DNA of 58,521 nt from a virus (IMGVR_UViG_3300049927_000079:1-58521), one strand, 5' to 3'; positions 1 to 58,521 are shown, counted from the first letter of the stretch. Numbers and translations are program-made. Notes: a model not told the origin generated them from the letters alone.

Positions 1-30
1 CAGCCAGGATTCATGGCTGGCCGAGGGCGG
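1..30. repeat. Terminal direct repeat, left copy (circular assembly overlap)
   Basis: cagccaggattcatggctggccgagggcgg is identical to 58492-58521, and an ORF reads cleanly across the join. Confidence 0.95.
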
Positions 31-201
31 TACTTCGGAGCCGATTTGCAAGCGTTCGACGTGGAAATTTACACCGACTCGCGCCGAGGCCTTCTGCCAT
101 TCCGGAGCATCCTGCCATGAAGGTTGGGAATCGTCGCCTATCGAGGCGCAGTAAGCACGATTGGTTTCGTGTGCGATGCGTGCCACCTGTTCGCTGTTCA
201 T
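1..201 (-). CDS. RyR-domain protein, 5' part (continues at 58491..58312; 126 aa total)
   Basis: Not in the ORF track. ATG at 201 overlaps the upstream TGA. Translation MNSEQVARIAHETNRAYC...SHESWLAQKKADGWKYGPVKDADKKEHPCFLPYHALP..KD matches the H..W......GW.YG...D...K.HP.L.PY..L RyR-repeat pattern. Confidence 0.85.
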   Translation of the reverse strand, partial: MNSEQVARIAHETNRAYCASIGDDSQPSWQDAPEWQKASARVGVNFHVERLQIGSEVPPSASHESWL

Positions 202-419
202 CAGAATTTCCCGTCGAGCGCAATGGCTGCGTTCGCCGTCATGCGAGCCTCGCGCACCATGCGGAAAGCGGCCGAGCGGTCGGCGGAGTCAGGGCAGTGC
301 GCCTGAATCTCTCGGAACAATACCTTGGCTGCATCGTTCACGGCTTTGTAGTGCGGCACCTTGGCCGGGTCATTGTGGTAGGTGAACATATCGTCAATCT
401 GCTGGTCGCTTAAGGTCAT
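201..419 (-). CDS. Small helical-hairpin protein, Acb2/Tad1-like (DUF7681-type) candidate
   Basis: Pattern FTYH...Y.....AK.L...I...CP.S.DRS.A.....EA.M.ANAAIA; AGGAG RBS upstream. Confidence 0.55.
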   Translation of the reverse strand: MTLSDQQIDDMFTYHNDPAKVPHYKAVNDAAKVLFREIQAHCPDSADRSAAFRMVREARMTANAAIALDGKF

Positions 420-430
420 GGTTTTTTCTC

Positions 431-673
431 CTAAAGTTCGGCATCCCGAAGAACTGACATGCGAATCGGTTGGAGCGGTTGTCCAAACGTCATCACAGTG
501 AGATATAGATTCCCGCTCAACAAGATTCTCAACCGTTCACGCCAGGAAAGTTTCCATTTTGTCTCGACGTAAGGGAGGAGAACATTCGCAGGGAGAGGTC
601 TGTACTCCGGCTGGTTCTTGGCAAACTCCACAAAAGTAGCTTTCTCGCGGGGCTCGGGAACGGTTGGCGTCAT
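431..673 (-). CDS. Conserved phage hypothetical protein
   Basis: ATG at 673 overlaps the upstream stop; FAKNQPEYRPLPA...WKLSWRERLRIL...TFGQPLQP motif. Confidence 0.6.
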   Translation of the reverse strand: MTPTVPEPREKATFVEFAKNQPEYRPLPANVLLPYVETKWKLSWRERLRILLSGNLYLTVMTFGQPLQPIRMSVLRDAEL

Positions 674-975
674 GGCTTTTTCTCCGGCGCCGGGATTGCG
701 ACGCACTCCAGTTCTTGCGTGAACTGCCACTTGGGAGGAATGCAGCCAATCTCGCGCTCGACCCGCAAGGAAAGTTCGTTCATCTGGTTCTGGGTTTGGG
801 CGAAGGCGCGGAACTGAGGCGTAGACTCCAGTACTTCTTTAGCCTGATAGACCGCGACTTGCGCGGTGCGGATCTCCAGCTTCTGTTTTTCGGTCACCAC
901 AGGCTTCGCTTGCGCGAACAGGAGTGCTGCGGTCGCGAGTAAGAATAAGTGCGCGAGGAGGATTTTCAATGGCAT
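670..975 (-). CDS. Secreted coiled-coil protein with signal peptide and a Cys pair
   Basis: Hydrophobic N-terminus ending LFA|Q, helical body, two C-terminal Cys. Confidence 0.6.
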   Translation of the reverse strand: MPLKILLAHLFLLATAALLFAQAKPVVTEKQKLEIRTAQVAVYQAKEVLESTPQFRAFAQTQNQMNELSLRVEREIGCIPPKWQFTQELECVAIPAPEKKP

Positions 976-1008
976 TTCTTCTTTCCCGTAAAGAAGTTGG
1001 TCACGCTA

Positions 1009-1344
1009 TCAAAAAGCCGTACCAGAAAGTGCGGGCTTGGTCGGCAAAGAAAACGGGGTGAGCAGGTTGACCTCGTTCGATGGCCCCGACTCACCTCCTG
1101 GGCCAGTTGCCGTTATCACATAGAAATTATGCTGCCCTTCGACCAGATTGGAACTGTCTGAATAGGTAAGGGTAGTGGCGGAAACGGCTTGCAAAGTCGT
1201 ATAAGGACCGCCCGTAACGCTCGCCTTCTTTACGTTGAAACCAGCTAAAGTGCCCCCGCCCACTCCTGCTACCCAAGCGAGATCGTTATGGTGTTGAGCA
1301 AAGGCCGACAGGGAAAACAAGAACAGCATGAGTAAAGTTTTCAT
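1009..1344 (-). CDS. Secreted fibronectin type III domain protein
   Basis: MKTLLMLFLFSLSAFA|Q signal; L.W...GFNV....GGPY..L.....TY.D.....Y.ITA...GES.PSNEV Fn3 pattern. Confidence 0.75.
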   Translation of the reverse strand: MKTLLMLFLFSLSAFAQHHNDLAWVAGVGGGTLAGFNVKKASVTGGPYTTLQAVSATTLTYSDSSNLVEGQHNFYVITATGPGGESGPSNEVNLLTPFSLPTKPALSGTAF

Positions 1345-1365
1345 AGTTTGAACCAAAATTGGGCG

Positions 1366-1490
1366 CCTGCGGTCCAGGTGCCGTCTTATACCGCTCGTCC
1401 GCTTTCCGGGACCCCTCTAAGGACCAGATAGCGTTTAGGAAAACCCCCGCTTCGCGCCCGCCAACAAGGGCCTTCCCTGGACCGCATGGA
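1366..1490 (-). ncRNA. Candidate structured intergenic RNA
   Basis: Closing helix UGCGGGUCCAGG/CCUGGACCGCA, a 13-bp GU-rich stem GGAAGGCCCUUGU/GCGGGGGUUUUCC that pairs well only on the minus strand, plus smaller stems. Confidence 0.5.
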
Positions 1491-1496
1491 AGTTTG

Positions 1497-2003
1497 TTAA
1501 ATGGTCAACGTAGCCGAAACCGCAGGTGGCGGTGGCGTTGAGACCGTAAACACGTCGCTCGCGGTCAGACTATTGGCCGCATCCACTCCACTGATGTTAG
1601 CTACTCCGTCCGGACCTACGGAAACGATAGCGCCGGACGTGGGATCGACCGTAGCCACGCTCGGGTTATCGGAAGAAAACGTGACAGCGCCGGCCAGCGG
1701 AAGTTCTGTACCTGTTCCGCCTGGGCCTGTCCACTCATGGAACACGGCTTGGCCGGTTCCGCCTGAAGTAACTGTCTTTGGCACGGACGTACCTCCTGAA
1801 AGAATTTGCAAGGTGAGTGTAGCCGACTGCGGGCGGTTCAGAATATGAATTATTTCTAACAGTTCGGCTTCAACCAGAGCGCAGCACCGGCGCATGGACT
1901 CTTGCATGTCGCGGAGCATTCGCAACTCGATGAGTTCGAGGGCGTGCTCGCAAGGGTGCTCGCTCGGGCCACAGTGCTTGCAGATAAAAGAGAAGACGCT
2001 CAC
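1497..2003 (-). CDS. Ig-like (Big_2) domain protein with Cys/His-rich N-terminus; possible internal start at 1784
   Basis: VTFSSDNPSVATVD..G...VG.G.A.I Big_2 motif; in-frame AGGAGG upstream of a GTG at 1784. Confidence 0.7.
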   Translation of the reverse strand: MSVFSFICKHCGPSEHPCEHALELIELRMLRDMQESMRRCCALVEAELLEIIHILNRPQSATLTLQILSGGTSVPKTVTSGGTGQAVFHEWTGPGGTGTELPLAGAVTFSSDNPSVATVDPTSGAIVSVGPDGVANISGVDAANSLTASDVFTVSTPPPPAVSATLTI

Positions 2004-2158
2004 GAAACTTTCCTCCGGCTTACATCCAGTCTCGGTCCTTCCAGTTTCCTTAATATGTACTCGTTCAGACTTACCCCGGCCGCCTCCGCCTCCGCCCGCA
2101 GCCGCTCATGCTGCGCGTCGTCCCGAAAGCGGAGCTGAATCTGGGGACGGTTTTTCAC
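2000..2158 (-). CDS. Ribbon-helix-helix (Arc/HicB-like) regulator, 52 aa
   Basis: Not in the ORF track. MKNRPQIQLRFRDDAQHERLRAEAEAAGVSLNEYILRKLE; overlaps both neighbours by 3-4 nt. Confidence 0.7.
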   Translation of the reverse strand: MKNRPQIQLRFRDDAQHERLRAEAEAAGVSLNEYILRKLEGPRLDVSRRKVS

Positions 2159-2253
2159 CCGAGCACCACCCACGCCCGGTAAAAGATCACAAACGCAATC
2201 GCCCCAAGCATCAACGCAGCGTAGAAAATCGCGGCTCGCTCCTCGAAGGTCAA
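2155..2253 (-). CDS. Small single-TM peptide (32 aa)
   Basis: TTG start overlapping the upstream stop; MTFEERAAIFYAALMLGAIAFVIFYRAWVVLG. Confidence 0.45.
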   Translation of the reverse strand: MTFEERAAIFYAALMLGAIAFVIFYRAWVVLG

Positions 2254-2516
2254 TGGGTCACCATCCTGGTCTTATAAAACCACGGCGGCGCCGGAGGTTG
2301 TTGAAACACGCACCCCGCAAACTTCTCAATCAAGTGCAACTGCCGCCGCGCATCCTCCGCCGTCGCTTCCCCCTCCACCCGGTATACCACCCCAAACCCG
2401 TTCCGGTCCGGTACCGCTTCCCCTACCGCATAAGGCTCAAAACTCCCCAACACCAGACACCCCTCCACATCCATCAACATCTCCACCAGACACATCCAAG
2501 TCTCTAGATTGTTCAT
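2250..2516 (-). CDS. Hypothetical protein
   Basis: Coupled ORF in the leftward operon with AGGA RBS. Confidence 0.5.
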   Translation of the reverse strand: MNNLETWMCLVEMLMDVEGCLVLGSFEPYAVGEAVPDRNGFGVVYRVEGEATAEDARRQLHLIEKFAGCVFQQPPAPPWFYKTRMVTH

Positions 2517-2691
2517 TTCGGTTCCTGCTTTTTGCTTCGCTCTTTCGCCGCCTCGATCCGCTTGTTAGCTTCATACCACTGCGCTGGACTTGGATTGTGA
2601 GTCTGCAAGTGGCCTGCATGGTCCTCTAGTCCCTTGAATTCTAACCCTGGACAGTCAGGACAAATTCGCTTGCCCGGAAAAGCCTGCTCGG

Positions 2692-3096
2692 TCATTTCAA
2701 CCCCCGCATCGCGTTCTTTACCCCAAGCGCGGCACACTGCCCACAGCAGTAGATTCTGCAAGCCTTAGTGTCGTGCCCTAAGCCCGCCGCACCAGAGGAT
2801 ACCCCTGTAACTTCTGAGTCGCGTTTACCAGTTCTAGAATTTTGGCCCCTAACTGGCTTTCGCGCTCTTTCCCGGCCGCTATCACGTTCTGCGATTCCCT
2901 CATCCTTAGCCGCGTTTCCTCCAAGGCTTGCCGACACCGCACGATCTCCTCCTCGATTACCTTTATCGCCTGCTCCACCCAATGCCTCCGTTACTACCCG
3001 TATCACCCACTCCCTTAAACTCTCCCCGCTCTCAAGCGCCCTCCCCTTCGCCTGCCTCACCAACTCCCCGTCCACTCGCTTGATATTCATGTCCAT
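2692..3096 (-). CDS. Ribbon-helix-helix regulator (N-terminal ~40 aa), 3' extent uncertain
   Basis: MNIKRVDGELVRQAKGRALESGESLREWVIRVV is RHH-like; the remainder overlaps 2778..2978 and is low complexity. Confidence 0.55.
   Translation of the reverse strand: MDMNIKRVDGELVRQAKGRALESGESLREWVIRVVTEALGGAGDKGNRGGDRAVSASLGGNAAKDEGIAERDSGRERARKPVRGQNSRTGKRDSEVTGVSSGAAGLGHDTKACRIYCCGQCAALGVKNAMRGLK
2778..2978 (-). CDS. Small coiled-coil hypothetical protein
   Basis: GGAGG RBS and heptad-like charged helix. Confidence 0.45.
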   Translation of the reverse strand: MEQAIKVIEEEIVRCRQALEETRLRMRESQNVIAAGKERESQLGAKILELVNATQKLQGYPLVRRA

Positions 3097-3157
3097 CGGT
3101 TACTACGTTTACCTCGGTTACCATGCCCCGTCAAGCTAATTCGGTTACTTTGGTTAC
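3096..3157 (-). promoter_or_regulatory. Leftward promoter (TTGACG-N17-TAAACG) with four T(C/T)GGTTAC direct repeats
   Basis: Repeats at 3096, 3114, 3141 and 3150 overlap the promoter and the RHH start codon. Confidence 0.6.
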
Positions 3158-3567
3158 TTTAATTTTTCTCAATTTCTTTTGCCCAAAAATCAAGCACAAC
3201 AGAATACGTGTATGCGCGCGGGGAGGGGTGGGGTGTGGACAACCTGTCCGCTCCGACTATGGCCCTGGCTGCCTCTACGACATGGCCAGCACTCCCAGAT
3301 TATCAACAGGTTGCGAGTCCCTACGCCAATTCACCTGAATTAGCGCGTCCTGGGGCACGTCTAAAACCTCTTGCGCGGATCGGCCGCGAATCATGCGCTA
3401 AAGGGGGACTACTGAGGGAAGGTACGACAGGCGAATAGAATCAGCGAATTACGCGGGTGAGCGCTTGCCCTGCGTCACTTGGAAGGAAGGGGATGGCGGA
3501 AAGGCGGAGGGTTCTGCAGTGAAGTCACGCGGGCAGTTGTGGTGCGGTTGTGGTCGCGCACGGGCGT

Positions 3568-3738
3568 TTATCCTTTAAGTATGCCGAAGGTAGCGCCGGA
3601 GTGGCAGAGGCAGAGGAGGAAGGCGAGAAGGCCTGAGCCGAAGGCAATGTAGCCCAGATAAATAATCTTGGGATTAGCGGAGAGCAGGACAGCGAGCAAA
3701 CCGAGCAAAGCGATTAGGAGAGAGAGAGCGATAAGCAT
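3568..3738 (-). CDS. Small two-TM membrane protein
   Basis: MLIALSLLIALLGLLAVLLS...YLGYIAFGSGLLAFLLCLC; GAGG RBS. Confidence 0.55.
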   Translation of the reverse strand: MLIALSLLIALLGLLAVLLSANPKIIYLGYIAFGSGLLAFLLCLCHSGATFGILKG

Positions 3739-3811
3739 GATGAAGAACCTCGAAAGGCATTGAACACCCTGGAACCTTATCCGCGCAAGGTACATTTTGC
3801 ATGGCGCGTGC

Positions 3812-3870
3812 ATAATTCGGTGAGTCTCACCAGATTATTATTGACACGGTTCATACTAGTATGACATCTT
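3812..3870 (+). promoter_or_regulatory. Early rightward promoter with two palindromes
   Basis: TTGACA at 3841 and CATCTT 18 nt later; perfect palindrome TCATACTAGTATGA at 3851-3864; ATAAT..GGTGAG-T-CTCACC..ATTAT at 3812-3838. Confidence 0.55.
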
Positions 3871-3925
3871 CCTTCCTGTAAGACCTGATCGAACTACACG
3901 CGACAGGCACAGGAGGATACACAAA

Positions 3926-4837
3926 ATGTCGTACCTGCATAGCTTTGAAGTGGGAACTAGAGCAAACCGCCAGCAAGCCCCGTTGACCATTGACCAGATA
4001 GCGCAATATGCGCCGTCTGCTCTGGCTACACGGCCGCATGAGAGCCGAAGCGACCGTTACACCTATATTCCAACCGTGAACGTAATAGAAGGAATGATCC
4101 GCGCTGGATTCCAGCCGTTCAGCGCGTCTCAGTCCAGGTCGCGCGTGGAAGGTAAGTCTGAGTTTACAAAGCACATGATCCGCTTCCGCCATGCTGACCA
4201 GATGCAAGCCAGCGTCGGTGATGTCCTGCCGGAAGTGATTCTAGTCAATAGCCATGACGGTACTTCCGCTTACAAGTTGATTGCAGGGATGTTCCGCTTG
4301 GTTTGCTCGAATGGTCTCATGGTCGCCGATTCGACCACGGGGTCAGTGTCGGTTATGCACAAGGGCAATATCGTGGCGGAAGTGGTGGAAGCGTCGAACG
4401 GAATCATTGAGCAAGCTGGCAAGGCACTCAAAGCGGCCGAGGCCTGGGGACAGTTGCAGTTGACCGCGGGCGAGCAATCCGCGTTTGCCGAGGCGGCGCA
4501 TACGGTGCGGTTTGCTGACTCTGAAGGGAAGGTTACCACTCCGATAACGGCCGCTCAGTTGTTGCAGGCACGGCGCACGGATGACCAGGGAGCGGACCTG
4601 TGGCACACCTTCAACCGCGTGCAGGAAAACACTATCAAAGGTGGATTGACCGCACGGCAGGCCGATACCTTCAACGAACGCGGCCGGCGCGAGCGTGGAC
4701 GCCTAGTGAGCACGCGACAGGTCAAGGGCATTGACCAGGATGTGAAACTGAATCGCGCGCTGTGGCAGCTTGCGGAACGCATGGCGGAATTGAAAGCCGT
4801 TCCACTTGGACCACGAGAGTATATCTCCGGGAGCTAG
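3926..4837 (+). CDS. DUF932/DUF945 family protein
   Basis: PHESRSDRYTYIPT, FTKHMIRFR, NSHDGTSAY, FRLVCSNGL and DLW.TFNRVQEN motifs; AGGAGG RBS. Confidence 0.9.
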   Translation: MSYLHSFEVGTRANRQQAPLTIDQIAQYAPSALATRPHESRSDRYTYIPTVNVIEGMIRAGFQPFSASQSRSRVEGKSEFTKHMIRFRHADQMQASVGDVLPEVILVNSHDGTSAYKLIAGMFRLVCSNGLMVADSTTGSVSVMHKGNIVAEVVEASNGIIEQAGKALKAAEAWGQLQLTAGEQSAFAEAAHTVRFADSEGKVTTPITAAQLLQARRTDDQGADLWHTFNRVQENTIKGGLTARQADTFNERGRRERGRLVSTRQVKGIDQDVKLNRALWQLAERMAELKAVPLGPREYISGS

Positions 4838-4847
4838 TTGCGGCATT

Positions 4848-4870
4848 GGCCGGATGTCGCAGCATCCGGC
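4848..4870. other. GC-rich hairpin
   Basis: GCCGGATG-tcgcag-CATCCGGC just after the DUF932 stop. Confidence 0.5.
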
Positions 4871-4902
4871 GATTGATGCAACCAGCATCGCGAGGAAACA
4901 AG

Positions 4903-5004
4903 ATGTCCATTCAACAGATAGCCGCTATCGCGCTCTGCATTCTCGCTGTAATCATTGTGGTGCCACTCTACTGGTATGCAACTCAGACTGGCGGCCGCCG
5001 GTGA
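4903..5004 (+). CDS. Small single-TM peptide
   Basis: GAGG RBS; MSIQQIAAIALCILAVIIVVPLYWY. Confidence 0.5.
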   Translation: MSIQQIAAIALCILAVIIVVPLYWYATQTGGRR

Positions 5005-5190
5005 GCCCATTCGATCGCATCCGACGAAGACGGCAACCGCATAACCATTCCTTATCCCCACGAACTCAACGGAGAAGACGTTCACCACAAAGCCGCGCAA
5101 GCACTGTGCGAGAAAATGGGCTGGACTGGTGAACTAGTAGGCGGGAGCCTCAAAAATGGTTATGTGTTCGTCTTCGATCCACACTTTTAG
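5005..5190 (+). pseudogene. 5'-truncated conserved phage early gene
   Basis: Reads ..IASDEDGNRITIPYPHELNGEDVHHKAAQALCEKMGWTGELVGGSLKNGYVFVF* with no start codon at its 5' end; in frame behind the TGA at 5002-5004. Confidence 0.55.
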
Positions 5191-5286
5191 CTTCTCCCCC
5201 GGTCTAGGTTTCCTCGACCGCGAGAAGGTCCTGGATGGTACCAGGGGGCGCTACCTAACGCGCCACAATCCCCAACTGGAGGCAAC

Positions 5287-5517
5287 ATGGAGCTACTCAC
5301 GAAGCAGTTACGACACTACGCTGCGAAAGTTCTACAGGCCGCCGATTTGCTGGACGACTTGGGCGACCTTGTGCCGACTACGATCCCCGAACTACCAACG
5401 ACCGGGAAACCAAAGCCAGCACGTAAGCCGATGTCTAAGGCTGCACGGCATAAGATCGCCGTTGCACAACGGAAACGATGGAAATTGTACAAAGGAGGCA
5501 AGGCGAAGGCAGCTTAG
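5287..5517 (+). CDS. Small protein with basic C-terminal helix (putative DNA binding)
   Basis: GGAGG RBS; MSKAARHKIAVAQRKRWK motif. Confidence 0.7.
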   Translation: MELLTKQLRHYAAKVLQAADLLDDLGDLVPTTIPELPTTGKPKPARKPMSKAARHKIAVAQRKRWKLYKGGKAKAA

Positions 5518-5656
5518 TCCTGCTAGTTGGCCAGCGTCGGAGCGCTGGCCTGCAGTGAAGGAACTTTTGCTGGCAGGAGAATAGTATGACGCCGCTCAAC
5601 GAACGACAGAGAAACGACTTAGATAACTGGGTTACCGAGCGCCGGGACCGCTTACG

Positions 5657-5878
5657 ATGATCGAAAACGTAACCGCCCACCGCTGTGTCTGTGAACAATG
5701 CGGCCACGAATGGAAAACTCTTTCGCGCGAGCCGCAACGCTGCCCGAACTGCCTCAAGCGTACCTGGCGCGGTAAAGTTGCGCGAGGACGACCGCGGAAG
5801 AGGACAGAGACGGTTAAGCAGGCGAAGGCGGTATCAGTTCCACTTACGATTCCGAAGCCAATGAGGAAACCATTGTGA
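5657..5878 (+). CDS. Zn-ribbon plus AT-hook protein
   Basis: CEQCGHEW...CPNC and RGRPRK. Confidence 0.65.
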   Translation: MIENVTAHRCVCEQCGHEWKTLSREPQRCPNCLKRTWRGKVARGRPRKRTETVKQAKAVSVPLTIPKPMRKPL

Positions 5879-6255
5879 CGAACGACTGGAAAGATAATTT
5901 CAAAGGCTATGCCATGCGGACAAATTTCTGCATTGGACTGACTAGAACGCAGATGCAGTTTCTCTGTGCCGTGGCCGATGACGTGATGTGGGACCGCTGG
6001 AATTTTGGCAACGTCCACATTCCAGATAACTTCATCGCAGCAGAAACCGCACTCACGAAGCGCGGACTCATTCAGCGCAAGCCTGCCGGCAAACGCAAAC
6101 TCAAGCGCTGGCAGAACGTTTACGAACTCACCCACTTTTGCGAACTCACACCTGCCGGCGAACTGGTTGTGAAACTTTTGAAACTCACCGGCTTGTTTGT
6201 GCAATCCGACTTTGCTGCAGAGCGCAAGGTGGCCACGATGAGGAAACGACGATGA
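5875..6255 (+). CDS. Hypothetical protein (winged-helix-like)
   Basis: Coupled GTG start; AL.KRGLI...ELTPAG pattern. Confidence 0.55.
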   Translation: MTNDWKDNFKGYAMRTNFCIGLTRTQMQFLCAVADDVMWDRWNFGNVHIPDNFIAAETALTKRGLIQRKPAGKRKLKRWQNVYELTHFCELTPAGELVVKLLKLTGLFVQSDFAAERKVATMRKRR

Positions 6256-6280
6256 CGCCCGGATTCCGAGGAGACCAATT

Positions 6281-6466
6281 GTGATTTTAACGCAAGGGCA
6301 GTTTGATAAGTTACGCTACTGGCAGCACGAGGCTGTACCTGGAGGCATCCTCTATGTGGACAGCATGGACTACTCGTATCCCTTTGCTGTCGTGATCCTG
6401 TTCAACCGCCAAGGGATGTCAGAATTAGCCGGCATCTTGCACAATGGCGAATTGGTTCGACCATGA
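6281..6466 (+). CDS. Hypothetical protein
   Basis: GAGGAG RBS; stop overlaps the recombinase start. Confidence 0.5.
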   Translation: MILTQGQFDKLRYWQHEAVPGGILYVDSMDYSYPFAVVILFNRQGMSELAGILHNGELVRP

Positions 6467-7131
6467 CGCCAGCCGTCGCATACTACCGTTGCTCGGGCGT
6501 AGCAGCCGAGTTTGGCGACACCTTTGAGCGCCAGTCTGCTGCAGTCCACCAGTATGCCCAGGCCCACGACATCGAAATCGTGGACGAGTACCGAGACGCC
6601 GGCGTTCCAGGAAAGACCGAACTGCAGAACCGCCCTGGACTCGCAGCCTGCCTTGAACGAGTGGAGAATAACGGCGTCAAGCTGGTGCTGGTGGAGATCT
6701 CTGATCGATTGGCAAGGGACTCGATCGTGTCCGAGTTGATTATCCGCCAGTTCCAGAAAGCAGGCTGCAAGGTTATCTCTGCATCGGGCGGAGTGGACTT
6801 GACCGAAGGCGACGACTCGAATCCAACTGCGAAACTAATCCGGCAAATCTTGGCCTGCGTCGCAGAGTTTGACCGATGCGTTACAGTTCTGAAGTTGAGA
6901 GCCGCTAGGGAACGACAGCGAGCCAATGGTGGACGATGCGAAGGACGAAAAGGTTTTGGGCATCGACCAGGAGAATCAGAAACTTTTGGCTACATCATAA
7001 AAAGTTACGCCGAAGGAATGAGCCCCGCGGCCATTGCGAATAGCTTGGACGCTTTACGAATCCCGACCCGCATGGGAAAAAGATGGCACGCGGCAACGGT
7101 GAGCAAGATACTCAAACGAGTGGCAACGTAG
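6463..7131 (+). CDS. Serine recombinase (resolvase catalytic domain plus short recombinase domain)
   Basis: Y.RCS nucleophile motif, D.GV.G....RPGL, DRLARD, C-terminal IA..L....IPTR.GK.W...TV.KIL. Confidence 0.9.
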   Translation: MTPAVAYYRCSGVAAEFGDTFERQSAAVHQYAQAHDIEIVDEYRDAGVPGKTELQNRPGLAACLERVENNGVKLVLVEISDRLARDSIVSELIIRQFQKAGCKVISASGGVDLTEGDDSNPTAKLIRQILACVAEFDRCVTVLKLRAARERQRANGGRCEGRKGFGHRPGESETFGYIIKSYAEGMSPAAIANSLDALRIPTRMGKRWHAATVSKILKRVAT

Positions 7132-7636
7132 ATCCTGCCGGCAGGAGCGGCTTCTTTTCCTTGCGCCGAATCTCTACCAGTCCCGCAACCGTGTTGGGGT
7201 AGAAGTGTGCGTCCTTGAACTGGTCCAGAGTTATCCACTCATCCCGGACTTCCCACCGTCCACCAGCGTAATCCTGCGACCACGACTGCAAAAGGATTCT
7301 GGCGCCCGAGAGCAGGACTAGCTTCGCTTCCATGCTGCCCAGGATCTTGTTGCGCCTAGTGGAGTGGTTGGCGCGACTGGTGGTCTGGACGAATACGACT
7401 GGATCTACGGAGAGTCCGGATTCCCGGAAGAAGGCGCGGGCGTGGGTTCTCGGATGGATTGCTACGATGTCGAACACGCTCCACAGGTCCACGGAAATCT
7501 CAATCATCGGAACATGGCCGCAGGCGCGGCAAGCGTGCTTCTTGCGATCCGGGAATCGCTTCTTGCCTTCGACGGTGCCGACCAAGTAACCGCGAGCGGT
7601 CAGGTTCTCGCGAGTGCGCTGCTGTGGTGTGCTCAT
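7112..7636 (-). CDS. PD-(D/E)XK nuclease (Holliday-junction-resolvase-like) with Zn-ribbon insert
   Basis: L..RGY.V..VE, CRAC, DLW..FDIVAI and FVQTTS; ATG at 7636 is coupled. Confidence 0.6.
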   Translation of the reverse strand: MSTPQQRTRENLTARGYLVGTVEGKKRFPDRKKHACRACGHVPMIEISVDLWSVFDIVAIHPRTHARAFFRESGLSVDPVVFVQTTSRANHSTRRNKILGSMEAKLVLLSGARILLQSWSQDYAGGRWEVRDEWITLDQFKDAHFYPNTVAGLVEIRRKEKKPLLPAGSTLPLV

Positions 7637-7899
7637 TGTTGACCGTGTTCCTCTCGGTGGCACTTTCCGCATAGACCCTCGCAGGAATGTACCGTATCAT
7701 CCCGCTTGCTCCCGCCCATGCCGCGGCCGTTCTTGTGGTGCGTGTGGAAAGAATTATCGTAATCGAGTGGCGAGGTTAGCAATGTTCGACGGTGACACTG
7801 AGTACAGAGACCGTAGGACTGCTCGTGCAACTGGCTGCGGAAACGAGTGTAGTCCTTACCGGACAGGATCGTACGGCCATCCTTGGTGGTCTTAATCAT
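7633..7899 (-). CDS. HNH endonuclease
   Basis: CTQC...HTHH...RGMGG...LCGKCHREEH. Confidence 0.8.
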   Translation of the reverse strand: MIKTTKDGRTILSGKDYTRFRSQLHEQSYGLCTQCHRRTLLTSPLDYDNSFHTHHKNGRGMGGSKRDDTVHSCEGLCGKCHREEHGQQ

Positions 7900-8747
7900 G
7901 GTTTGAAACAGCGCGCAATATGTTGAGCTAACGGAAACGGAATCTTGGCGATCTGAGCTGAGGCAGCCTTGCGCGCGAGCGAATTGCTGCTCGTGTACCT
8001 ATTGAGCGATCCACGTCCTGCCGCTTTTGCCTCTTTGTAGTTTCCGAACCAACTTCCCGTACCTTTGGCTGCTTCTGCTCGTTGTTCCATCACTTGCATC
8101 CGCCAATGCGGGCTGGTTTTCCCGTTCTTGCGAAATTCATTCCAGTCGTTGCCTGAAAGCTTCACGAAGTCCTTTTGGCCTTCAACTGTCCTGAGCGCAG
8201 CTTGTACGGCTGGCTCATCTTCGTGACCGTGGAAGCTCGGGGATGGGATGCCATACTTTTCTGGATAGTGAAAGTTTCTACCGGGCCGTTTCAGACTAAA
8301 CGTAATAGGCATCAGTGCCGGAACATCTCCCCATAGGTAGTACGACCCGAAGTGCCAACGCGCCTGCCCCACCCACTTCTGTGCGCCTCGCACATTTTCA
8401 ACGACCAGCGGAATGTGCCGCCCTGCGGCCTGGATAGCTTCCTGCTGAATCCGGAAGCACGATTCGAAAAGGGTGTTATTTGGCGGTGGGAGGGCTTTGG
8501 CACGACTCCAGGGCATCGCCCTGTAGGAATAGCCTTGACAGGGCGGACTGGCCACAATCACGGTGGCGTCCTTAAATTGCGAACCGCGTAAGGTGGTCAC
8601 ATCCTGCAGGACGAGTTGTGCGGGATAGCCTCCCGTCCCATAATCATGCCGTTCAATGTCGAAGCCGATCACGCGGTAACCCTCCGCCAAAAATCCCTCC
8701 GTCCAGCCACCGAGGCCGCAGTACAGATCAATCGCTAGAGGCTTCAT
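7896..8747 (-). CDS. DNA cytosine-C5 methyltransferase family protein
   Basis: DLYCGLGG (motif I), SPPCQ (IV), VENV (VI); start MKPLAID at 8747. Confidence 0.85.
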   Translation of the reverse strand: MKPLAIDLYCGLGGWTEGFLAEGYRVIGFDIERHDYGTGGYPAQLVLQDVTTLRGSQFKDATVIVASPPCQGYSYRAMPWSRAKALPPPNNTLFESCFRIQQEAIQAAGRHIPLVVENVRGAQKWVGQARWHFGSYYLWGDVPALMPITFSLKRPGRNFHYPEKYGIPSPSFHGHEDEPAVQAALRTVEGQKDFVKLSGNDWNEFRKNGKTSPHWRMQVMEQRAEAAKGTGSWFGNYKEAKAAGRGSLNRYTSSNSLARKAASAQIAKIPFPLAQHIARCFKP

Positions 8748-9322
8748 ACGTCCTGCTCGCTGCACAGCCACTCTATGAAGGTCTCTAGGCTTGCACCCTC
8801 ATCCGTCAAGAGATACGCCTCGTAAACCGCCTCCACGCGCTCCCACTGCGACGTGGTGAACTTTAGCCGCTTCTCTACGATACCCTCAATATGCTGGTCC
8901 GGGTGGTTGTCTCGAATAAACTCCCGCAGTTCCTTCGGTTTCTTGATAGCAACTGACTGAAGTTTGGGATTTTGTCTAACGGAAGACGAAACGCTGGCCA
9001 AGACCTTAGCGGACCCTAGGGGCATTTTAGACAACTCTTCGTGGGATATGTCCGGCGCCAGTTCTTTGTACCGGCCAACCACGATGTAGATGTACGACCT
9101 CGACATCGGAGCAGCGTCTAGGAGCCATTCGTGCCAGGTCTTGAACCCAAGGCGCAGATAGTCCTTGTCCCGCTCGACGTCTATGCAGGCTTTGGCGATT
9201 TCCGCCCAGTCTGCGAACTGGCGATCGAAGGCACGGACGTAGGCGTCGCGGGCTTCCGCACGGTCCTGGGGTGTGAGGCTGGTTTCAGTTCTGATTTCGG
9301 GACAATTGATGGTCGTACCCAT
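8744..9322 (-). CDS. Hypothetical helical protein
   Basis: GGAG RBS before the ATG at 9322; YLRLGFKTW.EW motif. Confidence 0.6.
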   Translation of the reverse strand: MGTTINCPEIRTETSLTPQDRAEARDAYVRAFDRQFADWAEIAKACIDVERDKDYLRLGFKTWHEWLLDAAPMSRSYIYIVVGRYKELAPDISHEELSKMPLGSAKVLASVSSSVRQNPKLQSVAIKKPKELREFIRDNHPDQHIEGIVEKRLKFTTSQWERVEAVYEAYLLTDEGASLETFIEWLCSEQDV

Positions 9323-9501
9323 GTGTATTGCTCCAAGAAGAATGGTTTCCGCGAAGGACGGCCTTGACGCGCTCTCTGAACGTACTTTAGCCAGCGTTCT
9401 ACAGGTAAATGGTGGTGCTTGCGTTCCCACAGGGCAATCGAACACTCCGGGATGATGTAGCCCTGCAGCCGGAGCAGTTTGGACATTTCCGCGTCGGTCA
9501 T
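9181..9501 (-). CDS. Possible small HTH-like protein
   Basis: ATG overlaps the upstream TGA; MTDAEMSKLL..GY....SIALWE; 3' end overlaps the next gene. Confidence 0.35.
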   Translation of the reverse strand: MTDAEMSKLLRLQGYIIPECSIALWERKHHHLPVERWLKYVQRARQGRPSRKPFFLEQYTWVRPSIVPKSELKPASHPRTVRKPATPTSVPSIASSQTGRKSPKPA

Positions 9502-9998
9502 GCCCGCCAAGCCGGAGCCTGTCCGCGCTTCTCGTCCAGGTCGTCGTATAAGGCATTTATTTCGCCGGCATTCAGCGGCCGATTGGGAAGCGAGTCGCGC
9601 ATGGACTGGTAGCGCTCCCACAGGTACAGGACATCGTTCTCCCCGTAACCACGTCCGTGACGATCTCTGCATTCCGAGTTACATCCTGGCCGGTACGCTT
9701 GCGGCGCTATCCAGGTTTTACAAAGGTCAATAATCTGACCAGGAACGGGAAAGAAAATGGCCAACTGCCGATGCTCCTCGAAGGCAAACTTAATTGCCTC
9801 CTCCGAGTAGCGGTTTAGGTCCATTCCCCAACGCTCGATCTCGCCGGGGCTCAACTCTTTCTGGGGGAAGGTTTCGAGTTGGATCTTGAGACAGTCCTCG
9901 ATTAGCTCTTGCTTGCTCAAAGGCGGAATGATTTCTCCGTGCCCTTTGCGTCTGCCCTGTTTCGATTGTGGCATTCGGGTCTCTCCGGAATCGGTCAA
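9498..9998 (-). CDS. Replication accessory protein (helicase-loader-inhibitor-like)
   Basis: W..DL..Y..EAI..AF..H.....FFP.P..I pattern; start uncertain. Confidence 0.5.
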   Translation of the reverse strand: MTDSGETRMPQSKQGRRKGHGEIIPPLSKQELIEDCLKIQLETFPQKELSPGEIERWGMDLNRYSEEAIKFAFEEHRQLAIFFPVPGQIIDLCKTWIAPQAYRPGCNSECRDRHGRGYGENDVLYLWERYQSMRDSLPNRPLNAGEINALYDDLDEKRGQAPAWRA

Positions 9999-10275
9999 GG
10001 GGGGTAACCGAGTAGTCGTAAATTCTTGGGAGGAAACTTCGCGGGCGCTCGCCTGGAGTGATGCTGTCCGAGCAACCGTAGTTGTAAAGAAAAAGCCGGA
10101 AGTCTTGCAGCGTCAAATTTGGGTCCGCCTTTAGGACGCGAGTTAACTGATTTGATTCCGCGCCGTCCCAAGGACAATCCCTGCCCCACTTCCAGCGATA
10201 AAAAGCTTCGACGATCTTGCGGAACTCTGTGAAACGGTTGCTGATTCCTTCTGGAGGTGTCAAGGTGAATGTCAC
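9790..10275 (-). CDS. Replication-initiator C-terminal-like protein
   Basis: Helical W.GAE...L..VL pattern and position upstream of the loader-like gene. Confidence 0.4.
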   Translation of the reverse strand: MTFTLTPPEGISNRFTEFRKIVEAFYRWKWGRDCPWDGAESNQLTRVLKADPNLTLQDFRLFLYNYGCSDSITPGERPRSFLPRIYDYSVTPLDRFRRDPNATIETGQTQRARRNHSAFEQARANRGLSQDPTRNLPPERVEPRRDRALGNGPKPLLGGGN

Positions 10276-10577
10276 AGAGCCTCCACGATTTTCGTGATGA
10301 CCGCAGTTCGAGAATTTAAGACTTCATCGTTTGTAAAACGGAGTGTCCGGTATCCCTTATCGCGTAGCTGGCTATCGCGAGTCGCATCATGTGTATTACT
10401 AACTTTACGTCCCATTCGTTGAGCCCCCACTCGCACGCTGCGTTTGCGTGCGAGAACTCTTACCACGTTTCGGATAGCTACGAGCAACACCCCACCCTTC
10501 CTAATAGGTTCCCCTCCAAATTCGCTGGAAGCAACATACTCACTCTCCCTGAATTGCGCCCTTAAACCTCGCGGCAT
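10272..10577 (-). CDS. Protein ending in a DUF559/Vsr-like nuclease fragment (probably degenerate)
   Basis: HDATRDSQLRDKGYRTLRFTNDEV matches only the C-terminal part of the family. Confidence 0.5.
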   Translation of the reverse strand: MPRGLRAQFRESEYVASSEFGGEPIRKGGVLLVAIRNVVRVLARKRSVRVGAQRMGRKVSNTHDATRDSQLRDKGYRTLRFTNDEVLNSRTAVITKIVEAL

Positions 10578-10796
10578 CTCATCCCGACGGATTCGGGGCA
10601 GAGCAAAGCCTAATACGCCTGCATCAATAGCAGGGGAGTCCTCTCGGAGTCGGTTTGGGAGCCGTAGAGCCGTGGGTGACGGGTTGCGACTATTGTGAGA
10701 ACGTACTTCTGCGCAGACAATGCCTTACCTTGATTGGTGATTTTTTGTCTGAGCTACCGCATCACACGCATGAGATGAGGTAGAGAGACGAACGGG

Positions 10797-10825
10797 AGAT
10801 TACGACCGTACAAGGAGTTTGTCAA
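10797..10825 (-). promoter_or_regulatory. Leftward sigma70-like promoter
   Basis: TTGACA-N17-TAATCT on the minus strand. Confidence 0.65.
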
Positions 10826-10899
10826 CAGAGAAAAACTTGACACTATTGTTGATTTCTGCAACTATCTTTTTGCCCATCACACGCGCCAACGGTTCTATT

Positions 10900-10934
10900 G
10901 CCCTCGGACCCCAATCCGGGGGCGTTGGTTTTTG
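10900..10934 (+). terminator. Intrinsic terminator-like hairpin
   Basis: GCCCTCGGA-ccccaa-TCCGGGGGC followed by gttggttttt. Confidence 0.45.
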
Positions 10935-10948
10935 CACAGCTTTTCCAC

Positions 10949-10977
10949 TTGACACTTGCCGTATTCACCTGTACACA
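10949..10977 (+). promoter_or_regulatory. Rightward promoter, probably near-leaderless
   Basis: TTGACA-N17-TACACA, 10 nt before the ATG at 10988; no RBS. Confidence 0.5.
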
Positions 10978-10987
10978 ACTAGCACGC

Positions 10988-11137
10988 ATGGAAAAATATA
11001 CCGAAGCCTTTCCGGTGCGCGTTACTGCTCAGATGTACAAGGCAGTGAAGGCAGCAGCCGACCGAGAATATTTGAGCATTTCTCAGTTCATTCGCAAATT
11101 GATTCGCGACAACGTGATGAAAGACGACAAGAAATGA
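10988..11137 (+). CDS. Ribbon-helix-helix (CopG/Arc-like) repressor
   Basis: FPVRVTAQMYKAVKAAADREYLSISQFIRKLI. Confidence 0.8.
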   Translation: MEKYTEAFPVRVTAQMYKAVKAAADREYLSISQFIRKLIRDNVMKDDKK

Positions 11138-11775
11138 AAGCGGAAGTCCACCACGAATCACCGCTCAAGTGGCCGGAAGGCTGGTCGCGCACGCTGATTG
11201 AGAATCGGCAGCCCAAGTCTGCCTGGAAGAAGCCGCTGTCCCACTACAGTGATGCCGTGGTGCATGAACTGGAATTGATGAGTGTCAGTTCTGTGACTAT
11301 CTCGCGCAACGATGGCGACCTCGCGCGGCGCGATCCGGGAGTAGCAGTCTGGTTCTCAATCAAACCGGTGCAGGACTGGTCGTGGCAGTCCGGGTTGCAG
11401 ATTGACAGTCCTATCCCCTCGCTCGAAGAAATTGATACTGCCTACAAGCGCCTTGCTCGGAAGCATCATCCCGACGCTGTAGCCAACGGCTCCGGTGGGG
11501 ACATTCAGACCTACCACAAGCTGACTGACTACCGGAAGAAGGCGCGCGCCTGGGTTCTCGGAGAGGATAAGACGCAGCACGGCAACTGCATTCCGATGGA
11601 CAGGTTCACGGAGGTTCGATTGAACCTCGCCGGCATCCGTGCAGCGTTGGCACACTTCCGCGGCCTGGAGCGGTTAGGTATGCCAGCCATCGTGGAGCGG
11701 GTCATGTCTACCGCGTTCAAGGCAGCGCTACCACAGCGAGCATCGGAGGACGCCAATGGCCCAACCGCTGCTTGA
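11134..11775 (+). CDS. Phage J-domain (DnaJ-like) protein
   Basis: PLKWPEGWSRT...DPGVAVWF, then IDTAYKRLARKHHPD (HPD motif); ATG at 11134 is coupled. Confidence 0.85.
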   Translation: MKAEVHHESPLKWPEGWSRTLIENRQPKSAWKKPLSHYSDAVVHELELMSVSSVTISRNDGDLARRDPGVAVWFSIKPVQDWSWQSGLQIDSPIPSLEEIDTAYKRLARKHHPDAVANGSGGDIQTYHKLTDYRKKARAWVLGEDKTQHGNCIPMDRFTEVRLNLAGIRAALAHFRGLERLGMPAIVERVMSTAFKAALPQRASEDANGPTAA

Positions 11776-12187
11776 AGGACACCAGGAATATGTGGACCCA
11801 ACCAACTACAGTCAGCAGATTCAGGAGTTACGCGACGACTTCTCTGAATACCAGCGCCAAGTTCAGGAAGCCCTGACTCGTATTGGACAAAGCATTGCAG
11901 TCATCCGGCAAGGCTTGCGGATGGCAGGCGGAGACGAGATCACTACCGTCCCACTAGGTTCATCCCCACAGTTTGATCCGAAGTGGAAAGCGTGGCAGGA
12001 CAAACTTGGTCAAGGCACAGCGCCGGCCAGAGTCATCGGAGCCATTCTGGATCATGGCCCTCTGAACCGCTCGCAGCTGCGCCAAGCTGCGGAAATGGGA
12101 TGGTCAACCCTCGACGCTGCGACGGCACGACTAAAGAATCTAAGTTTGATCGAAAAGGTAGGCGACCGCTGGAATCTTAAATCCTGA
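11756..12187 (+). CDS. Coiled-coil plus winged-helix protein
   Basis: GPLNRSQLRQAAEM..STL.....RLK...LIEK.G..W. Confidence 0.65.
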   Translation: MAQPLLEGHQEYVDPTNYSQQIQELRDDFSEYQRQVQEALTRIGQSIAVIRQGLRMAGGDEITTVPLGSSPQFDPKWKAWQDKLGQGTAPARVIGAILDHGPLNRSQLRQAAEMGWSTLDAATARLKNLSLIEKVGDRWNLKS

Positions 12188-12201
12188 AAGGAATCCTCTC
12201 G

Positions 12202-12585
12202 ATGGCCAAGAAGAAGGCAGCAAAGAAGAAGTCCGCACCTAAACACTCGAAGGCTCGCCGCATCCCGCGGCAAGATGTCCTGCCTGGTATCGGTGACACC
12301 AAGATAGCAGCCATCGAGAATGCCGCACTCGACTACGCCGAGATCCGAGATGAGCGGCAGGTGTTGACCACGAAAGAAGTGGATCTCAAGAAACGGTTGC
12401 TCGACCTGATGCACAACAAGGGGTTGAAGGAATACAAGCGCAATGGCATCTCGGTCAAAGTTGTGATGGAAGAGGAAAACGTAAAGGTGCGCGTGCGAGC
12501 CGAGGAGGATCTTGACGAGGCAGCGCCGGCCGAGACAGTAGAGGTAGGCGAGCAGACCGAGGAATCCGAGGCGCAGCCCGACTGA
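12202..12585 (+). CDS. Hypothetical protein with basic N-terminus and acidic tail
   Basis: AAGGA RBS; KKKAAKKK N-terminus; coiled-coil core. Confidence 0.65.
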   Translation: MAKKKAAKKKSAPKHSKARRIPRQDVLPGIGDTKIAAIENAALDYAEIRDERQVLTTKEVDLKKRLLDLMHNKGLKEYKRNGISVKVVMEEENVKVRVRAEEDLDEAAPAETVEVGEQTEESEAQPD

Positions 12586-12785
12586 TGCCATTCCCTGAAA
12601 CCACTGGCGAACTGGTCAAGGCGGGCTATCGCTTTGACAACCAAGCGAACTGTAGAGGGTGTGGTGCGGCGATAGAGTGGTACATCACACCCCGCGGCAA
12701 GAAGATGCCGTTCGACGTGGACGCAGACGGCAACTGCGAACCACACTTCGCAACCTGTCCGAACGCGAAGGATTTCCGCAAGTGA
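12585..12785 (+). CDS. Small Zn-binding protein
   Basis: CRGCGAAIEW...GKKMP...HFATCP. Confidence 0.75.
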   Translation: MPFPETTGELVKAGYRFDNQANCRGCGAAIEWYITPRGKKMPFDVDADGNCEPHFATCPNAKDFRK

Positions 12786-12938
12786 GCAGCGGCAGCGGTA
12801 AAAGTCGCGGCCAGGAAACTCGTGACCGGCGCCGCGCTCTAGGGCTCTGCACCGCTTGCGGGGATAATCCACCGAGTAAAAACAGTTTGAAATGCTATCC
12901 ATGTCGGGTTCGATTATCGGGCTACAGCCGGGAGCGCT

Positions 12939-13580
12939 ATGAGCACAGTCCTATTCGACGCCGCAAAACATGAGTACCGCAACGCCAAAGGAATCGCTGT
13001 CCCATCGGTTACGCAGATTCTCGCACTCGCTGGCATCTGTGATTTCTCTTTTGTCGAAGAGGAGCGGCGTATCGCGGCGATGGAGCGCGGGACGTCGGTT
13101 CACTGGCTCTTGCAACTTGAGGATGAGGGAGCGCTCAACTACCGACAGGTTCCGCTCCGGTTGCGACCGTACCGCAAAGCGTGGCAGGACTGGAAGAAGG
13201 CGTCCGGGTTCATGCCGGAGTTAATTGAGCACCAGTTTATTTCGCACTACGGATACGCCGGCACGATCGACAGGTATGGAACCTTGCCGCCAACCGCCAC
13301 GTGGCCCAACGGAAGTAAAGCGATAATCGACCTGAAAACTGGGGAGGTTGCGGATTGGACCCGGCTGCAACTGGTTGGTTATGCCATGCGGATGCACTCG
13401 ATTTTGGCAATAGCCAGACGGATTCGCCGGATAGCCGTAGCACTAAGAGCGAATGGAACGTACTCAGTGCGGGAGTTTCCGCAGTCTACATTTGAGGTTG
13501 ATTGGAGCAAGTTTATACAGGCGAAGAGGAGCGTAGATGCCGGACACGTTGAACACGGAAACGACCGAAGAAATTATTAA
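12939..13580 (+). CDS. PD-(D/E)XK exonuclease
   Basis: FD...HEY, PSVTQIL, RGT.VH, YAGTIDR, IIDLKTG and QL.GY. Confidence 0.85.
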   Translation: MSTVLFDAAKHEYRNAKGIAVPSVTQILALAGICDFSFVEEERRIAAMERGTSVHWLLQLEDEGALNYRQVPLRLRPYRKAWQDWKKASGFMPELIEHQFISHYGYAGTIDRYGTLPPTATWPNGSKAIIDLKTGEVADWTRLQLVGYAMRMHSILAIARRIRRIAVALRANGTYSVREFPQSTFEVDWSKFIQAKRSVDAGHVEHGNDRRNY

Positions 13581-14235
13581 ACAGGAAGCGCTTACCGTTG
13601 TAGAGCAAGCCAAGGCAATAGTCATTCGAGACCAGGAATCCTATAACCACGCTTGCTCGCTTCTGCTCGAACAGATCAAGCCCTTCCGCAAGCGCTGGCT
13701 CGAATACTGGGCTGCGGTCAAAAACCCCGCGTGGGCTGCGTATCAAGCTATCCAGAAGAAGTTTACCGAGGGCGACAAGCCGCTTGAGGAAGCCGAGCGC
13801 CAGGTCAAGGCGGAAATTAACCGCTGGAACGAGGAGCAAGAGAAGATCCGGCAGGAGTTGCAGCGTAAGGCGGAGGAAGAAGCGCGGCAGGCCGAAGAAG
13901 AGGAGCGCTTACGGATTGCGACGATGGCAGAGGAGTCCGGAGCCACCGAAGAAGAAGTTAACGCGATCGTAGACACTCCGGTGACCGCGGTTGCTCCACC
14001 CGTGCCGGCCACGTACCAGAAGGCATCCGGCATCGGGACGCGGGAGAATTGGAAGGCTCGCGTGACCGACCTCCGGAAGTTATGTGCGGCGATTGCCAAG
14101 GGAACCGTGCCGCCTACCTACGTTCTGCCGAATGAGTCTGTCCTTAACGCGCGGGCCAAGGCCGATCGTGGGACCATGAATATTCCGGGAGTGGTCCCCT
14201 ACAACGATCCGATCATTTCAGGCAGGAGCCGATGA
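13537..14235 (+). CDS. Coiled-coil recombination-module protein
   Basis: Long charged helix and G..TR.NWKA.V.D C-terminus; lies between the exonuclease and Bet. Confidence 0.55.
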   Translation: MPDTLNTETTEEIIKQEALTVVEQAKAIVIRDQESYNHACSLLLEQIKPFRKRWLEYWAAVKNPAWAAYQAIQKKFTEGDKPLEEAERQVKAEINRWNEEQEKIRQELQRKAEEEARQAEEEERLRIATMAEESGATEEEVNAIVDTPVTAVAPPVPATYQKASGIGTRENWKARVTDLRKLCAAIAKGTVPPTYVLPNESVLNARAKADRGTMNIPGVVPYNDPIISGRSR

Positions 14236-15389
14236 GGGACGGTTTAGATTACGCCGCAGAACTTGAGTACGTAAAGGAACTAGACAGGAGCGCGCAAATG
14301 AATACACAACTAGCGGTAGTGGATCACTCGAAAGATTTGGCCGTCACATCCGAGCAGGTAAAGATTGCCCGCGCAACTGTGGCCAAGGGACTCAATGATG
14401 ACCAGTTTTCCGTTTACCTCTACAACTGTCAGAGGCAAAGAGTCCACCCGCTTGACGGCCTAGTTGTACCGATCGTCCGGAAAGAGCAGGACGGCGGCGA
14501 GCGCCTCACGTTTGTGACCACAGTGGACCTCTTGAGATCCCGTGCGGACGAGACCGGCGATTACGCTGGCAGCGATGACCCGTTCTTCACTTACCCGGTT
14601 GAGAACCCAACGGCTGCCGATAAGCCGACCTCTTCAACGGTCACCGTCTGGAAGTTTGTCCACGGAGAGAAGTGCGCGTTCACTGCGACTGCCCGCTATG
14701 ACGAGTATTACCCCGGCGAGAAACAGGGGTTCATGTGGAAGAGTAAGCCGCACGTCATGCTAGGCAAGTGCGCGGAAGGGCTCGCGCTCCGCAAGGCTTT
14801 CCCGAAGCAACTGGCCGGCCTGTATCTCGAAGAGGAGTTGCAGAAGGAAAACAAGCCTGCACGCACTACGCCTGCGAAGCCATCAGAGAAGCCTGTAGGC
14901 AACGTGAAGTGCTCCGAGTGCAACGCGATTGGCGGGCACCTGCCAAAGTGCTCCAAGCGCCAAGGCCCCGCACCGCAAGCGCAGCCGGCGCCCGAGCAGG
15001 CCTCACCTGTAGAGCAGAACGTGATGTGCGGCGACTGCGGTAAGGTGAACGGCCACACGCCGGAGTGCAAGTACGCGAAGAAAGCGGAGACCAATCCCGG
15101 CTGGACTGAAACGGTTGTCGTCATCAACTCCATCGAGAAGAAGGAAACTCGTCCCGACAAAAACAACAAGACGAAGCCGTACCTGATCTTGGAAGTAACA
15201 GACGCGGACAAGTTCGAGTGGAGGATGTACTGCTGGCATCAATCGCTGCACCAGTACCTCAAACCGAAGCAGATGATGGTGTGCCAATACTCCGAACGCA
15301 AGGACCAGGACAAGACGTTCTGCTCGCTGGAGAGGGTACTCGAACTGGCCGGCGTCACCTTCTCTGACAATAAGCCGGTAGTTGCTTAG
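14232..15389 (+). CDS. bet: Bet/RecT-family single-strand annealing protein with two Zn knuckles and a C-terminal domain
   Basis: LRSRA..TG.YAG, W.S.P..ML.KCAE.LALRKAFP..LAGLY..EE; CSEC..H...C and CGDC..H...C. Confidence 0.85.
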   Translation: MRDGLDYAAELEYVKELDRSAQMNTQLAVVDHSKDLAVTSEQVKIARATVAKGLNDDQFSVYLYNCQRQRVHPLDGLVVPIVRKEQDGGERLTFVTTVDLLRSRADETGDYAGSDDPFFTYPVENPTAADKPTSSTVTVWKFVHGEKCAFTATARYDEYYPGEKQGFMWKSKPHVMLGKCAEGLALRKAFPKQLAGLYLEEELQKENKPARTTPAKPSEKPVGNVKCSECNAIGGHLPKCSKRQGPAPQAQPAPEQASPVEQNVMCGDCGKVNGHTPECKYAKKAETNPGWTETVVVINSIEKKETRPDKNNKTKPYLILEVTDADKFEWRMYCWHQSLHQYLKPKQMMVCQYSERKDQDKTFCSLERVLELAGVTFSDNKPVVA

Positions 15390-15776
15390 ATGGCCCCCCG
15401 CAAGGACAGTTTCGCCCGAGCCTTAGCAGATGCCCAAAAGCGTCTGGAGCGGGCATTGGCGGAGCAGGATAGGGCCAAAAGAGTTTTGGCTGCGTTGCAA
15501 TCAGAAATTCCGACACTTCTCATAACTATCGCAGCGCTAAAGCATCACTTGGACCCGAGTGGACCGTTACCCGAAGAAATTGCACAGGTAGAACATTCTC
15601 CGGTTTCACCGTCCCCGCCTCCTAATCTGTCTCCCGAGGATCTGGCTAAGTGGTATCACGACCGCGACCTGTCCGGAGTTGGGAGCATTGCTCCAGCAAG
15701 ACCTGTGGCACCGACTGTAGCGGTAAGCGAGGATGACCTACTACCCGACGACTTCGCTGTAGGCAAAAAGGAATAG
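15390..15776 (+). CDS. Hypothetical coiled-coil protein
   Basis: Abuts both neighbours in the operon. Confidence 0.6.
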   Translation: MAPRKDSFARALADAQKRLERALAEQDRAKRVLAALQSEIPTLLITIAALKHHLDPSGPLPEEIAQVEHSPVSPSPPPNLSPEDLAKWYHDRDLSGVGSIAPARPVAPTVAVSEDDLLPDDFAVGKKE

Positions 15777-16967
15777 ATGAGCCGATTCCCGTTGCTCTTT
15801 CTTTCTGATGCTCCGACCGCAGGAACCGGCCTTTCTCGGATTACGCGGGATCTCGCCGTTAGAATAGCGACCCATCTTTCTGATGTGATCGAGGTAGGGA
15901 CATTGGGTTACGGTGGGCCGATGTCGCGCTCGCTCCCTTTCCCGCAATATCACATGGAAATGGAAAATTGGGTTGTGCGCAATCTCCCGGAAGTCTGGGC
16001 TGATTTTGCAGGGGAGAGGAAGGGCGCAATCTTTGTTATCTGGGATGGTTCGCGTGTTCTTTGGTTCGCACACCCAGAAAATTGTCAAGATGTCCAACTC
16101 CGTAAATTCCTGCAGGAGTCAACGTTCTCGCGATGGCTGTATGCGCCAATGGATGCAACAGGTCCACATGACCGCTTGACTGCCGTCCTCAAGCATACGG
16201 CAGAAGGGTTTGACCGAGTGCTCGCGTATTCATCGTGGGCAGAGGAAATCCTACGAAGAACATTGTGGAAGAAACCGCTATTGCAGACATTGACCAACCT
16301 GCCGCACGGTTTAGATAGTTCAGTGTTCTACCCGCGCGATAGAGCGGAAGCAAGAGCGAAATTTGGCGAACGAATCGGGATGAGGAACCAGACTGGTAAA
16401 TGGTTATATATCCCCGACAACTTCTTTGTCGTTGGGATTGTCGCCACTAATCAGGCGCGAAAAGATTACGGCCTCGGACTTCAGGTAGTCGCGCAACTTG
16501 CCAAGGAAAAACCGACCTTGGTCTGGATTCACACGGACGTCCTCGAAAGAAACTGGAGCCTACCTGCACTGCTGAATGACTTCGGGCTAAAGAACCACGC
16601 AATCACTACGGTTCCATTAACAGACGAGCAACTGGCGTGGTCGTATTCGGCGTGCGACGTGACTCTCGGCATAGGGATGTCAGAGGGCTTCGGTTTCCCG
16701 ATATTTGAGAGCTTGGCATGTGGCGTCCCGTGCATTCACGGCGATACTGGCGGAGCCCCAGAGCACATGCCTCCGCACATGCTTGTGCCTGCGGAGATGT
16801 ACCGCATAGAGGGTCCGTACAATATGTATCGCCCTGTCCACGTCGCAACTGAGTGGGTCAAGAAGATTCGCGAACTACCGCGCGGACCTGTGTCACTCCC
16901 CGAGCATCTGGACTGGAACGTGTTGTGGCCAAACTGGGAACGTTGGCTGCGGGCAGGTGTCGAATGA
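15777..16967 (+). CDS. Glycosyltransferase, GT-B fold (GT4-like)
   Basis: TGL.R, PHG.D...F.P, NQ.RKD and YSACDV......EGFGFP.FESLACGVP. Confidence 0.9.
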   Translation: MSRFPLLFLSDAPTAGTGLSRITRDLAVRIATHLSDVIEVGTLGYGGPMSRSLPFPQYHMEMENWVVRNLPEVWADFAGERKGAIFVIWDGSRVLWFAHPENCQDVQLRKFLQESTFSRWLYAPMDATGPHDRLTAVLKHTAEGFDRVLAYSSWAEEILRRTLWKKPLLQTLTNLPHGLDSSVFYPRDRAEARAKFGERIGMRNQTGKWLYIPDNFFVVGIVATNQARKDYGLGLQVVAQLAKEKPTLVWIHTDVLERNWSLPALLNDFGLKNHAITTVPLTDEQLAWSYSACDVTLGIGMSEGFGFPIFESLACGVPCIHGDTGGAPEHMPPHMLVPAEMYRIEGPYNMYRPVHVATEWVKKIRELPRGPVSLPEHLDWNVLWPNWERWLRAGVE

Positions 16968-17689
16968 AACTCGCCATCATGTGCCCGAGCACAGGAGGAC
17001 ACGAAGAGGCCGTGAGCAGTTGGCTTATGCGGGAGCATGAATTGTGGGAGGTATTCGTGGACTCCGCAATCGAAGGCGAGGGCGCCGGCTACTTGCAGAA
17101 AGTGCAGAACTTCTATCTACACACCGACGCAGACGTAATCGCGTATTTTCATTCCGACCTCTTCATTCGCGAATGGGATTGGGATGGTCGCGTGCTCCGC
17201 GAGTTTGAAGATCCCAACGTAGTTCTGGTCAGTTTCTTTGGTGCGAAAGAACTGGGGCGCTCAAACATCTACGTGGACCCTTACGACTACCGCCAACTGG
17301 CCCGCGGAGGTTGCTACTCGAACATGCGCGACTGGTTCAACCACGGCCAGTGCTGCACGGGCGCAATGGACGTAGCCATGATTGACAGCTTCTCGCTCAT
17401 CGTGCGGCGATCGTTTTTGGATGAACTTGGCGGATGGCCCATGCACTGCCCGCCGTCACATGGCAGCGATATGTGGCTTTGCATGATGGCCGCGCGGCAC
17501 AAGAAGAAAGTAAGGCTGGTCGGGATTGACTGCTCGCACTCTAGCGGAGGCGTGCGCGGAGATGGGAAGTTTGATTACCCCGCCTGGGCTGCAACGACCA
17601 AGTGGGGCTCCGATGCCGCGATGCACCAGGTGTGGCACCGGTACCTCTACGACGAGTTCAAGGATGTCTTGCCGATAAAGGTGGCGTGA
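16964..17689 (+). CDS. Glycosyltransferase, GT-A fold (GT2-like)
   Basis: DVIAYFHSD, V..IDSFS..VRR....LGG and D...C......K.V......H.SG. Confidence 0.75.
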   Translation: MKLAIMCPSTGGHEEAVSSWLMREHELWEVFVDSAIEGEGAGYLQKVQNFYLHTDADVIAYFHSDLFIREWDWDGRVLREFEDPNVVLVSFFGAKELGRSNIYVDPYDYRQLARGGCYSNMRDWFNHGQCCTGAMDVAMIDSFSLIVRRSFLDELGGWPMHCPPSHGSDMWLCMMAARHKKKVRLVGIDCSHSSGGVRGDGKFDYPAWAATTKWGSDAAMHQVWHRYLYDEFKDVLPIKVA

Positions 17690-18198
17690 TGGCGTTCGTG
17701 CGATCAGGGCTTAACTTCCGCGAAGTGGAGGAGCGCGATCTGCACTGGTTGCGCGACTTGCGAAATGATCCACGTAACACTCCTGGCTGGCGCGATCCGC
17801 GCTCTGTCCAGACTATGCATAACCAGGATGCCTGGTACATGGCGCTCAACAATCTAAACCAGGCATTCATCGCGCTGGACGGGCAGGTGATTATAGGACT
17901 ACTCCGGTTTCGCCTCGACTACCCCATGTCAATCGCAGCCATGACGGGTACGGATGTACTCGAAGGCATGACAGGTCAAGGCTACGGTCGCCGCATCCTC
18001 CGCTCCGGCGCCGAGTACGTGATTCAGGAACTTGGGTTCCATCGGGTGACTGCGGAAGCGCTGGAATCGAACACGGCTGCCATCCACATCATCCAGGCAG
18101 CAGGATTTAAGTCGGAAGGCGTCTTGCGCGGGTATATGTGGCGCAATGGCAAGTGGAACAACTGGCACCTGTTCGGGATGCTGCGGGAGGATCTTTGA
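17689..18198 (+). CDS. GNAT N-acyltransferase (RimJ/PseH-like)
   Basis: GQGYG CoA-binding motif, LGFHRV.AE..E.N..A.....GF..EG.LR. Confidence 0.85.
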   Translation: MAFVRSGLNFREVEERDLHWLRDLRNDPRNTPGWRDPRSVQTMHNQDAWYMALNNLNQAFIALDGQVIIGLLRFRLDYPMSIAAMTGTDVLEGMTGQGYGRRILRSGAEYVIQELGFHRVTAEALESNTAAIHIIQAAGFKSEGVLRGYMWRNGKWNNWHLFGMLREDL

Positions 18199-18842
18199 TT
18201 CTCGTCTTTGGCGGTCTCACGGGCGGTCTCGGTGAACCTCTCCACAAGGATCTCTGCGCCCTGTACTCGGACCAAGTGGTTATGGCAATCGGCCGTACAA
18301 ATTGCAACGTAGAGAGCGAGGACTCGATTGCCGCGTTCCTGAAGTTGCTGTCCGTAGCCAACCCGTTGCACATCATCAACGCGACCGGATTCTCTGTCTC
18401 TGCCGTGATTCACAAGACAGACGTTGCAGACATCCACAAGATATTCCGCGTGAACGTGACTGCAAACATTCTGCTCTTGAAGCACGCGCGGGAACTGTAC
18501 AAGGTTCATGGCGGGACGTTCACCATGCTTTCCTCTGTCACCGCAAGCGATGGCCCTGTAGGGACCGCGGCGTATGCAGCGTCCAAAGCGGCCTTGCACG
18601 GGCTGGTCAGAGTCGCAGCGAAAGAGTTTGCCATGTTCAAGACTCGCGTAAACTGCCTGGAGTTGGGATACTTCAACCGCGGCATGATTTCCGAAGTGCC
18701 AAGCACGCGCCTGCAGAATCTCATTGAAGGAATCCCGTTAGAGGATCTTGGGACCGTGAACGCACTGGCCCACGCCTGCAAGTTCCTGATTGATTGCGAG
18801 TACGTGACCGGCGCCATCGTGAAGGTCAACGGAGGACTATGA
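18195..18842 (+). CDS. Classical SDR oxidoreductase (FabG-like)
   Basis: GGLTGGLG, LSS, YAASK, RVN...LGY and YVTG....NGG; TTG start. Confidence 0.85.
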   Translation: MILVFGGLTGGLGEPLHKDLCALYSDQVVMAIGRTNCNVESEDSIAAFLKLLSVANPLHIINATGFSVSAVIHKTDVADIHKIFRVNVTANILLLKHARELYKVHGGTFTMLSSVTASDGPVGTAAYAASKAALHGLVRVAAKEFAMFKTRVNCLELGYFNRGMISEVPSTRLQNLIEGIPLEDLGTVNALAHACKFLIDCEYVTGAIVKVNGGL

Positions 18843-19897
18843 TCCCGCTTTTCAAACATTACGTTGCACCCGAGGCGGCCGCAGCAGTCGCAGAAACGTT
18901 GGCATCGAGTTGTATTGGCCAAGGTCCGAAGGTAGACGAGTTCGAGAAAGCGCTGGAACCGTGGATTGGCCCGAACGTCACCGTCAACTCTGGCACAAGC
19001 GCTCTGTGGCTGGCTTACGACCTCGCCGGCATCAAGCCTGGGGACTACGTGATAGCGAGCCCCATGACGTGTCTGCTGGCCAATGTGCCACTGGCGCACA
19101 TGGGAGCGCGTATCCTGTGGGCCGACGTCTACCCGGATACGGGGTTGATTGACCCAGACTCAGTTGAGCGATTGCTAAAGAAGTATCCCGGCGTGGTCGC
19201 TATCTGCTGCGTGGATTACGCGGGAGTGGTCTGCGATTACCAATCGCTCAAAGAATTAGCCGAGACCTACGGATGCAGTTTGATTTCGGATGCTGCTCAC
19301 TCCTTCGGAGCAAACCTCGGCAATCTTGCACACATGACGGCGTACAGTTTCCAGGCGATAAAACATCTCACCACGGGAGATGGTGGATCACTCGCAACCA
19401 TCAGCAATAGCCCGCTTCGCCGGAAAGCCATCCTGAAACGCTGGTGCGGCCTCGACCGTACAAGCGGAGGATTCCGCTGCGACCAGATTGTGACCGCGAA
19501 GGGGTACAAGTTCCACCTTACCGACATCGCCGCCTCGATCGGACTGGCAAACTTGCCGCACGTCGCTAAGAACATTTCCATCCATCGCTGGCACGCACAG
19601 CAGTACAACGCAGCCGGCGTAGGGAACATGCCGATTGACTCATCCTGCTGGATGTACAACGTCATGGTGGATGACCGGGACGGCTTCGTGAAGCACATGG
19701 CCAAGCGCGGAGTGCAGGCTGCGCGCACGCATAACCGGAATGACCGGCATCCGATATTCAGCGCGATGGAACAACACCTGCCGGGAGTTACGCAGTTCAA
19801 CGATCGCCAGTGCTCGATACCCGTGGGCTGGTGGCTTTCAGATGCGGACGTTAAGCAAGTAATCGACGCCGTGCAGGAATGGAGTGTGATGCCATGA
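18839..19897 (+). CDS. DegT/DnrJ/EryC1/StrS sugar aminotransferase
   Basis: GPKV.EFE, VNSGTSAL, DAAHSFG and SFQAIKHLTTGDGG (PLP lysine). Confidence 0.95.
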   Translation: MIPLFKHYVAPEAAAAVAETLASSCIGQGPKVDEFEKALEPWIGPNVTVNSGTSALWLAYDLAGIKPGDYVIASPMTCLLANVPLAHMGARILWADVYPDTGLIDPDSVERLLKKYPGVVAICCVDYAGVVCDYQSLKELAETYGCSLISDAAHSFGANLGNLAHMTAYSFQAIKHLTTGDGGSLATISNSPLRRKAILKRWCGLDRTSGGFRCDQIVTAKGYKFHLTDIAASIGLANLPHVAKNISIHRWHAQQYNAAGVGNMPIDSSCWMYNVMVDDRDGFVKHMAKRGVQAARTHNRNDRHPIFSAMEQHLPGVTQFNDRQCSIPVGWWLSDADVKQVIDAVQEWSVMP

Positions 19898-20091
19898 TCG
19901 CTCAAGAAGATACCGAACTTGTCAACTGGATACTCGGTATTCAGCGCCTACATGCCGGCAGTTTCTTACAGGCGATAGCCGATGCTGCCGTGCGTGCGGA
20001 CGGACAGAACTACCTGTTGCTCCGCCCCGCACTGCTACAGTTCCGCTCTAAATATCCAGAGTACGATGCGGATAAACAGGGTGGCCGATGA
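19894..20091 (+). CDS. Small hypothetical protein
   Basis: GSFLQAIADAA.RAD..N...L; coupled at both ends. Confidence 0.6.
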   Translation: MIAQEDTELVNWILGIQRLHAGSFLQAIADAAVRADGQNYLLLRPALLQFRSKYPEYDADKQGGR

Positions 20092-20804
20092 ACCCCTGCC
20101 TGATGCTCACCCGCAACAATCTTGCCCTAACCATGCGTGCCGCCGCATCGGTCATGCGCCAGTCGGTGCGGACACAGCTCTACATCGTGGACAACGGGAG
20201 CACGGACGGAACACAAGACTGCCTGTTCACCGCTGGCAGTGCATTGCTCACACGCTTTGAGACAAACATGGGCGTGTCGTTTGGCTGGAACGATGGACTC
20301 GGGAGAATCTTTGGAACCGACCCACTGTATTCCAAGCACGAGAAGATTCAGGCCGATCATTGCCTTGTAATCAACAACGACGTGGTTCTGCCCGTTTGGT
20401 TCTACGAGCAACTGCTGTCCTACAACAAGCCGTTCGTCTCCGGCGTCTCCGTGGACAAGATGGAACAGATTGCGGAGCCAGCACCGATGGGACCGCTGCA
20501 TCCGCATCCGGATTTCTCCGCGTTCCTAATCAAGCGCGAGGTATGGGATACGGTAGGGCAGTTCGATGAGAGCATGAAGCACTACGCCTCCGACAACGAC
20601 TTCCACGTTCGCGCGCAGCGTGCCGGCGCCGCGCTCTGGAAAGCGAATGTGCCCTTCTACCATGAGCGGTCGTCCACTATTAACCTTGCTACACCGGAGG
20701 AGAGGCTGGAACTGACTGAGCAGGCAAGCAAGGATCGGCAGAGGTTTTTTGAGAAGTGGGGCGTGATGCCGTGGGGTCCGGGGTATGATGCGTTATTCGG
20801 ATGA
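20088..20804 (+). CDS. Glycosyltransferase family 2
   Basis: IVDNGSTDGT, N.G...GWN.G, NNDV and GQFDE......DND...R. Confidence 0.9.
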   Translation: MNPCLMLTRNNLALTMRAAASVMRQSVRTQLYIVDNGSTDGTQDCLFTAGSALLTRFETNMGVSFGWNDGLGRIFGTDPLYSKHEKIQADHCLVINNDVVLPVWFYEQLLSYNKPFVSGVSVDKMEQIAEPAPMGPLHPHPDFSAFLIKREVWDTVGQFDESMKHYASDNDFHVRAQRAGAALWKANVPFYHERSSTINLATPEERLELTEQASKDRQRFFEKWGVMPWGPGYDALFG

Positions 20805-21720
20805 ACCCGTACTTCTCCTCTGGTTCAACCTCTGGTAGCGTGTAACAGCACTTCCGAAACGGACATGGGACTGGCCAATCACAACCGCTTAGATTCGCTT
20901 CTGGCGTGCGCCTCATCGCGTAGATTCTGCTTAACTTTTCTTGCGCCATTCTTTGAACCCGAAGAAGATGAGGAGTGGGTGGAATGGGGATGTCCTCGCG
21001 GAAGCAGACATCCTGCATCACGCCGTCCCTTAGCATCGCGTCCAGCCACTTCTTCCGGCTAATCTCGTCATGGTCCTCGCGGTAGATTTTCGTCCAACGG
21101 TCGCTAAACACATTAAATGGCAACTTGGAACCCATGCGTCTTTTGCGGAAGCGCAGGTCGCTGTTTGCGGGATGCAGGAAGCCACTCGCCCAAGGGCTCG
21201 ATGACCGCTTGCCGTCTCTCTGCTGCCCTATGACAATCACAATCATCTGCATCGGTAATTCGTACATAGCCTGCTCGCCCAAGGTGTACCACGACCGACA
21301 CTCGCTGGCATGGCGCTCATCCGACCAATGCGTGACCAGTACCACCCGGCGCAGCGTGTCGCCGCTGGCTGAGACATAGCACCCCGACGTCCAGTTTTCC
21401 ACAGGTTCAGGGGTAAGCCAGGGCGGATCTCCCGGCTTGCGGATGCAGGTTACTACCAGGTCTGCGATGCAGGCATGGTGGACCACGGCATCGTAGATTC
21501 CATTGTGGGTGTCGGTCTCCAGGCCGCGGTCCTGGGCCAACTGCAGCATTGCCGACCCCGCCAAGGTGCCCCAATCCTGCTCGCCTGCGGCTCCCAGGGC
21601 GATTCGGATGGCTTCTGCCATCATCCGGGTAGAGTTTAGCTTCTGGGGCTCCCAGGACCGCGAGAAGTAGCCTTTACGGTCGCAGGTCTCAAAATTGGAG
21701 AGTAATTCAGGGGTGTTCAT
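20689..21720 (-). CDS. Divergent PD-(D/E)XK/Cas4-like protein
   Basis: N-terminal F.TC.RK and C-terminal C....PCPFRKCC cysteines; catalytic motifs unclear. Confidence 0.45.
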   Translation of the reverse strand: MNTPELLSNFETCDRKGYFSRSWEPQKLNSTRMMAEAIRIALGAAGEQDWGTLAGSAMLQLAQDRGLETDTHNGIYDAVVHHACIADLVVTCIRKPGDPPWLTPEPVENWTSGCYVSASGDTLRRVVLVTHWSDERHASECRSWYTLGEQAMYELPMQMIVIVIGQQRDGKRSSSPWASGFLHPANSDLRFRKRRMGSKLPFNVFSDRWTKIYREDHDEISRKKWLDAMLRDGVMQDVCFREDIPIPPTPHLLRVQRMAQEKLSRIYAMRRTPEANLSGCDWPVPCPFRKCCYTLPEVEPEEKYGFIRITHHTPDPTASRPTSQKTSADPCLPAQSVPASPPV

Positions 21721-23633
21721 CTGCCCATGAGTTCGAGCGCGTCCTTGCGGTTGTGAACGTTCGACACGCCGGCAGTAGCGCCCATGATCCGCGCCACATT
21801 CGCGGGACCGAGCAAAGCCTTGGCCGCGGGAGAGGGTTGCACCTTGTTCGCTATGGCCGCATCGGTCAAGGTGTTGATGATCTTAACCTTGCTCGAACCC
21901 TTAATCCTGCTTATGGCGTCCAGTTCCGCCTGGGGAGTCTTGACCAGCCAATCAGCCACCTTGGGGTTATTCAAGGCGCGGGACATGGCAAACTTCCCGC
22001 CTTCGTAGGCGCCTACGCCCGAGAGCACCCCGCCCAGGATCTTCGGGTCCGCTCCCAGGACGGCCGCGACAATCTCCGCTACTCCGCTCGAAGCGATAAT
22101 ACCGATGTCGCGAGCGTTGAAGTCTCCAATCCGGGCCGCACGTCGCATGATCGAGTCCCTTGCGACTTGCTCTGCGTCCACAACTGGAGCCTTAACCGGC
22201 TTGATGGCTTTGTCGGCGCCCATTTTCCGCAGGTTCTCATGGTGCCCAAGCATCTCTTCGACTGTGGTTGCTGCTTCGTTACCGCCGTGCTGCGGATACT
22301 TCCGGAGAATGTCTACGCCGCGGTTGCCCAGTTCAGAGTTTGCGGACCCTGTGAACGGTCCCCGGATTCTCGCAGGATCTACAGCGTTGAGCGCTCTAGC
22401 CACAGGCGAGCCCGAACCCTCTTTCCCAGTCCCTTCATGGAAATCCTGCTTATATTCTCGCCACGTCTTTTTCGCATCGCCCCACAGGTCTTTTGCTCCG
22501 TGTGCTTCCGCCAGTTCTCCCATCGTGTCCACAATCGTTTCCTGGACAGAACTGAGAGCCCGCACCAGGTCGCCGTTCATGCGGGCCGATCCACGGAAGT
22601 TTTGCCGCAGTCGCGCATCAATACGGCTCTTGAGGGATTGCAACTTGTCCCAGGACATCGGTTTCGGGCCTTCGAGTTCGATATTGTGAGCCTCTGCCGC
22701 GTCCGCCACGTTTGAAGGTAACTCCTCCCCGTGACCCAGAATGGCGCGAAATTCCTTGATGTTTTCCGGGATGTCCTGAAGGATATTCGACTCCGCATTT
22801 GTGACCGCTTCTGTTAGCGGCTTGGGATCAACTTCCGGGTTGCCAATCTTCTCGCGCACCGCATCAAATTTGGCGTCCGCTGCCTTGTGGACCGACTCTT
22901 CCACCTTCCCGATATGCTGGCGAGCCTTCACGCTGGTTTCGTCCAACGTTTTTGCCAGCGTTTTCCGCTGTGCTGCAGTCTCGGTCGCTTCCGCGTGAGC
23001 GCCTTCCGCCTTAGCTGTATCTTCGGCGGCCTTATTCACCGCACGCTTCAAGTCGCTTTCTGGACCAGAAACCTTGCGAGCAAAGCGTTGCGCCTTCTCT
23101 GGCAGTCCTTTAGTGATCGACTCGCGCAGTTCACCCGGAGTGGCTGGCGCCTTGATCTTGCCTAAGACTCGCCCGCCCAGTTCGCCAGCCGCCTGGGAGC
23201 CCACTCCCACCCCGAGCGCTTCCGGTAGAACGCTCAACGCCGCTCTCGGAGTTACCTTTCCCGAGGCATAATCCTTCACGGCACTTTCGACGGGATCTAC
23301 CACTAAGCGTTCGAGCCCGAGCCCCACTCGCTTGAGTCCACCCGTGTCGCCGCTGTACTTCTTGGTTTCCTCTTCCGTTGGCTCATCCGCGAACGCATGG
23401 TAGACGGCGCCAGGAGTCCCGAGCACAGCACCGCCCGCAGCACTGAGGGCACGCACTGCGACGTTTGAATCCTCCGCGCCGGGATCATAAGGAGCGACCA
23501 GGCGCTTGTAGAAGCCGGGAGTCTGCGGGGCTTGCGCGTCCTGCTGTACAGGTTCCGCAATGGCTGCGAAGGGATCAGCTCCGCCAGGAGCGGATACAGG
23601 TTCAGCGATCGAAGCGAATGGATCTTCTGCCAC
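21717..23633 (-). CDS. Putative internal virion/ejection protein
   Basis: DPFA.IAEPV N-terminal repeats; Ala/Gly-rich helical; end of the structural operon. Confidence 0.6.
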   Translation of the reverse strand: MAEDPFASIAEPVSAPGGADPFAAIAEPVQQDAQAPQTPGFYKRLVAPYDPGAEDSNVAVRALSAAGGAVLGTPGAVYHAFADEPTEEETKKYSGDTGGLKRVGLGLERLVVDPVESAVKDYASGKVTPRAALSVLPEALGVGVGSQAAGELGGRVLGKIKAPATPGELRESITKGLPEKAQRFARKVSGPESDLKRAVNKAAEDTAKAEGAHAEATETAAQRKTLAKTLDETSVKARQHIGKVEESVHKAADAKFDAVREKIGNPEVDPKPLTEAVTNAESNILQDIPENIKEFRAILGHGEELPSNVADAAEAHNIELEGPKPMSWDKLQSLKSRIDARLRQNFRGSARMNGDLVRALSSVQETIVDTMGELAEAHGAKDLWGDAKKTWREYKQDFHEGTGKEGSGSPVARALNAVDPARIRGPFTGSANSELGNRGVDILRKYPQHGGNEAATTVEEMLGHHENLRKMGADKAIKPVKAPVVDAEQVARDSIMRRAARIGDFNARDIGIIASSGVAEIVAAVLGADPKILGGVLSGVGAYEGGKFAMSRALNNPKVADWLVKTPQAELDAISRIKGSSKVKIINTLTDAAIANKVQPSPAAKALLGPANVARIMGATAGVSNVHNRKDALELMGR

Positions 23634-25072
23634 TAGGGTTTCACCGTATGGCCGGATGCCTCAATCGCCTTGCGGATTTCATCATCAGACTTGCCCTTCA
23701 TCTGGGGAAGCAGTTTTGCCTTCGCAAGACTGACTGCCTTGCCGGTTGATGCCGTGGTTCCACCTGCTGCCACTGGCCCGTGCGCGGCCTTGAATGCCTC
23801 CTCTTTAGCTCGTAAATTTGTGTGCGCTGCGTCTACCAGTTGCCGGATGATGTCCGCAGGATAACTGCCAGTCGTAGGAGCGTTCGCCCACGTCTCCAAC
23901 TTGTTGCCCCATCCAGCTTCCAGCATCTTGTCCAGTGCAAGACTCGTAAACCTTCCCGCTCTGGCTCTTTCGAGAGCAATGGCAAAACCTTTGACGTTCA
24001 CGGCATCATTTGGTTTCTTTGCCATCTCGTCCGCTGTCTTAGCGAGCGCGACTGCTCCATCTCGCTCAGTCCCGGCCTTTGTGATTTCAGGCGTGGCGCT
24101 TTGAATGCCGAGAGGCTTACCTACTCTCGCGCTTGATGCTGCCGGCCTCATACGATCTTTGGCCGCGCCAGGAGTCATCCCCGGTTCAACAGGAGGGGAG
24201 CCCGCGCCGCGCTCTGTGGTAACCTCCACCGGAATGTTATTTCCGTACTCGTCCTTGACGATTTTCGTGGTCCTGGACTCGCCGTTCCTTTGCGAGTCGT
24301 AAGCCATCTTTTGATTGAAGAAGGCTAACTGCTCCGGAGACCATTCCTTGATCTTCTTGCCCCAGTGCGTCTCGTAAACCGCCGCCTCTTGCGAGAATTT
24401 GGAAGTTCCGCCAGCCGTACCCTTGCGCTGTTCGCGGTAAGCCTGCTCTTGCGCGGCAGTCGGATTGTCCGGGTCTCCGCCTTCAGACTCCACGAATCGC
24501 TTGAGCCCTTGCCCATAGTCGCTTACCTTGCCAGCACGTGCTTCTGTGCCAACCTTCGTGCGAATCGCTCTTTCCGCGTCGGCTTCCGACCATCCTATGT
24601 CCAGCAGTTGCTTCTTTTCTTTCGCGAACGGGTTGCTGTCGGTCGTAGCAGATCCAGAAGTAGCCGCCGCCGCATCAATCGGGGCCATGATGTCCGCAAA
24701 ACTCTTTTTGGCCTGTCCTGGAGTTACGGGAGCCTTGTTTTTTGAAAGATGCTGGCGGATGAACCCACCGAGATGTGCGAGGGCGCCGGGATTCTGTTCG
24801 GGATGGTAGAGGTCGGTAAGCGCCTGCCGCGCGTCATGCAGCGCCTTGTCGTTCGATTCGAGATCCTGCTGATAGTTGGGGTGTTTGGGATCTAAAGTCG
24901 ATCGCCTTTTCTGCAGGCCGGCAACATCGTCTAGGATGGATTGCGTCTGCGCTTGTAACTCTTCGTGCTGAGTCGCCTTGCGGTCAGACTTCTCATTTTC
25001 AATCCGTTGAACTGTCGGCTGGTCGCCCGCAGCTTGCGCGAATCCTTCGAGCAGGTTTTGTCCGAATGCCAT
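23633..25072 (-). CDS. Putative internal virion/ejection protein
   Basis: Start MAFGQ..EGFAQ at 25072; helical, Ala/Gln-rich. Confidence 0.6.
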   Translation of the reverse strand: MAFGQNLLEGFAQAAGDQPTVQRIENEKSDRKATQHEELQAQTQSILDDVAGLQKRRSTLDPKHPNYQQDLESNDKALHDARQALTDLYHPEQNPGALAHLGGFIRQHLSKNKAPVTPGQAKKSFADIMAPIDAAAATSGSATTDSNPFAKEKKQLLDIGWSEADAERAIRTKVGTEARAGKVSDYGQGLKRFVESEGGDPDNPTAAQEQAYREQRKGTAGGTSKFSQEAAVYETHWGKKIKEWSPEQLAFFNQKMAYDSQRNGESRTTKIVKDEYGNNIPVEVTTERGAGSPPVEPGMTPGAAKDRMRPAASSARVGKPLGIQSATPEITKAGTERDGAVALAKTADEMAKKPNDAVNVKGFAIALERARAGRFTSLALDKMLEAGWGNKLETWANAPTTGSYPADIIRQLVDAAHTNLRAKEEAFKAAHGPVAAGGTTASTGKAVSLAKAKLLPQMKGKSDDEIRKAIEASGHTVKP

Positions 25073-25082
25073 AGGTCTCTCT

Positions 25083-25715
25083 CTATATTGCCGATACATC
25101 ATCGAAGGACGTAGGATCTTCTCCGCCGCCGCCACCACCAACCGCACTAGCACCCTTTTTGAGCAGTGAAGCAAACCCGCCGCCAGGAACAAACGCGGAC
25201 GCGATCGACGTGATGCTTTTGAAGATGTCGTTCAACTTGGCCGCCTTCTGTTGCTGAATCGTGTTGGCTTCACTGAAGGCAGCTTCATGCCCGCTGGCGC
25301 CGGCCGCCAAGAGACTTGACCCACTCGCGCCCAGGGCGCTTGCCGCTTCTCCGGTCAATCCGGAAACCATCGTGTCGTACTCCGACCGAACGCCTTCCCC
25401 CGCTTCTTGCTCTGCTGCATTCGTTCCCCCGCTGCGGTTACCAAACTCAGACGCGGTTTTCTTTTGCTGTTGCGCGCGCTTGTTGATGCCCGATATTTGC
25501 GGGCCGAGCACCTTAGAAATCTTATTCGGGTCACCAGACAGGATTGACTTCCAAAAACTGTCCGCACTATTGATGTCGCTTTCCCCTTTGGACGTTGCGA
25601 AATTAGCAAGCGAGGCGATATTTCCAAACTCGCTCTTTTCCTGCTTGGTCGGACCCATCCCGATTCCGAAGAACCCGTCCTCGTTCGTCCACAGATAGCG
25701 CAACCAGCGTTTCAT
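25083..25715 (-). CDS. Putative small ejection protein (P22 gp7/T7 gp14-like)
   Basis: GGAG RBS; Ala/Gly/Ser-rich with an amphipathic C-terminus. Confidence 0.55.
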   Translation of the reverse strand: MKRWLRYLWTNEDGFFGIGMGPTKQEKSEFGNIASLANFATSKGESDINSADSFWKSILSGDPNKISKVLGPQISGINKRAQQQKKTASEFGNRSGGTNAAEQEAGEGVRSEYDTMVSGLTGEAASALGASGSSLLAAGASGHEAAFSEANTIQQQKAAKLNDIFKSITSIASAFVPGGGFASLLKKGASAVGGGGGGEDPTSFDDVSAI

Positions 25716-25741
25716 AATTGCTCCGCGCACATTGTACAACC

Positions 25742-26398
25742 CTAAATAAGTGTAACCACAGCATATTCGACCGTCACGGTAAGCGTGCCATCGCCCGCCA
25801 GCAGTTCTGCCGAGCAATCCGAAGGCAACGCGATCGACAATGGCTGGTTGTCGAAATTCAGTTGTGAGTTACGCCCAATCACGGCAGATACCCAGACCTG
25901 ACTCGCGCCCTGGTCCATAAACCCCGTCGAGCTAAGAAAAGCGAATGCGTTTCCCAAGTTCGCCAGTGTGGGTTGCGTCCCATCGTAGATGCATAGGTAC
26001 TGGTTCCCGGAAGCATTGACCGTGTACGGTGTCGTCGCAAACTTGTACTGCAGGACAATCAGGCAGGGCGCGTACATCGAACCCGCACCCGGCGCAGCCA
26101 GCAGTTGAATCGGGAGCGCCTTGAGTGCGAGAACACTGGCGGATGGTATGGTAACCGCGATCGACAAGAACAGCGGAGGAGTCGGAGCCGGTGTCGCGCC
26201 GCCACTCGCAGCCGCGGCCACGTTCGTGATGTTGGTGATTGAGCCAGTATTGGCGTTTACTTTTGTATTCAGCTTCTTGATGGCGTCGTTGAGGTCTTTC
26301 AGGCCATTGAAGCTGTAGCGGATCGCGCTGACAACGTGTTCGTGAGCCTTCCCGTCTAAATTAAAAGGAAATCGGAAGGACGTCGGTTGGTTTGGCAT
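25742..26398 (-). CDS. Virion structural/tail-associated protein
   Basis: N-terminal coil then beta-rich domain (P.QLLAAPGAG...GDGTL.V.V.Y). Confidence 0.55.
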   Translation of the reverse strand: MPNQPTSFRFPFNLDGKAHEHVVSAIRYSFNGLKDLNDAIKKLNTKVNANTGSITNITNVAAAASGGATPAPTPPLFLSIAVTIPSASVLALKALPIQLLAAPGAGSMYAPCLIVLQYKFATTPYTVNASGNQYLCIYDGTQPTLANLGNAFAFLSSTGFMDQGASQVWVSAVIGRNSQLNFDNQPLSIALPSDCSAELLAGDGTLTVTVEYAVVTLI

Positions 26399-26629
26399 TT
26401 ATTTTGTGCCGTAGAATGCACGTTCGCGGGCTCGCTGACGCCGACGCCAGTTACGCACTCGATCGCGCAACAGGGCGTAAGTAATATCATGCCGACGTTG
26501 TTCGTCTCTGTACTGCTTGTAACATACGTAACACCATGATTGAACCGAGTTGGGGCGCCGTTTGTCGATAGCAAAATCCCCATCCCGATTTTTAGGCTGC
26601 TTACATCTTGTACAAATCTTAACTCTCAC
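26399..26629 (-). CDS. Zn-finger protein resembling an HNH endonuclease N-terminus
   Basis: K.CTRCK..K...F......SWCYVC; no nuclease domain. Confidence 0.6.
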   Translation of the reverse strand: MRVKICTRCKQPKNRDGDFAIDKRRPNSVQSWCYVCYKQYRDEQRRHDITYALLRDRVRNWRRRQRARERAFYGTK

Positions 26630-26668
26630 CCTTACTTGGTCACTCCTTCAATTCGCTCCACTTCTTAT

Positions 26669-27556
26669 TCAAACGGTTGCCCCTGTGCGCGAACTTCCCC
26701 CTATAGGTCGTATGATCTGATACTCGTCAGTTCTGCCCCAGCGTCCAATCTTTAGTTGTAGGTCATCCGCAAAGATCCGGTGTGCGGCGTCGGTTGAAAA
26801 GGTCTGAAGTCCAATCAACTTGAACTTATTTGCCGGCAGCGTCACTTTCGTCTTGGCCTGTAAGCCGGCCGTCGAAGGCAACGGGATGGTGATGGTCGGC
26901 CATGCGTCGAAAGTCAGCACAAGAGTAACCCCAGAGGTCGATACATACGGTACATTCATCTCCCGTACATGGCCCCAACCGATCAATCCGAGCGACGTCA
27001 TTTCCGTCTGCCAGTTGAAACACAACTCCGGCCACGGCTGCGATACCAACTTGGTTGTCCATACTCTCCACTCCACTCCATCGGTAGAAATCACGCGCGC
27101 CGAGTGCGCCACGAACGGAACGCAACTGAAAGCCTTGACCGATTGCTGGTTGAATGTGGCCGGCGTCTCGTTCAGGGGATGCAGGGTTAGAGTGTCGGCG
27201 TCTTGCAGGAAGAAAGTTTTGGCCTGGTTGAAGGAATCGGCTTCAATGATGACACCCTGGATGAACTTTGCCCCGCCGCTGTCGAGCCAGTCGGTAGCTC
27301 GCCCGTAGATGCCCTCGGGCATAGGAATGATAGCCGGTTGCCATACGTACAGAACCGTTCCAGACTGGGTTGGCCACTGGAAGATCGTCCCCAGGTCACG
27401 GGAGTAAAGCCCTCCCCCGGAATTAAAGTCCAAAACAACAGCATGTCGCCCCTCCTGCACCGATTCGTAGGAATTGATGATGGCGTCACTCACGGGCGCG
27501 GTGTAGAGCGCCGTGGATGGCGTAATCGTAAGCGAGAGGTCGGCGATAACTGGCAA
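26669..27556 (-). CDS. Tail/nozzle-associated beta-rich protein
   Basis: TTG start directly after the upstream stop; beta-strand composition. Confidence 0.55.
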   Translation of the reverse strand: MPVIADLSLTITPSTALYTAPVSDAIINSYESVQEGRHAVVLDFNSGGGLYSRDLGTIFQWPTQSGTVLYVWQPAIIPMPEGIYGRATDWLDSGGAKFIQGVIIEADSFNQAKTFFLQDADTLTLHPLNETPATFNQQSVKAFSCVPFVAHSARVISTDGVEWRVWTTKLVSQPWPELCFNWQTEMTSLGLIGWGHVREMNVPYVSTSGVTLVLTFDAWPTITIPLPSTAGLQAKTKVTLPANKFKLIGLQTFSTDAAHRIFADDLQLKIGRWGRTDEYQIIRPIGGSSRTGATV

Positions 27557-30337
27557 CTACGTCCCCTTTGGTGAGCCCTCAATATACAGGTCACCCCAAT
27601 GCTTCTGACTTCTCACGTCTCCCGCAGTTTCGCACGGCATCAGCAACACGCAAACCGCATTCTCGGAACTAGAATCCGCCAACGGCCGCACCGTGCCATC
27701 CGTGCAACCGCACAGCACTCCGTTGATGTTGTCGCCTTCTTCGAGCGAGTGCGTGACCACCGGATGCTGGTAGACGTCCCACACCCAACCCTTTGCCGCG
27801 ACATCGAAAGTCAACGTGCGCTGGTTCCCATTCACATCCTGATAGTCGTAATAGACGTAGCCTTGCGCGGAGTTGAGCCGCTGCGAAGCTGGCCGAGTAT
27901 CATCTGGCGGGTAGACGACAAAGCCGCCGCGAATGACCGGCTGTGGCTTGGCGCCTTCATGCGGGAATAAGTTGAACAAATCCGGATCTGTGATCGACTC
28001 TCCGCCTTGACCGAAAGGCGAGAGATAGACGCCATCTTTGGCACGGAAGAACACATTGTTCCCTCCATCCACCGTCAAGGCCCACGGCATATAGATGCCG
28101 CGCTTCAGGCTCGATTCCTGCAAAGTCCAAGTTGCGCCGATCGTGCCATCGACAGTCGCAAGTGCGTTGAAGAAGTTAGGGTAGATGAGCCATGCGCGCT
28201 CGGGTGATGCCACCCACCCGAGGCCATCCACAATCAACCCATTCACTAGGGGCTCGCTTGGACTGGTCACGTCCTGTTGGTTGGTATCCGGCGCCGAGTC
28301 CAGGTTGTTCCCCTTGGACCAGTACAAGACTCCCGGACGCAAAGGATCTCCGCAAGCAAAAGCGAAGTTTACGTTGTCAGTCGGTCCCCACATGAAAGGC
28401 AAAGGTTGCGCGGCTAGAATCGGCTCCGCGATTTCATAGGTTAGGCCAGTGCCGCTCGCCAAAGGCACAGAAACAGGTACGCCGTTCTGGATCTCCTCAT
28501 TAGTTGCCGTGAGAGTCGTAGTGGAGGACGGGCGCCGGTCGAGCGTGTACGCCACCGCGGAAGCTGTAGGCGACGTCGGCCCGAGAATGATAATGGTCCC
28601 CGGCAGCCAGCGCACGTTGAACTGGTCGCCGGATACCCACGTAGCCACGCCCCCTGCAACATTCACAATCCCTTTGCGTGGAAGGTCGATCGAAGGGAAA
28701 GGCTCGAAGTTGTCAAACTCAAGTACCGGGTTGGCGATTACATCGGCATCGAGCAGGGTGTCTTTGAACGGAGTCGAGTTGTTCGGCCCAGTCCCTACGT
28801 AGGTGTAGTTGAGCAGACCGACATCTCTCCGGTAGAAATCAATTTTGTCCACCTGGGGATCAGTCGAAGGTGTTGCGGTTACCTGGTTCGCGAGCACAGA
28901 GAGCGACTGCACTGCGGATGCCGGCGAAGGATTAGAAACCGCACCTGTCGCAGATGAACGGTAGGTATAGCGGTACTGTGCGTCCGTGATGGTTGAAGCC
29001 GGGATAGGAGGAATGAAGTTGCCGGCAGACTTGACAACTAAGATCCGACCGCTGTGATACCAATAGTCGTAATCCAGTTCAATCGGATAGTTTCCCGCCG
29101 CAGAGAACGTGACTGCAACCGAAGCAGTATCTACCTGCCCTGCACCGTCCAGGGTCACTGTCTTGGGAATCAACGGATAGCCGTTTTTGGCGGTAACCTT
29201 CTGACCCATAACGCTGAGTACCGTCCCGCCCGAAGGCCCAGGCCACGTCGCAGTACCCGTACCAGAGCTGCCAATGCCCCACAACACTTCATCCTTCGAC
29301 TGGATGGACAAGTTGTAAGTGCCAGCAACCGGAATGTACAACGTCGCTTCCGCGATGAAGTTGAAGTCCGAAAAGCCCTCACTCTCTAAGGCAGGGGTGA
29401 ATACCGGGACCGCAGATCCAAGGACTGCCGCGTTATATGGAACATCTACCTGCGTACCGGGGTTGGTTGTCAGATGAAGCGCGGTATTGGTTGGAGGCGG
29501 AAAGGCTGCGACCGTGTAACTTACCGCATTGATGACCAGGACGTTCCCCGCAATGATCCCGGTAAAGTCATCTCCACTCACCCACCCAACCGAGTTCCCT
29601 AGCGGCGAAGTGGTGACCGTGCCGGAATACTGGTTGTACTGCGTCCACTCCATCGGAACCGCTTGGCTTCCGATAGCGCCCTGGTCGAAGATGAGCGAGT
29701 TCCCAATCGTTGAACCGTTCGGAGGAGTGTTCAGTCGGATAGGTCCAGACCCCGTGCCGGTGCGGAAGCGCCAGATATAGTTCCCGGTTGGACCTGAGTG
29801 CGGGCTGTCTCCCCAGTAAGTGACGGTCACGTCTCCGATAAGCGAGAGAACGTCCGAGGCCGGCGTCGAAGCGATGACGGGAGTGCCTTGCGGTTCTTTA
29901 ATGCCCATCTTGTAGGTCAAACCATCCGACCGTACTTTGGACATCTTGAGCGAGTCGCCTACATACATCCACGGCTGGACGGAAGTATTCGGGCGGAAAG
30001 GGACCAGGGAGAGAGGGTTGCCGCTGTAGCCGGTGTCTACCTGCGTGATGCCGGCGTAGAGATTCGAGGACGCGCCTCCGATGAGAATGAACCCTAGCGC
30101 GGGTCCGGCAGGAGTCGTGTCGTTCAGCCGGCGAATGGAATAGACAGGTCCAGGAAGAGTCTCAACCGATGAGTCCTGTGCCGCGCGTGGCCGAATCGCA
30201 TCGCGAAGGTAAGCGCGCACGTTCTGCGCGAACGGGTACTTGCCTTCCGGCATCCTGTCCGGAGGCAGTACGGTATTCATCCCGTGAAAGTCGAGACGCT
30301 TGGCATCGGGATTCCGCTCGTAGGGTTTCTCCGCCAT
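27557..30337 (-). CDS. Podovirus-type tail nozzle/stabilisation protein with a PA14-like insert
   Basis: F.GMN...P.D.MP......NVR N-terminus, LYWSK propeller-like region; PA14-like segment at ~29010-29380. Confidence 0.6.
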   Translation of the reverse strand: MAEKPYERNPDAKRLDFHGMNTVLPPDRMPEGKYPFAQNVRAYLRDAIRPRAAQDSSVETLPGPVYSIRRLNDTTPAGPALGFILIGGASSNLYAGITQVDTGYSGNPLSLVPFRPNTSVQPWMYVGDSLKMSKVRSDGLTYKMGIKEPQGTPVIASTPASDVLSLIGDVTVTYWGDSPHSGPTGNYIWRFRTGTGSGPIRLNTPPNGSTIGNSLIFDQGAIGSQAVPMEWTQYNQYSGTVTTSPLGNSVGWVSGDDFTGIIAGNVLVINAVSYTVAAFPPPTNTALHLTTNPGTQVDVPYNAAVLGSAVPVFTPALESEGFSDFNFIAEATLYIPVAGTYNLSIQSKDEVLWGIGSSGTGTATWPGPSGGTVLSVMGQKVTAKNGYPLIPKTVTLDGAGQVDTASVAVTFSAAGNYPIELDYDYWYHSGRILVVKSAGNFIPPIPASTITDAQYRYTYRSSATGAVSNPSPASAVQSLSVLANQVTATPSTDPQVDKIDFYRRDVGLLNYTYVGTGPNNSTPFKDTLLDADVIANPVLEFDNFEPFPSIDLPRKGIVNVAGGVATWVSGDQFNVRWLPGTIIILGPTSPTASAVAYTLDRRPSSTTTLTATNEEIQNGVPVSVPLASGTGLTYEIAEPILAAQPLPFMWGPTDNVNFAFACGDPLRPGVLYWSKGNNLDSAPDTNQQDVTSPSEPLVNGLIVDGLGWVASPERAWLIYPNFFNALATVDGTIGATWTLQESSLKRGIYMPWALTVDGGNNVFFRAKDGVYLSPFGQGGESITDPDLFNLFPHEGAKPQPVIRGGFVVYPPDDTRPASQRLNSAQGYVYYDYQDVNGNQRTLTFDVAAKGWVWDVYQHPVVTHSLEEGDNINGVLCGCTDGTVRPLADSSSENAVCVLLMPCETAGDVRSQKHWGDLYIEGSPKGT

Positions 30338-30460
30338 TGTTTATTTATGAAGCGAACGACAGGCTTCAACCTTCTTGCGTTCCTGCAATAGCCATTGGTA
30401 GGGGACCAGAATCACCATAAGCATAAGACCGCCAATCGTAATTCGATCAACGCACAGCAT

Positions 30461-31768
30461 TTATTCCCCCTTCTTTCTTGGTTGATTGATGTCCTGCCGG
30501 CGCCCTTCGAGCCCAAGCATGTCGCGGAACAGCCCCATAGCCGCCAGCCGCTTGTTAGTCTCCATCGCGAACTGGAAGAAGTTTTTCTCCAGGTCCTTTG
30601 TGCTCGAAAACTCTTCTCCGCCCATTTTGAAGCTGGCCAGAACTTGCGCGTAATCGAGGATCACATCGAAGGCGTCCTTCGAGATTTGCACAAAGTCGGC
30701 ATCGAGTACCGGGACCGGCGCGTTGCCTACCACTACCAGAGACACACCCCGTGGTGATCCGCCTACCGGACACGGAGCCAAAAAGTCCATCCCGGCAGTC
30801 ACAATCGAAGGCCATGCGCTGCCATCGTTCTGCCATTCAGGAGAGAATCCATCCTGCTCGCGCACAGAAGGCGTATCCACAGGGATACCGTTGATTGTCG
30901 CTGTCAGCAGCCAGTTTGACGCCTTCATAATCTGCAGACCATCCTGGTAGCGCTTCAGGCAGTAGTCGGCGCGCGCGCGATCGGTAGCTTCGGAATCCCG
31001 CCCCAGGAGATCCGACATAGCGCCCCACTTGGCCAACCATGACCAGTCATCCGGAACCCCAAGCAGAGTATTCGCCGGAGGATTAAACGGTATCCCGGCC
31101 ATGAGTGCGATGACGTCGTATTGGCCAGCCACGTTTGGCCCTGTGTCCACATCCATTGCCAAAGGCGGCCCGGTGATGACGCCCCAGGACTGCGGGACGC
31201 TAGGAGTCTGGGCATGGTCAGGCTCGAAGCTGTCCCATGCGAGGTTATCTTCCCGCGTCATCGTATTGGGCAACCCGGAATCCGGCATGAAGCGAGCCCG
31301 CCGCAGTTCAAGCGTTGAATCCGGGAAATACGTCCTGCGCGTGTTGGGAACTGAGGGTAGCGGACCCATCTGCGCGATGTTGCAGCCCGAGACCTGGATC
31401 ATCTCGTCCCGGCGCCGTTGCAGCGCAAATTGAAGGTCGGCAATATTGAACTGCGACGTCCCTGTCCAAACCCCTCCCGTGGGTGGCTCTAGTAAATGAT
31501 ATTCAAGGATTGTGTAGAGGTCGGTGTCAGTGAGGGTGCGAAGGCGGGGAGATCCAGGCAGTCGGGAGAGATCGTACCAGGGAACAAAGTTGGGAGTGAA
31601 AGCCAAATCCGCGTTCCACTGTTCAGTCAACGCATTGAATGTGCGGAGCGCTTCGGCTAGATAAAGTCCAAGTTCAGGATTAGTCCAGAAAGCGTTCGTG
31701 GGGTCCGCTAGGCGCTGTGCGAGCGCCTGCTTTGCAGCAGCGAACGTGAGCCATTGGAATTGTGGCAT
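30461..31768 (-). CDS. Head-tail adaptor-like protein
   Basis: RL.D....FW...EL..Y..EA.R N-terminus; internally repeated P.D......L motifs. Confidence 0.55.
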   Translation of the reverse strand: MPQFQWLTFAAAKQALAQRLADPTNAFWTNPELGLYLAEALRTFNALTEQWNADLAFTPNFVPWYDLSRLPGSPRLRTLTDTDLYTILEYHLLEPPTGGVWTGTSQFNIADLQFALQRRRDEMIQVSGCNIAQMGPLPSVPNTRRTYFPDSTLELRRARFMPDSGLPNTMTREDNLAWDSFEPDHAQTPSVPQSWGVITGPPLAMDVDTGPNVAGQYDVIALMAGIPFNPPANTLLGVPDDWSWLAKWGAMSDLLGRDSEATDRARADYCLKRYQDGLQIMKASNWLLTATINGIPVDTPSVREQDGFSPEWQNDGSAWPSIVTAGMDFLAPCPVGGSPRGVSLVVVGNAPVPVLDADFVQISKDAFDVILDYAQVLASFKMGGEEFSSTKDLEKNFFQFAMETNKRLAAMGLFRDMLGLEGRRQDINQPRKKGE

Positions 31769-31769
31769 G

Positions 31770-31907
31770 TCACCGCTTCAGTGCCTTCTTTTGCTTCTGT
31801 TTGTTTTCGGTTGAGTAGAAAACTTTCTTCCAGTTCTTGCCGTAGGTCCGCTTCATGCTCTTGGCCACCTTCTTGCCATGGCCCGCGAAATGTTTGGAGA
31901 CTGGCAT
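31770..31907 (-). CDS. Small basic phage protein (45 aa)
   Basis: Not in the ORF track; MPVSKHFAGHGKKVAKSMKRTYGKNWKKVFYSTENK. Confidence 0.6.
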   Translation of the reverse strand: MPVSKHFAGHGKKVAKSMKRTYGKNWKKVFYSTENKQKQKKALKR

Positions 31908-31908
31908 A

Positions 31909-32088
31909 CTAACGCTGGCCTGCCTCGCCTAAAGCACTCACGGAACACACGATGGAGGCCCATTCGTTTTCAGGAATGACCAGCGTGGTGTCGCCGTGTA
32001 CGACTCGCACGCTACCGTCCGCAAGGCGCTTGAACCACCATCCATCGCGCCAATGAAAACCGGTCTGTCTATCGTCCAAGGGAGTCAT
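31909..32088 (-). CDS. Hypothetical protein (59 aa)
   Basis: Not in the ORF track; FHWRDGWWFKRLADGSVRV...WASIVCSVS. Confidence 0.55.
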   Translation of the reverse strand: MTPLDDRQTGFHWRDGWWFKRLADGSVRVVHGDTTLVIPENEWASIVCSVSALGEAGQR

Positions 32089-32106
32089 CTATATAATTCC
32101 CCATAA

Positions 32107-32484
32107 CTATGGGGTCGTTGGTGCCGTTGCCGGTGCCGGTGCCGGTGCCGCGTTCAGTACTTGAACCACGGCGTTGATGTACGACGTCACCGCCGCAGTG
32201 CTGCCGTCCTTACCAGCATCCTTTAGCCCTTGAGCAATCACTGGTTGCATAAGCTGAAGGACATCAGCCAATTTCTGTGGTCCCGTTCCAGCCTGATTAC
32301 CGAGCGCTGCCGCCTTCTGTTCTGCGAGCACCACAGCGGAAACGGTTGAGTTGAATAGCGGGCCGAGAGCAGGAGCGAATAAGCTAACCGCAACCTCTCC
32401 CGCACCCTCCGCCCAAGGCAGGATAAAATTGAGGCCCTTCTTGAAGTCGTGTCCGACCGCCTTGAGAAAACTTACGAAGCTCAT
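32107..32484 (-). CDS. Lysis-cassette amphipathic protein (holin-like candidate)
   Basis: GGAGG RBS; follows the endolysin; PAPAPATAP tail. Confidence 0.5.
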   Translation of the reverse strand: MSFVSFLKAVGHDFKKGLNFILPWAEGAGEVAVSLFAPALGPLFNSTVSAVVLAEQKAAALGNQAGTGPQKLADVLQLMQPVIAQGLKDAGKDGSTAAVTSYINAVVQVLNAAPAPAPATAPTTP

Positions 32485-32485
32485 A

Positions 32486-32884
32486 CTATTCCTCCCGGTA
32501 AAAAGAATGGTGTCCAATTTTGGCCGTTGCGGTCATTTGTTGCGCCCATGCGGGGATCGGGATTGAATCCGCAAAGTAGTGCGTGGCCCCGTTCGTAAGA
32601 TCAGAGTCTCCGCCCTGAAAGATTGAGTCCGCAACATCATAGCAGTCCACAAAAGGGGCATCTGGCGAGACAGGAACTTTAGCCAACTGCGGATCATTGG
32701 AGGCAGTCATGGAGGAAAACTGCCAAGGTTGATAGACGATTTCTGCCCATGACTTGTTGTGCTTCAGAGCTCGATTCTGAATCACATGCAGAACTGCACG
32801 GATACCGTCGCGCCCCTCCCCGCGAGCCTCGCGCCATGCACAGAGCGCAGCGCACCACTTTTGGAATTCGTTCCAGTTCATCAT
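32486..32884 (-). CDS. Endolysin, cell wall hydrolase SleB/Hydrolase_2 family
   Basis: W.EARGEG, V..VI.NR, QFS, GATHY and IGHH.FY. Confidence 0.9.
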   Translation of the reverse strand: MMNWNEFQKWCAALCAWREARGEGRDGIRAVLHVIQNRALKHNKSWAEIVYQPWQFSSMTASNDPQLAKVPVSPDAPFVDCYDVADSIFQGGDSDLTNGATHYFADSIPIPAWAQQMTATAKIGHHSFYREE

Positions 32885-33279
32885 TTCCCCAAGTAGTGCA
32901 GCAACAGATTCAGTCCCACTGCTATAACACTGATCCCGGCTCCCATAGCCCACATGCGACCTTCCATGTTGCTCCTGTTAGTTTCGAGTAGCTTGAGTCG
33001 GGCATCCATTTCACTTCGCAGAGCATTATGCTGTTCATCATACATATCGCGCCGCATAAACTCGCCACGTTCATGAGCGATTTGCTCCCGAAACTGGTTC
33101 ATCTCATCCAGGCGTCGGTCTATTTCTCTGCGAGCTAATACTAGTGCTTCTTTGTCAACGATGTGAAACCGGTGGTGCGCGTCTTGCCACTGTTCGCGAA
33201 GCTCGCGCTCATGGACAGTAAGCCTCCAACACTCCTCAACATTGTGTCGCTCGGATTTACTTGTTTCTTTGTCATCCAT
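32881..33279 (-). CDS. Coiled-coil protein with C-terminal TM (holin/antiholin-like)
   Basis: Charged helix then MWAMGAGISVIAVGLNLLL. Confidence 0.55.
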   Translation of the reverse strand: MDDKETSKSERHNVEECWRLTVHERELREQWQDAHHRFHIVDKEALVLARREIDRRLDEMNQFREQIAHERGEFMRRDMYDEQHNALRSEMDARLKLLETNRSNMEGRMWAMGAGISVIAVGLNLLLHYLGK

Positions 33280-33312
33280 CTCACATATTCTCCCTGGGGG
33301 GAGGGGGGGGGC

Positions 33313-33795
33313 TTATTCTCCTACTTTGCGCTCAACACTCAGTTTATCAACTGCGACCACGGCTGGATCGTAACTTGGTATCTCTCCCTTGAACACACTC
33401 GGCAACCAGGCGAACTTTGGACTACTCGAAAGAATGAACTGAATTTGATCGAGCGCCAAGTCTACAAGAAATCCGAAACTCGCTGCTGTAGTCAAGGTCG
33501 GAGGAATCGTAATCCAGTTGGCAAGGCCTGGAGTCACGCCGAGATAGATAACCCCCTTCGAGAGCGTCCCTGGATCACGCAGCCAGAGCGAGAACAGCAC
33601 CGTGTTAATGGCAGAGCGCAACAGGAACACGTCCCAATTTCGGGACACAAAGGACCAGCGCGAAGGGTACGTATTGACCTTGCTCCGGAACGCCGTAGAT
33701 GCCCGCTGCAGCAATCGCAGCAGGATTCCCATGTAGAACATCACGATCAGCAAGACTGTGGGATTCAGCCACAGCGCCCCAACTTTTATGTCCAT
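33313..33795 (-). CDS. Multi-TM membrane protein (holin candidate)
   Basis: About three hydrophobic segments; first gene of the lysis cassette; GAGGG RBS. Confidence 0.55.
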   Translation of the reverse strand: MDIKVGALWLNPTVLLIVMFYMGILLRLLQRASTAFRSKVNTYPSRWSFVSRNWDVFLLRSAINTVLFSLWLRDPGTLSKGVIYLGVTPGLANWITIPPTLTTAASFGFLVDLALDQIQFILSSSPKFAWLPSVFKGEIPSYDPAVVAVDKLSVERKVGE

Positions 33796-33807
33796 GATTC
33801 CCTCATT

Positions 33808-36800
33808 TTACTGAACTCCCACGACAAGATGGCCACCTAAAACCAAAACTCCCCCGAGCGTAACTTTCACCGGACCCGGAGGAGGCGGAACCGGAATCGC
33901 TGTGCCCTGCAACGCAATCGTCTGCGGACTGTTTACCGTATTTGAGACCACCGAAATAGATCCGAGATGCACGTTGCTGATACAGCCTCCGGCGCTGTCA
34001 AACTGCCCACACAAGGTCGAAGGAGTAAAGGTAGCCTGCTCTGAGCAGAAGGCGCCAACTGCGAGCGTAGAGCCGCAGGCTCCGGTTACGGCAAAGTCCG
34101 CAGTCGTAGATGTCACCGCGAGCCCTGTGGCAGTCGCCGTGCCGTTGTTTGTGACAATGAATACCAAGGGATTGCTGGTTTTCCCTACCGTCTGGTTGCC
34201 GAAATCAATGCGCGAGATCCCGAGAACTATGTTTGGCGTCCCCGTGAAACCTGTGCAACTGAGGGTCGCGGTATCCGGACTGCTCGCAGCATTCGACGCG
34301 AATATCAGGGTCGCAGTCAGGAACCCTGTCGCCGTGGGTTGGCAGTTCACCGTAGCCGTGCAGGAATTGCCAGCCGTTACCGTCCCGCAGTTGTCGCTTT
34401 CAATGAACTGGGTTGGATTGGCGCCGCCAAAGGTTAGCGGAGTCGCGATCACCAGGTCCGCATTCCCGGTATTGGTCGCGGTGACAGTCAAGCCGGCCGA
34501 GGTTGTTCCCGTCTGAATGCTCGGCGGAGAGAAGGCCAGCGACGTTGGGGCCAGCGAGATCCGCGGCGTAGGCGCAGCCACTCCATTCACCGTCAATGTA
34601 AGGTTCTGCGGGCTGTCGGACGCATCATCCACCACATGAACGTTCGCCGTGCGTGCGCCAGTCCCGCCAGGTGTCACTGAGACATCCACGGGGCAGAAGG
34701 CACCAGGAGCGAGGGTCAACCCGCAGTGATTGACCAAGGTGTAATCCCCTGGGTTGGTTCCGGTCAGGGCGATGCTCGAAAGGTTCAGCGTTGCCGTGCC
34801 AGTGTTCTGGATCTGGCCACTGACCACTTTAGACAACACGCCTACCGTGACGTTCCCGAAATCAATCGAAGATGGAGTCAACGTAACCGCGGGCGCCGTC
34901 GCTACGCCTGTGCAACTCAGAGACACCGTGAGGGGAGAAATGCTTGTTCCGGTAAAGGGTTGCGTGAAGGTTCCAGACTGCGCGCCGGCAGCGATCGGAT
35001 TACAGCGAATGAAGTACTGACATTGCGCCTGGGGAGCAAGGTTTTGGTTGCAGGTTGGATTCCCGAAAATGAAGCTAAAATTTGGATCGTTGATGGTCGC
35101 TCCCCCGAGCGCCAAGGATGTATTCCCAGTGTTCTGCAGGGTCACCGCTTGGTTAGCGCTTACCTGCCCCACCGTGATGCTTCCGAAGGACAGGCTGGAC
35201 GGGGTAAGCGTGGCGCCGTCTTGTGTACCGAAGCCGGAGAGAGTTACGACATTTGGAGACGAAGCGGCGTTTGAAGCAATCGAAATATTTCCCGTAAGCG
35301 GACCAGCCGAGAGCGGCGCGAACTTGACGTTAATGGTGCAGGTAGATCCAACCGTGACCGTCCCGCAAGCGTTGGCCTGGGAGAAATTTCCGGTTGGAGT
35401 CACGCTCGAAACAACCAAGCTGGCCGTGCCGCAGTTGGTTACTACAACCGGCAGGCTGGCTGAAACCGAGTTTACCGGAGTGTTCGGGAAACTAAGGCTG
35501 GTCGCACTCAAGCAGACTGCCGGAGCGGTTGCTACTCCTGTCCCGGTAAGAGCCGCAGTCGATGGAGTCGTACTCGCGCTATTGACCAGCGTCAGAGTCG
35601 CCGCGCGCGCGCCAGTCGTGGTTGGCTTGAAGGCCGCGGGGATGATGCAATTCTGCCCACCCGGAAGCGGGTTGGCGCAACTGTTTGCCAAGAGAACGAA
35701 GTCTCCCGGATTGGCTCCGGCCAGTGAAAGCGTCCAGCGCATCGGGCCTGTGCCTGTATTCGACCAAGTGAAGTTGAACGGTGCGGTTTGTGTCCCAGAC
35801 ACTTGCGAGCCGAAATCATGGGATACAGGAGCAAGGCTGGCAATCGGAGCCGTGCCAGTGCCCGAGAGAGACGCCTGGTGCGGACTGCCCGTGGCGCTAT
35901 CTGCCATCGACAGCGCAGCAATCTTGAGGCCGATAGAAAGCGGGCTGAAGTACACCGGGATCGTGCAACTGGCGCCGGCAGCCAGCGTAGTGACTCCGGC
36001 CGGAGTGAAGGAGAAAGCCTTAACAAACTGCCAGCGCGTCCCATTCGTAGCCAAGCCACCAAACGCGGCATTGTTGGTGCCCCAGAGATTCATCATGGGG
36101 TTGGCAGGAGCAAACGGGATGTTCGTGCTGTGCGTCTGACTCAGCGTGCCATCAATCGAAAACGCTACCGAAGGCGCCGTCCACTTGAAGCCATAAACGT
36201 GGAACCCCAGTTCCGGGTTGGCCAGAGTAGCCGTGGTTGCAGTGTTCAGGGACGGAGTGCTCCAAGTTGTCCACTCGATCGTATTCGGTAGTCGCCCTTC
36301 AATCTCCGGCGAATCAATCTCCGTGTAGGGATTCGAGATGGAACTGTTCAGAATGAAGTCGGAAGAAACCTGTCCCGAGGGAACCGTGCCAGTCAAGTAA
36401 GGCGTGGTCGCCGTGGATGCAGAGCGCATCGACCAGCGATAACTTCCGAAACCGAAAGCTGTGGTCGATCGTACTTCCGCGCCCACCGAAATCGTAGGAG
36501 CCGCCCCGCTCTGGACTACCTTCAGTCCGAGCATCCCGTTCGACAAGTCCACATTCGAGGTCGAGAAGGTGCTTGTGTTCACGCCTCCGATATTTCCCGG
36601 AGCCGTCCCGGTATCTATCTGCCACTTGGAACTGAGGGCGCCCTGGTCGAAGTTGTCAGTGAATCCACTGGCTGCGGTCGCGCACTCGCCGGCAGTAAAG
36701 TCTCCGGGATTCGCTCCAATCAGCGACACTCCGGAAATTGTTACCGGCGAGGTTCCCGTGTTGGTCGCCGTCACGTTCGTAACTGGAGAGAAGTTACCTA

Positions 36801-39774
36801 CCAGAACATCGTTGAAGTTCACCGTGGACGGTGCGAGTTGAATGGTCCCAGGGACGGTCCCTGTACCTGTCAAGGTTGAGCCTACCGGCGCACCATTCGA
36901 GGCCACCGAAAGCGCAGAGGTCAAGAGGCCCGCTGCTGCTGGCTTGAAGAATGCATTGATGGTGCAGGACTGAGCCGGCGTTATCGTCCCGGTCGAAGGG
37001 CAGTTGTTCGACTGCGAATAGGCGGTTGGATTCGTGCCGCCAAGACTGATGGTGACTCCGGTCGAATTGATGCTTCCGCTCGCAGTGAGGGTGAAGGCTT
37101 GGCACAGGACCGATGTTCCTACCTGTTGATTCCCGCACGCCGCACTGGACGGACTAAGCGTCATGGCAGCCGCGCCGCCGACGCCGCTCATCGGAACTGT
37201 TTGTGGAGATCCGGGAGCGTTGTCAGTGAAACTCATATTGGCCGTGCGCGAGCCCGTAGCCGTTGGGCAGAACTTGGCGCTCTGCGTACAGGAAGATCCA
37301 GGTCCGAGTGAACCACCCCCCGCACCCGTCGCAGTGAAAGTGGAGAAGCCGTAGTCTGCTTGAGTATTCGCTCCCTGCAGGAACATACCCATTCCCGGAA
37401 AACCTGAAGCGAACGTTGTATCGGTAGCCGTGTTGACCTGGATGCCGTTTTTGAACACGGTGATAGTCGAGCCCGTGATTGACGCCTTGACTACATCTCC
37501 GTTGACTACCGCGCCTCCTACCGCCTTATTGGAGAGCATAGTGAAGCTGCCAAGCGGTCCATTCCAGCGAACAATTTGGGTGTAGGACTGACCCGGCCCA
37601 ACCGCAAAATTTATTTCGTAGCCCTTTATGCTGTGCGGAGCGATCGTAGTGCGAAGCCGTAGTTCCAGTTCCTCAAACGTCGATTGAACGTGTGAGACGG
37701 TGTGGACAGTTGCGGTAACCGTCTGGTCGTTATTCCATGATCCACCGACTACCGCGGTCGAGTCGTTCAGGGCGCCAGAACCAGTTTGCGTCCCGAAAGC
37801 AAGTCCGGGAGTTGTTCGGACGTTGGCCCAGTCGAGACCTGTCGTTCCACCATTGATCCAGTTCCCGCCTTCTGAAATCGGGTTCTCGGTAGCCGGGAAG
37901 TTGGTTGTGTAGGTGCGCGAAGCCAGCAGGCTAGGACAACTGCCAGTTCCGCCTACCGGAAAGTCCAAGGGGTTCGTGCCCGTGAAACCAAGGTTGGTAA
38001 TGGTCAAAGCCGTACTGCCCGTGTTGGTCAGCGTGGTTTGCTGGACTGCGCTGCAACTACCAGGTGCGATCGTACCAAAGTTGAGCACGGCAGGATTAAG
38101 ACTCACAGTGGAAGTACCGCCTGTCACCGTAAGAGCAACCTGGTGCGGCGAACCTACGGCATTGTCGGTCAAGGTCAGGAAAGCGCTACGCACTCCGCTT
38201 GCCGTGGGTTTGGCAGTTATGCTGAACGCGCAGCTAGCAGCAGCCGCAAGCGAGGCGGGACAGTTATTCGTCTGCGAGAAGTCTCCCAGGTTGGTTCCGG
38301 TGATTGCCTTGCCTGAAATAGTGAGTGCCGCATTCCCTGGATTAGACAGCGCGACTACGACCGGAGAGGACGACGTACTTACCGGGACCGTGCCGAAGTT
38401 GACCGATCCTGGACTGAAAGCCACGGCCGGAGCCAGTCCGCCTACGCATCCGCCCGCGAGACCTTCCATGCCAAGGGCCACGCACGGGTCTGCGATGTGG
38501 AAGTGTTGCAATACATTCAACCCGTTGACCAAACTAACGTTCGCCCACCATGCCGTGTTGTACTGTCTTGTACTGTGCGGAGCGGAAGGGTTAGGCCAAG
38601 TACCTACGCACGGTCCCCCAACACATGCTCCCCCTCCCGGCGCCCCTCCTCCTGTGCGGTCAGTGAAGGTGCAGGGCGCAATGCATTGTGCGTTCATAGC
38701 AGCCGAGAAATTGTTCGCTACGGTTTGGGCTCCTGGATAACCGTGCGTCTGCAGCCATGAGTAAGGCGTCTCGCTCTCAATGCTCGGCAGGGCTACTGCG
38801 TCTCCGTTCCCGGTTCCGCCAATGATGATGCCGTAGAGGGTCGCCGCACGGAGAATCGCGTACTGAATAATTCCAAGTTTAGCGATTCCAGGACAGGACG
38901 GTTGCACGGGATCGAAACAGTTGAGTTGCGGCGTAGTGTAATCGAGAAAGAACAAAGATCCGTTCGGAGGTCGGTTCACGTCAGTCGAGGCAGGGCTTGT
39001 TTTAGAAGTACAAAGTTGTCCCGGACTACCGCCGCCAGAACCGATAGGAAACACCGTGAAACCGGGGTAGCGCCCAGTAGGAACGCCGCTTCCGGAGCAC
39101 AGCGAGTAGCCGTACAGCGCATGATTGATTACTCCGGAAAGCAATTCCTGCAGGCGCATGATCGGGCCGAAGGGGGAAGTACCGCCCGTGATCGTTGAGC
39201 CAGTCTGGTAACCGGGTCCGGTATTCCACACATCCATGCCGCAATAACTGTTGCCGTTGTGCGTAAATGTTCCAGGTACAGCCGGGATCTGTCCTGCCCC
39301 GAAGGTATAGAACACCCAAAGTTTGCCAGTCACCTGATCGTAGAGGAGGAAATTGGAATCAGAATTTCCGCCTGTGAAGCCGTTGTATGGCAGGAGGGGC
39401 TGCATGTGGACGATTTGGCCGTTGAGCCCACTGGCATACGAGTTCCCGCTGCAACCTTGCACCGGCCACGTAGGATCACTGGCCTGTCCGAAGTAGAGCG
39501 GCCATGAACTGAAGTCGTCGCTCCCTGGCGTGTGGTACGGGCCTGTTTGAAAATTAGTAAAGTTGCCGGTGACGTTCTGGATCATTTGTGCCGACCCAGG
39601 CATCAGGTTGCCCAACGGCCCGCCCGCGCCGGCATTGGGCAGTTGATGGTTATAGAAGGCAGCCGGATAGGGTCGGTTACTGTTTGCCGGCTGGTTCAGG
39701 ATGTTGTAAGGCGGAGTTTGCGCGAGGGCGCCCGCAACCAGGAACAGGAGCGCGGAGATGAGTCTGCGAATCAA
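33808..39774 (-). CDS. Giant secreted adhesin (1988 aa): signal peptide, N-terminal domain, ~10 ASH/choice-of-anchor-D Ig repeats, nested lectin-like and GH16 domains
   Basis: TTG at 39774 with GAGG RBS; MIRRLISALLFLVAGALA|Q; repeats P.SL.FG...V....TL.NTG...L.....G.N..DF....C..L..G.SC....F.P; EIDSPE GH16 motif. Confidence 0.85.
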   Translation of the reverse strand: MIRRLISALLFLVAGALAQTPPYNILNQPANSNRPYPAAFYNHQLPNAGAGGPLGNLMPGSAQMIQNVTGNFTNFQTGPYHTPGSDDFSSWPLYFGQASDPTWPVQGCSGNSYASGLNGQIVHMQPLLPYNGFTGGNSDSNFLLYDQVTGKLWVFYTFGAGQIPAVPGTFTHNGNSYCGMDVWNTGPGYQTGSTITGGTSPFGPIMRLQELLSGVINHALYGYSLCSGSGVPTGRYPGFTVFPIGSGGGSPGQLCTSKTSPASTDVNRPPNGSLFFLDYTTPQLNCFDPVQPSCPGIAKLGIIQYAILRAATLYGIIIGGTGNGDAVALPSIESETPYSWLQTHGYPGAQTVANNFSAAMNAQCIAPCTFTDRTGGGAPGGGACVGGPCVGTWPNPSAPHSTRQYNTAWWANVSLVNGLNVLQHFHIADPCVALGMEGLAGGCVGGLAPAVAFSPGSVNFGTVPVSTSSSPVVVALSNPGNAALTISGKAITGTNLGDFSQTNNCPASLAAAASCAFSITAKPTASGVRSAFLTLTDNAVGSPHQVALTVTGGTSTVSLNPAVLNFGTIAPGSCSAVQQTTLTNTGSTALTITNLGFTGTNPLDFPVGGTGSCPSLLASRTYTTNFPATENPISEGGNWINGGTTGLDWANVRTTPGLAFGTQTGSGALNDSTAVVGGSWNNDQTVTATVHTVSHVQSTFEELELRLRTTIAPHSIKGYEINFAVGPGQSYTQIVRWNGPLGSFTMLSNKAVGGAVVNGDVVKASITGSTITVFKNGIQVNTATDTTFASGFPGMGMFLQGANTQADYGFSTFTATGAGGGSLGPGSSCTQSAKFCPTATGSRTANMSFTDNAPGSPQTVPMSGVGGAAAMTLSPSSAACGNQQVGTSVLCQAFTLTASGSINSTGVTISLGGTNPTAYSQSNNCPSTGTITPAQSCTINAFFKPAAAGLLTSALSVASNGAPVGSTLTGTGTVPGTIQLAPSTVNFNDVLVGNFSPVTNVTATNTGTSPVTISGVSLIGANPGDFTAGECATAASGFTDNFDQGALSSKWQIDTGTAPGNIGGVNTSTFSTSNVDLSNGMLGLKVVQSGAAPTISVGAEVRSTTAFGFGSYRWSMRSASTATTPYLTGTVPSGQVSSDFILNSSISNPYTEIDSPEIEGRLPNTIEWTTWSTPSLNTATTATLANPELGFHVYGFKWTAPSVAFSIDGTLSQTHSTNIPFAPANPMMNLWGTNNAAFGGLATNGTRWQFVKAFSFTPAGVTTLAAGASCTIPVYFSPLSIGLKIAALSMADSATGSPHQASLSGTGTAPIASLAPVSHDFGSQVSGTQTAPFNFTWSNTGTGPMRWTLSLAGANPGDFVLLANSCANPLPGGQNCIIPAAFKPTTTGARAATLTLVNSASTTPSTAALTGTGVATAPAVCLSATSLSFPNTPVNSVSASLPVVVTNCGTASLVVSSVTPTGNFSQANACGTVTVGSTCTINVKFAPLSAGPLTGNISIASNAASSPNVVTLSGFGTQDGATLTPSSLSFGSITVGQVSANQAVTLQNTGNTSLALGGATINDPNFSFIFGNPTCNQNLAPQAQCQYFIRCNPIAAGAQSGTFTQPFTGTSISPLTVSLSCTGVATAPAVTLTPSSIDFGNVTVGVLSKVVSGQIQNTGTATLNLSSIALTGTNPGDYTLVNHCGLTLAPGAFCPVDVSVTPGGTGARTANVHVVDDASDSPQNLTLTVNGVAAPTPRISLAPTSLAFSPPSIQTGTTSAGLTVTATNTGNADLVIATPLTFGGANPTQFIESDNCGTVTAGNSCTATVNCQPTATGFLTATLIFASNAASSPDTATLSCTGFTGTPNIVLGISRIDFGNQTVGKTSNPLVFIVTNNGTATATGLAVTSTTADFAVTGACGSTLAVGAFCSEQATFTPSTLCGQFDSAGGCISNVHLGSISVVSNTVNSPQTIALQGTAIPVPPPPGPVKVTLGGVLVLGGHLVVGVQ

Positions 39775-40505
39775 TACAGATTCCTCGCATGACGCACTGC
39801 AGAAGAAACAAATGGCGCCACTCCGAAAGCAATCGTGGAGTATCCAGGGGCAGCGCTCCCGGTTTTGGTCGTACCTGCCGTATAGGTGCCGGGCGGTAAA
39901 TTGATCCGGTCTGCGATGTTGAGGCAAGCACCATGATTGTTGAATTCAATTGTGAACCCTGAAGCTGGCGTCTCCCCGCTGCACGTCACCACTCCGCTGT
40001 CACCGCTCATGCTGATAATGAGATCATTTGACCCGCTTGTGGTGACTTGGCTGGTAAATGGACTATTGCCCTGGTTCCCCGTATCTACACCAGTTAAGTC
40101 CTGGCCGTACTCACCTACCCAAAGGAATACTGGAGTGCTCCCGCCAGCAGATAAATTGAACGTGTCAGAACCAGAAAACGCTCCTGTGCTTGAGTAAAAC
40201 AGCACGCCTGCCCATGAAGCAAAAGAGATGGAATAAGACTGGCCAATGCCGACTCCGGTGTTACATCCACTCGTAATGCAGCCTGGGAGTGGTGCCTGTG
40301 AAAAAGAATTGCCGGGAGTATCGGTATAGCTCAGGGTATGCGAGTCGCCGCTCACGAAACCTACAGCAACTACTAAATGATGAGCGCTAACCGTGAGAGT
40401 GCAGGAAGTTGTTCCGCCGCTATTGGTATTTGTGCATTGCTGAACCGGAACCGCTGCAGACACGGGTAGCGCGAACAGGGCGAGAATGAATAAGAGTCGT
40501 CGCAT
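39771..40505 (-). CDS. Secreted beta-rich protein
   Basis: MRRLLFILALFALPVSA signal; Ser/Thr/Gly-rich with paired Cys. Confidence 0.75.
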   Translation of the reverse strand: MRRLLFILALFALPVSAAVPVQQCTNTNSGGTTSCTLTVSAHHLVVAVGFVSGDSHTLSYTDTPGNSFSQAPLPGCITSGCNTGVGIGQSYSISFASWAGVLFYSSTGAFSGSDTFNLSAGGSTPVFLWVGEYGQDLTGVDTGNQGNSPFTSQVTTSGSNDLIISMSGDSGVVTCSGETPASGFTIEFNNHGACLNIADRINLPPGTYTAGTTKTGSAAPGYSTIAFGVAPFVSSAVRHARNLY

Positions 40506-42238
40506 CAATTTACCGTGAAATTTACTTGAACCGAGAACCTCTTGGCTACTCCGCCCGCTGTCCCTGATACGGTCTCAATGTAATCCCCAACCGCGATCGC
40601 AGTGTTCTGCAAGGTTGCCGAGCAAGTCGTGAACGTGTCCAGGCCCGCCGTGGCTCCTGTCTTGGAACACGCTGGCGCGCCCGAGGCTGCCGTTGCAAGC
40701 GCACCTGAAACCAGGTTGGTGACGGTGAAGTTGGACGCGCAAGGACTGCCGGTGCAATGACGGATGGCAACAATCACGTTCGGCGTCCCTGCATCTGCGG
40801 TTACGTCAATCTCGTTAACCGTGGCTGCGTAGGCTACTTGGCACTGCTCTTTCTGTGGGCCTATGTCTGTATCCGTCAGGGCGGAACTGGCATTCTCCGC
40901 ACCAAAGACCAGCGCGCAAGTACGTCGCAGACTTGACCCAGACGGCCCTGCGGCAGTTTTCCATAAAGTTACGATGTGCGTGGCATCCGTAACGGTATCA
41001 ATCGTAAGAACTTGACCGGCCGTGCCAGGGACGCCTGGTATTGAGGTTCCGAAGCTGGTTGGAACGGAGGTCGGAGCGTACCAGTAAGCCGTGGTGAGTT
41101 GACTTAGAGTGGGGACTGCACTTTGGCCGAAACCAATGAAGCCCGCGCTTGAACCGGCAAGCGTGACGCTGATGCCGTTGACATTACCGCCGCCATCGGT
41201 CGTAAAGGACGGGTCGCAGGTGACCACGTTCCCCGTCGCAGCGTAGTACGCGATGGCACCCACCGTAGAGCAAGGGGAGACGGTTCCGGTTCCGCCCGAG
41301 GCTTGTGGCGCAACTACGTCAGGAAGGCCGATGCGGATAACCGCATTCGTTGCGGCGCCAGAGTTGACCGATTGCACGCGCGCTATGTTTTGTACCGCAA
41401 CCGGCTCGGTCGCTCCGGCATCGTGGCACTGAGATCCAGAACCAAGCACCACGTAGTCGTTTATCCCAGTTTGATTATCAAAGGTACAGGAGATGGGGCC
41501 TTGCACGGCGACCGAGACCGTACCCGTCGTTCCGGCGCCGGCATCCGCGACACCTAAGAGATTGTTGGCATCGGTCGGTTGTGCATTTCTGGCCTGCAGT
41601 GAAGAGTTGAGACTGACAAGAAGGAATTGCGTGGTGCCGGGAGAACTGGAATTTGCGTAATCAAACTCAAGCGGCGCTTGTACTAGATCCAAGCCGAGTG
41701 GCCATGCGGCCGGGACGATTCCAGTTGCGACACCTTCTGAATTTCCTACCGTGGTCGCAGTGATGAACTTAGCTACGCGGTTTACCGTTCCCGATCCACC
41801 CCCGCCTCCGCCGCCCGCGCCTGTACCTTCGCAGACGTCGGTTAACGTTCGGTTGTACGGCATCGGTACACTCCCGCTCGACATCGTGATGTCGTAGCAG
41901 GCGCCTTGCGCGACGAAGAAAGTAAGACTCCCGTCCACGTTCGCGACAAAAGGATTCACTGAAGGCGTAGGCGTAGGGTTGTTGTCTGAGAAAATATTCG
42001 CCTTGACCAGGGTGCCGGTGTTATAGACGGTCACTATACAACCGGGGAAGGACGCTTGAACTCCGGCGCCAGCGTTGACGTTCGTGGTCCCAATCTGCTG
42101 CGTAGCGGTCGAAGGTAGGCCCGAGGTCAAGGCTTGCTCCCCTCCGATTTGACAATCGCCGTTCACGCCGGCAAGGGTCTGCCCGAAGGCTGGAGCACAA
42201 CACAGAGCGAGAATGAGGACAAGTTTTCTCGTTACCAT
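40505..42238 (-). CDS. Tail-fibre-like protein with Sec signal peptide
   Basis: MVTRKLVLILALCCAPAFG|Q, then VTVYNTGT..KA.IFSD....NPF.A..DG...FF......YDI anchoring-like module, Gly linkers and a C-terminal jelly-roll-like domain. Confidence 0.75.
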   Translation of the reverse strand: MVTRKLVLILALCCAPAFGQTLAGVNGDCQIGGEQALTSGLPSTATQQIGTTNVNAGAGVQASFPGCIVTVYNTGTLVKANIFSDNNPTPTPSVNPFVANVDGSLTFFVAQGACYDITMSSGSVPMPYNRTLTDVCEGTGAGGGGGGGSGTVNRVAKFITATTVGNSEGVATGIVPAAWPLGLDLVQAPLEFDYANSSSPGTTQFLLVSLNSSLQARNAQPTDANNLLGVADAGAGTTGTVSVAVQGPISCTFDNQTGINDYVVLGSGSQCHDAGATEPVAVQNIARVQSVNSGAATNAVIRIGLPDVVAPQASGGTGTVSPCSTVGAIAYYAATGNVVTCDPSFTTDGGGNVNGISVTLAGSSAGFIGFGQSAVPTLSQLTTAYWYAPTSVPTSFGTSIPGVPGTAGQVLTIDTVTDATHIVTLWKTAAGPSGSSLRRTCALVFGAENASSALTDTDIGPQKEQCQVAYAATVNEIDVTADAGTPNVIVAIRHCTGSPCASNFTVTNLVSGALATAASGAPACSKTGATAGLDTFTTCSATLQNTAIAVGDYIETVSGTAGGVAKRFSVQVNFTVN

Positions 42239-42933
42239 ACTCCGCTTCCTTTTCGCGTGGGCACTTGTGGAGGGACGATTGGCTTGAAAGTTGCCATTAC
42301 TGCCTCCGGCAATGGTGATCCCGATTGTGTCCAAGAGGGATTCACGGCACCGATCGGCGTTTTGACCAGATAAGCCATGTAACAAGTCGTAGTGGTTCCT
42401 GAGTTAAGGATTCCAACGGGAGTAGAGAATCCGGAATCTATAGTCGGAACACTCGCAGTTTGCGAGCCGAATGCACTTACAAAAAGCTCGTTATTGAAAG
42501 ACGGCGTGAGGCTCCCTGGTTGAATCGGAGAACTACCGCTTGACCCGCTTTGACCTTCAAAGGCTGATGACGGCAATGTTCCAGAGAAGGCCATTGCCGC
42601 CATACCTGCGAATGAACTAGAGGTTGCCGTGGTAAACGTGTGCGAGGCTCCAACGGTTCCGGGAATACTGTAAAACATGCGAGTGTGCGTATTGGTGTGA
42701 ACCTGTTCTGTGAGCGCAGTCCAGGAATTACTTTTTGAATCTGTTGGAACAGCCGGCGTTTTTTGAAATTCCGAAATGGCTACGACCAACAGAGTCGCAC
42801 CTGTCGTATCCATGACTGCCGTGGTACAGCCATTTGTCCCTCCGCATGTTTGGGGCGTTCCCACCAGGGCAGGTACACCCCAAGCAAAACTAGAGAGTGC
42901 GAGCACGAATGCGAAAATGAGCGCCTGTCTCAT
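42232..42933 (-). CDS. Secreted beta-rich protein
   Basis: MRQALIFAFVLALSSFAWG signal; DTTGATLLVVA...TDSKSNSWT module, similar in type to 39771..40505. Confidence 0.75.
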   Translation of the reverse strand: MRQALIFAFVLALSSFAWGVPALVGTPQTCGGTNGCTTAVMDTTGATLLVVAISEFQKTPAVPTDSKSNSWTALTEQVHTNTHTRMFYSIPGTVGASHTFTTATSSSFAGMAAMAFSGTLPSSAFEGQSGSSGSSPIQPGSLTPSFNNELFVSAFGSQTASVPTIDSGFSTPVGILNSGTTTTCYMAYLVKTPIGAVNPSWTQSGSPLPEAVMATFKPIVPPQVPTRKGSGVW

Positions 42934-43802
42934 TGGGTTAGGCTTATAAACCAGCCGGTCTGCTTGCTTGTCCCATCTGCAATAAATGTGAATTTGATTA
43001 CGTCGCCGTTCGCGATCGTAGTAGTCGAACTTAGGGTTCCTGGCGCTCCGCCCGCCGCCGCGGTACAGGTCACCGGAGTCGGACTCAGCAGCGCTGTGCC
43101 GGCGCCGTTGGTGGCACTTAAACTACTGGTTCCGGCATTGTCAGTGAAGCACCCGAGGCGGGTAATCGTCCACGTCACTCCGGAATTGTTGTAGCAGTTG
43201 GTCTGAAGATAGGTGCCCGCTGCCATCGCGTTCAAGCCATCCCCGAGACCGGGATAGCAGCGCAAGATGCTGTACTGTGCCGCCAACTGGGTAGCTGTGA
43301 CCGTGTTGGCAGTCATGTCCGCGCCTACGACCGCACCATAGGTAGGGTCGCCGGCAGCAGCACCGTGCAGCACTGTAGTTGAGGTCCCCAGGCTTGCCAA
43401 GACGGACGGGCACACGCCCGCGCCGCCACCTAGCACAATCGCGTGTTGAGTCAAGGTGCCGGAAGAGGCCCACGTCGCCGCCCCGGTGAAGCACACAATT
43501 CCGCCAGATGTTCCCGCCACAGTGAGCGCGGGGGTAGTCGTCGGATTAGCTACAGAAATCAGTCCGCCCGTGAACGAAACACTGCTAACCGTTCCCCCGC
43601 CACTGCCAGCCACCTTAGTCCATGTCCCGCTTACGCACGTGTAGAGGTCTCCTGTGGTGAGAAGAACTTGTAGATGCTGGCCCTGAGAGCACGTCCCGGA
43701 GGGTGCCGAGGTTACGTAATCCACAAACCCCGGACCCACCACTTGCGCGGGCAGGACGCGCGGCAGAAGAAGCAAAAGAATAAGCAGGGCCGACCACCGC
43801 AT
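42930..43802 (-). CDS. Tail-fibre-like protein with Sec signal peptide (paralogue of 43850..45484 N-terminus)
   Basis: AGGAGG RBS before ATG 43802; MRWSALLILLLLLPRVLPA|QVVGPGFVDYVTSAPSGTC; GTVSSV...TTTP fibre repeat. Confidence 0.75.
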   Translation of the reverse strand: MRWSALLILLLLLPRVLPAQVVGPGFVDYVTSAPSGTCSQGQHLQVLLTTGDLYTCVSGTWTKVAGSGGGTVSSVSFTGGLISVANPTTTPALTVAGTSGGIVCFTGAATWASSGTLTQHAIVLGGGAGVCPSVLASLGTSTTVLHGAAAGDPTYGAVVGADMTANTVTATQLAAQYSILRCYPGLGDGLNAMAAGTYLQTNCYNNSGVTWTITRLGCFTDNAGTSSLSATNGAGTALLSPTPVTCTAAAGGAPGTLSSTTTIANGDVIKFTFIADGTSKQTGWFISLTQ

Positions 43803-43849
43803 TAGTTTAGAGCCTCCTACGATAAATTGCTGCAAGGTCATGTCATTGC

Positions 43850-45484
43850 CTACGGAGAGGTTGCAGCTTCTACCACAAATCGTTGCAGCGTCATGCTGTT
43901 TCCGGCAGTGCTAGCTGAGCAGAAAAGAATTGGCTGAACCACCAGCGTGCCATTCGTGACAAGATTTACCGGCTGGACAACGAATCCTGAAAGCGGTGTT
44001 TTGAAGGGTGTAAAGGCGGTTGTACTCGTGCCTTGCGCCAGGTCCAGAAAAGTATAAACGGCGGCGCTGCCAGATGCAGCCGCTGATCCTTGCATCTCAA
44101 ACGTTACTTCCATCGGAATATTGGTCATGCTTATCGAAGGAGCGGCTGCGGCTGCGGTATATACGTTTGCTCCACCCACACTCAACTGGAAACCGAAGCT
44201 CGGAGGCGAGCTGGAACTGGTAAGAGAGAATCCGAGCGTAATTTTCAACACCTTCTTTGTCGCCAGGTAATTCGCCGGGATAGTGTAGGTAGTTGCGAAA
44301 TTAGCCGTAGTATTATTCGGGCATGACACTGTGTCCGTGTTTGCTACTGAGGACGTTACGATGCCCCACAGACCCGCCGTGATAGCAGGAAATGTCTGAG
44401 TGGTCGAGTCGGTACCCGCAAGCGTTAGAGAGTTATTGATCGTCGCGGTTTTACCATCCGCCACCGTCAGGGTCGAGCTTGTGGCTGGCGCGGTAATCGC
44501 CATCTTGTTGATAGAGCTAGCCGTCGCCACGCCCAAAGTAGGAGTAGTGAAGGATGGCGATACCAGCGGAGCCAAGGAAGCCAGCGCCGTACCGGAGTCT
44601 TGGATAGCTTGGCTGCCCGCTCCAGTAATTACATTGCCCGATGTGTTGGAACTGGCTTGTGTCACCAGGCTGGCTGGGGCGATAGAAAACTTCGCGTAGG
44701 TGAGAGCGCTCCCCGCAGGACCGATTGAAGTCACCTGGGAGGTCAGCAGCCAAGAAGTGGTGGTGTTCGCCGTGCCCGATTGCACCGGGACTGTGCCGGT
44801 GTTGTTTACATCCGATGGCGTATCATAATCGATTGCTCTGGTAAAGACAGGGCTAACGCCCAGAGCGCCTACAATGGTGGCAAAGTAAACTCCATTCTGC
44901 GTTCCATCGGCCTGGTTCTTGAGCAGGACGCGTTGGCCGATGGTGTTGATAGCAATTCCGTCTAAGGTGAAAGATCCCGTAGCCGTCACGGTGAAAAAGT
45001 CTCCGATGCCCGCGCCGACTGCAGTGTAGGCGCCGACCACATTGGCGGTCGAGGCGGCAAGAACCGCTACAGCAGGATTGACTCCTGCGATTGCATTCGC
45101 CACAGCCAGGTCGGTGTAGGCGGTAGTAGAGAGTAGGGTTGAATTATTGTTCTGACTCTGAGTAGCTGCGGTTGCCGAACCAGGGAAAGCGAACGTGCTC
45201 GAAATCGAGAGTACTGGCGTCGTTGTGCCCGTAGCCACATTGATCTGATTGGCCGTACCTGTAACCGAAGTAACCGTACCGCCGCCGCCTGCACCAACCT
45301 GCGCCCACGTCCCAGACTGGCAGGTGTAGATAAATCCGCTGCCGAGAACGTTCTGCTGGTGAGCGCCTTGCGTGCAGGTTCCAGATGGGGCGGAAGTAAC
45401 ATAATCCACAAAACCAGCACCTACTACTTGCGCGGTGGCAAGACTTGTCCAAAATAAGACGATGAATATGAGTTTGCGAATCAT
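43850..45484 (-). CDS. Tail-fibre-like protein with Sec signal peptide
   Basis: MIRKLIFIVLFWTSLATA|QVVGAGFVDYVTSAPSGTC; AASTAN...TLDG......RVLLKNQ...QNGVY....TRA.DYD phage fibre motif. Confidence 0.8.
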   Translation of the reverse strand: MIRKLIFIVLFWTSLATAQVVGAGFVDYVTSAPSGTCTQGAHQQNVLGSGFIYTCQSGTWAQVGAGGGGTVTSVTGTANQINVATGTTTPVLSISSTFAFPGSATAATQSQNNNSTLLSTTAYTDLAVANAIAGVNPAVAVLAASTANVVGAYTAVGAGIGDFFTVTATGSFTLDGIAINTIGQRVLLKNQADGTQNGVYFATIVGALGVSPVFTRAIDYDTPSDVNNTGTVPVQSGTANTTTSWLLTSQVTSIGPAGSALTYAKFSIAPASLVTQASSNTSGNVITGAGSQAIQDSGTALASLAPLVSPSFTTPTLGVATASSINKMAITAPATSSTLTVADGKTATINNSLTLAGTDSTTQTFPAITAGLWGIVTSSVANTDTVSCPNNTTANFATTYTIPANYLATKKVLKITLGFSLTSSSSPPSFGFQLSVGGANVYTAAAAAPSISMTNIPMEVTFEMQGSAAASGSAAVYTFLDLAQGTSTTAFTPFKTPLSGFVVQPVNLVTNGTLVVQPILFCSASTAGNSMTLQRFVVEAATSP

Positions 45485-45495
45485 CGTGTCACATC

Positions 45496-45924
45496 CTAGC
45501 GTGTCACCAGAACATTCGTATAGACACTGTTAGTGAGCGTCTTGATATTGACCCGGATGAACTTGGCCCATAGCCAGGGCAATTCAATCCGGCCCGCGCG
45601 CCCCGTAGTGCTTACCAACGTGAGTCCTGTGGTGTCGCAGTACATCGCATCGGTATCGATGTCGGAGGTCTGCGCATCAACCTCAAACGCTCCGGGGTTT
45701 GCTGCGGCTTGGTTGACGTCGGTAAAGAAGATTTGCAGGGAGCATCCGAACGGATAGAAGTACGACATCTTGATCCGTTCCAACTGGACCGCGATACTCG
45801 CATTCCCCGCGGCGATGAGTTGCTGTTGAAAAAGCCATTGCGAAGAGTTCGCCCGAAGCAGGCTTGCTAATCCGGCGCCTGGGTAAATCCCCGGTGAAAC
45901 TGGTGGCAGCGCTCCTAGCGGCAT
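45496..45924 (-). CDS. Small beta-rich virion protein
   Basis: Q.SD.D...W.KFIRV pattern; structural operon. Confidence 0.55.
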   Translation of the reverse strand: MPLGALPPVSPGIYPGAGLASLLRANSSQWLFQQQLIAAGNASIAVQLERIKMSYFYPFGCSLQIFFTDVNQAAANPGAFEVDAQTSDIDTDAMYCDTTGLTLVSTTGRAGRIELPWLWAKFIRVNIKTLTNSVYTNVLVTR

Positions 45925-46923
45925 TTAGAACCTCCCAATATTCAACTGTCCATTGACTGTGGCGAACGGCTCACCGTTGTTGTACATATCCGGACGGTAC
46001 TTAGAGAAATAGAGTGAGACGAGATCACTGTCTCGATCCTTGACCGGCTTGATGGTCAACTTGAACTGCTCGCGCGCTTCCTGAATGATGAACTTCCAGT
46101 CCGCACCCTGCCCGCGTTGCATATCCTCGCCCTTATTCGCCTCTTTGAACATGCCCGCCACTTCTTTCGCGCGCCATACAACCGGACTCTCGGTAAGTGG
46201 GTAGGGCAAGGTGTCGTTCGGGTTCTGCAGGAGCGGACCCATGCGAAGGTACTGGTAGGTGTAAGGCAACACGCTCAAAGGGTGCGGCCACAATTCGTAC
46301 AGCATATTTCCAAACGTTGCGCTATTGGGGCGCTGGTCCTGCTCGAACGGAACAAAGTAGTTCGGGTCATCGAAGATGGTTCGCTCCGCATCCTCGACTG
46401 CGAGATCCTTCTGACTCTTGCTCCAATAATCCATCGGCCAGTCGTTCGTAGTATCCCGCGCCGACAGGAATCGCTTGAAATCCGGAACCGGGACGGGAAA
46501 GTATGCCTGGTAGATCATGTAGGTCGCAGTTGCGTTGGTCGGTTCCATCCACGGGCGGTCGAGAGTAAGTATCCCGGTCACGGGATTGATAGCGATGATG
46601 TTGTACAGCGAGTAGAACGGGCTGCGGAATTGAAGCTGCGTAAACAGCGGCATCCCGGTATAGGCCAGCCATGCGTTCTTAGCCGCGAGACTGGGCGCTA
46701 CCAAGGGAGAAAATGCCGTGACTGCAACCGTCCCTACGCTGGTTCCCGGCCCGCTAGGGAACAACAGTCCAGGAGTAAGCCAGCCCGAGGTCTTGAGTTG
46801 CCACGACCACATCTGCGAGCCGTAGATGAGTTCGAGAGCGCGGTTCAGGTACTTCTTCGCTTGCGACGAGGCTATCCCAGGGATTTCGAGCAGCATTTCC
46901 TGGATCATCGTGTTGAGCGACAT
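45925..46923 (-). CDS. Head-tail adaptor protein
   Basis: LNRAL..I....W.W N-terminus and ELWPHP...Y.Y.Y......L....D..P C-terminus. Confidence 0.65.
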   Translation of the reverse strand: MSLNTMIQEMLLEIPGIASSQAKKYLNRALELIYGSQMWSWQLKTSGWLTPGLLFPSGPGTSVGTVAVTAFSPLVAPSLAAKNAWLAYTGMPLFTQLQFRSPFYSLYNIIAINPVTGILTLDRPWMEPTNATATYMIYQAYFPVPVPDFKRFLSARDTTNDWPMDYWSKSQKDLAVEDAERTIFDDPNYFVPFEQDQRPNSATFGNMLYELWPHPLSVLPYTYQYLRMGPLLQNPNDTLPYPLTESPVVWRAKEVAGMFKEANKGEDMQRGQGADWKFIIQEAREQFKLTIKPVKDRDSDLVSLYFSKYRPDMYNNGEPFATVNGQLNIGRF

Positions 46924-46934
46924 CTTTGACTCCT

Positions 46935-46970
46935 AAAAATAATGGCGCCCTCCGCTGAGAAGGACGCCAA
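46935..46970 (-). terminator. Intrinsic terminator after the capsid genes
   Basis: GGCGTCCTTC-tcagc-GGAGGGCGCC followed by ATTATTTTT. Confidence 0.7.
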
Positions 46971-46994
46971 TCGGGGAGAGCACGCCCCCTGAAC

Positions 46995-47339
46995 TTAGTA
47001 CACGCCTCCATGCCCTTGAACAAGTACGGTCTCAGCAGAGAGGTCGGTAGTATTCGTAACTTCAGTCCCGCTTGAGATTGTGTACCACACGCCAAACCAA
47101 CTTGCTCGCGGCCCCGCTTGTGAAGGACGAAATCGCACAAGGTAAGTTCCGCTCAGTGACACTGAGGAAAAGTCAAGAGCGTCGATGTAGTTCTGGAAAC
47201 CCGGCAACTGTACCGGGTCTCCAGTAGTAGCGATGTTTGACGTGTTGGTGTAGGACTTGGGACCGACGTAGTTCCCCGCAAAGGCAAACCGCTTGCCGAT
47301 GTAGTCCGGGTAACCATGAAACAACGCAAAGAGTGACAT
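46995..47339 (-). CDS. Capsid-associated protein
   Basis: GP.SY...GD....G.EV....DLS motif; second gene after the MCP. Confidence 0.6.
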   Translation of the reverse strand: MSLFALFHGYPDYIGKRFAFAGNYVGPKSYTNTSNIATTGDPVQLPGFQNYIDALDFSSVSLSGTYLVRFRPSQAGPRASWFGVWYTISSGTEVTNTTDLSAETVLVQGHGGVY

Positions 47340-47348
47340 CGTTCCCCC

Positions 47349-47984
47349 TTACCCTTGGACCACAGGCACATACTGCAACAGAATGCGGAACAACTTGCTT
47401 ACCTGCGGCAAGTCGATAGCGATTCCAACCGAAGTCACCACTACCGCAGTAGTGCTCGCGGGCACGTCCACTACGCCAGTCGCAGCCGTGTTGATAATCG
47501 CTCCGATCGCGGGAGTGCCGGTAAAAGACGACTTGCCAAGAACCGACGCGACACCGAGTTCTTGCACGAAGCCATAGTTTCCCGGCGTGATCGAGTTCAG
47601 GAACACAACCGGCCGAAGGTCAGTCGAAAGACCGATGGCTTGGTCGTAACTGGTGACAATGTTCATCGGCGGATTCCGCGTACCGAACTTGTTGAGTGAG
47701 ACCACTGCCAGTGAAGGCATTAAGCCGATGGTGCCTGTCTTGACGTTCGCAGCCGTGGCACCTGAGTCCACCTGCACCCGGCGATAGCGGCCGGCGTACA
47801 GGATGCCATTGGTCTGATAGGAGAGGTCATTCGCCTCGGGATTCGTGAGGTCGAAGTAGTCTCCAACATTCAAGCCGCCAGCGAGGACCGGCTGCCCGGT
47901 GCGGAGGTCAGTGAAGTAAGACGGTGAAGTATCGTTAGCGGCATTCAGTGCCAGCCAAGTTGGGACAATCGGTTGATAAGGCAA
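47349..47984 (-). CDS. Capsid decoration/cement-like protein
   Basis: Directly after the MCP; GRYRRVQ and ITPGNYGFVQELG.ASV. Confidence 0.6.
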   Translation of the reverse strand: MPYQPIVPTWLALNAANDTSPSYFTDLRTGQPVLAGGLNVGDYFDLTNPEANDLSYQTNGILYAGRYRRVQVDSGATAANVKTGTIGLMPSLAVVSLNKFGTRNPPMNIVTSYDQAIGLSTDLRPVVFLNSITPGNYGFVQELGVASVLGKSSFTGTPAIGAIINTAATGVVDVPASTTAVVVTSVGIAIDLPQVSKLFRILLQYVPVVQG

Positions 47985-48032
47985 TTTATCTTCTCCCGGC
48001 GACGAGTTCGCCTATGCCGCTAATTTTTACTT

Positions 48033-49364
48033 CTACGCGCTGAATCCGAGAAGCACCTGGTTGTGTCGCGGCATCACGTTATACAGATTGGTGCCGAGAC
48101 GCATAAACAGTGCATCCATCGAAACGTTGTTAGGCATCGGTGCCCTGCGGAGCCCGAAGTTCCAACCCTTCTTGTCAGTCGGCCTCAACTTGAAGCTTCC
48201 GGATTCCAGGAAGTAGAGTACTTCGCCCACGGTGCAAGTCGCGTTCGAGGGGAAGTTGCTCCCGGTCGGAGAGGTAGCCACATTCGAGGTCACACCACCT
48301 ACCGTCTGGGTGTACTGCGGAGTCACCAGCGTTCCAGTCTGCGTGCTCGAACCTGCGCCGTCCTGCAAGTTGTTATTCCCAGACTTGCCGGCTGCCGGAG
48401 CGAGTGACAGGAAATCTCCCGCGAGTGCAGAGGGGGCGAGCGGGTCGGGATAGATCTCCATGCCATTGAACGTGACACCGTAGTAGCCGACATCGAATTT
48501 CTTCATATCGGTATTGCGGCGCTGTGCGTCGAGAGCGTTGACCACGGCAGTAAAGCCAAACACGTTGGTGATGCCCATATCTGGCTTGCCGCCCGTGACT
48601 ACAGCCTGCGCCCATCCGCGGGTAAGGGCATTGACGTCAATCTGTCCAGTCCCATTGGTCGCGAGTGCAGCAGCAGTCGCGCCGGCAGTGGTTCCGCCAA
48701 GGTACAGCGGAGTCGAATTGAGTGCTGGCCCGATAACCCCATTGCGAGTATCTCCCCCGTAAGTGGAGTAAATGTTCCCGAACGGCGACGGGTCGATACC
48801 GTTGTTCAGTCCTTCGTCGAGCCCGTTCGTATTCAGGATGCGGTTGTCTGAGATCCCCGTACCGGCCGGTTGACCGTGACGGAAACTGTCCATCTCGATC
48901 ATGGTATTCAGAGTCATGGTCATGTTTTCCATGAGAATCTGATACTGGTTCGCGATCATGGCAGGACCGGAGTTTACGACTCCGCCCGTACCGCTACCGT
49001 CATCCAGTTCCCAGTCGTCTAGGGGAACCCAGGTCGCGTAGGCTTTCGGCAGGAACTTCATGCCGGTATTGGTCTGCTGGCGAGTGACCGTGACGGTCGA
49101 ACCCGGAGCAAGAGCGGCGCCCTGCACGCGCCCGTAGATGAAGCCCTCGAACATTCCCGAGCCACCCAGGAACGGATCGAGTACGCCGGCCGCGCGCAAT
49201 TTAGCTTGGAACGGTGTATCGACAAAAAGGTTATCGAACACAACGTTCTTTCTTACTGATTCTAAATTAGTTGCGTCGATTTCCGAGTAGAGAGGGTCCG
49301 TGAGGAACGCGAAATTTAACTGGAACAGCCTCGCCAGCGTCAACAGCAGGAACTTGATAAGCAT
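48033..49364 (-). CDS. Major capsid protein
   Basis: Position after the scaffold, AGGAG RBS, I.AT.......DN.F..TP, NGL, G.P..G.T and G..GVTFNG..I.PD motifs. Confidence 0.8.
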   Translation of the reverse strand: MLIKFLLLTLARLFQLNFAFLTDPLYSEIDATNLESVRKNVVFDNLFVDTPFQAKLRAAGVLDPFLGGSGMFEGFIYGRVQGAALAPGSTVTVTRQQTNTGMKFLPKAYATWVPLDDWELDDGSGTGGVVNSGPAMIANQYQILMENMTMTLNTMIEMDSFRHGQPAGTGISDNRILNTNGLDEGLNNGIDPSPFGNIYSTYGGDTRNGVIGPALNSTPLYLGGTTAGATAAALATNGTGQIDVNALTRGWAQAVVTGGKPDMGITNVFGFTAVVNALDAQRRNTDMKKFDVGYYGVTFNGMEIYPDPLAPSALAGDFLSLAPAAGKSGNNNLQDGAGSSTQTGTLVTPQYTQTVGGVTSNVATSPTGSNFPSNATCTVGEVLYFLESGSFKLRPTDKKGWNFGLRRAPMPNNVSMDALFMRLGTNLYNVMPRHNQVLLGFSA

Positions 49365-49390
49365 TGGTCCTCTCCTGGATAACTAAACCT

Positions 49391-50209
49391 TTAGTGAACC
49401 GATTCGTTGGCGGCGATTTCCTTATGGATTTCAACCGCCGTGTTGCGATGCCGCTCCTCGCGCGATAAGCCAAGCGGGCTCGGCCGCTGCTTCGCGTCTA
49501 CCGCCTTGGTCAGAGTCGAGAATCCGGAAACCTCGGCTTGGCGGATATTCGGATTGCTGCCTACCTTCTCCGCCCACTTCTTGTCGTTCTCTTCGACGGC
49601 AGCTTTGGCGACGGCATCATCATGCGTCTTTTGCTCAGCCGCGCGCTTAGCGGATTCTTTCGCCGCAAAGTCGTACTTCTTGGCAGCGTAGGTTGCGGGG
49701 TCAAGGCGCTGCGCGGTCGCTTCGCGGATGATCGCGGTGGGGGAATCCGGCATCTCTGTGCCGAAAAGGGTGCGGTACTTCCAAGTGACGTCCGCCACGA
49801 AGGCGAAAGCGTTACCTACTTCATCCTTCAGCCCTTTGACAAATTCCGGACTACCTGTGGGTCCGGCAACAAACTTTCCATCCTCTGCTCGCGGAGGAGG
49901 CGCCGTGATCGGCGCCTTCAGGATGTCGGGAATCTTGAATCCGCCCTCTTCGGCGGCCTTCAGCGCTGCATCATAAGCGGCCATCTTTGCGGAGAGTGCG
50001 GCCTTGTCGTTGGCCCAGGCATCAAGCGCGGGGGAGATTTCAGTTTCAAACTTCTGATTCGTGGCGCGCTGCGTGAGTTCCGCTTTTTCTTGCGCCTGCT
50101 GTGCGGTCGAAAGAATTGTGGTGAATCCAGTAGTTACCTTGGCATCGAGAGCGGCGATCTGCTCATCGGAAAGTCCGGTCTCTTTCAGGATTTCGGCAAC
50201 TGTTTTCAT
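49391..50209 (-). CDS. Capsid scaffolding protein
   Basis: Ala/Lys/Glu-rich helical protein between the portal and MCP. Confidence 0.65.
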   Translation of the reverse strand: MKTVAEILKETGLSDEQIAALDAKVTTGFTTILSTAQQAQEKAELTQRATNQKFETEISPALDAWANDKAALSAKMAAYDAALKAAEEGGFKIPDILKAPITAPPPRAEDGKFVAGPTGSPEFVKGLKDEVGNAFAFVADVTWKYRTLFGTEMPDSPTAIIREATAQRLDPATYAAKKYDFAAKESAKRAAEQKTHDDAVAKAAVEENDKKWAEKVGSNPNIRQAEVSGFSTLTKAVDAKQRPSPLGLSREERHRNTAVEIHKEIAANESVH

Positions 50210-50218
50210 AGCGCCTTC

Positions 50219-50479
50219 TTATACAGGAGGATTTGAACTGGCCGGCTGCGGTGCCGGTTGGACCACCGAGGCCTGCTGCGCTTCCTGAATACCTTCGGCA
50301 GCTTTCGCGAGACCGGCAGACAGAACGGGATTCTGCGCGGCGAGAGCCTTGCACGCCTGGAACAACTTGGCGAGCATCATCTGCTCTGGATTGGCGGGAG
50401 CCCCAGACGGAGCGCCACCCCCGGCATCGGGCGATGGTGCTCCACCTTGGGTTGGATCGGGCGTGGGCTGCGAAGCCAT
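50219..50479 (-). CDS. Small Pro/Gln/Ala-rich head-morphogenesis protein
   Basis: Operon position and composition. Confidence 0.6.
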   Translation of the reverse strand: MASQPTPDPTQGGAPSPDAGGGAPSGAPANPEQMMLAKLFQACKALAAQNPVLSAGLAKAAEGIQEAQQASVVQPAPQPASSNPPV

Positions 50480-50481
50480 GT

Positions 50482-50592
50482 CTAGCGCTTGCGCCGTCCA
50501 CCTTTGTGCCGCCGGCCACCGTGCTTTTTCTTGCCCATGTGACCCTTGTGGCCACTGACAATCTTGGTGTGCTTCTTACCGCGTCGCGCCAT
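50482..50592 (-). CDS. Protamine-like basic peptide (36 aa)
   Basis: Not in the ORF track; AGGAGG RBS; MARRGKKHTKIVSGHKGHMGKKKHGGRRHKGGRRKR. Confidence 0.75.
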   Translation of the reverse strand: MARRGKKHTKIVSGHKGHMGKKKHGGRRHKGGRRKR

Positions 50593-50602
50593 GTTGCCTC
50601 CT

Positions 50603-50635
50603 AAAAGGAAACGGCTCACCGTTTCGGGTGAGCCG
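50603..50635 (-). terminator. Terminator-like hairpin directly before the RBS
   Basis: CGGCTCACC-cgaaac-GGTGAGCCG followed by TTTCCTTTT. Confidence 0.55.
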
Positions 50636-50677
50636 CTCTGCAATCCTTGGGAGGCGCTGTGCGAATCTCAGTTATGA

Positions 50678-50707
50678 CTTGTACGCTGCTGACTCTAGGC
50701 GTGTCAA
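50678..50707 (-). promoter_or_regulatory. Putative internal promoter for the head genes
   Basis: TTGACA-N18-TACAAG; weak -10 element. Confidence 0.35.
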
Positions 50708-50716
50708 ATCAAATCT

Positions 50717-50956
50717 TTATTCCCATCCGAGCAACGCGCGGATTTTCTCCGACTGCGCGTCATTCACCTTGGTGCGCTCCACCACTTTGACGGTCTGCGA
50801 GCCGCCTTGACTCATGTTGCGCTCGACCGTGATTTTCCCTGTGGTTCTTCGGTTTTTCAAGTACGCCTCGATGTCAGTCAGCGTGTGTCCGGAGTTGAAC
50901 ACAGTCTCCGTTACGAAGTAATCCTGCAAGTCGCCTTCAAGTTCTTGTTCTGCCAT
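50717..50956 (-). CDS. Hypothetical protein
   Basis: AGGAG RBS; follows the portal. Confidence 0.6.
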   Translation of the reverse strand: MAEQELEGDLQDYFVTETVFNSGHTLTDIEAYLKNRRTTGKITVERNMSQGGSQTVKVVERTKVNDAQSEKIRALLGWE

Positions 50957-50965
50957 CGCTAACTC

Positions 50966-53053
50966 CTATGAGGTTTTCACTGTGGTGCGCGGTTCCCCGC
51001 CCGCTCCACCTTTTTGCGCTACCTTGGCCGGCTTCTTATTCGAGTTCGGGCGCCCGCCGCCCTTACCTTGTCCCGGCCCGCCTTGAGGCTGAAGTCCAAG
51101 CGCGGCCATGATGCCCGCGGCTTCGGCTTGCAACTTTAGATCCTCGATTTGTTCGTTGATGTACTTCTCGCGCTCCGTGTTCCCTTTCACTTCTCCGTAG
51201 TTTTCCATCCCCACTTTTTTAAGGACCGTGGCCCAGGCAATCGGCGCGCCCTGCTTTTTCAGAGTCAGCCACTTGAGTTGGTCCTGAATCGCAGTAATCT
51301 TGAGCAGCGTGTTAGGAACGGAAATCAAGCGAATGTTTTTAGCGAACCAGCGCGCGCGCGTCACTTGCGAATATGCCGACTGCTTCATTCGCAAGGACTC
51401 GCCTTCTCCGACCATCGGGATCTCGCCGTCTACGTACTCATCGGGCATGTGGCCGGGAATAAGCGAAGTCGGGTCATAGTCGAGCACCTGCTGCGTCACG
51501 TTGTCCGAACCGATGTACTGGATGATGCGAGCCGTGTCGTACCACTGCGGGATTAGGAATTTGACCATGTAGGCAAGTTTGGCGTTTGAGCGCTCCATGC
51601 CTCCGGCGATTCCTTTAGCGATCGGCCCCACGGGTTCGAGCGCTTTTTCCAGGCTGTCGCCTTGCAGGTTCAGTTTCGCATTGGCCAGATTCGCGATGTC
51701 GTTGATGCCTAACTGCTCTTTCCGCATGTTCGCGAGGTAGTCGACCATCTTGAAGTGGATCTCAGTGACGCGAACCTCTTCCGGAAGGAGAGACTGCAGG
51801 GTATCTTTCGGCTTGCCGTCCATGCCCGCACGTTGGTCCTGCTCGAAGATGTCGAAGTTTTCAATCCCTGGACCCGATACCGCGTTGCGGTCGTAGCCCA
51901 TCGGGGGATTTAAGGTTGTGGTAATAACCTGGTCCATCTTGCGTTCGAGTTTCCGTTTGGTGGTTTCGATCGAACCTACGTCCTGAATCAGCGAGCGCCC
52001 CATCCCTTCCCAGGCCCAGTCGTCTACGTCGTACTGCACAAATGGCATCTCGCCATGCCAGTCGAACGCCGGTCCGTCGTACATCGGTTGCTTGATTCCC
52101 TTGCTGGTGATGATGAGACGCAGGTAGGGATAGATGAGGCAATCTTCCCGCTTGGCTTTGCGCGTAGACATCGAGCCGTTCTTCATGCCCGCGGGAATCT
52201 GCTGGCCAATAAAAGGAACGGTGTAGAACCAGGTTGTGCCGGGGTCTCCCATTGGCAATTCTTTTTGGTAGGGATTGATGGCAATGTCCCGGACGTAGGT
52301 GTAGCGGATCTCGCAGTAGAGATTGCCCCAGTTCCGCGCTTGGGGTCCGCCGCGGACGCGTTCGGTAAAATCCACGCGCCTTGCCTGGACGCGCGAGCGG
52401 TAACTCAGGGAACTGACCGGAACTAGTTGCGACTGGAACAACGGAAAGCGGCCGTGCGCCTCTGCGATCGGCATGTAGCTATACGCGGTATTACAGTAGG
52501 CGTCCTGAACATCGTTGGTCGAGGGAATCTGGACCGGAACCAGGTCGATTGGGCCGAGCGGTTCAAAAATGATCTTACGCTCTCCGTACCCGTAGTTTCC
52601 GGCTTTGCACTTAGGCCATAGATAGCCGCGTCCCATCACGGTCGAATATTGCAATACCTTGCGAATCTGTGCCGGGAAGAAGGATTCCAGATAGATCCCG
52701 CTGGCCACCTTGTTTTCGATGTTGGCGTAGGACTTGAACTGCGGAGCATCCGACCCGTAGGTTCCGATTTCCTGTACTTCGGAAATAGTTTCGACAAACT
52801 TGCGGATGTCGTACTTCAGCCCGTTAGAAATCAGCGTGGACTTGGTTTTGTCCTCAAACACAGCGTCGAAGATGCGAAGGTTTTTTCCCAGGTCGCGGTA
52901 GGCGCTCTGGTTTTCGAGCCAGCCTTCGCCTTCTTCAATTTGCTCGTCCACCCAACCGACACGCATACTGGGAGACGAGACGAAGCTAGGTACTTGCCAA
53001 TCCGACACCCTTTTGTCGATGCCGACCGCCCGCGATATTATCTGGGTTGACAT
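50966..53053 (-). CDS. Portal protein
   Basis: 695 aa after the terminase; G.GYL, PF..Y.....W..MG.SL..D and TTTLNPP features of P22-like portals. Confidence 0.8.
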   Translation of the reverse strand: MSTQIISRAVGIDKRVSDWQVPSFVSSPSMRVGWVDEQIEEGEGWLENQSAYRDLGKNLRIFDAVFEDKTKSTLISNGLKYDIRKFVETISEVQEIGTYGSDAPQFKSYANIENKVASGIYLESFFPAQIRKVLQYSTVMGRGYLWPKCKAGNYGYGERKIIFEPLGPIDLVPVQIPSTNDVQDAYCNTAYSYMPIAEAHGRFPLFQSQLVPVSSLSYRSRVQARRVDFTERVRGGPQARNWGNLYCEIRYTYVRDIAINPYQKELPMGDPGTTWFYTVPFIGQQIPAGMKNGSMSTRKAKREDCLIYPYLRLIITSKGIKQPMYDGPAFDWHGEMPFVQYDVDDWAWEGMGRSLIQDVGSIETTKRKLERKMDQVITTTLNPPMGYDRNAVSGPGIENFDIFEQDQRAGMDGKPKDTLQSLLPEEVRVTEIHFKMVDYLANMRKEQLGINDIANLANAKLNLQGDSLEKALEPVGPIAKGIAGGMERSNAKLAYMVKFLIPQWYDTARIIQYIGSDNVTQQVLDYDPTSLIPGHMPDEYVDGEIPMVGEGESLRMKQSAYSQVTRARWFAKNIRLISVPNTLLKITAIQDQLKWLTLKKQGAPIAWATVLKKVGMENYGEVKGNTEREKYINEQIEDLKLQAEAAGIMAALGLQPQGGPGQGKGGGRPNSNKKPAKVAQKGGAGGEPRTTVKTS

Positions 53054-53219
53054 AACCCGTGCTTCCTGTACCAGTCGGCGCGGGTTTCAGGTGGACCGGC
53101 GACCGAGGATGCGGGACACTGCAGAAGGCGCTCGCTAATTTCCGGGGTATCCTCTACTTCAACGCCCGTTCCGTGCATTCCGCAAGTACACAATTCCCGA
53201 ATCTGCTTGACGGTTTCGT

Positions 53220-53642
53220 TCAACTCGCGACTCCCTCTTCCGCTTCGCAGGCCATGTGCGCCTCGGGCGCCTTCGGAGCGCGCCGGGACGCGCGTTTCTC
53301 TTTCGCCTGCCGGATGAACCACTCCATGAACTGTTTATTTTTGGAATCGGTTGCGCGGGATAGGCAGAGTTCCATTTCTTCGATGATGTAGGACTGGATC
53401 TTACCTTCATACTCGAAGCGTTCAAGATCCGTCATTTCAAAAAAACGCTTCTCCTGCCTTCGCAGCCGGCGACTCCACATATCTACTTCATAGGCGTGCT
53501 TGCACTCGATGCGCTCGTAGCCGGTCGGGGGAGGGGCTATGGGGGAGGCGGGGAGCATAATGTGCTGCAACTTCTTGGAAAACCAAAAAACCACAGGGTT
53601 TTCCATCTGTACATATTGCCTGGGAAGAATCAGGTTGGTCAT
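53220..53642 (-). CDS. Hypothetical protein
   Basis: GGAGG RBS; coupled to the upstream gene. Confidence 0.6.
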   Translation of the reverse strand: MTNLILPRQYVQMENPVVFWFSKKLQHIMLPASPIAPPPTGYERIECKHAYEVDMWSRRLRRQEKRFFEMTDLERFEYEGKIQSYIIEEMELCLSRATDSKNKQFMEWFIRQAKEKRASRRAPKAPEAHMACEAEEGVAS

Positions 53643-54148
53643 GCCGCAACCTCCGGAAAGTTGGGCGCGGCAAATTCACCAAAATATAATCGCGCCGCTT
53701 CGTCATACGCCGTCGCCGCCTCTTCAGGTGTACCGAACTGGCCCAAGAATCTTGATTTCCCCGAAACTCTAATTTGGGCCATCCAGCGCTTCCCTTTTGT
53801 CAGATATACACCCTTGAATCCTGATTTATTATCGAGGCGCAAACGTTGATTCGCTGCATTCTGTGCGCGGGTGCAGCGTCGAATATTGACCTTTTGGTTG
53901 TTGAGTCCATCTTGGTCTTTGTGATCCAGCCTCGCCGCTTCCCCGAAAACAAGGTGCTGCATGTACTGGATTCGGTGAGTACCGCCCTTTACCCCGCTGG
54001 CTAGGTTCCTGTACGCATAGAACTGGCGAGCACTGCCGTCTTTTCGGCGCGCAACAAAAAGGTGCCAGGTATATTGCGAGACTCGCTCATAATCCTCGTC
54101 ACTAACAAACGCTACGAAACCATCGCGAGTAAGAGGTATCGCCTTCAC
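53639..54148 (-). CDS. HNH-AP2 homing endonuclease
   Basis: IPLT, MQH, DH.D.DGLNN...N.R.CT.AQN, SGFKGV, W.AQI and LG.F.TPEEAA.AYD.AA..FGEFA. Confidence 0.9.
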   Translation of the reverse strand: MKAIPLTRDGFVAFVSDEDYERVSQYTWHLFVARRKDGSARQFYAYRNLASGVKGGTHRIQYMQHLVFGEAARLDHKDQDGLNNQKVNIRRCTRAQNAANQRLRLDNKSGFKGVYLTKGKRWMAQIRVSGKSRFLGQFGTPEEAATAYDEAARLYFGEFAAPNFPEVAA

Positions 54149-56287
54149 TCAGTCCCCCACTGACATGAGGGGAATCGTAGCATACGACCTGTCGATTTCG
54201 GGAAGCCTTTGTGTGGGAGGGCTGTATCGTTTGGTTGATCGTGCGGCAAGTTCGTCTAAGTGGTGGCGAGTCCAGTAGGAGTGGGCGGCTGCAAGTACGC
54301 GGTCATCGTGCTTTCCCGCCTGGTGCTCGACTCTCGACTTACCCTTTTTCAGTTTGCGTTCAAGCGAAGCCAACTCTTCAATCAGGAATTTCGATTGCGG
54401 CTGATACCAGCCATCTTTCACGGCATCGACAAAGCGGGTGATAATCTGGCCGCGCGACCAGGGCCGCATGTAGATACCTTCCTTGTGGCCGCGGTTTTCC
54501 TTGATAACTTTCGAGTCGTAAGGGATGTCGGTGTGGTGATAGTTGAATCCCATCAGTTTCAGTTGCAACTGGCAATCGTCTCCCGGCCGTTCGCGTTGCT
54601 CGATGGCAAACTTGCAACCGCGAGTGTCGATGGTATTGATTCCGTACCAGGCTGCAAGGCAAGCTGCGAATCCTACTGCCTGGGGTGCATTGATTCGGCG
54701 GGAGGCGAGTTCAAACACTTGCACGTCGCAGTTTTCGCCTCTCATGCTCCTGGTTCCCGAAAGTACGGTCGAGTCCTCATCTTCCTGGTTCAGTCCGTCC
54801 GCGGTGTCGATGCCGATGGAGTAATCTTCCGGCTCCCCGTAGTGTCCCGGCCGGCGATTGGGCTCCTCGAAGATGAGCACCTTGTCGAAAGAGTGGCGCT
54901 CGTCCTCTTCATTGAACGGCTTGAGTGGAATCATAATCCACTCAAAATGCTGCTTCTTGTGCGAGTTCCACGAAACCCGGATACGTTCCTTGTTGTAGTC
55001 AATCTCGTTTTCGTCGGGCTCGAAGCCGTCATCAATCGAGTCTCCGGTAACCGCGTAAGCCGTGTAGTTCCGAGTTCTCCCGTCGCGGGCGCCGTCGATT
55101 ACGATGGTGTCAAACACCAGATCGTTCGCACCCTGCAGCGCTTCGTAGTCGTCGGCCGGCATCTGCGAGAACCATACTTTCTGGGTGTGGGTGTCTACGG
55201 ATTCAAGGTAGTTAAACTCCCAGAACCACTGCTGCTCGACCGGCATTCGCCAGTCTTTCCCAACAACTCGCGCCAGGTAGTCAGTGTCCCGTATGAATAA
55301 TTCGCAACGCAGGACGTGCTTCCGGGTGGCTTCGAGAGGCTTGAATCCAGCCGGGACGGGATGTTTTCTAATCCAGTCGGGTTCAGGATATAGGTCAGGC
55401 GCCATAGGCCAGTTGATAAAGAATGGGAAGAATCGAGACTTCCCCAAGGGCCATCCCGCTTTACTGGAACGCCACTTATCAGCCTGCCATCCTGTGTTTC
55501 CATTTCCCGTTCCCTCCAACACGAAGTAGAGTTTGCGCGATGAGTGCGTGGCACGGAGCAGTCCTTCCTCGATCGTTTTCTTGGGATTCGGGATGTCTCC
55601 GATTTCAGAGACGTGGACACAAGTCGGAGTCCAGCCTTGCGCGATGCCCGTAGCCTGGTGACCAGACTGCACAGAGAGAATCGAGCCGTTGATAAACCCG
55701 ATCATCTTTATACGGTCGGTGGTGCGCGCCGGAATCAGCCACCAAGGGAGACGGGCGATGCAGGTTTCGATGATGCGCGTAATGAGTTCGGATTTCTCGT
55801 CGTTGACCGAGCCCATGACCGCCTGGGTGTGCGGCAGAAACAACATCCGGTGCAGGAACTTCAGCGCCGTCTTAGTGGTGACTCCCAGTTGCCGCGCTTT
55901 CAGGATAAGAAGTTCGATTGAGACCTGTTGCTCGTCAAAATCCGCGAGTATGTTGTCATAGACTTCTTGCGACTTGCGGTTGCGGAACTTGAAAATGTCG
56001 CCTTTTTCATCGCACACCCAGGCATAGCGCGACTCAAAGTAAGCCGAGTCGAACATGCAGAGCACTTGCTCATTCTCGACCCATCGGCGGATCTCTTTCG
56101 CGCGATTGGCGGAGATTTCTTTTTTCAGGTCGTAGTAGTTGTTCCGGCCCTTGGAGTCATGGGCAATGATGGAATTGACGTAGGCCTTAAACTCTTCAAT
56201 CTGCTCTACCGTGTGGTAGTACGGCATCCACTTTTCGCGGGCGGCGAAGAGTTCGAGGTTCTGGACTATGATCTTTTCACTATACAA
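54149..56287 (-). CDS. terL: Terminase large subunit
   Basis: ILKARQLGVTT (Walker A), VHVSE (Walker B variant), LEGTGNG, IGIDTADG and HDDRV nuclease motifs. Confidence 0.93.
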   Translation of the reverse strand: MYSEKIIVQNLELFAAREKWMPYYHTVEQIEEFKAYVNSIIAHDSKGRNNYYDLKKEISANRAKEIRRWVENEQVLCMFDSAYFESRYAWVCDEKGDIFKFRNRKSQEVYDNILADFDEQQVSIELLILKARQLGVTTKTALKFLHRMLFLPHTQAVMGSVNDEKSELITRIIETCIARLPWWLIPARTTDRIKMIGFINGSILSVQSGHQATGIAQGWTPTCVHVSEIGDIPNPKKTIEEGLLRATHSSRKLYFVLEGTGNGNTGWQADKWRSSKAGWPLGKSRFFPFFINWPMAPDLYPEPDWIRKHPVPAGFKPLEATRKHVLRCELFIRDTDYLARVVGKDWRMPVEQQWFWEFNYLESVDTHTQKVWFSQMPADDYEALQGANDLVFDTIVIDGARDGRTRNYTAYAVTGDSIDDGFEPDENEIDYNKERIRVSWNSHKKQHFEWIMIPLKPFNEEDERHSFDKVLIFEEPNRRPGHYGEPEDYSIGIDTADGLNQEDEDSTVLSGTRSMRGENCDVQVFELASRRINAPQAVGFAACLAAWYGINTIDTRGCKFAIEQRERPGDDCQLQLKLMGFNYHHTDIPYDSKVIKENRGHKEGIYMRPWSRGQIITRFVDAVKDGWYQPQSKFLIEELASLERKLKKGKSRVEHQAGKHDDRVLAAAHSYWTRHHLDELAARSTKRYSPPTQRLPEIDRSYATIPLMSVGD

Positions 56288-57026
56288 AGCAGTAGCCTGA
56301 GTCGCATCCAGTGAGCGTTGGTTGCCTGTCAGTGAAATCTACTTCGCTTAACGGCTTTCCTATTGAGTGAAGGAAAACAAAGTTATCGCGTTTGCGGAGT
56401 CCTGCGTCAAACGCGACTGCTTTTTTGAAATCCCCGGCATCCATCTCTCGCCACTCTTCGTCGTTCATGTTAGGACACATCCAACAGGCGGAGCGCGGCG
56501 GCTTGGGCCATCCCATTTCGTCCATGACTAGGCGGATGCAATCCCCCTTTCCCATTGGAACATCAAAAAGAAGGGGGTACCATTCCTGCATCCACTGCTT
56601 ACTGGGCGCTCGTACACGCTTCATTTCATCCCGCGAGATTCCTACCCAGACTCTAGCTTGTTCCACTCCGAGACTGCGGAGCCAGCGAGCCGTGACGCGA
56701 CGTTTCCATTCCACCGAGCAGTACGTTGGCAACTTTCCCACTTCCCCATTTTGCGTGGTAAAGGCAGGGATTAGCAGAGTGTCGCCTTCCTCTCCGCCGT
56801 AAAGATCAACGGTGGCAAATCGAGATTTAGGGACGCGATGGATTTCCAGTCCGACTTTGGACAAATTGGGTCGGATTACTTCATCGAGATAGCGCCAAGT
56901 TGAAGCCTTCTCTCGTTCCGTGTCCACGATTACCGCGAGGTCTGGTTTGGGAAGTTTCCCTTGGATGATGAGGGCGGCAATAGCAGCAGATTGAGTTCCA
57001 CCGCCACAACTCCACACTTCCGTCAC
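56280..57026 (-). CDS. PAPS-reductase-like (adenine-nucleotide alpha-hydrolase) protein
   Basis: SCGGGTQS PP-loop, DT.RE, C...WK, GIS.DE..R, YPL and PP.SACW.CP. Confidence 0.8.
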   Translation of the reverse strand: MTEVWSCGGGTQSAAIAALIIQGKLPKPDLAVIVDTEREKASTWRYLDEVIRPNLSKVGLEIHRVPKSRFATVDLYGGEEGDTLLIPAFTTQNGEVGKLPTYCSVEWKRRVTARWLRSLGVEQARVWVGISRDEMKRVRAPSKQWMQEWYPLLFDVPMGKGDCIRLVMDEMGWPKPPRSACWMCPNMNDEEWREMDAGDFKKAVAFDAGLRKRDNFVFLHSIGKPLSEVDFTDRQPTLTGCDSGYCFV

Positions 57027-57670
57027 TTGCGCGTCTCCAGAAGTTTTTGCCGCATGGGTTGGACCTTCTCCTGCATGATGGACACGTCCGGGAAGATCAC
57101 GTCCAGGTCGTCCTCGAAGCGCTCCGGGGGTGCCGTGTCTCCCGGTTCTGCCGGCTCATTCGACTTGCCGCCAAAGAATTTCCCGATGAAGATTGATCCT
57201 CCCTTTTGCGGCAGGGCGCCCAACATACTGTGGACCATCTCGCGGTCGCGGGCGCCGTCACGCCCTTCAAGCGCGCTCTCAATCGTCCGCGTCATAACCT
57301 CGGGATGGCGGGCGATGCCGATAGCCTTGACTGAGTTGGCGCTAAATTCCCGCATAGCCAGCAGGATCTCGCCCAACAGGTACGCCGGCTCGACGTCCGC
57401 GGCAATCGCGATGGCTTCAATGGGGAGGTAGTTCTTGTCCGACTCCGCAATGCGATCGTAGGTTTTCAGGAATTGCCTGATGACGGGGTTATCCGAAAAG
57501 CGCATGGCCTGGAACGCAATCAGCCGGCCTTTGGGAATGTCTTTGAGGACTGCGGTGATGTCGGGCGCCTGTGCGACCTGTTCAGGACTTACCTTTAGAC
57601 GCTCCAAGGCCGCTTGCTTTCTTTTCAAACCGGGACGGCCTACGGGGTTGGGGATTTTTGGAACGTTCAT
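57023..57670 (-). CDS. Possible terminase small subunit
   Basis: Helical, GRP motif, A..G....RE; lies upstream of terL; start uncertain. Confidence 0.4.
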   Translation of the reverse strand: MNVPKIPNPVGRPGLKRKQAALERLKVSPEQVAQAPDITAVLKDIPKGRLIAFQAMRFSDNPVIRQFLKTYDRIAESDKNYLPIEAIAIAADVEPAYLLGEILLAMREFSANSVKAIGIARHPEVMTRTIESALEGRDGARDREMVHSMLGALPQKGGSIFIGKFFGGKSNEPAEPGDTAPPERFEDDLDVIFPDVSIMQEKVQPMRQKLLETRK

Positions 57671-57923
57671 CAAACTCGCGTTCGCGTGGTCCAATATCAA
57701 GCCACTCTTCTGTGGTTTCTTCCGGCGCCGCCCCTTGCGCTTCTTTGATGAGATCGACTGGACCTTTGAGTTTAGTGAGGGTGACGTCTCCGGGATCATG
57801 CTTCGGAGGATACATCTTCTCGTAAAACTGCGCCAACTGGTCCGCGATCCGCTCAAAGGCGGCCGCTATGCGCTCCATTGCGCGCGTGTCGCGCTCGATC
57901 GACTCTGCGAGTTCGGCGCTCAT
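57582..57923 (-). CDS. Hypothetical protein
   Basis: Coupled start; ERIA..FERIAD repeat. Confidence 0.55.
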   Translation of the reverse strand: MSAELAESIERDTRAMERIAAAFERIADQLAQFYEKMYPPKHDPGDVTLTKLKGPVDLIKEAQGAAPEETTEEWLDIGPREREFDERSKNPQPRRPSRFEKKASGLGASKGKS

Positions 57924-58312
57924 CTCTTAGGCCGCGGATATTTGATGCGACCGATGCTTGGTTTGCCGTCCTGGTCCTTAGTTAACACAGGGACCGCCTG
58001 CCCGGTCTCTTCCCGCATGGTGTTGGGATCGGTCTGGGCGCCGGCCAGTTCAGTCTCGAACTGTTCGAGCGCGGCATACTCTGGATTCTCGGGATCGAGT
58101 TTGACCGGCGCGCCCGCTTCCTTGACGTCAACTTTCTCTATCCGCCCGAGGTCATGCAGTTCGATGTGGATCTCGATTTCGTAAGAAAAGTGATCGTAGG
58201 AGTGAGCCGCGTTCAGATGCCCGTCTTTGGCTAGTCGGACCATGAGTTTGTCCAGAATCGCAGTGCGAATCTCTTCGCCGCTAAGGTTTTCGGGTAAAAC
58301 TCGTTCCGCCAT
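57920..58312 (-). CDS. Hypothetical protein
   Basis: ATG overlaps the stop of the RyR gene. Confidence 0.6.
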   Translation of the reverse strand: MAERVLPENLSGEEIRTAILDKLMVRLAKDGHLNAAHSYDHFSYEIEIHIELHDLGRIEKVDVKEAGAPVKLDPENPEYAALEQFETELAGAQTDPNTMREETGQAVPVLTKDQDGKPSIGRIKYPRPKR

Positions 58313-58521
58313 CAGCGCACCACTTTCGTTGTAGCTTCGGCAGCGTAGAACGCAGCCACAATCGCGCCGAATAGGTAATCCTTCATGCGTTGTTCGAGCG
58401 GCAAAGCGTGATACGGAAGGAAGCAGGGATGTTCTTTTTTATCCGCATCCTTGACAGGTCCGTACTTCCATCCGTCCGCTTTCTTTTGCGCCAGCCAGGA
58501 TTCATGGCTGGCCGAGGGCGG
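58312..58521 (-). CDS. RyR-domain protein, 3' part (begins at 201)
   Basis: Encodes ..SHESWLAQKKADGWKYGPVKDADKKEHPCFLPYHALPLEQRMKDYLF..; TGA at 58312-58314. Confidence 0.85.
   Translation of the reverse strand, partial: PPSASHESWLAQKKADGWKYGPVKDADKKEHPCFLPYHALPLEQRMKDYLFGAIVAAFYAAEATTKVVR
58492..58521. repeat. Terminal direct repeat, right copy
   Basis: Identical to 1-30. Confidence 0.95.

Follow-up and report, generated by a model that had tools for sequence, protein, structure and literature searches.

Sec-type leaders on every gene of a tailspike and fibre module in a soil phage genome: a candidate export-dependent virion appendage system

Where in the host cell would a tailed phage fold its host-recognition parts if every gene encoding them opened with an apparent export signal? 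The question is raised by IMGVR_UViG_3300049927_000079, a whole virus genome (58,521 bases) bounded by direct terminal repeats (herein referred to as the window), which represents a complete soil phage genome, probably with an Acidobacteria host. Six consecutive minus-strand genes, F1 to F6, occupy 45484..33808 (11,677 bases, 20% of the genome), matching the run of about 11.7 kb of mostly translationally coupled genes described in the initial annotation; four of the five junctions overlap (from the coordinates, F2/F3 by 4 bases, F3/F4 by 7, F4/F5 by 1 and F5/F6 by 4), and F1 and F2 are separated by a gap of 47 bases, with AGGAGG upstream of the F2 ATG. The placement of the module between adaptor genes and lysis cassette was likewise borne out, with an adaptor gene on one side and the lysis genes downstream. 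The best reading of the six genes, judged from sequence, is a receptor-binding module in which F4 is the tailspike, F1 and F2 are fibre-like, F6 is a giant Ig-repeat/GH16 enzyme and F3 and F5 are small accessory proteins.

45925..46923, minus strand: leaderless tail/adaptor protein of 332 aa, without cysteine, homologue of Tunturi 1 gp11 ('tail protein')
43850..45484, minus strand: F1, 544 aa, fibre-like, placed by ORF and start context
42930..43802, minus strand: F2, 290 aa, fibre-like paralogue of F1
42232..42933, minus strand: F3, 233 aa, Ser/Thr/Gly-rich
40505..42238, minus strand: F4, 577 aa, putative tailspike
39771..40505, minus strand: F5, 244 aa, beta-sandwich-like accessory protein
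33808..39774, minus strand: F6, 1988 aa, TTG start, Ig-repeat/GH16 giant
32107..33795, minus strand: lysis cassette directly downstream of the module, all roles except that of the endolysin being putative
33313-33795, minus strand: multi-TM holin-like protein, no family match, putative role
32881-33279, minus strand: coiled-coil protein with a C-terminal hydrophobic end, no family match, putative role
32486-32953, minus strand: leaderless Hydrolase_2 endolysin (Pfam PF07486, E 9.9e-17)
32107-32517, minus strand: small hydrophobic protein, no family match, putative role
30461..31768, minus strand: leaderless conserved structural protein of 435 aa, homologue of Tunturi 1 gp30

The leaders were assessed with an n-h-c rule (K or R among the initial residues, a run of 8-17 uncharged residues averaging at least 1.9 on the Kyte-Doolittle scale, and small residues at -3 and -1), a crude, hand-made criterion rather than a trained predictor, so that the cleavage positions below are approximate.

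45431-45484, minus strand: F1 leader, ~18 residues
43746-43802, minus strand: F2 leader, by the n-h-c rule
42877-42933, minus strand: F3 leader, by the n-h-c rule
42182-42238, minus strand: F4 leader, by the n-h-c rule
40455-40505, minus strand: F5 leader, by the n-h-c rule
39721-39774, minus strand: F6 leader, by the n-h-c rule

With only the assigned starts considered, the rule flagged 6/6 module proteins and 0/19 other late, structural or lysis proteins, upholding the claim that all six genes carry Sec-type leaders. When alternative starts were allowed in a greedy map of 65 ORFs, which lacks F3 and F5, 11 were flagged: four module genes, two small ORFs with good leaders and five weak cases (two antisense). 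The two small ORFs lie far from the module, at 670-975 and 1009-1344. The module leaders are 17-19 residues long, with hydrophobic cores of 9-17 residues followed by Pro/Gly and a small-x-small site, and the next residue is Gln in four, Val in one and Ala in one; all six show the charged n-region, hydrophobic h-region (~8-15 residues) and small -3/-1 residues of a type I (Sec/SPase I) signal. Two other signal types were rejected. Tat signals bear the twin-arginine motif S/T-R-R-x-F-L-K in a longer, less hydrophobic leader, and the RR of the F5 and F6 leaders lacks the surrounding consensus; lipoprotein (SPase II) signals have the lipobox L-[AS]-[GA]-C at the cleavage site, and the sole leader cysteine, in F4, is preceded by Leu and is not Cys in homologues. 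True starts behind the leaders, a concern raised at the outset, have no plausible candidate: a start codon that is in frame and accompanied by a Shine-Dalgarno-like sequence occurs just behind the leader in one of the six genes only, as a TTG at F4 codon 37, and initiation there would remove part of the conserved domain. Leaders are lacking from all the other long late proteins, those of 926, 638, 519 and 435 aa, and the 435-, 926- and 295-aa proteins are core genes common to Tunturi 1. The initial statement that no long leaderless fibre is encoded elsewhere stands insofar as no variable leaderless fibre was seen, but does not extend to receptor binding, which one of these leaderless proteins may perform.

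The cultured Tunturiibacter (Acidobacteriota) podoviruses Tunturi 1 and 2 (PP887698, PP885685; PMC11924767) are distant relatives with the gene order seen here and with distal domains that differ from those of the window; the core proteins of Tunturi 1 are 27-37% identical to the window's, and its gp12 bears an F4-type N-domain. Homologues in related phages keep the leaders as a type, which had been proposed as a check, across capsid identities of 28-90%. The closest relative (G001, capsid 90% identical) has leaders on 5/5 module genes, a second (G002) on 6/6, and Tunturi 1, whose capsid is 28% identical and whose gene order matches, on five of the six genes gp12-gp17 (gp12, gp13, gp14, gp16 and gp17) and on 0/9 upstream structural genes; Tunturi 2 has leaders of the same type. 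Because Tunturi 3, from the same host strain as Tunturi 1 and 2, has leaders on 0/23 structural-block genes, neither a bias across the host nor the rule itself can account for the leaders. Leader sequences vary between relatives with the n-h-c pattern kept, and between F6 and its G001 homologue the N-domain has been swapped and the leader kept. Close relatives differ in a mosaic fashion across the module, in contrast to the 926-aa protein, whose conservation reaches Tunturi 1.

Direct evidence of a particle-binding domain is confined to F4, whose N-domain is identified by profile and model comparison as a podovirus-type tailspike head-binding domain.

~41819-42181, minus strand: predicted F4 head-binding (particle-binding) domain, ~120 residues directly behind the leader, with two cysteine pairs

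Searched against the PDB, a profile of this domain matched the Pan3 'Tail spike protein' (9vyg/9vyh, residues 20-74, E 1.6e-4 to 1.2e-3) and, at E 0.19, the Pam1 'Tailspike head-binding domain' (7eeq). Its AlphaFold2 model (pLDDT 83-96 in 10-residue blocks over model residues 41-120) aligned in VIA with Pan3 (Z 9.7, rmsd 2.3, 81 aligned), Pam1 (Z 8.4), P22 (1lkt and 2vky, Z 8.1) and Sf6 (Z 8.0-8.1), values to be read with the tool's caution that a Z of about 8 may reflect a widespread arrangement; the top 13 rows were all tailspike N-domains of these four phages and the best unrelated row had Z 6.9. Foldseek assigned the N-domains of the same four tailspikes probabilities of 0.95-1.00 with weak E values (2e-3 to 0.5). 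At E 0.01 F4 had no Pfam match, to Head_binding (PF09008) or any other family, and is therefore not filed as a PF09008 member. The distal part of F4 is variable. Homologues of F4 occur in 14/21 related loci, and in three of these (L041, L045 and L046) the protein is leaderless, with Met directly at the domain and no Cys at the four positions at which leader-bearing homologues have two or four. These leaderless homologues sit among structural genes of related phages, and in distant relatives an F4-type spike gene directly follows that of the 435-aa structural protein (whose own AlphaFold2 model, pLDDT 37.8, was unusable). The homology and fold match, together with the leaderless homologues among structural genes, support a role for F4 as a virion part.

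The remaining module proteins are more heterogeneous. F1 consists of a leader, a small two-cysteine N-module common to F2 (58% identity over 95 residues), a stretch of Gly and a fibre motif found in many proteins; its residues 19-110 are matched by 79 other proteins, and it matches phrog_2647 weakly (E 3.3e-7). The G001 homologue of F2 is 74% identical and leader-bearing, F3 matched no family in Pfam, PHROG or NCBIfam searches, and F5 has seven homologues of 199-246 aa; the nearest Atlas clusters of F5, viral hypothetical proteins (score 0.96), and a structural look-alike cluster named 'Minor tail protein' (TM 0.66) are leads only. F6 runs from its leader through an unassigned N-domain of ~430 residues, 12 Ig repeats and a GH16 domain to a conserved C-terminus that is first Pro-rich and then Gly/Val-rich.

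~36067-36570, minus strand: F6 GH16 domain, residues 1069-1236 (PF00722)

The GH16 assignment (Pfam Glyco_hydro_16, PF00722, E 6.2e-12, scoring 45.8 bits where the cut-off is 22) is accompanied by an E-I-D-S-P-E stretch in the translation, which we take to be the GH16 catalytic motif E-x-D-x-x-E; against NCBIfam beta-glucanase equivalogs F6 scored far under the cut-offs (55.5 vs 300). Its repeats match choice-of-anchor D (NCBIfam choice_anch_D NF012200, E 1.5e-138, 12 stretches) and Pfam HYDIN_VesB_CFA65-like_Ig (PF22544, E 6.5e-46), and the protein also matches phrog_18474 'hydrolase' (E 3.3e-91).

Cysteine content separates the module from other structural proteins (2.09% vs 0-0.7% in the portal, capsid, adaptor and the 435-, 926-, 519- and 638-aa proteins). 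Mature F1 to F6 hold 4, 8, 3, 14, 6 and 44 cysteines, respectively, an even number in all except F3. Relatives of the F4 domain were examined for leader and cysteine pair among the best 150 of 5022, a list biased toward the query profile, in which 8/11 sequences are leader-bearing. At pair 1, both cysteines were present in 110 of the 111 leader-bearing relatives and one in the other, whereas of the 39 leaderless relatives 23 had neither, 11 the second only and five both; four of these last five start inside an apparent truncated leader and look miscalled. Mature cysteine counts were even in 94/112 leader-bearing F4-type relatives (odd in 18/112) vs 17/38 leaderless ones; for F1-type relatives the figures were 47/49 and 12/30. 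Median cysteine content differed in the same direction (2.15% vs 0.99% for F4-type, 1.99% vs 0.38% for F1-type), also beyond the N-domain (2.05% vs 1.37%, Mann-Whitney p 4e-4). On these sequence comparisons the cysteine pattern is tied to leader presence, a link that is not statistically independent and may reflect one or a few old transitions: in a FastTree phylogeny of the F4 domain the leader state changes at least six times, with one independent pair on supported branches, and a sign test is hence unable to reach significance.

Since all six tailspike and fibre genes combine export signals with paired cysteines, the host-recognition parts probably fold in the periplasm. We hypothesize that F1 to F6 would cross the inner membrane unfolded via Sec, that signal peptidase I would cut after the small-x-small site, mostly before Gln, and that the exported proteins would fold, oligomerise and form disulfides in the periplasm with host enzymes; no DsbA or S26 peptidase gene was found in the phage genome. 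Head, adaptor and hub proteins, which lack leaders, would meanwhile assemble in the cytoplasm into DNA-filled particles without spikes. The two pools would come together only after the inner membrane has been opened by the holin, or in the lysate, and the spikes would then dock to the tail through the head-binding domain. In vitro, spike-less P22 heads accept added tailspikes, and the membrane lesions of canonical holins are very large; against late joining, the lysate would dilute the parts, and we know of no precedent among tailed phages for joining spike and particle across two compartments. That virion spikes are genuinely exported by Sec, fold with disulfides in the periplasm and join particles late is in our estimation a little less than evenly probable. 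The initial proposal of an exported, periplasm-oxidised receptor-binding apparatus is thus supported in part, for export and oxidation, by conserved leaders, Cys-less leaderless homologues and the even-cysteine bias. Disulfide-hardened spikes could suit acidic, protease-rich soil, and free enzyme could loosen the host polysaccharide coat ahead of release.

A different, unlikely account of the same leaders is that they are real and mostly deliver a free enzyme or adhesin, which digests or masks host surface polysaccharide, aids release and keeps progeny off debris, with a late fraction escaping export and folding in the cytoplasm to arm the particle. Free forms of tailspike depolymerases are well known, the GH16 domain of F6 and the different N-domain of its G001 homologue fit the enzyme swapping of depolymerases, and no new assembly route is needed. 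It is opposed by leader-tracking cysteine pairs that lie inside the head-binding domain, itself of no evident use to a free enzyme, and by leaders on every module gene, small non-enzymatic ones included, here and in G001 and G002; moreover, no second start could yield a leaderless form, and an uncleaved hydrophobic leader would cover the docking domain. Export might also serve no virion at all, the module being a secreted or displayed adhesin-enzyme set derived from fibre parts (for exit, superinfection exclusion or biofilm remodelling) and the real receptor binder a leaderless tail protein such as the 926-aa one. Choice-of-anchor D repeats typically occur in proteins that bacteria secrete, two further small leader-bearing proteins are encoded far from the module, and Pfam, PHROG and NCBIfam searches gave no demonstrated particle-binding domain in F2, F3, F5 or F6. 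We nevertheless regard this as quite improbable, given the profile and fold match of the F4 N-domain, its leaderless homologues among structural genes, the translational coupling of the module between adaptor and lysis genes, and a mosaicism like that of receptor-binding genes, set against a 926-aa protein conserved to Tunturi 1.

A reading of the N-termini as structural or membrane-active parts of virion proteins that stay uncleaved, or as products of misplaced starts, draws on the five weak, false-looking flags that the crude rule gives among 65 ORFs with alternative starts. Short cores followed by Pro/Gly and small-x-small are typical of cleaved signals, however, and freely varying leader sequences, leaderless homologues that begin exactly at the domain, an even-cysteine bias hard to explain in cytoplasmic proteins and the lack of a conserved Met or ribosome-binding site behind the leaders make this very improbable. 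The lysogen-displayed surface structure offered as an alternative in the initial annotation is disfavoured, as the genes are translationally coupled in a late operon and, in the accessible passages on the Tunturi phages, an integrase or recombinase gene is described for each of Tunturi 3-5 but for neither Tunturi 1 nor Tunturi 2 (PMC11924767).

The closest structural counterparts of F4 are the tailspikes P22 gp9 (1lkt, 2vky), Sf6 gp14 (7sg7) and those of cyanophage Pam1 (7eeq) and cyanopodophage Pan3 (9vyg), in which the same beta-sandwich stands N-terminal on a modular short-tailed-phage spike; unlike these, the F4 domain sits behind a Sec-type leader and has two cysteine pairs. Late proteins with Sec signals are familiar from filamentous Ff phages, whose coat proteins g3p and g8p are virion parts with periplasmic disulfides in untailed particles extruded without lysis, and from Sec-exported or SAR endolysins, which mature outside the cytoplasm and, unlike a spike, are not virion parts. 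Literature searches retrieved no published description of Sec-leader tailspike or fibre modules. It is conceivable, and we put it forward tentatively as rather less than an even prospect, that an Acidobacteriota short-tailed phage lineage including Tunturi 1 and 2 makes a two-compartment particle, with heads and tail hubs formed in the cytoplasm and the whole receptor-binding apparatus exported by Sec, disulfide-bonded in the periplasm and docked onto spike-less particles after holin breach of the inner membrane; if so, tailed phages would often assemble by a route that has been overlooked, since leader-bearing relatives number in the thousands in metagenomes. The terms 'signal peptide', 'mass spectrometry' and 'transmembrane' are absent from the main text of the Tunturi report, whose supplementary ORF table may hold predictions (PMC11924767). 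In Porphyromonas gingivalis phages the signals belong to capsid proteins, to spanins and to five genes without known function, with tail fibres or spikes going unmentioned in the accessible portion of that article (PMC10367356). These are host-type SPase I signals that expose an N-terminal Gln, and they were interpreted as an adaptation to the host secretion system (Matrishin et al. 2023, PMC10367356).

The complete 58,521-base record of the window has direct terminal repeats and a G+C content of 54–59%, and its head, tail and lysis genes are arranged as follows:

Minus strand, first in order: head genes (terminase, portal, scaffold and capsid), with PHROG matches for terminase and capsid
Minus strand, next in order: small head or neck genes, followed by genes for a 332-aa tail/adaptor protein and a 142-aa product
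45484 to 33808, minus strand: six consecutive genes of the spike/fibre module (F1–F6)
Minus strand, after the module: lysis cassette, including a Hydrolase_2 endolysin (Pfam E 9.9e-17)
Minus strand, after the lysis cassette: further conserved structural genes, encoding 435- and 926-aa proteins

The initial annotation held that all six module genes begin with Sec-type signals, and this observation is solid: a simple n-h-c rule (basic, hydrophobic, small-x-small), applied at the assigned starts, flagged leaders on 6 of 6 module proteins versus 0 of 19 other late, structural or lysis proteins. The six assigned starts are themselves correct, as judged from ORF read-out and start context; AGGAGG lies nine bases upstream of the F2 start, the preceding stop is overlapped by F3, F4, F5 and F6 (4, 7, 1 and 4 bases, respectively), and F6 initiates at a TTG within TTGA. 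True starts downstream of the leaders had also been contemplated, yet no credible start codon lies behind any of them, and dual starts are rejected on the same ground. The leaders have hydrophobic cores of 9–17 residues, often with Pro or Gly inside or after, and end in a small-x-small motif that is followed by Gln in four cases; Tat and lipoprotein signals were both rejected on the leader sequences. A second run of the rule that permitted alternative starts across 65 ORFs returned, beyond the module, five weak flags and two good Sec-type leaders, the latter on small minus-strand ORFs far from the module (670–975 and 1009–1344; 101 and 111 aa) that have no Pfam or NCBIfam match.

The leaders are also kept by homologues in related phages, a check that had been proposed alongside the original observation. 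Among 21 related loci retrieved with the capsid protein (66–90% identity), leaders are present on 5/5 module genes in the closest genome, G001, 6/6 in G002 and 2/4 in G003 (locus L037), and on every visible fibre-region gene of the partial loci L032/33, L034, L036 and L038/39; in more distant relatives (L040–L046 and L049) gene order is different and leader presence is mixed. G001 additionally encodes a 541-aa leader-bearing protein with no counterpart in the window.

Searching GenBank phages by tblastn with the F4 N-terminus matched only the Tunturiibacter phages Tunturi 1 and Tunturi 2. Tunturi 1–3 are described as podoviruses isolated on Acidobacteriota, with integrase or recombinase genes reported in Tunturi 3–5 only, and the main text of that source contains none of the terms "signal peptide", "mass spectrometry" and "transmembrane" (PMC11924767). 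Tunturi 1 shares the gene order of the window, with core proteins 27–37% identical, and bears leaders on gp12, gp13, gp14 (annotated "tail spike protein"), gp16 and gp17 ("virion structural protein"), whereas its nine upstream structural proteins are all leaderless. In Tunturi 3, which comes from the same host strain as Tunturi 1, 0 of 23 structural-block proteins bear a leader and cysteines are few, indicating that the leaders belong to the phage lineage rather than to the host or the rule; a host-wide compositional artefact is thereby ruled out. Tunturi 1 and Tunturi 3 are completely different podoviruses isolated on one Tunturiibacter strain, and the large spike-region proteins of the former combine leaders with 20–30 cysteines, whereas the fibres of the latter have no leaders and 0–7 cysteines. 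Neither the capsid protein nor the F4 N-terminus retrieved a relative from the genome contigs scanned, so it is from the distant relation to the Tunturi phages alone that the host of the window phage is probably an acidobacterium.

Leader and cysteines go together. Leader-bearing spike homologues have one or two cysteine pairs at four positions of the F4 N-terminal domain, whereas the homologues in L041, L045 and L046, which begin with Met at the domain, have no cysteine at any of the four. A search of 1.84 billion representatives with a profile of this domain built from 11 sequences (A1) recovered 5022 proteins at an E-value of 1e-3 or below. In the best 150 of the 5022, a list biased towards the query profile, both first-pair cysteines occur in 110 of the 111 proteins with a leader (one cysteine in the other), while the 39 leaderless proteins have neither (23), the second only (11) or both (5); four of these last five start inside an apparent cut-off leader. 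The association extends over the whole mature protein and to 79 relatives of the F1 N-terminal module (F1-type).

Cysteine statistics of leader-bearing and leaderless relatives
Measure; with leader; without leader
F4-type, even cysteine count in the mature protein; 94/112; 17/38
F4-type, median cysteine content; 2.15%; 0.99%
F4-type, median cysteine content beyond the N-domain (p 4e-4); 2.05%; 1.37%
F1-type, even cysteine count; 47/49; 12/30

Within the window, 5 of the 6 mature module proteins have an even cysteine count, and cysteine density is 2.09% in the module versus 0–0.7% in other virion proteins. By these measures, whole mature leader-bearing proteins carry the classic signature of export and disulfide bonding. 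A tree of the short domain contains at least six leader-state changes but only one independent pair on supported branches, without significance, and the tree therefore does not establish the leader–cysteine association as evolutionarily independent.

Conservation of F4 over its first ~120 mature residues extends to 14 of the 21 related loci. Against the PDB, profile A1 hit the N-terminal end of the 9vyg/9vyh "Tail spike protein" at E 1.6e-4; a weak match to 7eeq, a "Tailspike head-binding domain", had E 0.19. An AlphaFold2 model of the domain (mean pLDDT 73; 83–96 in 10-residue blocks over model residues 41–120) recovered the Pan3 and Pam1 spikes, the P22 head-binding domain and Sf6 gp14N as top Foldseek rows (probability 0.95–1.00, E 2e-3 to 0.5), and the top 13 VIA-align rows are all tailspike head-binding-type domains (with Z values that include 9.7, 8.4, 8.1 and 8.0), ahead of the first unrelated row at Z 6.9. 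ESM Atlas offered, as a lead only, "Tailspike head-binding domain family protein" (score 0.86). Since the Pfam Head_binding model did not match F4, we describe the domain as a structural and distant sequence relative and not as a family member. On this profile and model evidence, F4 is a predicted tailspike with its head-binding domain behind the leader.

The remaining module proteins are more varied. F1 and F2 share a two-cysteine module next to the leader (58% over 95 residues), behind which lie a run of Gly and a fibre motif; this motif also opens leaderless fibres lacking the cysteine module. F3 yielded no match, F5 resembles viral beta-sandwich proteins ~250 aa in length, and none of F2–F5 matched Pfam, PHROGs or NCBIfam. 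F6 combines 12 choice-of-anchor-D/HYDIN Ig repeats with a GH16 domain above the Pfam cut-off. Its first ~445 residues (38440–39720) are unrelated to those of its closest homologue, in G001 (L051:5193–6520), and from residue 446 the two align at 52–64%, an N-terminal domain swap in which the cassette was exchanged and the leader retained. The F6 N-domain has five relatives within the searched lengths of 1093–3479 aa; four bear leaders, all five have even cysteine counts (36–46), and in four the domain is at the C-terminus instead. The C-terminus of F6 (33808–33900) consists of a Pro-rich linker and then a hydrophobic, Gly/Val-rich tail that no basic residues follow. This tail is also present in P0235 and the G001 homologue, and may serve as an anchor, as a trimerisation strand or for sorting.

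Tailed-phage assembly is, in textbooks, cytoplasmic throughout. A docking domain behind an export signal, together with leader-linked cysteines, points to a late assembly step that would span two compartments. The module proteins would be exported by Sec and cleaved by SPase I, and would then fold oxidatively with host enzymes; the phage itself encodes neither DSBA (PF01323) nor Peptidase_S26 (PF10502). Head, adaptor and hub genes are leaderless; spikes would join particles assembled in the cytoplasm, either when the holin breaches the inner membrane or following lysis. In vitro, P22 heads accept added spikes, which makes late docking chemically plausible. The endolysin (32486–32953; Hydrolase_2/SleB-type) adjoins a holin-like gene and has neither a leader nor a SAR-like segment, and lysis would accordingly be expected to rely on a hole-forming holin; inspection of the cassette by eye revealed no lipoprotein-type outer spanin.

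Export of the module is well supported by sequence, and three competing explanations were weighed. The module proteins might have a dual fate, the particle receiving an unexported fraction; they might be exported without being parts of the virion; or they might not be exported at all. A cysteine pair in the docking domain itself and leaders that are all-or-none across the module favour the proposed export, periplasmic oxidation and subsequent docking over each of them.

The literature searched contains no description of tailed phages whose tail fibres or tailspikes are exported. The nearest reports place signals in Porphyromonas phages on capsid, spanin and unknown genes (Matrishin et al. 2023, PMC10367356) and note that a signal peptide is absent from the P22 tailspike (preprint 10.64898/2026.09.13.751334), unlike F4, where a leader precedes the head-binding domain. 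If true, late docking would change the view of the links between lysis timing, the function of the holin and the attachment of spikes. It would also explain why fibres of soil phages are rich in cysteine and hard to express, and would bear on host-range prediction and on the production of such receptor-binding proteins, for which periplasmic or oxidising conditions would be needed. Tunturi 1 and 2 and the leaderless same-host control Tunturi 3 are in culture, so the claim can be tested directly.

Among the other late proteins of the window, 8 of 10 have no PHROGs match; the leaderless 332-, 435- and 926-aa tail proteins have no credible match in PDB sequence searches, and an AlphaFold2 model of the 435-aa protein (pLDDT 37.8) was set aside. 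At the capsid gene start (49305–49364), where the first 20 codons are hydrophobic, 11 of the 21 related loci align only from residue 21–23, and the true start may be ~20 codons further downstream. The 435-aa protein homologue of G002 (G002:C1:25717–27654, in L053) is split into two matches ~590 bases apart in one 647-aa open frame (one TAG counted), which may mean that a mobile element, an intein-like piece or something similar has been inserted.
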